A stretch of DNA of 64,000 nt from positions 40,610,001 to 40,674,000 of the forward strand of contig NC_043005.1 in the NCBI RefSeq assembly GCF_006345805.1. Reading direction: 5' to 3'. Numbering within the stretch: the stretch's first letter is position 1; each line of letters begins with the position of its first letter. This document shows positions 1-64,000 of this stretch, piece by piece. Source of the DNA: Octopus sinensis (lineage: Eukaryota). The position numbers were made by a program, and so were the translations under genes. The notes beneath the pieces were generated by a model. The model was not told where the DNA came from and ran no database searches. It saw nothing but the letters and a program-made list of their open reading frames with translations.

Positions 1-705
1 AGATTAGGCTTAAGATGATTGTTTTCATGTTGGGGCCACAACTATAGCTGCTATTAGCAGAACACTTTACGTTTTGTAGATGCAACAAACGATCATTCCA
101 AATTGCACGGGCAGAAATACAGAATCTTATCTATTAGATTAGGAAACTCAACATCAAGTTAGGATCGACATTCAGAGACATTGACAAAAGAATTAACATG
201 ACGCCAGCAAACCATATCTAGAAACTACAGCAACAGCCCCTATAACATCGAAAAGCGGGTACTCGAAAGATCAAAATAATATGCGGCCGGATTGAAGGGG
301 TGCAGCATTCGTAAGGCATAAAGCACACACATTCTGTTTGAGTGGAGGAACCACAACTATTTAATTTTCATAACAGAGACACTCACCAAATACTTTCATA
401 AAGACAAGTTTATCCTCTCCAATTGGAAAATACCATTTACACTAGATTAACAACATCACAAATTACAATATCAGCTGAACGAACGGTAGTTTCTTTAATG
501 CTCAATTAAAACATTCTACCATTTACATTCAAATATACACTCAAAATCAACATAATGCATACATTAGAACCTTTACCTTAACATACAACCACCTCTAGAT
601 CAGTTACCATTCAACTGAAACATTCAAACCACCCATCTCAATAATCTCTGACAATGCAAGGAGCGCAACTTATTTTTAAATATCAATGACTTACTACACC
701 TTCCA

Positions 706-1010
706 GTGAAGGATCATGGCTTAGTGGTTAGAGAAAGGGGCTCATGATCATGAGGTAGGGAGTTCGATTCTCAGACCGGGCTGTGTGTTGTGTTCTTGAG
801 CAAGAAAATTTATTTCACGTTGCTCCAGTTCACTCAGCTGTATCGGCTTCTGCCTTTCCCTTGGACAACATCGGTGTCATTGAAAGGGGAGGCTGGTATG
901 CATGGGCGACTGCTTGTCTACCGTAAACAACCATGCCCGGACTTGTGCCTTGGAGGATACCTTTTTTTTGGTGTAACCCCATGGTCATTCATGATCGAAG
1001 GGGGGTGATC
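706..1010 (+). mobile_element. tRNA-derived SINE
   Basis: A/B boxes followed by the family core gttgtgttcttgagcaaga..tttatttcacgttgctccagttcactcagctg. Confidence 0.8.
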
Positions 1011-1280
1011 TTCGCCCTTTACTACTCCTTCCTAACATTCACTCACAAGTAGAGTTTTCCTCGCAAGAATCCTGTCTGCTACAGATAGCCCCCACCTAAA
1101 GTTTAACTGAAGCCAATGTGAAGCTTGAAGGAAAATGTGGGGACAGCTTCGACTAAGCTTAAGGAGTTATCTTTCCCTATACATGAAGCTTACGTTTGTC
1201 TCCCAGATTCATAACTCTTAAAAGCATTAATGTTTTACTTTTACTTGTTTTAGCTAAAGGCTGCAGCTATCTATCAGGAA

Positions 1281-1284
<4 letters not shown>

Positions 1285-1350
<66 letters not shown>

Positions 1351-1375
1351 TGTGTGTGTGTTTGTGTGTGTGTGC
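1285..1375. repeat. (TG)n microsatellite
   Basis: Direct reading. Similar tracts at 2093-2188, 15420-15466, 33933-33958 and 54368-54394. Confidence 0.95.
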
Positions 1376-1454
1376 ATGCGCATGTGTGAGTGAGTGTAAA
1401 TTTATTAGCCGTCGTGTACATGCGAGAATGGTCTGGTTTTATCACACTTTTACT

Positions 1455-1700
1455 ATTTTAGGCTCGCAGGAAGATATAGATATCCTCTCGGCCCTCGCCA
1501 AGTGGGACATCGAGGATGTGGCAGCTGGAGGGAGATTCAATAACTCCAACAGTCAGCTGGCACTCATTTTCAGCTGAGTTGAGTGAAATACCGTGAAATA
1601 AGGTGCATTGAAGGCCACAATGCACCGTCCTGTCCAAGAACGGAACGCATAACCTTATGATCGTGGGCCCATCACCCTAGCCACTAAACCACGCACGTTT
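1455..1700 (-). mobile_element. tRNA-derived SINE, second body type (sister copy at about 51445-51715, + strand)
   Basis: The reverse complement shares ctcagc..gagt..ccctccagct..gatgt..gagaggat with the 51590-51700 sequence. tRNA-like head at 1640-1700. Confidence 0.65.
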
Positions 1701-1744
1701 GACACACCCACTTATCTACATGCATGCATGTGCGCATGAGCGTG

Positions 1745-1905
1745 TGAGTATGCGGCCGAATGGTTAAGAAAATTACTTCATAACCACGCGTTTCCTTGTT
1801 CATCCTCATTCCATAGAATCTTGGGCAAATCATCTGCAACAGCCTCGAGTCCACCTATATACTGAGTGAAATGGGGTAGGCGGAAACTGCAGAGAAGCAC
1901 TTTGG
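1745..1905 (+). mobile_element. SINE family with ..ggcaagtgtcttctactatagcctc.. core (other copies about 19425-19607 -, 32630-32810 -, 59722-59800 +)
   Basis: Recurrent motif tggtaagaagcttgcttcccaaccacatgg..gtagacggaaactgaaagaagcc in several places in the window. Confidence 0.65.
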
Positions 1906-2131
1906 GTGGATTGTACCAGAAACGCTGATACAGTCTGAAAATTTCGTTGAGGTACATGTAGAATGCTTAACTACTTGCACATTAATTCAATGGACAAGAA
2001 ATTCATTTGCTCTAACAACTGCTGATAACTCGTTGCTGAAACCAATGGAGGTCTATCTATCCCTGTATGTATTTATGTATGAGCGTGTATGTGTAAGTGT
2101 GTGTGTGTGTGGTGTGTGTGTGTGTGTGTGT

Positions 2132-2189
<58 letters not shown>

Positions 2190-2962
2190 GGACACACGTG
2201 TACTTAATGTAGCAGCAAAGGTTCAGTTTTCGCAAATAACGGATATAGTTCTTTCCGTGCGTCTATTGATCTTCAACTCTTAATTTTCTTTCTCATTTCC
2301 ATATATTTCCGATTCTCAGCGACCCAAATACATTCACCAAAAACGCTAATATATTTATCATCCACACACAAAAATGAAAATAATTAATGCTTACTTCTCT
2401 CAGAGCTATTACAAGTCATTATTCCACCTACAGTTTTCCAACAAACTATTTACAATACCCACACCAGCAATAACAAATAAATATTTGTGCAAAGGAGTGG
2501 GGCCTTGAACTATGATACGAACATTAATTATACGTTTTATAACTGTTAAGACGTCTATGAATTAAATAATGATGCATTAAACATTGTTTTTGGCAAATTT
2601 GAAATGTAAGTCACACCGCTTTAATAAACATAGTTTTAGACGCCTTATGAAAACTAAACAAACTGGTTACACAGTCCACGTTTTATCTAGCTGTTAACAA
2701 AAAAATAAAGGAAAAAGAACAAAAAGGAGTAGCTAGATCGTTAACGTGTAAACACTGACTCAACCATTTAATATAAACTAGAGTCCTTTTTACCATTCTT
2801 TCTATATCAGATTCGCGACTTCTGGGGAAATAATAATAATAAAACTATTACGAGAAAATTTCGGTTAAGTTTGCACTGGTGTGACATACACACACACACA
2901 CACACACATGCGAACTTGAGGTTAGTTAAAGTATGTTAGTAACATATTTCAACTGCTAAAGG

Positions 2963-3595
2963 CAAATTCACTACAGATACCGTGGAAATGAATTCTCTCT
3001 TATGGTAAAAAAAAAGGGGTAAAATCACTGCATCCGTCCAGTGCTTCCACCTGTCGGATTCCATGACATCGATGTTTCTAGCTCTTCAGTCGTTATCAAT
3101 GGGAAATACTGAAGAGAGGCAACTCTAGACAGACCTAATCAAAGCCGTAGCTTTAACTAAAATATAGTCGACAACATTGACTGACTAGCACCAGTAGACC
3201 GCCAAAGTCATGAAAATTACTGAAATATCAACGCCAAGCAGTGATTAGGCATAATTGAACTTTAGTTTAGTTAAATTATGTTTGTTACATATACAAATGC
3301 TAATAACAAATTCACTGCAGTAACCTTGCAGAAAAATTCTCTATTATGGTAAAAAGGTACTGTAATTTTCACGAATTTGGCGGTCTGCTGGCGCAAATCA
3401 GTCAGTATTATCAACTGTATTCTAATTAAAACCACGGCTTTGATTAGGTCTGTCAGGAGTTACCTCTATTCAGTGTTTCCCATTGATAACGACCAAAAGT
3501 CTAGAAACATCGATATCTGAGAACCCGACATGTGGCAGCATTGGACAAATATGGTATTTTTAGACCTTTTTACCATAAGAGAGAAATTTTCTCCT
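2963..3595. mobile_element. Two copies of one MITE-like element in opposite orientation (about 230-bp inverted repeat)
   Basis: 2991-3220 is the reverse complement of 3362-3588. The terminal motif aattctctcttatggtaaaaa occurs at about 2991 and about 3335, and inverted at about 3570. Confidence 0.7.
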
Positions 3596-3711
3596 AATTG
3601 TAAATAACCACTTTAGCACCGTTTTCTTAAAATAAAGCCTTCTATTTCTCTGTCCGAGAAACTTACCAAAAGAAAATGATCTCTACTTAGATAAACTATG
3701 TCATCGGGACG

Positions 3712-3788
3712 GCGAGTGGCTTAGTGGTTAGGGTATTCGGCTTAGAATCGTAAGGTCGTGAGTTCGATTCCTGGTGGCGCGTTGTGTC
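3712..3788 (+). mobile_element. tRNA-derived SINE head, interrupted by the Gypsy element (continues at 8548)
   Basis: A-box TGGCTTAGTGG and B-box GAGTTCGATTCC. The body resumes as catgagcgagacactgtttcacgttgctccagtccact at 8548, matching the intact copies at 706 and 41072. Confidence 0.85.
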
Positions 3789-4282
3789 TGAAGCGTACCC
3801 ATCGTGACTGCTTGGATTGTCTCAGGGCTAAACATAAAAGCCCGGAAGGGACACAGCAGGCAGCCTCAACGCGTGCGCAAAACACAGCAGCCCTTAAACA
3901 AAACGGAAGTCGTGAAAGGCATATAATGAGCCCGACTGACAAGACTCTTTCTCTTTTTCCTTTTGGGCAGTCAGCTCGCCAACTGCCCACAGTTAGGACT
4001 GCTAGCTCTCCTCCTTATTTCAGCGCCCTACACGTGGTGTCGCGATGCCTCTCTCACAGTAGGTACCATCAAACAATGAATGCACACATTTAATCATTAG
4101 TACCAGAATGCCATAACATCACTCCAACATTACCCCAGCCTTTATACATCTTGCCACGAATTTCCACCAAAATAAAAATTGTCATAGTTATATTTAGAGT
4201 ATTTATTCTTCATTTACACGCAGCCCACATCTGATCATCACATTACCAACCACACACTGAATACACACATATACACACTAAA
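3789..4282 (+). repeat. 5' LTR of the Gypsy element
   Basis: Starts tgaagcgtacc and ends cactaaa. Colinear with 8097-8543; about 12% mismatch by eye over the first about 165 bp, plus indels. Confidence 0.9.
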
Positions 4283-4372
4283 GTGTTGAACCCGACGTTG
4301 GAGAAAAGATTTCACAAGCTGATTAACGATGAACAGCTGGGAAACCGATCCCCGTCGTAGCTGTTACCTAGA

Positions 4373-4830
4373 ATGCTTCAGCTTGCAGAAGACAATTCAT
4401 TACAGAGCGGTTTTCTCAAACAATTATTTTTTTCTCGCCTGCCTGCTAACGTCCAAGCCATCCTCGCACTGTTGTGCGATATCAGTACCGTTGAACAATT
4501 GGCGTCATCAACCGATAAAATTATGGAGCTATCAGCCGATAAAATATTGGAGATAACTATTCTGACGATACCTCTTCCTTATTCTTCTATTACCGTAGCA
4601 TCCAAGTTCCAGGATTTTCGGCGCACCACAGTACAAAACAATTGAAGACCTGGTAGCGGAAGTTCGCAATCTCTGTTTAGAAAGGAATACGGTCCCACAT
4701 GCAAGACGCCGATCTTGCTCAAGATCTCTATCCAGACATTGGTACATTGGCAATCAGGGATCTATATGTTGGTACCATATCAATTTCGGCGCCAAGGCAA
4801 GGAAATGCACACCACCTTGTTCATATAGTA
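4373..4830 (+). pseudogene. Gypsy gag remnant with C-x2-H-x9-C-x3-C (CHCC) motif
   Basis: FLKQLFFSRLPANVQAIL..EQLASSTDKIME, then CWYHINFGAKARKCTPPC at 4767-4820. Confidence 0.85.
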
Positions 4831-4899
4831 TCCAGAGAAACGTCAGAACGGAGCAGTAAGCATAGCTACTGTTTCTGGTATCACCCCACCAAGTCGTGC

Positions 4900-7720
4900 A
4901 ATTTTTATTAAAGACGAAATTTCCCAGAAAAAGCTTCCTGGTTGATTCAAGAACCGCCTGTAGTGTCTGGCCAGATAAATAACCCAGCCACTACCTTGCA
5001 AGCGGTCAACCATTCACCTATCACAACATATAGTGAAATTTCTTTCACCTTAAAGATACAACTCACACGATGCTTCCAGCGGGTTTTTCTAGTCGCCGAT
5101 CTGCCGTACCCGATCTTTAGAGCAGATTTCCTCTCTCATTTTTCCTTGTTGATCGATCTGAAGAACAGGCAACTAATCGACAGTAAGACGTAACTCAGTG
5201 TATGTGGCACTGACCTTTTTTTTTTTACAGAGCCAGTCCGATTTTCTTTGCCATCACTGCTTCCAACAAATATCCCTCATTGTTGCAGTCGTTCCCGGAG
5301 CTAACGAAACCCATGTCCTATGAAAAGGATAATTCACACTCCGTAGAACACCACATTTCGACCACGGGCCCTTCTGTTTTTTCTCGCCCGACACGTTTGT
5401 CAGCAGAGAAACTTAAGGCCGCAAAAGCGGAATTCGAGTACATGTTACAGCTCGGAATTGTACGTCCTTCTTCCAGTAGCTGGTCTTCTCCATTATTCAT
5501 GGTCCCGAAGAAGCCATCTGCCGACTGGGGACCCTGCATAGACTATAGACGCCTTAATACCATCACAGTACCAGACCAGTATTCCATTATACACTTCAGG
5601 ATTTTACTGCTTCGCTACACGGCATTACCATTTCTTTGAAGCAAGATGTCAGTGCATATCACCAAATACCCATCCACCCGGCCAGCATTCCAAAAATTGT
5701 CATAACCACTCCCTTTGGAGAAATTTCGAGTATTTAACAATGCCATTCGGATTACGTAACGCAGAGAGCTCCTTCTAGCGCTTCATAGACGAAGTCACCC
5801 GTGATATCCATTTCGTGTATGCGTTCATCGACGGTCTCATTGCTAGTTCGTCTGAAACGGAACATGAAAGTCATCTACAACAGCTATTTGCTCGTTTGTC
5901 ACTGCATAGCATCCGGATCAACGCTACGAAATGTGCTTTCAGAGCTTCCTCCCTTACTTTCCTAGGACACACTATCGACAAAGACGGAATCAGGCCCTTA
6001 GCCGAAAAAGTGGATGCAGTCGAAAAGATTCCTCTACCTACTTCACTGCGTAAAGTCCATCATTTCACAAATATTGGCACCCCTTACAGAAGGAAAACAA
6101 ATGAACTCCTAACTAGACCAAAGCCTTTCAGGACATCAAACAGAGTTTATCACACGTCTCTATACTGACCTATCCGGCTCCTGACGCAAAGCTGTCGCTG
6201 TCTGTAGACGCTTTGGATCTTGGTGCTAGTTCTGTGTTACACCAACAATGTTGTTCCAAATGGAAATCTCTTGCATTCTTTTCAAAACGGCTCAAACCAG
6301 CCCAGACTCGTTACAATATTTTTCAGTCATGAACTGCTCGCCATCTATCTCGCAGTCAAACATTTCCGGCACATACTGTAAGGCAAGAATTTTACGATCT
6401 ACACTTATCACAAGCCGCTATCCTTTGCTTTGAAATGCAAGCCCAACAAATTCTCACCCCGAGATATACGTTACCTGGATTTGATTTCCCAATTCACCAG
6501 CGATATCCAGCACATTCCTGGAAAAAAGAATATCGCTGCTGATGCTTTATCTCGTTTGTCTATCGACTCCATATTCTCATCCGCTGAGATCAATTTGGAT
6601 GCCATGGCTAAAAATCTATCACGAATTGAAGACAGAGTTCTCTCCCTTTAACCTTCAACAACTACCTGTAACAACTTCAAACTGCGATTCTTTGTGACAT
6701 CTTCACCAACGGCGCTCCTTCATTTGTGTCCGAGAACCATAGACGTCGAGTGTTTTCGGTGTAACATAACATCTCACACCTTGGCGTTGCTGCCACTTTG
6801 CAGCTAATTGCAACTCGTTTCGTCTGGCCCAACATGAGGAGACACCACCGAATGAATCAGGAATTGCCTGCCTTTCCAGAAAGCGAAGGTTCTCAGGCAC
6901 ATCAAAGCACCGCTGGGAACATGCACACACCCCGACGCTCGTTTCCAGCATATCCACACAGACCTTTTAGGACCTTAGCCCTTGAGTCAGGGATATAGTA
7001 CTTGTTGACGAGCACAGACCGTTTCTCACGATGGTTGGAAGCCATACCCATCACAGATACCTCATCACCTAGCGTCGTTCAGGTGCTCGTATCGGGTTGG
7101 ATTTCTCGTTTCGGTACTCGTTAAACAATTACAACCGACAGAAGTCGGCAATTTGAATCTCAATTTAAACCACGATCTGACAAAAATCTTAGGATCAAGA
7201 CGCAGTCGCAGAACGAGCAACAATTCTGCTTCAAATGGATCAATCGAACGATTCCATCGCCAGTTAAAAGTATCTCTGCGTGCATATCCCGACCCACAGA
7301 AATGGATGGAATATTTGTCCGTTGTTCTTGGTCTTCGTTCCATCGTCAAGGCAGACATTGGTTTTTTATTCCCAGCAGAATTGTTGTATGGATGACCTTT
7401 ATCATTATCTGGTCAAATAATCACTCCAGTTTCTTTGCATTCACCAGATTACACAAGCTATGTGGATCGTCTTAGATATTACTTGGAAACTTTGCCTCGC
7501 ACCAGCACAAGACAGCAATCCATTAAGTCCTATGTTCCTGCGGACATATCATTCTGGACTTATGCTTCCGTGAGGATTGATGCGGTTAGCCAACTGTTAA
7601 CCCAACCCCCATACCAAGGACCTTACCGAGTGTTATCCTATTCAGAAAAATTAGTCACTATTGACTATAAAGGTGCGAAAGACACTGCCAGTGAGGATAG
7701 ACTGAAAAAGGCCTACACAG
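4900..7720 (+). pseudogene. Gypsy pol remnant (protease, RT, RNase H, integrase), fragmented
   Basis: VADLPYPIFRADFLSHF (PR); SSSSWSSPLFMVPKK..PCIDYRRLN and MPFGLRNA (RT); HIPGKKNIAADALSRL (RH end); NGSIERFHRQLK and PPYQGPYRVL (INT). Confidence 0.88.
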
Positions 7721-8096
7721 ATACAACTGTTCCCACTCCCATTACACATAATGCACGCACTACTGACACAACAAACTTCAAATTCGCCTTCATTAACAAT
7801 TGGGAGCGGAGGAAAAGTGCATTGGCCCCAAAAATTGACCCAGACATATCTAAACGAACATTGAATGAACTTTTCCCTCGAAATGTGATATTTTGTTTTC
7901 ATGCCATTTCCATTGTTGATGTATGCTATTTTCATTGTTGTGTTTGCACCTTGTTTTATTATCGTGCTGTTACATATTACATTTCCTTTGGTTTATTAGT
8001 TTGTACCTTAAAGGCTTCTGGTATGTTTTGCACTGTAGTTACATATTTTCTTTCGTCTCTCGTTATTGCCATAGCTTCACGACTGCCAAGGGAATC

Positions 8097-8543
8097 TGTA
8101 GCGTACCGTCGTGCCTGCTTGGATTGTCTCAGGGCTAAACATAAAACCCCGGAAGGGACACAGTATGCAGCCACGACACATGCACAAAACACAACAGCTC
8201 TTAAACAAAACAGAAGTCATGAAAAGCATATAAAGAGCCCGACTGACAGGACTCTCTCTTTTTCACAGGTAGGAATGCTAGCTCTCCTTAATTTCACCGC
8301 CCTACACAAGATATCGCGATGCCTCTCACAGTAGGCACCACCAAACAATGACTACACACATTTAATCACTAGTACCAGAATGCCATAACATTACCCCAGC
8401 CTTTGTATATCGTGCCACGAATCTCCACCAAAATAAAAATTATTATAATTATGTTTAGTGAGCGTTTATTTTTCATTTACACGCAGCCGACATCTGATCC
8501 TCACATTACCAACCAAACAATGAATAGACATATATTCACTAAA
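8097..8543 (+). repeat. 3' LTR of the Gypsy element
   Basis: Starts tgtagcgtacc after a decayed purine tract (aagggaa) and ends cactaaa, followed by TSD tgtc. Confidence 0.9.
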
Positions 8544-9139
8544 TGTCCATGAGCGAGACACTGTTTCACGTTGCTCCAGTCCACTTGTAGTGACAACTAT
8601 GAGTAATATTTGTATTCCAAAGAACTTGTAATTGGAACCAGTATAAGACTTGCCATTGTCATTAATTTAATGTGAGTGTTCTGTGACAGCGTGTGAAAAG
8701 AAAGTCAAAAGGCAAAGTATATATATAACATTTAAATTTATTTTTGAAGGGTAATAAGTACTCGCAAGAAGCTATAAGAATAATTTTTAAAACTCGTGTG
8801 TGAATGCTAAACAAACGGTGCAGATAGACATGAAGAAATTCGCATGACTTGCGATATATTTCATTTGGGTGGCTTACATGCCTCAGAATGAAAACAGATA
8901 TAAATGAAATGTATTGCGAGGCGTTGGTAGTGTACACTGTAATAGTCGCAAATCAGAAAAGGTGATGTTGCTACTAGGACCGTCAATGCTACAACTCAAT
9001 TAGCTATTTGAAAAAGGCGCGTATACTGTTGGGCGGAAGTTGCTACATGTATCCTTCTACAGCCAGCTCCAATTGGACAAAGTGGCCATAGCACGGCTGT
9101 GCTATGCCACCATGACAAAATAATTCTTTTCTGTTACCT

Positions 9140-9296
9140 ACAAACCTGTCTTGTCACATTCTGTCTCTCCCTGGAAACTATGTTAATGGTATGAATGTCT
9201 GTGGAGTACCCAGCCACTTGCACGTTAATTTCATTAGCAGGCTGTTCCGCTGATCGAATCAACTGGAACTTTTGTCGTAACCGACAGAGTGCCAGT
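9140..9296 (+). mobile_element. 3' half of the tRNA-derived SINE family
   Basis: gtctgtggagtacccagccacttgcacgttaatttc..gtaaccgacagagtgccag matches the 3' ends of the 34434 and 41072 copies. Confidence 0.75.
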
Positions 9297-11479
9297 TTAT
9301 TTTCTAAAGTCATCAAGTGAAACTTGAACTCCCACTTAATATTTTTTTTTAGGATAAATTCTACCCTACTACTAGCATTGACATCTCTTGACAGTAAATG
9401 TTTGGATACTATTCCTCAAATTCTTTTTAAAATATATTGTCATACATAATATTATTGTCATACTCAAACGTGAATATGCAAATCGCCGTTATGTTTCGTA
9501 TTCGGAGGACTGCATATATTAAATGAAGGTCTTCGTTTTAATTCTCGCTGTTTACCAGCCATATACGGTCTAAATATTCTACCCCCTTCATGTTCAAAAT
9601 GGCCAGATCTGGTCTCTCATACCGACGCTACAGTCATTCTAAAAATAAACAATCATATCAAAATTCCCGAGTTACGAGATAACCCGATTAACTCAAAACA
9701 GATTGAATAATTAAGCATTACATTTGACAGAATAAGCTGAATGCTACAGAGATAAAATAACTTTCTCCCAAATTATCGCTCCCACTCATACATACATACG
9801 TGTGTAAATTCAAAGGCGTTTGAACCCAGACATTTAGATAACCTGTTGTAACCTGTTAGTCTTAATAGATTCATTTGATCGAAGTAAAATTGAAGGGAGA
9901 TAATTCTAAGCTAATTCATACATCATTATGTATGAATTACTCCCCTTGGAAAATTGATTCCTTTTTTAAAAAAGGTTTCAAATTTTGGCACAAGGCTAGC
10001 AATATCGGGTGAGTTGGGCAAGTCGATTACATCGACCCCGACGAGATGAAAGGGAAAGTCAACCACAGCGGAATTTGAACTCAGAACATGAAGACGAACG
10101 AAATGCCGCTACGCATTTTGCCAGCTAGCCTGACCGTCTTAAGATTTTCAAAATATTCATGAAAGATTTACATTGCGTATTTTGCGGCATAGTAGGGGTC
10201 GCATCGTGGAAGACATATCCTAATTTTTTTTTTTTTGCTTACCATAACTCCGTCCATAACGAATAGGCAAACCAGCAGTGTTCATGCTCGTCGTTGGGTA
10301 AAATCCCCAGGCAACAGCCACTTGCCTGGTGCACCACAACGGTATGCCACCGGGTATTACCGTAGTACACAACACAGTTTCTCAGTAGATGGTGCTGCCA
10401 TTAGTAAACAAACAGCTCAGCAGTAAGGACAGTGAAGTCGTAGCAAAGTTTAAAAGACTATTTTATTATTTATTGAGTAATCGTATCTATATCAACGGAT
10501 CTTTTCCTTTTGAACGGCAGTTTTCAAGGATTAGGGTCAGTGACAGGATGTTGTCTGTTTTAGACGCAGCAAATGATTTCAGCTGAATAGAGGCGATAGG
10601 GTTGGTTAAAATTCGAAAAATTAAACTATGTTATCCATATCGGATCAACATTATTAGAATGTTTATGGCATATTTGCTAAATAATGACAGTCTTTGTAAC
10701 GAACTAACTTCCGTGAACCCTAAGGAAAAAAAAAAAAAAAAAAGCATTGCACCAATTTTTCAACTAACATCGTGGAAGACGCATATTTTCAAGTTTCCAT
10801 TTTATTTATGTATTTTATCGTTATTACAAAAAAGTATGTCTTCTATGCTGCAAAATATGGAATGGGGCATTCCAGTGAAATTCTACAAGGGTCCATGATG
10901 AAGGTTCTTAGATTTTCTTCAAATTTAAACCGTTTGTTAGTATTCACAAGAGGAATGATTCTTGTAAATTTCAGCACCATTTTAATTGTTTAAGCAATTT
11001 CCGAAATTTCTTTTATTTTTAGGAGCCCATCATTCCAAATAGGTTCGATACCATATCTTGGAAAGCAAGTTTCTTTAATTCCCACCATCTCAAATCTCTT
11101 GGACACTAAAGATCAATTTTTTTAAAAATTCAACCAATGAAGGAAAAATGCCAACCTAAAATTGCAAAAATCCATGTCTTGGGGACTATTTAAAAAAATT
11201 TAAAGTTTTGACAGCTATTACTTAATAACAACAGCTAGTGAGCACCCTTACATTCACTAATCTTACACTAAGGTCTGAAATCATAAAAGGACATATGAAT
11301 TCACTTATTCAAAAGCATGTTTTCTTGTGCAAAGGGTCCGGTAAAAAACAGGACAAAGTGAAAAAGCTAGAAAATTGGTTTTTTTTTTTCAAATTTGTTG
11401 AAACTATATCAAACAATATATTCTGAAAATACACCTGGTAGCAAGTACAGAAATGTAGAAATATGGAATTTGTATCCTT

Positions 11480-11978
11480 GTGGTACCAGTGCCGGTGGCA
11501 CATAAGAAAACCATCCGAACGGGACCGTAGCCAGTACCGCATCGACTGGCCTCCGTGCTGTGGGCACGTAACAAACACCGTCCGAGTGTGGCCGTCTGCC
11601 ACCTGTGTCGGTGGCACATAAAAACACCATCCGAGCGTGGGCGTCTGCCAGCCTCGTCTGGCACCTGTGTCGGTGGCACATAAAAACACCATCCGAGCGT
11701 GGCCGTCTGCCAGCCTCGTCTGGCACCTGTGTCGGTGGCACATAAAAACCATCCGAGCGTGGCCGTTCGCCAGCCTCGTCTGGCACCTGTGTCGGTGGCA
11801 CATAAAATCACCCACTACACTCTCGGAGTGGTTGGCGTTAGGAAGGGCATCCAGCTGTAGAAACACTGCCAGATCTGACTGGCCTGGTGCAGCCTTCGGG
11901 CTCCCCAGACCCCAGTTGAACCGTCCAACCCATGCTAGCATGGAAAGCGGACGTTAAACGATGATGATGATGATGATG
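11480..11978 (+). mobile_element. RTE-tailed SINE-like element with internal 62-bp tandem array and (GAT)n tail
   Basis: Ends ..ccaacccatgctagcatggaaagcggacgttaaac(gat)n. The same family recurs at about 14481, 21197, 37260, 50341, 59580 and 61475. Confidence 0.8.
11600..11807 (+). repeat. 62-bp tandem repeat (62+62+60 bp plus a partial unit) inside the retroelement
   Basis: Unit cacctgtgtcggtggcacataaaaacaccatccgagcgtggccgtctgccagcctcgtctgg starts at 11600, 11662, 11724 and 11784. Confidence 0.92.
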
Positions 11979-12289
11979 GCATATAAAACTACACTAAATA
12001 TCAATTGTCATCCCTGAAAATGGCTCAAAATGGAATTCCCATTTTGGTGGGTCACTCAGAGCCGTAGAAACGAATGTGCAACAATCAGGAAAACTTGCAA
12101 ACCAGTAAATCTTTGGATGTTGGCCTCTTGATTACACAACAATGTGATTGGCAAATGGAGCCTCATACTTTTAAAATATCTTTATAGATTCATGGGTGTC
12201 AAAAAAGAAGAATTTTATTAATCCCATATTGATAGGGAGAATCAGAAAAAATTTCTGAAGAAAATTTAATAAAACTATCAGAAGTCAGA

Positions 12290-13627
12290 AACTCCGTTGT
12301 TAATTCAGTCCGGGCCAAAGCTGGGGGGATTTTTTTCCTGGACGCTCCTGGGGGCACTGGGAAAACTTTTGTCAACAAATTAATATTGGTTAAGATTAGG
12401 CGAACACAAGGCATTGCCCTAGCTGTGGCATCATCTGGAATTGCGGCTACTTTGTTGCCAGGCGGCAGGACAGCTCACTCCACTTTCAAGCTCCCGCTTG
12501 ACTTAGCGAAGACTGAGACACCAACTTGCAACATCAGTAACAGCTCCGATCAGGCAGAAGTCTTCAGACGATGCAAGCTTATCGTTTGGGATGAATGCAC
12601 AAAGGCCCACAGAGGTGCTCTTGAGGCACTAGATAGATCTCTCAGAGACATCAAACACTCTTCAGCTCCCATGGGGGGCATAACACTTCTTCTTTCAGGG
12701 GACTTCCGACAAACACTTCCCGTTATTCCCAAAGGGACTACAGCTGATGCAGTAAGTGCGTGTCTTAAGTCATCCACATTGTGGCCACTGGTGAAGACTC
12801 TCAAACTTCACACCAATATGCATGCTCATATGCGACGTGATATCACATCAGCAGCATTTTCTCACACGCTCCTTGCACTTGGCGAAGGCAAAATACCAGG
12901 GGATGAAAATGGTAATATTGCCATCGATTCCATTTGTACCATAGTTAAAATGCCTTCTAATCTCAGAGATGCAGTGTTCCCAGATCTACAAGCTAATTAT
13001 CAGAATATGGATTGGATTGGCTGAAGGGCTATTCTGGCCCCGAGGAATAAAACTGTTCACCATATTAATGATGAAATGCTAAAACTCATTCCTGGGGATG
13101 TCTATGTATATAAGTCTAGCGATACAACTCCTGACCCAGAGGACGTCATCAACTATCCAACAGAGGTACTCAATTCTTTTGAGCCCCCCGGACTACCACC
13201 ACACATTCTCAAACTTAAAGTTGGTGCCCCTATAATGCTCATTAGAAATTTGGTTCCCCCCAAACAATGCAATGGCACACGTTTGATCGTTAAGTCCTTA
13301 TCTCCCAATCTGATTGAGGCCACCATTATCACAGGGTGCGGTCGAGGCAACATTGTGCTCATACCTAGGATGCATCTTTTCCCATCAGGAGCAGACCTAC
13401 CTTTCATATTTCGGAGGTCCCAGTTCCCAGTAAGGCCATATTTCGCAATGTCAATTAACAAAGCACAGGGTCAAACACTGTCTGTGGCGGGAATACATTT
13501 GAGAGAGCCATGTTTCTCTCATGGTCAGCTTTATGTTGCCTGCTCGCATGTCGGCAGCAACAGTGATGCTTTCACATTCATTCCACAACGAAAAACAAAA
13601 AACATTGTGTACAAGGAGCTTTTATAG
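12290..13627 (+). pseudogene. Helitron Pif1-like SF1B helicase, single in-frame TGA at 13022-13024
   Basis: Walker A DAPGGTGKTF, AVASSGIAATLLPGGRTAHS, IVWDEC, SGDFRQTLPV, CNGTRL, FAMSINKAQGQTL, FSHGQLYVACS. The 12386 and 13076 ORFs are in the same frame. Confidence 0.9.
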
Positions 13628-14461
13628 GATTACTACGTTTCATCATTTTCGAACACGTTGGTATTTCACTTACATACGACTCTTTTATAATGACATTTAC
13701 ATTTTTAGGCGTTTCATGACATTAATTCATACTTAACCAACACCTGTCCTTCGCTCACCTCTATTTCTATCCATTCATCATCAAACCACCAGCCTCATCT
13801 TCTATATCCAACGTACATGACACATCTACCCCCTACATCTACACTCTCACTGTTAAAGTTTACATAAGTGACAACACGATCGCAACATACACTTTGGAAA
13901 CTAAGCAACAGATCATTTTATACAACAACAAATTTAATCATAACGCCCATCAATGTAAACATCTCCACCACTGTATTGTGATTCATCTATTCAGCACCAC
14001 TACAGTCTTGCCGGTCTGACATATGGTGAGTAGATGCTATTGTTCTACATTTTATAAATTACCCATATTTACTTACCCATGCTTCATTCCCCTCTTGCCT
14101 ACATAGGGCATCCATTCTCTTTTAACACAGCATGAAGTTTTGTAACAGCACATCCGCTGCCGTTCGTGGAAAACGAAGAGACGCTATTCACCTGCGAACG
14201 TTTTACAACACCTTCCATGACTATCAAATTCTTACAATTATGAGAACAATAACATGGCTCTTGGCAACCTCGCATTCAATTCTTACACCATTCTACAAGG
14301 GGTTAGGAACCCCTTTTCACGGCTTTCTATACACTTACAAATACATTCATTCGCCGTAAACTTATATCAATATTTGCCTGAATCATCATCATAATTCAGT
14401 GCAATCATTAACAGTACTTTCAAGCAATTCAGCCCCGAGCATTGCCGGGCAATTCTGCTTG
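12290..14461 (+). mobile_element. 5'-truncated Helitron (helicase plus 3' terminus, no Rep domain visible)
   Basis: Pif1-family helicase ORF, then a GC-rich imperfect hairpin cccgagcattgccggg (14434-14449) and CTTG (decayed CTAG) followed by T at 14458-14462. Confidence 0.8.
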
Positions 14462-14480
14462 TATATATATATATATATAT

Positions 14481-14828
14481 CGTTTAACGTCCATTTTCCA
14501 TGCTAGCATGGGTTGGACGGTTCGACTGGGGTCTGGGGAGCCAGGAGGCTGTACCAGGCACCAGTCTGATCTGGCAGTGTTTCTACAGCTGGATGCCCTT
14601 CCTAATGCCAACCACTCCATGAGTGTAGTGGATGCTTTTTACGTGTCACCGGCACAGGTGCCAGGGGAGGCTGGAAACTTCCACGATCGGCTGGTGGTTT
14701 TTACGTGCCATGGACATGGAAGCCAGTCAAGGCGGCACTGGCATCAGCCATGTACGGATGGTGGTTTTTGCGTGCCAGGATTGGCTGGCAACAGCCACGA
14801 ACGGTTGGTGCTTTTTACATGCCACTGG

Positions 14829-14829
<1 letters not shown>
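14481..14829 (-). mobile_element. RTE-tailed SINE-like element flanked on both sides by (TA)n
   Basis: Reverse-complement match to 11810-11960. (TA)n at 14462-14480 and 14830-14855. Confidence 0.85.
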
Positions 14830-14859
<30 letters not shown>

Positions 14860-15217
14860 AGTATATGTACATGTTTATGAAAACAAAAGACAAAAATCAG
14901 CTACAATCATGATTCATTTTGCCAGTTTTATTCAAGAAAAGAATTTTTTTAAAAAATCATTCAATATTAAGACCGGACAATTATAGAAATCACTGAAACA
15001 ATTCAACATTAATAATTACAATAATTACATTGATGATAATAATAATTACAATAATTATAATAATATTAAAAATAATTATTATAATAAAGATAACATCTTA
15101 CATGAACACAAAATCCTCAGGCAAGTAGAGATGGCCTGCCAGAGGAGGAGACAACTCTTACCTGACTCACAACTCCGGAGCCAGCAATATTGTCTCAATT
15201 GGTCATTGCATCTTCCC

Positions 15218-15251
<34 letters not shown>

Positions 15252-16841
15252 CTTAGAAAAACAAAAATATTTTAAACGTATGAATAATAATTTAATTACA
15301 AAAAATAAAAATAATAAATAGAGGTAAATGATATTCACAGGAAATGTCTCAAAACAATAATTTTTCAATTGGATTTACTTGATATTGAAATGCCAAACCA
15401 CTTTTGTTTTTGTTTGTTTGTGTGTGTGTGTGTGTGGTGTGTGTGTGTGTGGTGTGTGTGTGTGTGCATTTAGGTGTATAAATGAAAGAAAAAGTACTCA
15501 GTACATTATGTAGAATCTATTCCTTTATCTGAAGTCAATATTTTTGCCATATTTCCGATGGTGAGCTTGAGAAACACGATAGTAATGAGAAATTTGGAGC
15601 AGCAACAGAGTACAAATCTCAGGTTTCAAATAAGTACACAACACACACACACACGTGCGTGCGTGTGTGTGCACTAATGCATACACACGACCAAAAACGC
15701 ATAGCGTGAGTCAGGGAGAAAAAGGTGGGGCGGGAGAGAAAAATTTATATATACATATATAAAAAAAAAAAAAAATTTAATTTAATAAAAATATAGGAAT
15801 TAAAAAGGAGGTATGGAGGTGGGGAATTGCAGTGGTTAAGATGGGAGTTCGTCTTAAGTTTAAAAAAAAAAAAACTACTTTGCATTTATTCAAAATTACT
15901 TTGATTTCTTTTTGTTGTTGTTTGGATGACAAACAAACAAACAAACCTCTACCTGCGTCTAGCTGTGTAACACACGGAAATTTGTAAAACACCTCGAGAG
16001 GACACACTAAGCACAGAAATACATTTATGTGTCAGGATGATTCCTGGAAAAGCTGAGACAGGAAAAGGTAAACACTGTTTGGCTAAGGAAGGCAATAGGA
16101 AGTATGGAGGGTTGCATGCAAACACATACACAGACCTGTTTGAATTAATGTATGCTTGTATACATACATGTATATATGTATTTGTGAGTGAGTGTGTGTG
16201 TGTATTTATATATATATATATATATATATACACATGTGCGTGTGTATGTTTCTTTAGATACATGAATGCCTGCATGCTTTTGATGCATTTCATCATCACC
16301 GTTTAACATCTGCCTTCTATATGTATGTGTGGGAGGGCATGCAGGCACTTGCTTTTTGAGACAATGTGTTTATGTATGTGTGTGCACATGTACATATTTA
16401 TATGTATGTAAAGCAAACGAAAACACACACATGCAATGATTGAAGTAGGAATGGCAAGGTGAAGTAATTGTCAGCACCACCAATATCCAAATTGCTTTCA
16501 ATGTTAATCTCCCTTCACCCAGCATCCTCTGAAAACCCCTCCCACAAACAATCCCAGCCAAGAATAACACATGCCTGCTGAGTAACAGACCATCCAGGGA
16601 GTTATTTCATCAGGCAATGTATTCTTGGACAAATGGTTGTTTGTCAGTTGTGGCAAAACTGGAACTTTTACAAGTCACATGGCAACCACTCACATAACAT
16701 ATACGTATGTGTGCATATACATTTGTGTGTGTGTCTGTGTGTGTGTGTGTGTGTGAGTGAGTGTACGTGCATATATTCATGTGTAATCTGTTAAATAATG
16801 ACATGATTAGGTTGAACAGGATTTGGCCATGCTGTAGCTTG

Positions 16842-16847
16842 TTTATT
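16842..16847 (-). promoter_or_regulatory. Candidate proximal polyadenylation signal AATAAA for WDR47
   Basis: AATAAA on the minus strand about 110 nt after the stop codon. A second AATAAA lies at 15885-15890. Confidence 0.35.
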
Positions 16848-16954
16848 TAAAGTCTGTATATTTAGCAGCCCCTTCCTCACCCTTTTTTGTACCAACAGCC
16901 ATGATGACCAACAATCTCTGCATTCCGAAAGTTCAAATGCCAGTTGTACTTAAT

Positions 16955-47573
<30,619 letters not shown>

Positions 47574-50340
47574 CTATAAGCATGAAAAAAAAAGCATACA
47601 AAAGCAGCAGCAACAAAAGAGCTCATGGTGGTGCATTGAAATAAAATCAAGCTAAAAATGTTTGCAAATAAATGAGTAAATAAATAAAATTGGATTTTGT
47701 TGCGAGCAAAGATATTAAAAATAATTTAGACATAGATACATTTGCATGCAGTACAGACACACACACACACACACACCTTTAATTTCAATACACAAACTAT
47801 ATATTAAATCTATTTGATTCCCACATCTTTGTGCATACATACCAAAACAATTTTCAAATGTTAGAAAGACACTAAACCTTACTAAAGTTCAACTTTATTC
47901 ATCCAGCACCAGTTACACTAAATTTAGTTTACCAATGCTAAAAACATATGAACTCATATATCATTTACCATTCTAATAGTGATTTCTTAGAACCACAAGA
48001 CCAGTTCTTGTAAGAGAGGAGCATAGTTACCTGAACCGACACCAGTGCATTATAAGCACTCATTTCATGGACCCTAGAGAGAAGGCTGACAAAGTTGAAC
48101 GGAAGCCAAAGGATCATCATCATCATTATTTAGCATCTGTTTTCCATGCTGGCAAAGGTTGGACAAACAACAGAATCACATTGTGACTGAAATGCATCCT
48201 GTCCCTGCATACATCAAACCGAATCTTGTGAGGTAGTATATTAGACACACTAGTCTTGTCCGTCACCATCACACTATTCTATTATTGGTTTCTAATACAG
48301 GTATACACAGCCACAAATTTTAGGGGCAGAAGTATAGTTGATTGGATCAACCTACTGCATGACTGGTAATTATTTTACCAGTCTGGAAGTACAAAAGCAA
48401 AGTGGCTTAAGAAACAACTAAACAACACAAGATATTTTAACTGCTATTCTGCCAATTTGGCCATCCACTACCCTGGTTTAATATCACTGCAAAACACACC
48501 ACCAGTTTTGTAAAACAAGTATCTGTAAACATTTTCAACCACAGTATGTGACTTGTAGCTGTTTTATTAACTTTCAAGTGAGCATTTCGGGAAGAGAGGG
48601 CCAAGTAGATAATGTACTGCACTACCTGCTCAGAGGTTTTAAATATTTTGTTGCATTCTGCAGTAAATTTTACTTTACAATGTCTCAAGTTCATGTAACT
48701 ATTAGCAGGTAGGAGATAATGGATGTTAACTACAAGCAATCCAGGCAAAAATTTACCTCTCCTCAACGCTTTGAGACCAGACCTAAAGACTGTTTTTGCG
48801 TAAGTCCACCAGGGATGTCAATCTACCCTTAACATGGATAAGGCTTAGTAGTCAAATAGTGAGTACATAATTAAAACATCTACTTTGGTGTGTCAGTTTC
48901 TAGTATAAAGTATTAACTCATGTGTAATGTGAGGATTTTTATACAAAGCACCCAAATCAAAATTACAAGATAGTATTATACTTAAATGGAAAAAAGAGGA
49001 GAGAATATATTACTGATTTTCAGGTCCAAAATTGGGGGCCACATTATATTTGAGATCACATTGTACAAGAAAATGTGGTAGTAATAATTATTTCTGACAT
49101 ATACATGAGGAAAGATTTGGTCAATTATATAAAAAGTAGTACTTGGCTGGAACTATATTTTGCTGACTCAGGAAGGATGAAAGGCAAAATTCAAAACGCA
49201 GTGCCAATAATAATAATAATAATAATAATAATTTCTCAACTGACACAAGGATGTAACTCATAGGGAAATGTATGTAACTGAATGAATTCCCAGTACTTAT
49301 TTAAAAAAAAAAAAAAGGATTTTAACTGAGAATATTGTGGCAGAAAAGGTATTAGTCTGGCACTTAATCATCTTGCAAGGCCTCAGAGAGGCAGGGGCAG
49401 AAAAAAAAAAAAAAGAGGAAAATCCATGAGTGAGGAGTTATCTTCAGCAAAATCCTGGCTCAGATGCTTGCAGCAGTGGATTCCACTTAAAGCTCCTAAT
49501 GGGATTAGTGGTAGAGTTATGAATTAAACATTAGTGAAACAAATTCAGAAACAAACATACCACTCACTGCAGTCAAAAAACATCATATACTGACACTTCA
49601 AAACGAAAGACAAGTACATAGATAAACAAGGAGAGTACTGTAGAGTGGATAAATAAAGAAAAGAGTTGGTGGGGTAGTAACAGAAACATGAGGATGTAGC
49701 ATGAAACATTCGAAGTTAAAGCACTGCTATTTTCTTCAAAATGTGTAGGCTTCAAAAATTAATAAAACCACCCTGTTGTTGTTATTATTATTATTATTAT
49801 TACAAGTAGGTATTATAATGTAACATTGATAACTTAAGATAGGATTTATATAAAGGAAATTGTTAGCAAAGTACTAGAACATTAGTAGAGTACAGAGAGA
49901 ATAGAGTACATTATGTAATAGTATTACTGATGCAAATGATAGAAATAACTTGGTAGATTAAGTAAAAGCTGATCCCATCTAGATCTCAATAACTATCCTT
50001 AACCCTTTAGCATTTAAACCAGCCATATCTGGCCTAAATGCTCCACCCATTTTATGTTCAAACTAGCCAGATCCAGCTTCTCACACCTACTCTACAATGC
50101 CATTCTAAAAATAAAGTCACATCATTGAAATCACAAAGCTAGAAGACATTGAATAATTAATTCAAAATAACACGGACAAATAAGTATGTGTGACAGTGTC
50201 AGTAAGATATTTCTTATTACTATAAACTCTGTCATATGCTTTGGATTAGCTTCTGCAAGATTCTTGACAATAATACAAATACTAAAAATGTCAGGTGCCA
50301 CAAATTTTGTCTGATCTAAGAGTTAACACCTTCCAGTATA

Positions 50341-50646
50341 ATCATCATCCATTTTCCATGCTGGCATGTATTAGACAGTTTGACTGGAGATAGTAAACCA
50401 GAGAGCTACACCTGGAGTCAGTCTGTTTTGACTTGGTTTCTACAGCTGGATGCCCTTCCTAACATCACCAACTCCTCACAGTGAACTGGGTGTCCTTTAG
50501 TTTGACCTATCTTCTCAAGCACAACTATTTTCCCCACAATGAGCCTCAACATCTGAAGATCATATTTCACTACCTTGCCCTGTCTTCTTGGGTCTACCTC
50601 TGCCATGGGTTCCTTCCACAATTAGAGACCAGTACTTCTTTATGCA
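50341..50646 (-). mobile_element. RTE LINE 3' end fused to the common RTE-type tail
   Basis: The reverse strand resembles GRGRPRKTW..VVKYDL..LGL and ends in the ..ccaacccatgccagcatggaaaatgga(tga)n tail. Confidence 0.6.
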
Positions 50647-50681
50647 GCTGAGCCCATCTGGATCTCAATAACTATCCTTAA

Positions 50682-50892
50682 CCGTTTAGCATTTAAACCA
50701 ACCGTATCTAGCCTAAATGTTCTACCCATTTTATGTTCAAATCAACGAGACCCAGCTTCTCACACCTACCCTACAATGCCATTCAAAAAATAAACAATCA
50801 AATTATTGAAAAGCTACAAGATATTGAATGATTAATTCAAAAACAATGTTAATAAGCATTACATTTGACAGAATAATCTGAATGCGAAAGGG
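50682..50892. mobile_element. TTAA-flanked MITE (partial duplicate at 50003-50185)
   Basis: ttaa|ccgtttagcatt..aatgcgaaaggg|ttaa. Confidence 0.8.
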
Positions 50893-52807
50893 TTAAATGT
50901 CCTTGAGGCTTAAAAACTATGACTGTGCTTTGTATTTATTTCTATAGCTAAGTCTTTTGTTGATCTCAAAGAATAACTGAGCCACTCCAAAACTAATTCA
51001 CACAGAGTCAATCAGTAAGTCACTGAAGTTGAGAAGAAACAATGTGTATGTGCTTGACACATGACTTTTAGATTCCATTGTCAAAGACGGTTTGAACAGC
51101 AGCTTCCAGATTACAATGGATGAACGTATGAAACTTTTTCTGGCATGTAAATTTCCACAAATATGAAGCAGTTCAAATCTTGGTTTATCAGGGAGTCATG
51201 TCACTGATGCTTGATGAAAAGGAAAGGCAGTGCTCGTCATTTCATAAATAATTACATTTGTAGTCAGGACTTCAATGTCCCTTTCACTGTTGCAGTATGT
51301 CATCCATATCATTTTGGGGATGCACTGTTTAACATCCTGATTTACACTTCACACCTATGGCTTACTGTATCTGCACAACACACACACAGCATATGTATTC
51401 TTAGACATACATTTATTCTAACATATATCCATATACTCACATAAGTGAAGCCATATTACCTAATTGTTAGGATGTTGTGCTTCTGATTGTGATGTTGTGG
51501 GTTCAATTCCTGAACCAAGCAGTACATCACATTGTGTCTAAGAGTATAGTGTTTCATTTCGCATTGTTCCAATCTACTCAGCAGAAAAAGTGAGTATCAG
51601 CCTTATGCTGGTGCAGCACTTTTGCCCTCCAGCTCTCATGCCCTTGATGTTCTGCAGAGTTTGCTGAGTCATGAGGTGGGAGAGCTGAGAGGATGTTGAA
51701 ATCTACCCATGACTACACAGGTACCTGAAAGCAACTGACAGAAGCATGGTACAGGCTACCAAAGCCAGAATGGCTCATGAGTAATGCTTTTTATGTTTAG
51801 AAACAATGCAATGAGAACATGGTCTATCTCTAACCACCCATGAACAAATGAAAAAAAACACACCGACACAACAGGACAGCACAAGAGAGGAGCAACGTAC
51901 ATTCTTTTGTAAGGGGGAGCAAATTCCGTGATACATTGAGTGTGCATATTTTCGGTATGTGAAAGACATGCAGGGGTAGAGGTGTCTGTGATGGCAAGGT
52001 TTGGTGCTACATGTGGAAGATGGTGGATATGGTACTGGTAGTGCAAATTGGATTCAGAAAGTTGTTGTGGTGGTGGTGGTGGTGCGGGGAAAGAGATAGT
52101 AGTGAAGAAAAGACATAACAAAAGAATAGAAGCAACAGAAGCTGCTGCTGCTGCTGCCAGTGATAACATAGGAGAGCAGGTGAAAAGAACAAAAAAAAAA
52201 GGGCTTGGTGGAGCAAACTAAAGCAGAAAACAATAATAGCTACAAGAGAAAGGAGCCGTTTTGACAGGGTGGAGGGGTGGAGTTTAAGAATTGTTGACAG
52301 TAGATATTTCTTTCTCCTTATAACTATTATTTGTTTTTTAAGTCATCCTGGGAACAAAAAATTGCTCTTTCTTGTTTTTGTTTTCTTTCTTTTTGGCCTT
52401 TCTTATTTCTAAATTCATCTCAAAGATTTTCGACATCCTAAAGAATTTGTCTGTGGGTGTGCATGTATTTTTGAGAGAGAGAGAGAGAGAGTTTGTGTGT
52501 ATGTGTTGCATGCATGCACACACATGCACAACAGACTGAATCAGTGCATTTGTAGTTGTGGAGAGAAATGGATGTTCAGGTCAGGATATACAGATGTCTA
52601 TGTTTGTGTATATGCATATGTTTAAGTGTGTGTGTTCATTGTTGGCATGAAGAAGAGATGGTTACAGAGTTGTAATGAAACAGAATGGTTTAGCTGCTTA
52701 AATCAGAAAGAGAGAGAAGTAAAAAACCACAAGCGTCTACAGCACATGTAAATAAAAGAGGGAGTGTGCGTATGTTTGTGTGCATGTGTAAGCACATGCA
52801 TATGTCA

Positions 52808-52838
<31 letters not shown>

Positions 52839-54409
52839 GTGTGTAAGTGAAAGTTTGTGTATATGTACAAATGTATGAAAAAGAAGTTCAACATGATGAA
52901 AGAATATTTAATGTTAACGATACATTTATATGCTTAAAACATTTAGTCTTGCTGTAGAATGACAATATTCAGGTTATCTAAATATATTCCCATATCATTT
53001 TATAACAAGACTGTAAAGTTTAGACATATAAATATGTAATTAACGTTGGAAGTGTTTTCATTACGTAAACTTACTTATGAGTCAATAACTGAAACAAGTT
53101 CTAGACCTGTTTGTCAGAGTTTGTGTGACTATGTATTATCTGAGTGTATATGGCAGTTGAGACTCATGCATGCATGTGTTTGGGAGAAAGTAGACACATG
53201 TGTGTTCAATATTTGTATATGAACATGTCTTAATCATAGCATATTGCATCAATTCCAGAGTCTTAAATCACTTCAAACCTGATTCCCAGTTAAAATAAAA
53301 TGAATGGGGAGGATTGGATGGAAAGCAGATGAAGTCAGAAGGAAGATAGAAGGGGCTGGGGAGGGAGGACAAGACAACAATTCAATATTGTTATTCAATT
53401 TGTTATTTCATTCCTTGAGAGTTTCATGTCCTGGTACAAGGGTTGGGGCTTGAATCAAGAGTTCTAACCTACTTTCTCAGTCATTTGTCACCTGATACCA
53501 GAGAAACTAAGTACTATGTATATATATATATATATATGTATGAGAGATGGCAAAATTGTGAGTCTATTATATTATGTCTTAGTAAATGTGTGTCCATTGA
53601 TTTCAGCAATGAGTATTCCAGTGATTCTGACAACTAAAATATTTTTGTCGAAACCAGCAGAGATTCATTTACACTTTACTTTTAAATTTTAGCAATTATG
53701 TTATCAAATATAGATTTAATGGTGAAGAATAAACACACACCAAGATCTACACACTTTGCTGCAAGCACGCATTATCAGCGGCATGAATGAAAGGAGCTAG
53801 ACAGGGTGTGTTAGTAAGGAGACTTGTAATTTACTGTGTACTTAATACACAGTTAATACACCCTGAAATGTAGACAATGGTCAAGTGTGTGTGTGTGTGT
53901 GTGAGTGATATATATATATATATATATATATATTTTAGAGATAAAGAAAAATGAGAGAAAATGCATGTGGAAAGTGGATAGTTACATGGAATAAACAATG
54001 TGTAAATTATTCTTTCTTTTTTAAGGTTTTATTCAGGCTCTTGTATCAAAGTGGTGATCATATTTTTAACTGCTCTGTGAAAGCACATGATAAAGCCAAA
54101 AGGCTCTCAGCAGCAATGAAGAAGGATCAAATTGATTTATCAATAAGTTTTACTTTTATAAAACAGTCATTAGGGGTTCAGTTACTTTCCTCCGTGTGCT
54201 AAGAAGATATAGTGATTGGACTAGATCTGACCTTATCTAGAAAACAGAGTCAAGTTATAATCATGTGCATTATTGGGAGCACCAAAACAATGCAGATAAG
54301 ATTCAAGTTATAAATAAAGTTACAATCCTCAAGTTAAGCATATTTTTAGCCTTGCTGTGAAAATAGATGTGTGTGTGTGTGTGTGTGTGTGTGTGGTTGT
54401 ATGCACGCA

Positions 54410-55202
54410 CAGGGTACAGTGAATAAACTGTTGTCTAAATTATGCAAAATGAAAATAACACTGACAATCTTATTTTAAGAGATATTTACCAAAATTACAT
54501 AAAAATATCTTGAAAAACTAAAGAGTAAATTTATTCAATAAAAATTGCTTCAACCACAGCCTCCAGGTGACTGAAATCTCCTGCAACTCTTCTGGACGGT
54601 CTCCTTTTTGAAGTTGATGAATACTGCCATAATCCTTGCCTTCACTTCATTTTTGGTGTTACAAGGAGTTTTGTTGGTCTCTCACTCAACTGTACCCCAC
54701 ACATAATAATCAAAGGGGATGCAGTCTGGAGAGTTAGGTGGCCAGATGTTACAGGTGATGTAGCTGCAGAAATTGTTTGACAGTCATGATTGGATTCTCC
54801 TGCTTGTGTGGCACGGTGCAGAGTCCTGTTGCTAGACATAGGGTCTTTCAGCAGCCACTTTCTTGACCCAGGGCAGCACTATCTCCTCCAAGCATTTGAT
54901 GTAGACCTCCATCTTAAGTGTGAGACTATGCAGGAAGATGAATGGAGGCATGTTGCCATCACTAGTGATCACTCCAAACACCATGATCTTGACTGGATGT
55001 TTGATTTTTATCACTTCCGGTGCCAATGCCGGGCAACACAGCATGTCGTTTCTGGCAGAGTGAATTGCATCATGGTGCTGTTTTTCTCACAGACAATGCC
55101 CAACTGACCCTACTATACTGTGTAGTTGACAAAATCAAAGACAAACTGTGTATGTGGAAAATTAAAACTATAAAATGGTGACAATTTACCTATCACACCC
55201 TG
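54410..55202 (-). mobile_element. maT-like (DD37D Tc1/mariner superfamily) deletion derivative, 793 bp
   Basis: Termini cagggt../..caccctg. Remnant HPVKIMVFGVITSDG..PPFIF..YIKCLEEIVLPWVKKVAAERPYV. Confidence 0.85.
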
Positions 55203-55220
55203 TGCATGTGTGTATATGTA

Positions 55221-55312
55221 TGCATGTATATCTATGTGTTGATGTGTGTATATATATGCATGTATATCTATGTGTGGATGTGTATATATATATGCATGTA
55301 TATCTATGTGTG

Positions 55313-55345
<33 letters not shown>
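55221..55345. repeat. 36-bp minisatellite (about 3 units) grading into (TA)n
   Basis: tgcatgtatatctatgtgtggatgtgtatatatata starts at 55221, 55257 and 55293. Confidence 0.85.
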
Positions 55346-55347
<2 letters not shown>

Positions 55348-58300
55348 GTTTGTGCCAACACAGACTACCACTCGTGACCTCAAAATGTAGTCAGTCATTT
55401 TGTTTAATGGGTACAAGAACTGAGATTAAATTTTCTTAGAAGGAATGAATCCGTACTACAAACACATTCAGTCTTTCTAGATGACTATAAGTTAACAATC
55501 GATACCTTGTAGATAGCATGAAATCAGAAATTATATTTTGTAGGATGGAGGATGTGAGAAATGGGAGTTTCATGCATTTCTTTCAATGGGTATTAGTAAT
55601 GCAAGTGAAAAAGTTGTTTTGTTATTCAGTATTAAGAATCAGAAACCTATAAATTAGGAAACAGCTAATGCAGATTATGAACATTCAGTGTATTGATTTG
55701 TAGATATCTCATCTTTATTGCAGCACAAGCTATCCTAACACTTCTTTTTAAAAACAAACTAGGAGAGAGTTTACTGAAGTTGTGATTGCTACATTGGACT
55801 GATTCAGTGACAGAATAGATTTCTTTACTGAGTCCAAGTCTTCTCCATTTTAAAGGAAGATGTTCCAATTAGGAACCAAAATTTGCCAACTTGATTCGTA
55901 AAAAATTTACCACTACATCACAGTCCATGCATTGGAATATTATACTACGTTCCAGTGGAATGAAACTGAAACTTGGTAGTATCATAAACCCAGGAGGAGG
56001 AAGTAAAATACGCTGACACCAGCAGGATTGAACTTAAAACAGATGAAACTAAATACTGAAAAAGATATTCTGGCCAATGTTCTATAAAATCTAGTATCTA
56101 CTGAATATAACAAAGTTAAGATTTAGAAGAAAATGTTTTAAAACTACGAAAACATTTTTCATAATTTTCTTTCGGAAATCTTACATTTATTATAATAGCC
56201 AAAGAGAAAAGTATAATAAAATAACTAAAAAAAATGTAAGAACAAGTTGAGAAAATGTGAAATAAATGGGGCAAAGGAAGATTTAAGAAACCCAAAATAC
56301 AAAAACAAGACAAAGTCTACAAGTACTGTTGTTGATGCATTTATTAAAAGTTGCCAGGCCAGCAAATCTGGTAATGACTATAACAAAAATCACATGTCTT
56401 GTAATAGCAACACAGCTGTAGATCTGTAAAAAAGCAAAGTAGTAAGCTGCAGATGGGAATACAACTTGCCTGTTGTCCTTAAAAAGTTAGTCAGTGAGAT
56501 ATAAAAGAACGAATTTAGGAGGGCAAGAGAGAGAGAACTGTGAGTAAAGGGAAATGGTTTTGTATTTGTTTTATTGTTTTTCACTCATGTTCTCACAGGA
56601 TTATTGTTTTGCAAATCTAAGGCATTTGCACAGTGTTGGAACAGTTATTTTCATTCATGGATGCTCTTAAACTATACAGCCTTGGAGTTAGATGGGAATG
56701 TTGGAGACCACAGAGATAAACTCCATTAAGGACACAAAACAGCAGCTTCAATAGAATTTGGATTTATGATCATGCAATTATTAAGTAGTTAGGCATCTTA
56801 ACACCATTGTGACTACAAAATTACAAGGGGTGTCACTGTGAATGAGTACAATGTGTATAACAGAGAAGTCATAAAGACAATACATGAAATAACAGTATGC
56901 AAAGGTAGATTAATGTTAGTTAGCTGTAAACAAGTAGTAAAGAAACAAAAGCAAATTCAATTAGAAAATTTTGGATTAATATGACCGAGGTCTGGTAGAA
57001 ACAACCAATCCATGCCAGCATGGAAGACAAATGTTAAGTAATGATGATGATTTTTTTTTATCTATGCAGGAAACTATCTTGGAAAATAAAATAACAGAAG
57101 TGTAAAATTATAATTTTCACACTTCTCTCAGGAATACTAGTAACCTATCTCACCTAAATTAATAATTTCTTACATAGGCAAAAAGCCAGAAAAGATTTTG
57201 GAAAGGAACAGTTAATTATAACCACCTGAATACTTATTTTATAGCACTTGGAAGAATAAAGCTGTGGATCTGAACTCAATACAATGAGTTATTGTATGCA
57301 GACACTAATGATTCTGCCAAACCATCAGCCAACTACTTAAATTATTAGCTCCATCTATGTATCAAATCAAAATGGTCATAAACTCTGTTGAAAACCTACC
57401 ATCACTAACATTTACTACTACTGTTATTATAGATTTAATGAAATTGTTAAGTTTGATATTACTGCACTAAGAAGTTATGTAAATTTATTTTAACTGGCAG
57501 CATTAAGATTTAGACAATGATGATTATAGTGATGGTAATCATATTAGTATGATGTTTAAGTTGATAACCATGAATGTGAGCCTAATTACAAATATTGGAA
57601 GTATGTGCTGCCTGCTTCAATCAAAAGTGCAGTAATACCAAGCCAGCCATATTCAGTGACCGAGTTATTTTCACATTTAAAACTGAAGTAGGTGTTTATT
57701 TTATAGGGAAAACTGTTTCCCCTATAAACATTATCAGCTTTAATTTTTGCTACTCTGTTTAGCTGATAGGTAAATTGTCTAATTCAATGAGCAAAATGCT
57801 GGTCTGTGATATAATCACAGCATATAAAGATATTAATTTCTCATTTAGAAATACATAGTTTTCTCTGAGCCAGCAAATATATTGATATGGTTTCATTCTG
57901 GCATTTATTAACAGAGAAACCAAAACTTCAGTGAAAATAAAGACAACATGCAAAAGGAAAATAATTCTGGAATGAATATATTTATGAAGGGCAGTTCAAA
58001 CAAATATCTTAATGTAAGGAAAACTTAAGCTTAAAGAAAATAATTCCTTTCCATTTTTGAGATTTGTTATATGTAGATGATACTGACTTCCATAGGAAGT
58101 TTCATGTTTCAGTTTATTTAACAAGAAACTCTTTTTAATGAGCACAGTATAAGATTACTTAAATGTTTTATTAAAATTTTCAGGGCTGTTGCTCAGTTAC
58201 TGATGCAAAGTGTAAATACAATACCTCTTTTATACTTGTTTGAAAGCGTACTTTTTTTCAAGAATGAATGAATTAATTAATACTAATGCATATGTGTGTG

Positions 58301-59818
58301 TGTATTTATATTTAAAAAATCAATAGTGCTCAGTGTTTCTATAAAAGGTAGGGTTGCATAATTCTGCAATGCTGTATTTTTCTATCTGCTTGAATAAGTC
58401 GTAAAAGTCAGACTTTCAAGTATTGAACTAACTTAATTATTCAAAATTTTTGAGTTTAACCTCAACCACTATTTCTCTCTAACAACATCTAAGTTATTTC
58501 TTTACTTTTTTTTTTTTTTATGTCACCTGTATCATGTATTCAGTTTACATGTTCATAACCAAACACAGATTTTCTTTGCAAATATCATTATTAATTTAAC
58601 AATTTGGCAAGGTATTCATGTGTGGATATTCTAAAAGAAAGTTATATTTTTCTCTAAAAACATCAAGTTTGTGATGAAAAAATGCAAAATATTTGTCTGA
58701 AGATGAATAAATAAAATATCAGGCATTTTATCTTATTCCACACACTAAACTCTTGTTAGTAATCTAGATTAATAAGCAGCATCAAAGATATTTAACTTTT
58801 GATAAGTGGAATAAGTAAGGACTGGATTAAAGGCATTACCCTCTCCTTGCTCACTCTCTTGTCTGTTTCATCCACCATCTCCATTAACTAATGCAAACTG
58901 CACTCACTTCTCCCCACCATTCCCCCCATCCCTGCACGTCTCCCTCTTCCACAACCCTCTCACCCCTTTCCCAGCACACCTACACCCTTGCTTTCCCCCC
59001 CTTTTCAACACCCCACATCCCAGACATCCACTCTCATTCGAACATCACACCTCCCACTTTGCCTTTTTCATATTCCTCCTTTATTTTTCTTCAGAGACAT
59101 CAAGATTCTTCCCCCTATTTTTAAGAAGCAAACAAAATGTTTAAAAGGGAGTAGTTCTGGTGAAGCATTGTGCGATATTACATTAAAGAGACTTGTTGGC
59201 TAAGGCCGGAACAATGGGAGAATATCCCTTGCTGTTCTGCATGTCCTGAAGAAGAGGTCATAGCCCAGAAATACAAAAATAAAAAGTAAAACTACAACTT
59301 TATTTTGTTTACTTTTATTTTAGTAGTTTACTTTATATCTTCTTGCACTGTTCCAGCCTTACCCAACAAATCTCTTTGATAAAAAATTTGTTAAAACTTG
59401 TCCTTCTTTTGTTATTTTTGCTTTTGATCATTGCCTTCACAATACATTTTTAATGTTTACATGGACTGCTTATCTTTTTTCTCACAACTGTATACATTAC
59501 ACACAACCTCCTGTACCCCACTCACCTCTTATAATTTCCTTTTTTACCTTTTCTCTCATCTTCTATTCCGCTTTCCATCTCATCATTTAAATATCAGTTT
59601 TCCATGCCGGCATGGGTTGGATGGTTTGACAGGAGCTGGCAAGCCAAAGAGTAGCACTATACTCCATTTGTCTGTTTTGACATGGTTTCTATAGTTGGAT
59701 GCCCTTGCCATTCCTAACAAATCACATGGTTCTGGGCTCAGTCAACCAAAGCCTTGTGAGTGGATTTGGCAGATGGAAATTGAAAGAAGCCTATCATGTA
59801 TGTATATGCACACACACA

Positions 59819-60587
59819 CAGGGTGTAACAGGTAGATTGTCATTGGGCACTGTCTGTGAGGGAAACAGCAACATGATGCAATTCACTGCCAGAAATTTGT
59901 AAACAACATGCTGTTCTGCTTAGCATTTGTGCCGGAAGCTCCAATACAAACATTTCAGAGTGCTTGGGTGTCAGGCTGAGGACATGTACTGTGAGTGATA
60001 AAAATCAAACCCCCAGTCAACATTATGGTGTTTGGAGTGATCACTAGTGATGGCAACGTTATGTCTCCATTCATCTTCCCACACGGCCTCACACTCAACA
60101 CAGAGGCTACATCAAAGGCCTGGATGAGGTAGTGCTGCCCTGGGTCAAGAGGGTGGCTGCTGGAAGACCCTATGTCTGGGAACAGGACTCTGCACCATAC
60201 CATACAAACAGGAGAACCCAGACTGTCAAACAATTTCTGCAACTACATCACCCCTAACATCTGGCCACCTAACTCCCCCAGACTGCAACCCCCTTGATTA
60301 CGTGTGGGGTGCAGTGGAGTGAGAGACCAACAAGACTCCTTGTAACACCAAAGATGTAGTGAAGGCAAAGATTATGGCAGCATTCACCAACTTAAACAAG
60401 GAGACTGTCCAGAAGAGTTGCAGGAGATTCCAATGTTATCTGGAGGCTATGGTTGAAGCTATTTTATTGAATAAATTTACTCAATATCTTGAAATACTAA
60501 ATATTTCAAGATATTTTTATGTAATCTTGGTAAACATTTCTGTTTACCAAGATTACATAAACAGGGTGCTCTGTTCACCACACCCTG
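59819..60587 (+). mobile_element. maT-like (DD37D) deletion derivative, 769 bp, inverted relative to the 54410 copy
   Basis: Termini cagggtg../..caccctg. QDSAP..WPPNSPDCNPLDYVWG. Spacing of the last two Asp is about 37 after mental repair of a small deletion. Confidence 0.85.
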
Positions 60588-60589
60588 TG

Positions 60590-60598
<9 letters not shown>

Positions 60599-60640
<42 letters not shown>
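60599..60640. repeat. (TA)n microsatellite next to the maT element end
   Basis: Direct reading. Confidence 0.95.
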
Positions 60641-60643
<3 letters not shown>

Positions 60644-61070
60644 TATATCTGTATGCGTCTTTGTGTCTGTGTCCCTCCACCACCCCTTGACAACTGGTGT
60701 TGGTGTATTTACGTTCCTGTAATTTAGCAGTTCGGCAAAGGAGACTAACAGAATAAGTACTAGGCTTAACAAATAAGTCCTGCGGTTAATTAGTTTGACT
60801 ATAACACTTCAAGGTAGTGCTTCAGCATAGCTGCAGTCAAACGACTGAGACAAGTAAATATATAAAAAGAGATTATATCCTCACCACAAGACACCTGAAG
60901 AAGGCTGGGGCATACGACAGCTGAAACATAGCGAAAGCAGCAATCAAGATGAGGACACCAGTCCAACTAAACAGTGTACCTGATATAAATTCCTCACCTC
61001 AGAAATACAGAATTGCATCATCCAATCAGTACAGTGCCAACAAATGACAATGGAGGTTTTTAAGCCTTAA

Positions 61071-61292
61071 CCCTTCAGCATTTAGATTACTCTGTCAAAT
61101 GTAATCCATATTTATTCACAATGTTTTGAATTAATCATGTATGATCTCAAAGCTTCACAATTTTGATAATGTAAATGTTTTAGTTTCAGAATGGCATTGT
61201 AGGGTAAATGTGAGAGGCTGCATCTGGTCAGACTGAACAAAAAAAGAGGTAGAATATTTGGGCCAGATATGGCTGGTTTGAATGCTAAAGGG
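61071..61292. mobile_element. TTAA-flanked MITE, opposite orientation to the other copies
   Basis: ttaa|cccttcagcatt..aatgctaaaggg|ttaa, with the internal sequence reversed. Confidence 0.85.
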
Positions 61293-63374
61293 TTAAAGAT
61301 TCATTCTGTTACTGACTATGGGCATAGAGTTTTGGACAAAGGTGTTGGTTAATGCAGTGCAATCACCTAGAGGTGCTGAGTTCAACCTCAGGTAAGGAAC
61401 TAAGTTGAATTGCAAGATACCAGAAGAAGGCTGGATCATACAATAGCCGAAATATGGTAATTGTCATTATCATTATTTAACATCTGCTTTCCATGTTGGC
61501 ATGGGTTGGATGGTTTGACATGGAGCTTGCTAGCAGGAACTATCTGTACTCCAACTATCTGTTGTGGCATGGTTTCTATAGCTGGATGTCTTTCCTAATG
61601 CCAACCACTTAACAGAGTGTGCTAGGTGCTTTTTATGTGCTACCAGCACCGGTGCATTTATGCAGCACTGATACAGGTGCTTTTTAACTGGCAGCAGCAC
61701 CTGAAAGAACAAGCCTGTATGTGTGAAAGACAGCAATTTTGCTTAGCTTGACATATCTTACCAAATACAGCAAATCACCACATAACAATCAATAAGCAGA
61801 CAACAGTCTAATGTAAATAGTGTACATATTCTATCCTCAACTCTTTTTCTCCATTTATAATTTTTGCCATTTTTTGGCACCTTTTCCCCTCATTTTATGA
61901 TTTTCATTTTCCCAACATGCTCAACTTTTGTATTTTCCTTGCTTCCCTCCCTTCTTTCTGTTCCAAATCATACCCCCACTTTGTCTACCACTTTCTCAAA
62001 ATATATTAACTTCAGCCAAGCCACTTTCCTCAATGCACCACTGCATCATCCCTCATGGTTTTGGACTCTACCTTTACCTTACCTTCTACTCCAAACCCTT
62101 CTATTGAGCCCATCCTCTTCCACAAATCCTGTTTCCTCCTGTGCCACCTTCTGATCCACACCGTAACAAATTCACAACCTCAACCTTCTTTCCCAGGCCT
62201 GCTTTCTCTTCCTCTCCTTGCTTATTCATAGTTTCATTTACCACCTGAACCACCCACTTTCTCTATTTCATCACCTCCATTAAATTACATAAACTGTACT
62301 CTCTTTCATGCCAATCACTCCTCCCCACCACCCTGAAGCTCATTTTCCTCTCCTAGTCTCCCTGCTCCTCCAATTCCCTTTTCCAGCCCATCACCTCCAC
62401 TTTCCTACTTTACTTTTCTTTTGATGAAGGACCACTGAGATTCTTTCCTTTCCTTTCTTAAGCATTAAGTTATGCAATATCCATCAAAACTTGTCCCACC
62501 TGTGTTGTCTTTTTCTCTTTTTCTTGTCTTCACTGTATAATTCAGCACAGAAAACTAAGTACAAGCTGCCAGCATGAAGATGGCCACAAAAAGAAGGTAA
62601 TCATGTGCAAGAATGCCATTTTTGTTAATATAACATTATTAATATATAAATATCAAGATGTACTACTTTTTATGATGCTCTGTCACTGCCTGGATCTTGT
62701 ACTTTTAACTATCCAGATATCTGTTTCATAAAAACTTATACAAAAATAATATTTTTCTGAGGCAGAAAGCTAATTTTTGTAAATGGAACCAAAGCATAGC
62801 AAAAGTCAACTCTGGGACTTAATTGTACAATAACTATTTTATAATCTGAGAGGCATGAAATTTGAACTCAGAACAATGAAACTACAAATTCCTGGCTCTT
62901 TTCTAGAAAACTTACTTCTCCTGCAGAGAAATAATAATCATCATCACCATTGTCACATTCCATTTTTTCATGCTGGCATAGTTTAAGTTGGATGCATCTG
63001 TAATACAACACCAAGTTATCTATCTTGATCATGTCTTATCTCAGACCTTGTGTTCTCCCATAACAAATTATTCCCAAGTCTCCTTTTATCTACTCCTACT
63101 GATTCAGGTATCTTCCAGTAAGTACTAAGCTAAAATAATTTTCACATAGTTACATATATGATATGAAAAGAGTCAGTGACTAACAACCATTTAAAGAAAA
63201 TAGGCAACCACCAACATTTTATATGAACACCTTTGTTGATAGCCTGGAAAAAAAAATTATTTATCAAACTTCATACATGCAAATACACAAAACAAAATAT
63301 AAATATGACAGCTATGATAGACAAAAGACATTTTTCATTTTCTATTATATAATGAATTGTGAAGACTTGTGGCC

Positions 63375-63620
63375 TTGGGATGCTGCACTCATAATTGCTA
63401 AATCATGGGTTCAACTCCCTCACTTAGTGAAATGTTGTTTTCTGAGCGAAACACTTCACTTCACATTGCTTCTATCAGCTCAGCTGTAAATGTGCAATCC
63501 TGCAATGGAATAACCTCCCTATCAGGAGAAATGTTGGTCTGCTTGTCTAGCAAACAGGTTAGCATCATTTGAAAGCTGAAATGATGCCAAGCACATTATA
63601 ACCAGCAATGTATAATGACA
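63375..63620 (+). mobile_element. Old tRNA-derived SINE
   Basis: Decayed B-box gggttcaactccc and core ttctgagcgaaacacttcacttcacattgct..ctcagctgtaaatg. Confidence 0.55.
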
Positions 63621-64000
63621 CCTGGTAGTCTGGTTTATACCGTGATATACCATGATCAATAATAAATTGGATCGATCAATAGATTCTTTCTCAAAAACAA
63701 ACTTAAGATGTGAATATTAACAAAATAAGATTTGTTGTTCATTCACTAGTGTATGAGTTGTAAACACCTTATAAATTTTTACACTGCTTTTGGTTTCTTT
63801 AAAAGTGAAATGTAAAATAGTAAATAAAGGAAAAACTACCTACCACCATAAGGGTTCAAAACATGCAAATAGTTGCTGGTGAAAGGCTAACCTCTTTGTT
63901 ATATAGCATGGATTGAGCAGAAGATTCCACTTACCTGAAAGTAATACATGAAATATAAATAAAAATTCATTGAAGAAACAAATGCAGTTAATAGTTAAAC

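What the first reader, a model, noticed from the sequence alone, without database searches (positions are those of the whole stretch)
63929..63998. Candidate recursive splice site (zero-length exon) TTTCAG|GTAAGT deep in a >14-kb WDR47 intron
Seen: the minus strand reads gtttaactattaactgcatttgtttcttcaatgaatttttatttatatttcatgtattactttcag|gtaagt. That is branch-point-like TTAAC motifs, over 60 nt with no other AG, a T-rich tract, and a CAG acceptor directly abutting a perfect GTAAGT donor (junction 63935/63934). Downstream of the AG all three frames hit stops within about 30 codons, so it does not open a coding exon. Known: YAG|GTAAGT ratchet points mediate recursive splicing of long introns in Drosophila and vertebrate neural genes. 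Inference: recursive splicing may operate in this cephalopod-like genome, where I am not aware of it being described.
Basis: partly seen in the sequence, partly recalled or inferred. Interest (0 to 1): 0.75.

Follow-up and report, generated by a model that had tools for sequence, protein, structure and literature searches.

The report
Conserved recursive-splice-like site, octopus WDR47
A back-to-back splice acceptor and donor (…TTTCAG|GTAAGT) lies deep in a 65-kb intron of the Octopus sinensis WDR47 gene and is kept, inside a small conserved island, in the distant octopod Argonauta hians; this makes it a credible first candidate for stepwise ("recursive") intron removal in a mollusc, although no RNA evidence has been examined.

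Summary
The minus strand reads an AG-free, T-rich tract, then CAG|GTAAGT, with the junction at 63935|63934. The window is 100% identical to Octopus sinensis chromosome CM016867.1, and the gene is WDR47. The site lies 49.2 kb into it. No exon lies beyond 64000.

Within the window the motif alone is weak evidence. What changes the picture is that the orthologous 38.3-kb intron of Argonauta hians holds exactly one sense-strand AG|GTAAGT (simulated chance P=0.013). It sits in sequence homologous to and collinear with the octopus site. The longest exact shared blocks are AGGTAAGT and GCATGTTTT, and lineage-specific repeats flank the island.

The regenerated donor (CAG|GTAAGT) is much stronger than the cryptic downstream donors, which predicts that the short exon is skipped. 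Including it would introduce a premature stop. No annotated isoform uses the site.

The same intron also carries an annotated alternative 36-nt microexon that begins GTAAAC.

Best reading: a conserved ratchet point or cryptic recursive exon (about 0.55). The main rival is an unannotated poison or alternative exon. No RNA data were available.

The parts
63936..64000 (-). Window part of the T-rich, AG-free tract upstream of the acceptor (polypyrimidine / branch-site region). It continues 17 nt beyond the window edge, to L006 55630.
   Evidence: 53% T, 21% GC, no AG; the AG-free zone is 82 nt in L006.
63987..63998 (-). Two TTAAC branch-point-like motifs (63998-63994 and 63991-63987; candidate branch A at -61 and -54).
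   Evidence: They fit the yUnAy pattern, but they are not positionally conserved in Argonauta and lie further upstream than the fly ratchet-point branch points (-21 to -36). Their status is inferred only.
63929..63937 (-). Core ratchet-point motif CAG|GTAAGT. Acceptor AG at 63936-63935, junction 63935|63934, donor GTAAGT at 63934-63929.
   Evidence: It is the only AGGTAAGT on the sense strand of the 65.5-kb intron. AGGTAAGT is conserved exactly in Argonauta.
63892..63934 (-). Candidate 43-nt cryptic recursive exon, ending at the weak donor GAG|GTTAGC (donor at 63891-63886).
   Evidence: donor 6.9 bits against 12.9 for the regenerated donor. Inclusion gives a stop 7 codons into the next exon.
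63844..63934 (-). Alternative 91-nt cryptic recursive exon, ending at GTG|GTAGGT (donor at 63843-63838).
   Evidence: donor 8.1 bits. It shifts the frame, and the stop falls at the junction.
63862..63867 (-). TGCATG (Rbfox-type GCAUG core) inside GCATGTTTT, the longest exactly conserved block outside the core motif.
   Evidence: O. sinensis +69..+73; Argonauta +78. Any role as a splicing enhancer is inference.
63801..64000 (-). Window part of the conserved island that aligns with Argonauta hians (L006 55633-55845 aligned to L007 35838-36069).
   Evidence: The island is unique in both loci and is flanked by lineage-specific repeats.
47574..63934 (-). The 16,361-nt intron segment that would be removed in the second recursive step, from the regenerated donor to the acceptor ...cttatag|.
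47241..47573 (-). Next WDR47 exon (333 nt; aa 517-627 of isoform X2; phase-1 acceptor). It is itself skipped in some isoforms.
   Evidence: Exon 1 plus this exon reproduces the isoform X2 prefix exactly.

Best explanation
The site is most likely an evolutionarily conserved recursive splice site (ratchet point) in the long intron of octopod WDR47 that follows the exon encoding aa 1-516.

Proposed mechanism. All steps are inferred from sequence; none has been seen in RNA.
1. The upstream exon is first joined to the acceptor AG at 63935. That exon is either exon 1, which ends ...CCAG, or the alternative 36-nt microexon, which ends ...AGAG. This step removes 49.2 kb or 16.6 kb of intron.
2. Recognition of the acceptor uses the 82-nt AG-free T-rich tract. 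It probably also uses exon definition across a short cryptic exon of 43 or 91 nt, bounded by a weak downstream donor. A conserved GCAUG about 70 nt downstream may help.
3. The ligation recreates a consensus donor: CAG|GTAAGT, or GAG|GTAAGT after the microexon.
4. The recreated donor is much stronger than the cryptic exon's own donor, so it wins the competition. It is spliced to the acceptor of exon 47573-47241, removing the last 16.4 kb.
5. Nothing from the site remains in the mRNA.

The site therefore breaks a 65.5-kb intron into smaller steps. It may also guard against inclusion of a frame-shifting cryptic exon.
For: Shown directly by sequence:
- The motif and its 3'-splice-site-like context are present, with TT at -5/-6 as in 99.5% of fly ratchet points (Duff et al.).
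- The site is on the sense strand of a 65,523-nt intron. It is the only AGGTAAGT there, with none on the antisense strand.
- There is no exon upstream of it beyond the window. No nested protein-coding gene is called in the locus.

Comparative evidence:
- The orthologous 38.3-kb Argonauta hians intron has exactly one sense AG|GTAAGT. It has a 12-T tract, Y 0.89 and a 116-nt AG-free zone, with none on the antisense strand.
- Using thresholds fixed before Argonauta was examined, simulated chance is P=0.013. For O. sinensis it is 0.037.
- The two sites are orthologous. There is an in-register HSP, -78..+134 against -78..+153.
- The downstream 100 nt align better to the Argonauta site than to any of 2,831 other GT-anchored positions (z 5.7). 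The reciprocal test gives p 0.0026.
- The island is one of only about 7 unique collinear blocks in the whole intron.
- The island is single-copy and bracketed by multi-copy repeats.
- The longest exact blocks are AGGTAAGT and GCATGTTTT.

Consistency with the donor-competition rule of Joseph et al. 2021:
- The regenerated donor scores 12.9 or 11.8 bits. The cryptic donors score 6.9 and 8.1 in O. sinensis and 9.2 in Argonauta.
- Including the cryptic exon shifts the frame and gives an early stop.
- The codon pattern between the species is not protein-like: 2 synonymous against 18 non-synonymous differences, from my reading of alignment A1.
- No annotated isoform (X1-X7) and none of six hypothetical inclusion products is on record.

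Context:
- The same intron carries an annotated alternative microexon that begins GTAAAC. Its regenerated donor (7.7) and its own donor (7.8) are balanced, a Ubx-like arrangement.
- The segments are 32.5, 16.6 and 16.4 kb. The site sits at 50.4% of the microexon-to-exon intron. Fly sites tend to lie near midpoints, and the median fly segment is 16.4 kb.

Base rate: at least 57% of conservation-predicted fly ratchet points were later verified.
Against: - No RNA evidence of any kind was available.
- Recursive splicing has not been reported in any cephalopod or mollusc in the searched library.
- The O. sinensis pyrimidine tract is only average for this gene (Y 0.72, longest run 5). Fly ratchet points have stronger-than-normal acceptors.
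- The candidate branch points at -54 and -61 are further upstream than in flies and are not conserved.
- The downstream cryptic donors are not at aligned positions in the two species.
- The Argonauta site lies at 82% of its intron, not near the midpoint (geometry from the coordinates), and no microexon orthologue was found there.
- There is no sense-over-antisense excess of ratchet-like sites in the window, in the full intron at relaxed thresholds, or in 126 kb of gastropod WDR47 loci.
- Only two genomes could be compared. The O. vulgaris and O. bimaculoides loci were too long to fetch.
- The thresholds were chosen after seeing the O. sinensis site.
- The 5'-splice-site matrix is a generic metazoan one written from my own knowledge, not trained on octopus.
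- A conserved GCAUG and a phase-1 frame open for 31 and 32 codons in the two species would also fit a real regulated exon.
Confidence: 0.55

Rival explanations
1. The AG at 63935 is the acceptor of a real, unannotated, alternatively included exon that happens to start with GTAAGT. This could be a regulated poison exon of about 41-91 nt, or an alternative terminal exon giving a WD40-less protein of about 547 aa. It may be Rbfox-regulated through the conserved GCAUG. Its function would be isoform or dosage control rather than stepwise intron removal.
For: - Conservation is strongest downstream of the junction, where the exon and its enhancer would lie, including GCATGTTTT.
- Each species has a usable donor 41-43 nt downstream. 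In Argonauta it is a good one, CTG|GTAAGA at 9.2 bits.
- The phase-1 frame stays open for 31 and 32 codons, and the alignment gap is 9 nt.
- Inclusion gives a premature stop, which is typical of poison exons.
- The region is alternatively spliced anyway: a microexon, exon 47573-47241, 45729-45673 and 33803-33675.
- O. vulgaris has an annotated truncated 727-aa form.
Against: - None of the O. sinensis, O. bimaculoides, O. vulgaris or Argonauta models contains such an exon.
- None of six hypothetical products is among about 15 billion proteins.
- The donor positions and the exon lengths (43 vs 41 nt) are not conserved.
- The substitution pattern is not protein-like (2 synonymous vs 18 non-synonymous).
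- The regenerated donor is far stronger than the exon's own donor, which in flies forces skipping.
- No AATAAA is seen in the first roughly 300 nt downstream.
Confidence: 0.25
2. The motif has no splicing function. It sits by chance in AT-rich intron DNA, or inside a conserved island whose role is something else, such as a transcriptional enhancer.
For: - The 9-mer alone is at chance frequency in the window.
- Similar-quality AG|GT sites occur on the antisense strand.
- Gastropod orthologues have none.
- The intron holds a few other conserved islands with no splice motif.
- The scan that produced the finding looked at many features and many windows.
Against: - An independent replicate exists in Argonauta (P=0.013) at the orthologous, collinear position.
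- AGGTAAGT is one of the two longest exactly conserved blocks in the island.
- Both species keep a long AG-free pyrimidine tract and TT at -5/-6 immediately upstream, even though that tract's sequence is not conserved.
Confidence: 0.12
3. CAG|GTAAGT is the ordinary donor of an unannotated upstream exon, for example an alternative first or untranslated exon driving a short WD40-only isoform like those annotated in gastropods and insects. On this reading the pyrimidine tract is incidental.
For: - CAG|GTAAGT is simply the consensus donor. The only other copy in the window is a real exon end.
- Short WDR47 forms lacking the N-terminus are annotated in several molluscs and insects.
- One frame is open to the window edge.
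Against: - The upstream sequence is 21% GC and 53% T, preceded by a 24-nt poly-T run and a SINE-like repeat.
- In Argonauta the upstream sequence is ttttttaattttttttttttag preceded by a multi-copy repeat.
- Conservation lies downstream of the junction, not upstream.
- The faint protein similarity of the open frame to WDR47 aa 44-65 is at chance level (4.1 bits, E=4.9).
- No octopod isoform starts there.
Confidence: 0.05

Closest known systems
Drosophila intronic ratchet points (Ubx, kuz, osp, luna, and others; Hatton 1998, Burnette 2005, Duff 2015, Pai 2018, Joseph 2018/2021)
   Same: - Juxtaposed (Y)nNCAG|GTAAGT on the sense strand of a long intron.
- TT at -5/-6.
- The core is conserved while the flanks diverge.
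- A short, out-of-frame cryptic exon with a weaker donor lies downstream.
- Segment sizes are about 16 kb.
- The host is a neuronal gene.
- The co-occurrence with an alternative microexon that itself starts with a donor-like sequence mirrors Ubx (mI/mII plus a ratchet point in one 73-kb intron).
   Different: - The phylum is different (Mollusca, Lophotrochozoa).
- The O. sinensis pyrimidine tract is average rather than exceptionally strong.
- The putative branch points lie further upstream.
- No RNA evidence exists.
- No genome-wide sense-strand enrichment has been demonstrated for cephalopods.
Vertebrate recursive splice sites and RS-exons (Sibley 2015; Blazquez 2018; Boehm 2018, as summarised in PMC8605326 and PMC6224609)
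   Same: - AG|GTAAGT in very long introns of neuronal genes.
- Recognition through exon definition of a cryptic exon.
- A choice between the regenerated donor and the exon's own donor.
- The annotated octopus microexon (cag|GTAAAC...GAG|gtaact) looks like an expressed RS-exon.
   Different: - Vertebrate cases are mostly in introns longer than 100 kb, and only a handful are fully suppressed intronic sites.
- EJC-dependent control is untested here.
Conserved poison or cassette exons with downstream (U)GCAUG (Rbfox-regulated neuronal exons)
   Same: - A conserved intronic island.
- GCAUG within about 30 nt of a putative donor.
- A frame-shifting short exon.
- A neuronal microtubule-associated host gene.
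   Different: - The exon boundaries and length are not conserved.
- The exon would begin with a perfect donor that should out-compete its own.
- No annotated transcript includes it.

Membership tests
Recursive splice site / ratchet point | [quoted passage not shown] (Y)nNCAG|GTAAGT | tested here: met
   ...tattactttcag|gtaagt. It has the top 5'-splice-site score in the window (12.8 bits) and Y 0.72 over -20..-3.
Recursive splice site / ratchet point | TT at -5/-6 and a strong acceptor (stronger than ordinary acceptors in flies) | tested here: inconclusive
   TT is present in both species. The O. sinensis tract is only average for this gene (0.72 against 0.67-0.83; runs of 5 against 3-16). The Argonauta tract is strong (0.89, a 12-T run). 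The AG-free zones are long, at 82 and 116 nt.
Recursive splice site / ratchet point | Sense strand of a long intron (flies: 11-133 kb; segments 2.6-64 kb) | tested here: met
   The intron is 65,523 nt. The segments are 49.2 + 16.4 kb, or 32.5 + 16.6 + 16.4 kb with the microexon.
Recursive splice site / ratchet point | Splicing of the upstream exon to the site regenerates a functional donor | tested here: met
   Exon 1 ends ...CCAG and the microexon ends ...AGAG. The junctions would read CAG|GTAAGT (12.9 bits) and GAG|GTAAGT (11.8 bits). This was tested in sequence only.
Recursive splice site / ratchet point | Evolutionary conservation of the core motif above that of the surrounding intron | tested here: met
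   An orthologous AG|GTAAGT is present in Argonauta hians, inside a unique collinear island. Chance is P=0.013. Only two genomes were available.
Recursive splice site / ratchet point | A downstream cryptic RS-exon whose donor is weaker than the regenerated donor, usually out of frame | tested here: met
   O. sinensis has candidates at +43 (6.9 bits) and +91 (8.1 bits). Argonauta has one at +41 (9.2 bits). All are weaker than 12.9 bits, none is a multiple of 3 in length, and inclusion gives an early stop. The donor positions are not conserved.
Recursive splice site / ratchet point | RNA intermediates: exon-to-site junction reads, saw-tooth coverage, lariats to and from the site | not testable with these tools
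   No RNA-seq read data can be queried here. Annotated protein isoforms only show that the site leaves no trace in the models.
Recursive splice site / ratchet point | Genome-wide excess of such sites on the sense strand of long introns in the species | tested here: inconclusive
   Only about 175 kb of octopod sequence was available. Strict sites are 1 sense vs 1 weaker antisense in O. sinensis, and 1 vs 0 in Argonauta. Gastropod WDR47 loci give 0 vs 1. The test has no statistical power.
Expressed alternative / poison exon | The exon is present in mature transcripts or annotated models, with conserved boundaries | tested here: not met
   No isoform from four octopod annotations contains it. Six hypothetical products are absent from the collection. 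The donor positions differ between the species. NMD-sensitive transcripts could escape annotation.

The most novel reading that the evidence does not exclude
Recursive splicing operates in cephalopods, and therefore in Lophotrochozoa, which would make it ancestral to bilaterians. Octopod WDR47 would show a Ubx-like design: an alternatively included 36-nt RS-type microexon plus a fully skipped ratchet point, together cutting a 65-kb intron into pieces of 32.5, 16.6 and 16.4 kb. A conserved GCAUG would suggest neuron-specific (Rbfox-type) help in recognising the cryptic exon.
Probability: 0.4. Interest if true: 0.7.

Novelty: new member of a known kind. Interest (0 to 1): 0.6.

Why it matters
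Recursive splicing has been demonstrated experimentally only in Drosophila and vertebrates. For other invertebrates there is only a computed excess of motifs (sea urchin, bee, beetle, mosquito; PMC2773006).

Cephalopods have vertebrate-sized genomes, very long neuronal introns and unusual RNA processing. How they remove such introns has not been studied: no paper in the searched library connects recursive splicing with cephalopods beyond one that mentions each term once in passing.

A ratchet point conserved between Octopus and Argonauta gives a concrete locus that can be tested by PCR. If it is confirmed, three things follow:
- The mechanism would extend to Lophotrochozoa.
- An ancient origin for recursive splicing would gain support.
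- Annotators of cephalopod genomes would have reason to look for such sites and for the cryptic poison exons they suppress.

If the site turns out to be an unannotated poison exon instead, it would be a conserved regulator of WDR47 dosage in a neuronal microtubule-associated protein.

Tried and rejected
1. Is the open frame across the site (LTINCICFFNEFLFIFHVLLSGKWNLLL...) a decayed or real WDR47 LisH/CTLH exon? tblastn gave a faint match to aa 44-65. A profile of 13 N-terminal domains scores only 4.1 bits, E=4.9 against the window's ORFs, and exon 1 lies elsewhere. Rejected as chance.

2. Is the site part of a repeat family? There is no second copy in the window or in the 107-kb locus. Only the flanks are repeats.

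3. My early inference that exon 47573-47241 corresponds to about aa 277 was wrong. It was based on a weak Mya/other-homologue match. The exon encodes aa 517-627. My first coordinates for that exon were also off by one, and were corrected.

4. The first two protein searches returned no cephalopods. The tool appears to drop hits longer than about 1.75 times the query. A chimeric longer query recovered the Octopus and Argonauta proteins.

5. Several look-ups gave nothing:
- ORF 63223-63489.
- An exact 24-mer in metagenomes.
- P0268 and P0124.
- The O. bimaculoides and O. vulgaris loci, which are too long for DNA to be returned.

6. Rfam and tRNA scans of the window were empty.

7. Gastropod WDR47 loci (Aplysia, Patella, Bulinus, Physella, Biomphalaria) have no ratchet-like site. 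Their genes are compact and the Aplysia locus is 29% N, so this result is uninformative.

8. No orthologue of the microexon was found in Argonauta.

9. A coding alternative terminal exon was considered. The substitution pattern is not protein-like, and no such product is on record.

Full report
**Observation.** It is a T-rich stretch with no AG, containing two TTAAC motifs, followed by ...tattactttcag|gtaagt with the junction at 63935|63934. The 66 nt before the junction are 53% T and 21% GC. That places them in the lowest 4% of 66-nt windows in this intron; the gene's coding exons are 37-51% GC. All three frames after the AG reach stops, and the longest open frame runs 30 codons.

As a bare motif the site is unremarkable:
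- YAGGTAAGT occurs twice in the window against 1.2 expected. The other copy is the true donor of a WDR47 exon at 20898|20897.
- With a short pyrimidine requirement the expectation is 0.10 per window.
- Ranking every AG|GT in the window, the site is the best combined acceptor-plus-donor. Look-alikes of decent quality are as frequent on the antisense strand as on the sense strand.

**Where the window comes from and what the gene looks like.** WD40 exons on the minus strand match WDR47. The first two protein searches found only gastropod and insect relatives. The search tool seems to discard hits much longer than the query, and a longer chimeric query recovered the octopod proteins.

The locus of O. 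sinensis isoform X1 (L006; GCA_006345805.1, CM016867.1) is 100.000% identical to the window over 52,046 nt. The window's minus strand equals the L006 plus strand.

The gene model was checked by translation. Exon 1 alone encodes aa 1-516 and ends ...CCAG|GTAAGT. Joined to exon 47573-47241 it reproduces isoform X2. With a 36-nt microexon in between it reproduces isoform X1.

The intron holding the finding is therefore 65,523 nt, not merely more than 14 kb. The site lies 49.2 kb from its 5' end and 16,361 nt from its 3' end.

The sequence beyond 64000 contains no exon. The AG-free T-rich tract simply continues, for 82 nt in all. It is preceded by a 24-nt poly-T run and a SINE-like repeat. No nested protein-coding gene is called in the locus.

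**Comparative test.** The Argonauta hians WDR47 locus (L007) has the same architecture: a single exon for aa 1-~531, then a 38.3-kb intron. That intron contains exactly one sense-strand AG|GTAAGT...tttctattttttaattttttttttttag|GTAAGT. It has Y 0.89, a 116-nt AG-free zone and TT at -5/-6, and there is none on the antisense strand. Block-wise Markov simulations give P=0.013 for such a site arising by chance there, and P=0.037 for the O. sinensis intron.

The two sites are orthologous rather than independent coincidences:
- A sensitive search gives an in-register alignment, -78..+134 against -78..+153, and a second collinear block about 1.25 kb downstream.
- The 100 nt after GTAAGT in O. sinensis align better to the Argonauta site than to any of 2,831 other GT-anchored positions in that intron (z=5.7). 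The reciprocal test gives p=0.0026.
- Across the whole intron pair only eight unique same-strand blocks align, seven of them collinear. They include this island and the region just before the next exon's acceptor.
- The island is single-copy. In Argonauta it is squeezed between two multi-copy repeats.
- Within the alignment, the longest exact blocks are AGGTAAGT, preceded by Ts, and GCATGTTTT about 70 nt downstream.

**How it probably works.** Current fly and vertebrate models say that a ratchet point is recognised as the start of a short cryptic exon. The donor regenerated at its 5' end then competes with the exon's own donor, and the stronger one wins (PMC8605326).

Here the regenerated donor would be CAG|GTAAGT (12.9 bits on a generic metazoan matrix that I wrote from general knowledge), or GAG|GTAAGT (11.8 bits) after the microexon. 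The nearest downstream donors score 6.9 (+43) and 8.1 (+91) in O. sinensis and 9.2 (+41) in Argonauta. Skipping is therefore predicted.

Inclusion of either candidate exon would shift the frame and stop translation within seven codons of the next exon, or at the junction itself. The differences between the two species in the phase-1 frame are not protein-like: 2 synonymous against 18 non-synonymous, from alignment A1. None of the annotated octopod isoforms, and none of six hypothetical inclusion or read-through products, contains the sequence.

The annotated microexon in the same intron (L006 39062-39097, outside the window) is ...ttaaacag|GTAAAC...TTAGAG|gtaact. It too begins with a donor-like sequence. 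Its regenerated donor (7.7 bits) and its own donor (7.8 bits) are balanced, which fits its alternative inclusion.

The resulting geometry is 32,512 + 16,614 + 16,361 nt. The microexon lies at 49.6% of the full intron, and the site lies at 50.4% of the remainder. This resembles the fly tendency toward midpoints and segments of about 16 kb, and the Ubx arrangement of RS-type microexons plus a ratchet point.

**What argues against.**
- There is no RNA evidence.
- The O. sinensis pyrimidine tract is only average for this gene, whereas fly ratchet points have unusually strong acceptors.
- The TTAAC motifs and the cryptic donors are not positionally conserved.
- The Argonauta site is at 82% of its intron, and no microexon orthologue was found there.
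- No sense-strand excess could be shown with the little sequence available.
- Only two genomes could be compared.
- The conserved GCAUG and the open frames of similar length would also suit a real, regulated poison or terminal exon. That is the main rival.

**Comparison with what is known.** The feature meets every sequence-level criterion of a ratchet point that I could test: the motif, TT at -5/-6, a long intron, a regenerated donor, a weaker out-of-frame cryptic exon, and conservation of the core. The defining RNA criteria could not be tested.

In flies, 91 of 160 ratchet points predicted from conservation alone were later confirmed. That is the main reason I put the probability near 0.55.

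I found no paper in the held library that describes recursive splicing in a cephalopod or mollusc. A motif excess has been computed for sea urchin and several insects (PMC2773006).

**Verdict.** I classify it as a new member of a known kind, of moderate-to-good interest because it is cheap to test and would extend recursive splicing to a third major animal clade.

Noticed in passing
L006 39062-39097 (O. sinensis, outside the window; about 16.6 kb upstream of the site): An annotated alternative 36-nt microexon encodes GKHLGRVGSCLR. It is present in O. sinensis X1 and X3-X6 and in O. bimaculoides X1. It starts with a donor-like GTAAAC (cag|GTAAAC...GAG|gtaact), so it has the architecture of an expressed recursive exon. 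No orthologue was found in Argonauta.
   Followed up: partly
L006 5001-6549; L007 3001-4594: In octopods the whole N-terminal half of WDR47 (aa 1-516, covering LisH/CTLH/COR and the coiled coil) is encoded by one 1.55-kb exon. The comparison is only partial: the 719-aa Aplysia model lacks most of that N-terminal domain, and its first ~340 aa, which begin about 180 aa into the family's N-terminal domain, are split over at least five exons. This suggests intron loss in the 5' half of the octopod gene.
   Followed up: no
window 47241-47573, 45673-45729, 33675-33803 (minus strand): Three cassette exons differ among the annotated isoforms: a 333-nt exon, a 57-nt microexon and a 129-nt exon. An O. 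vulgaris 727-aa model ends by read-through past 33675 (to 33624), giving a form without the WD40 domain.
   Followed up: partly
window 20892-20900 (minus strand): The only other CAGGTAAGT in the window is the genuine donor of WD40 exon 21024-20898. Separately, four exons of the gene (acceptors near 25089, 23576, 21024 and 17101) begin with GT right after the acceptor AG. None of them continues as a donor consensus.
   Followed up: yes
window 4300-8300 (+) and 12386-13627 (+): Transposon remnants lie downstream of the gene. One ORF contains a reverse transcriptase domain (RVT_1, E 8e-8). Two ORFs form a PIF1-like helicase (E 2e-50 and 2e-14), of the Helitron type.
   Followed up: partly
window 59994-60482 and 54523-55015: Two copies of a repeat of about 490 nt, 87% identical to each other, lie in inverted orientation inside the long intron. 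A SINE-like element at window 63400-63650 (+ strand), and another just beyond the window edge (L006 55215-55425), have further copies in the locus.
   Followed up: partly
L006 25300-25378, 26221-26362, 34104-34162 (outside the window): Other short unique islands in the same intron are conserved and collinear between O. sinensis and Argonauta, and carry no splice-site motif. An example is GTGTGAATA-TTTGGCATTTTCACTGACATTTT. Their function is unknown; they may be regulatory.
   Followed up: no
window 47574-47690 (minus strand); L006 71959-72062 vs L007 42784-42872: The roughly 100 nt before the acceptor of exon 47573-47241 are conserved with Argonauta (71% identity). This is unusual for an intron in which almost nothing else aligns, and it is consistent with regulated use of this alternative exon.
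   Followed up: no
tool behaviour: the search for homologous proteins returned no hit longer than about 1.75 times the query length. This hid all the full-length cephalopod WDR47 proteins until a longer query was used.
   Followed up: yes
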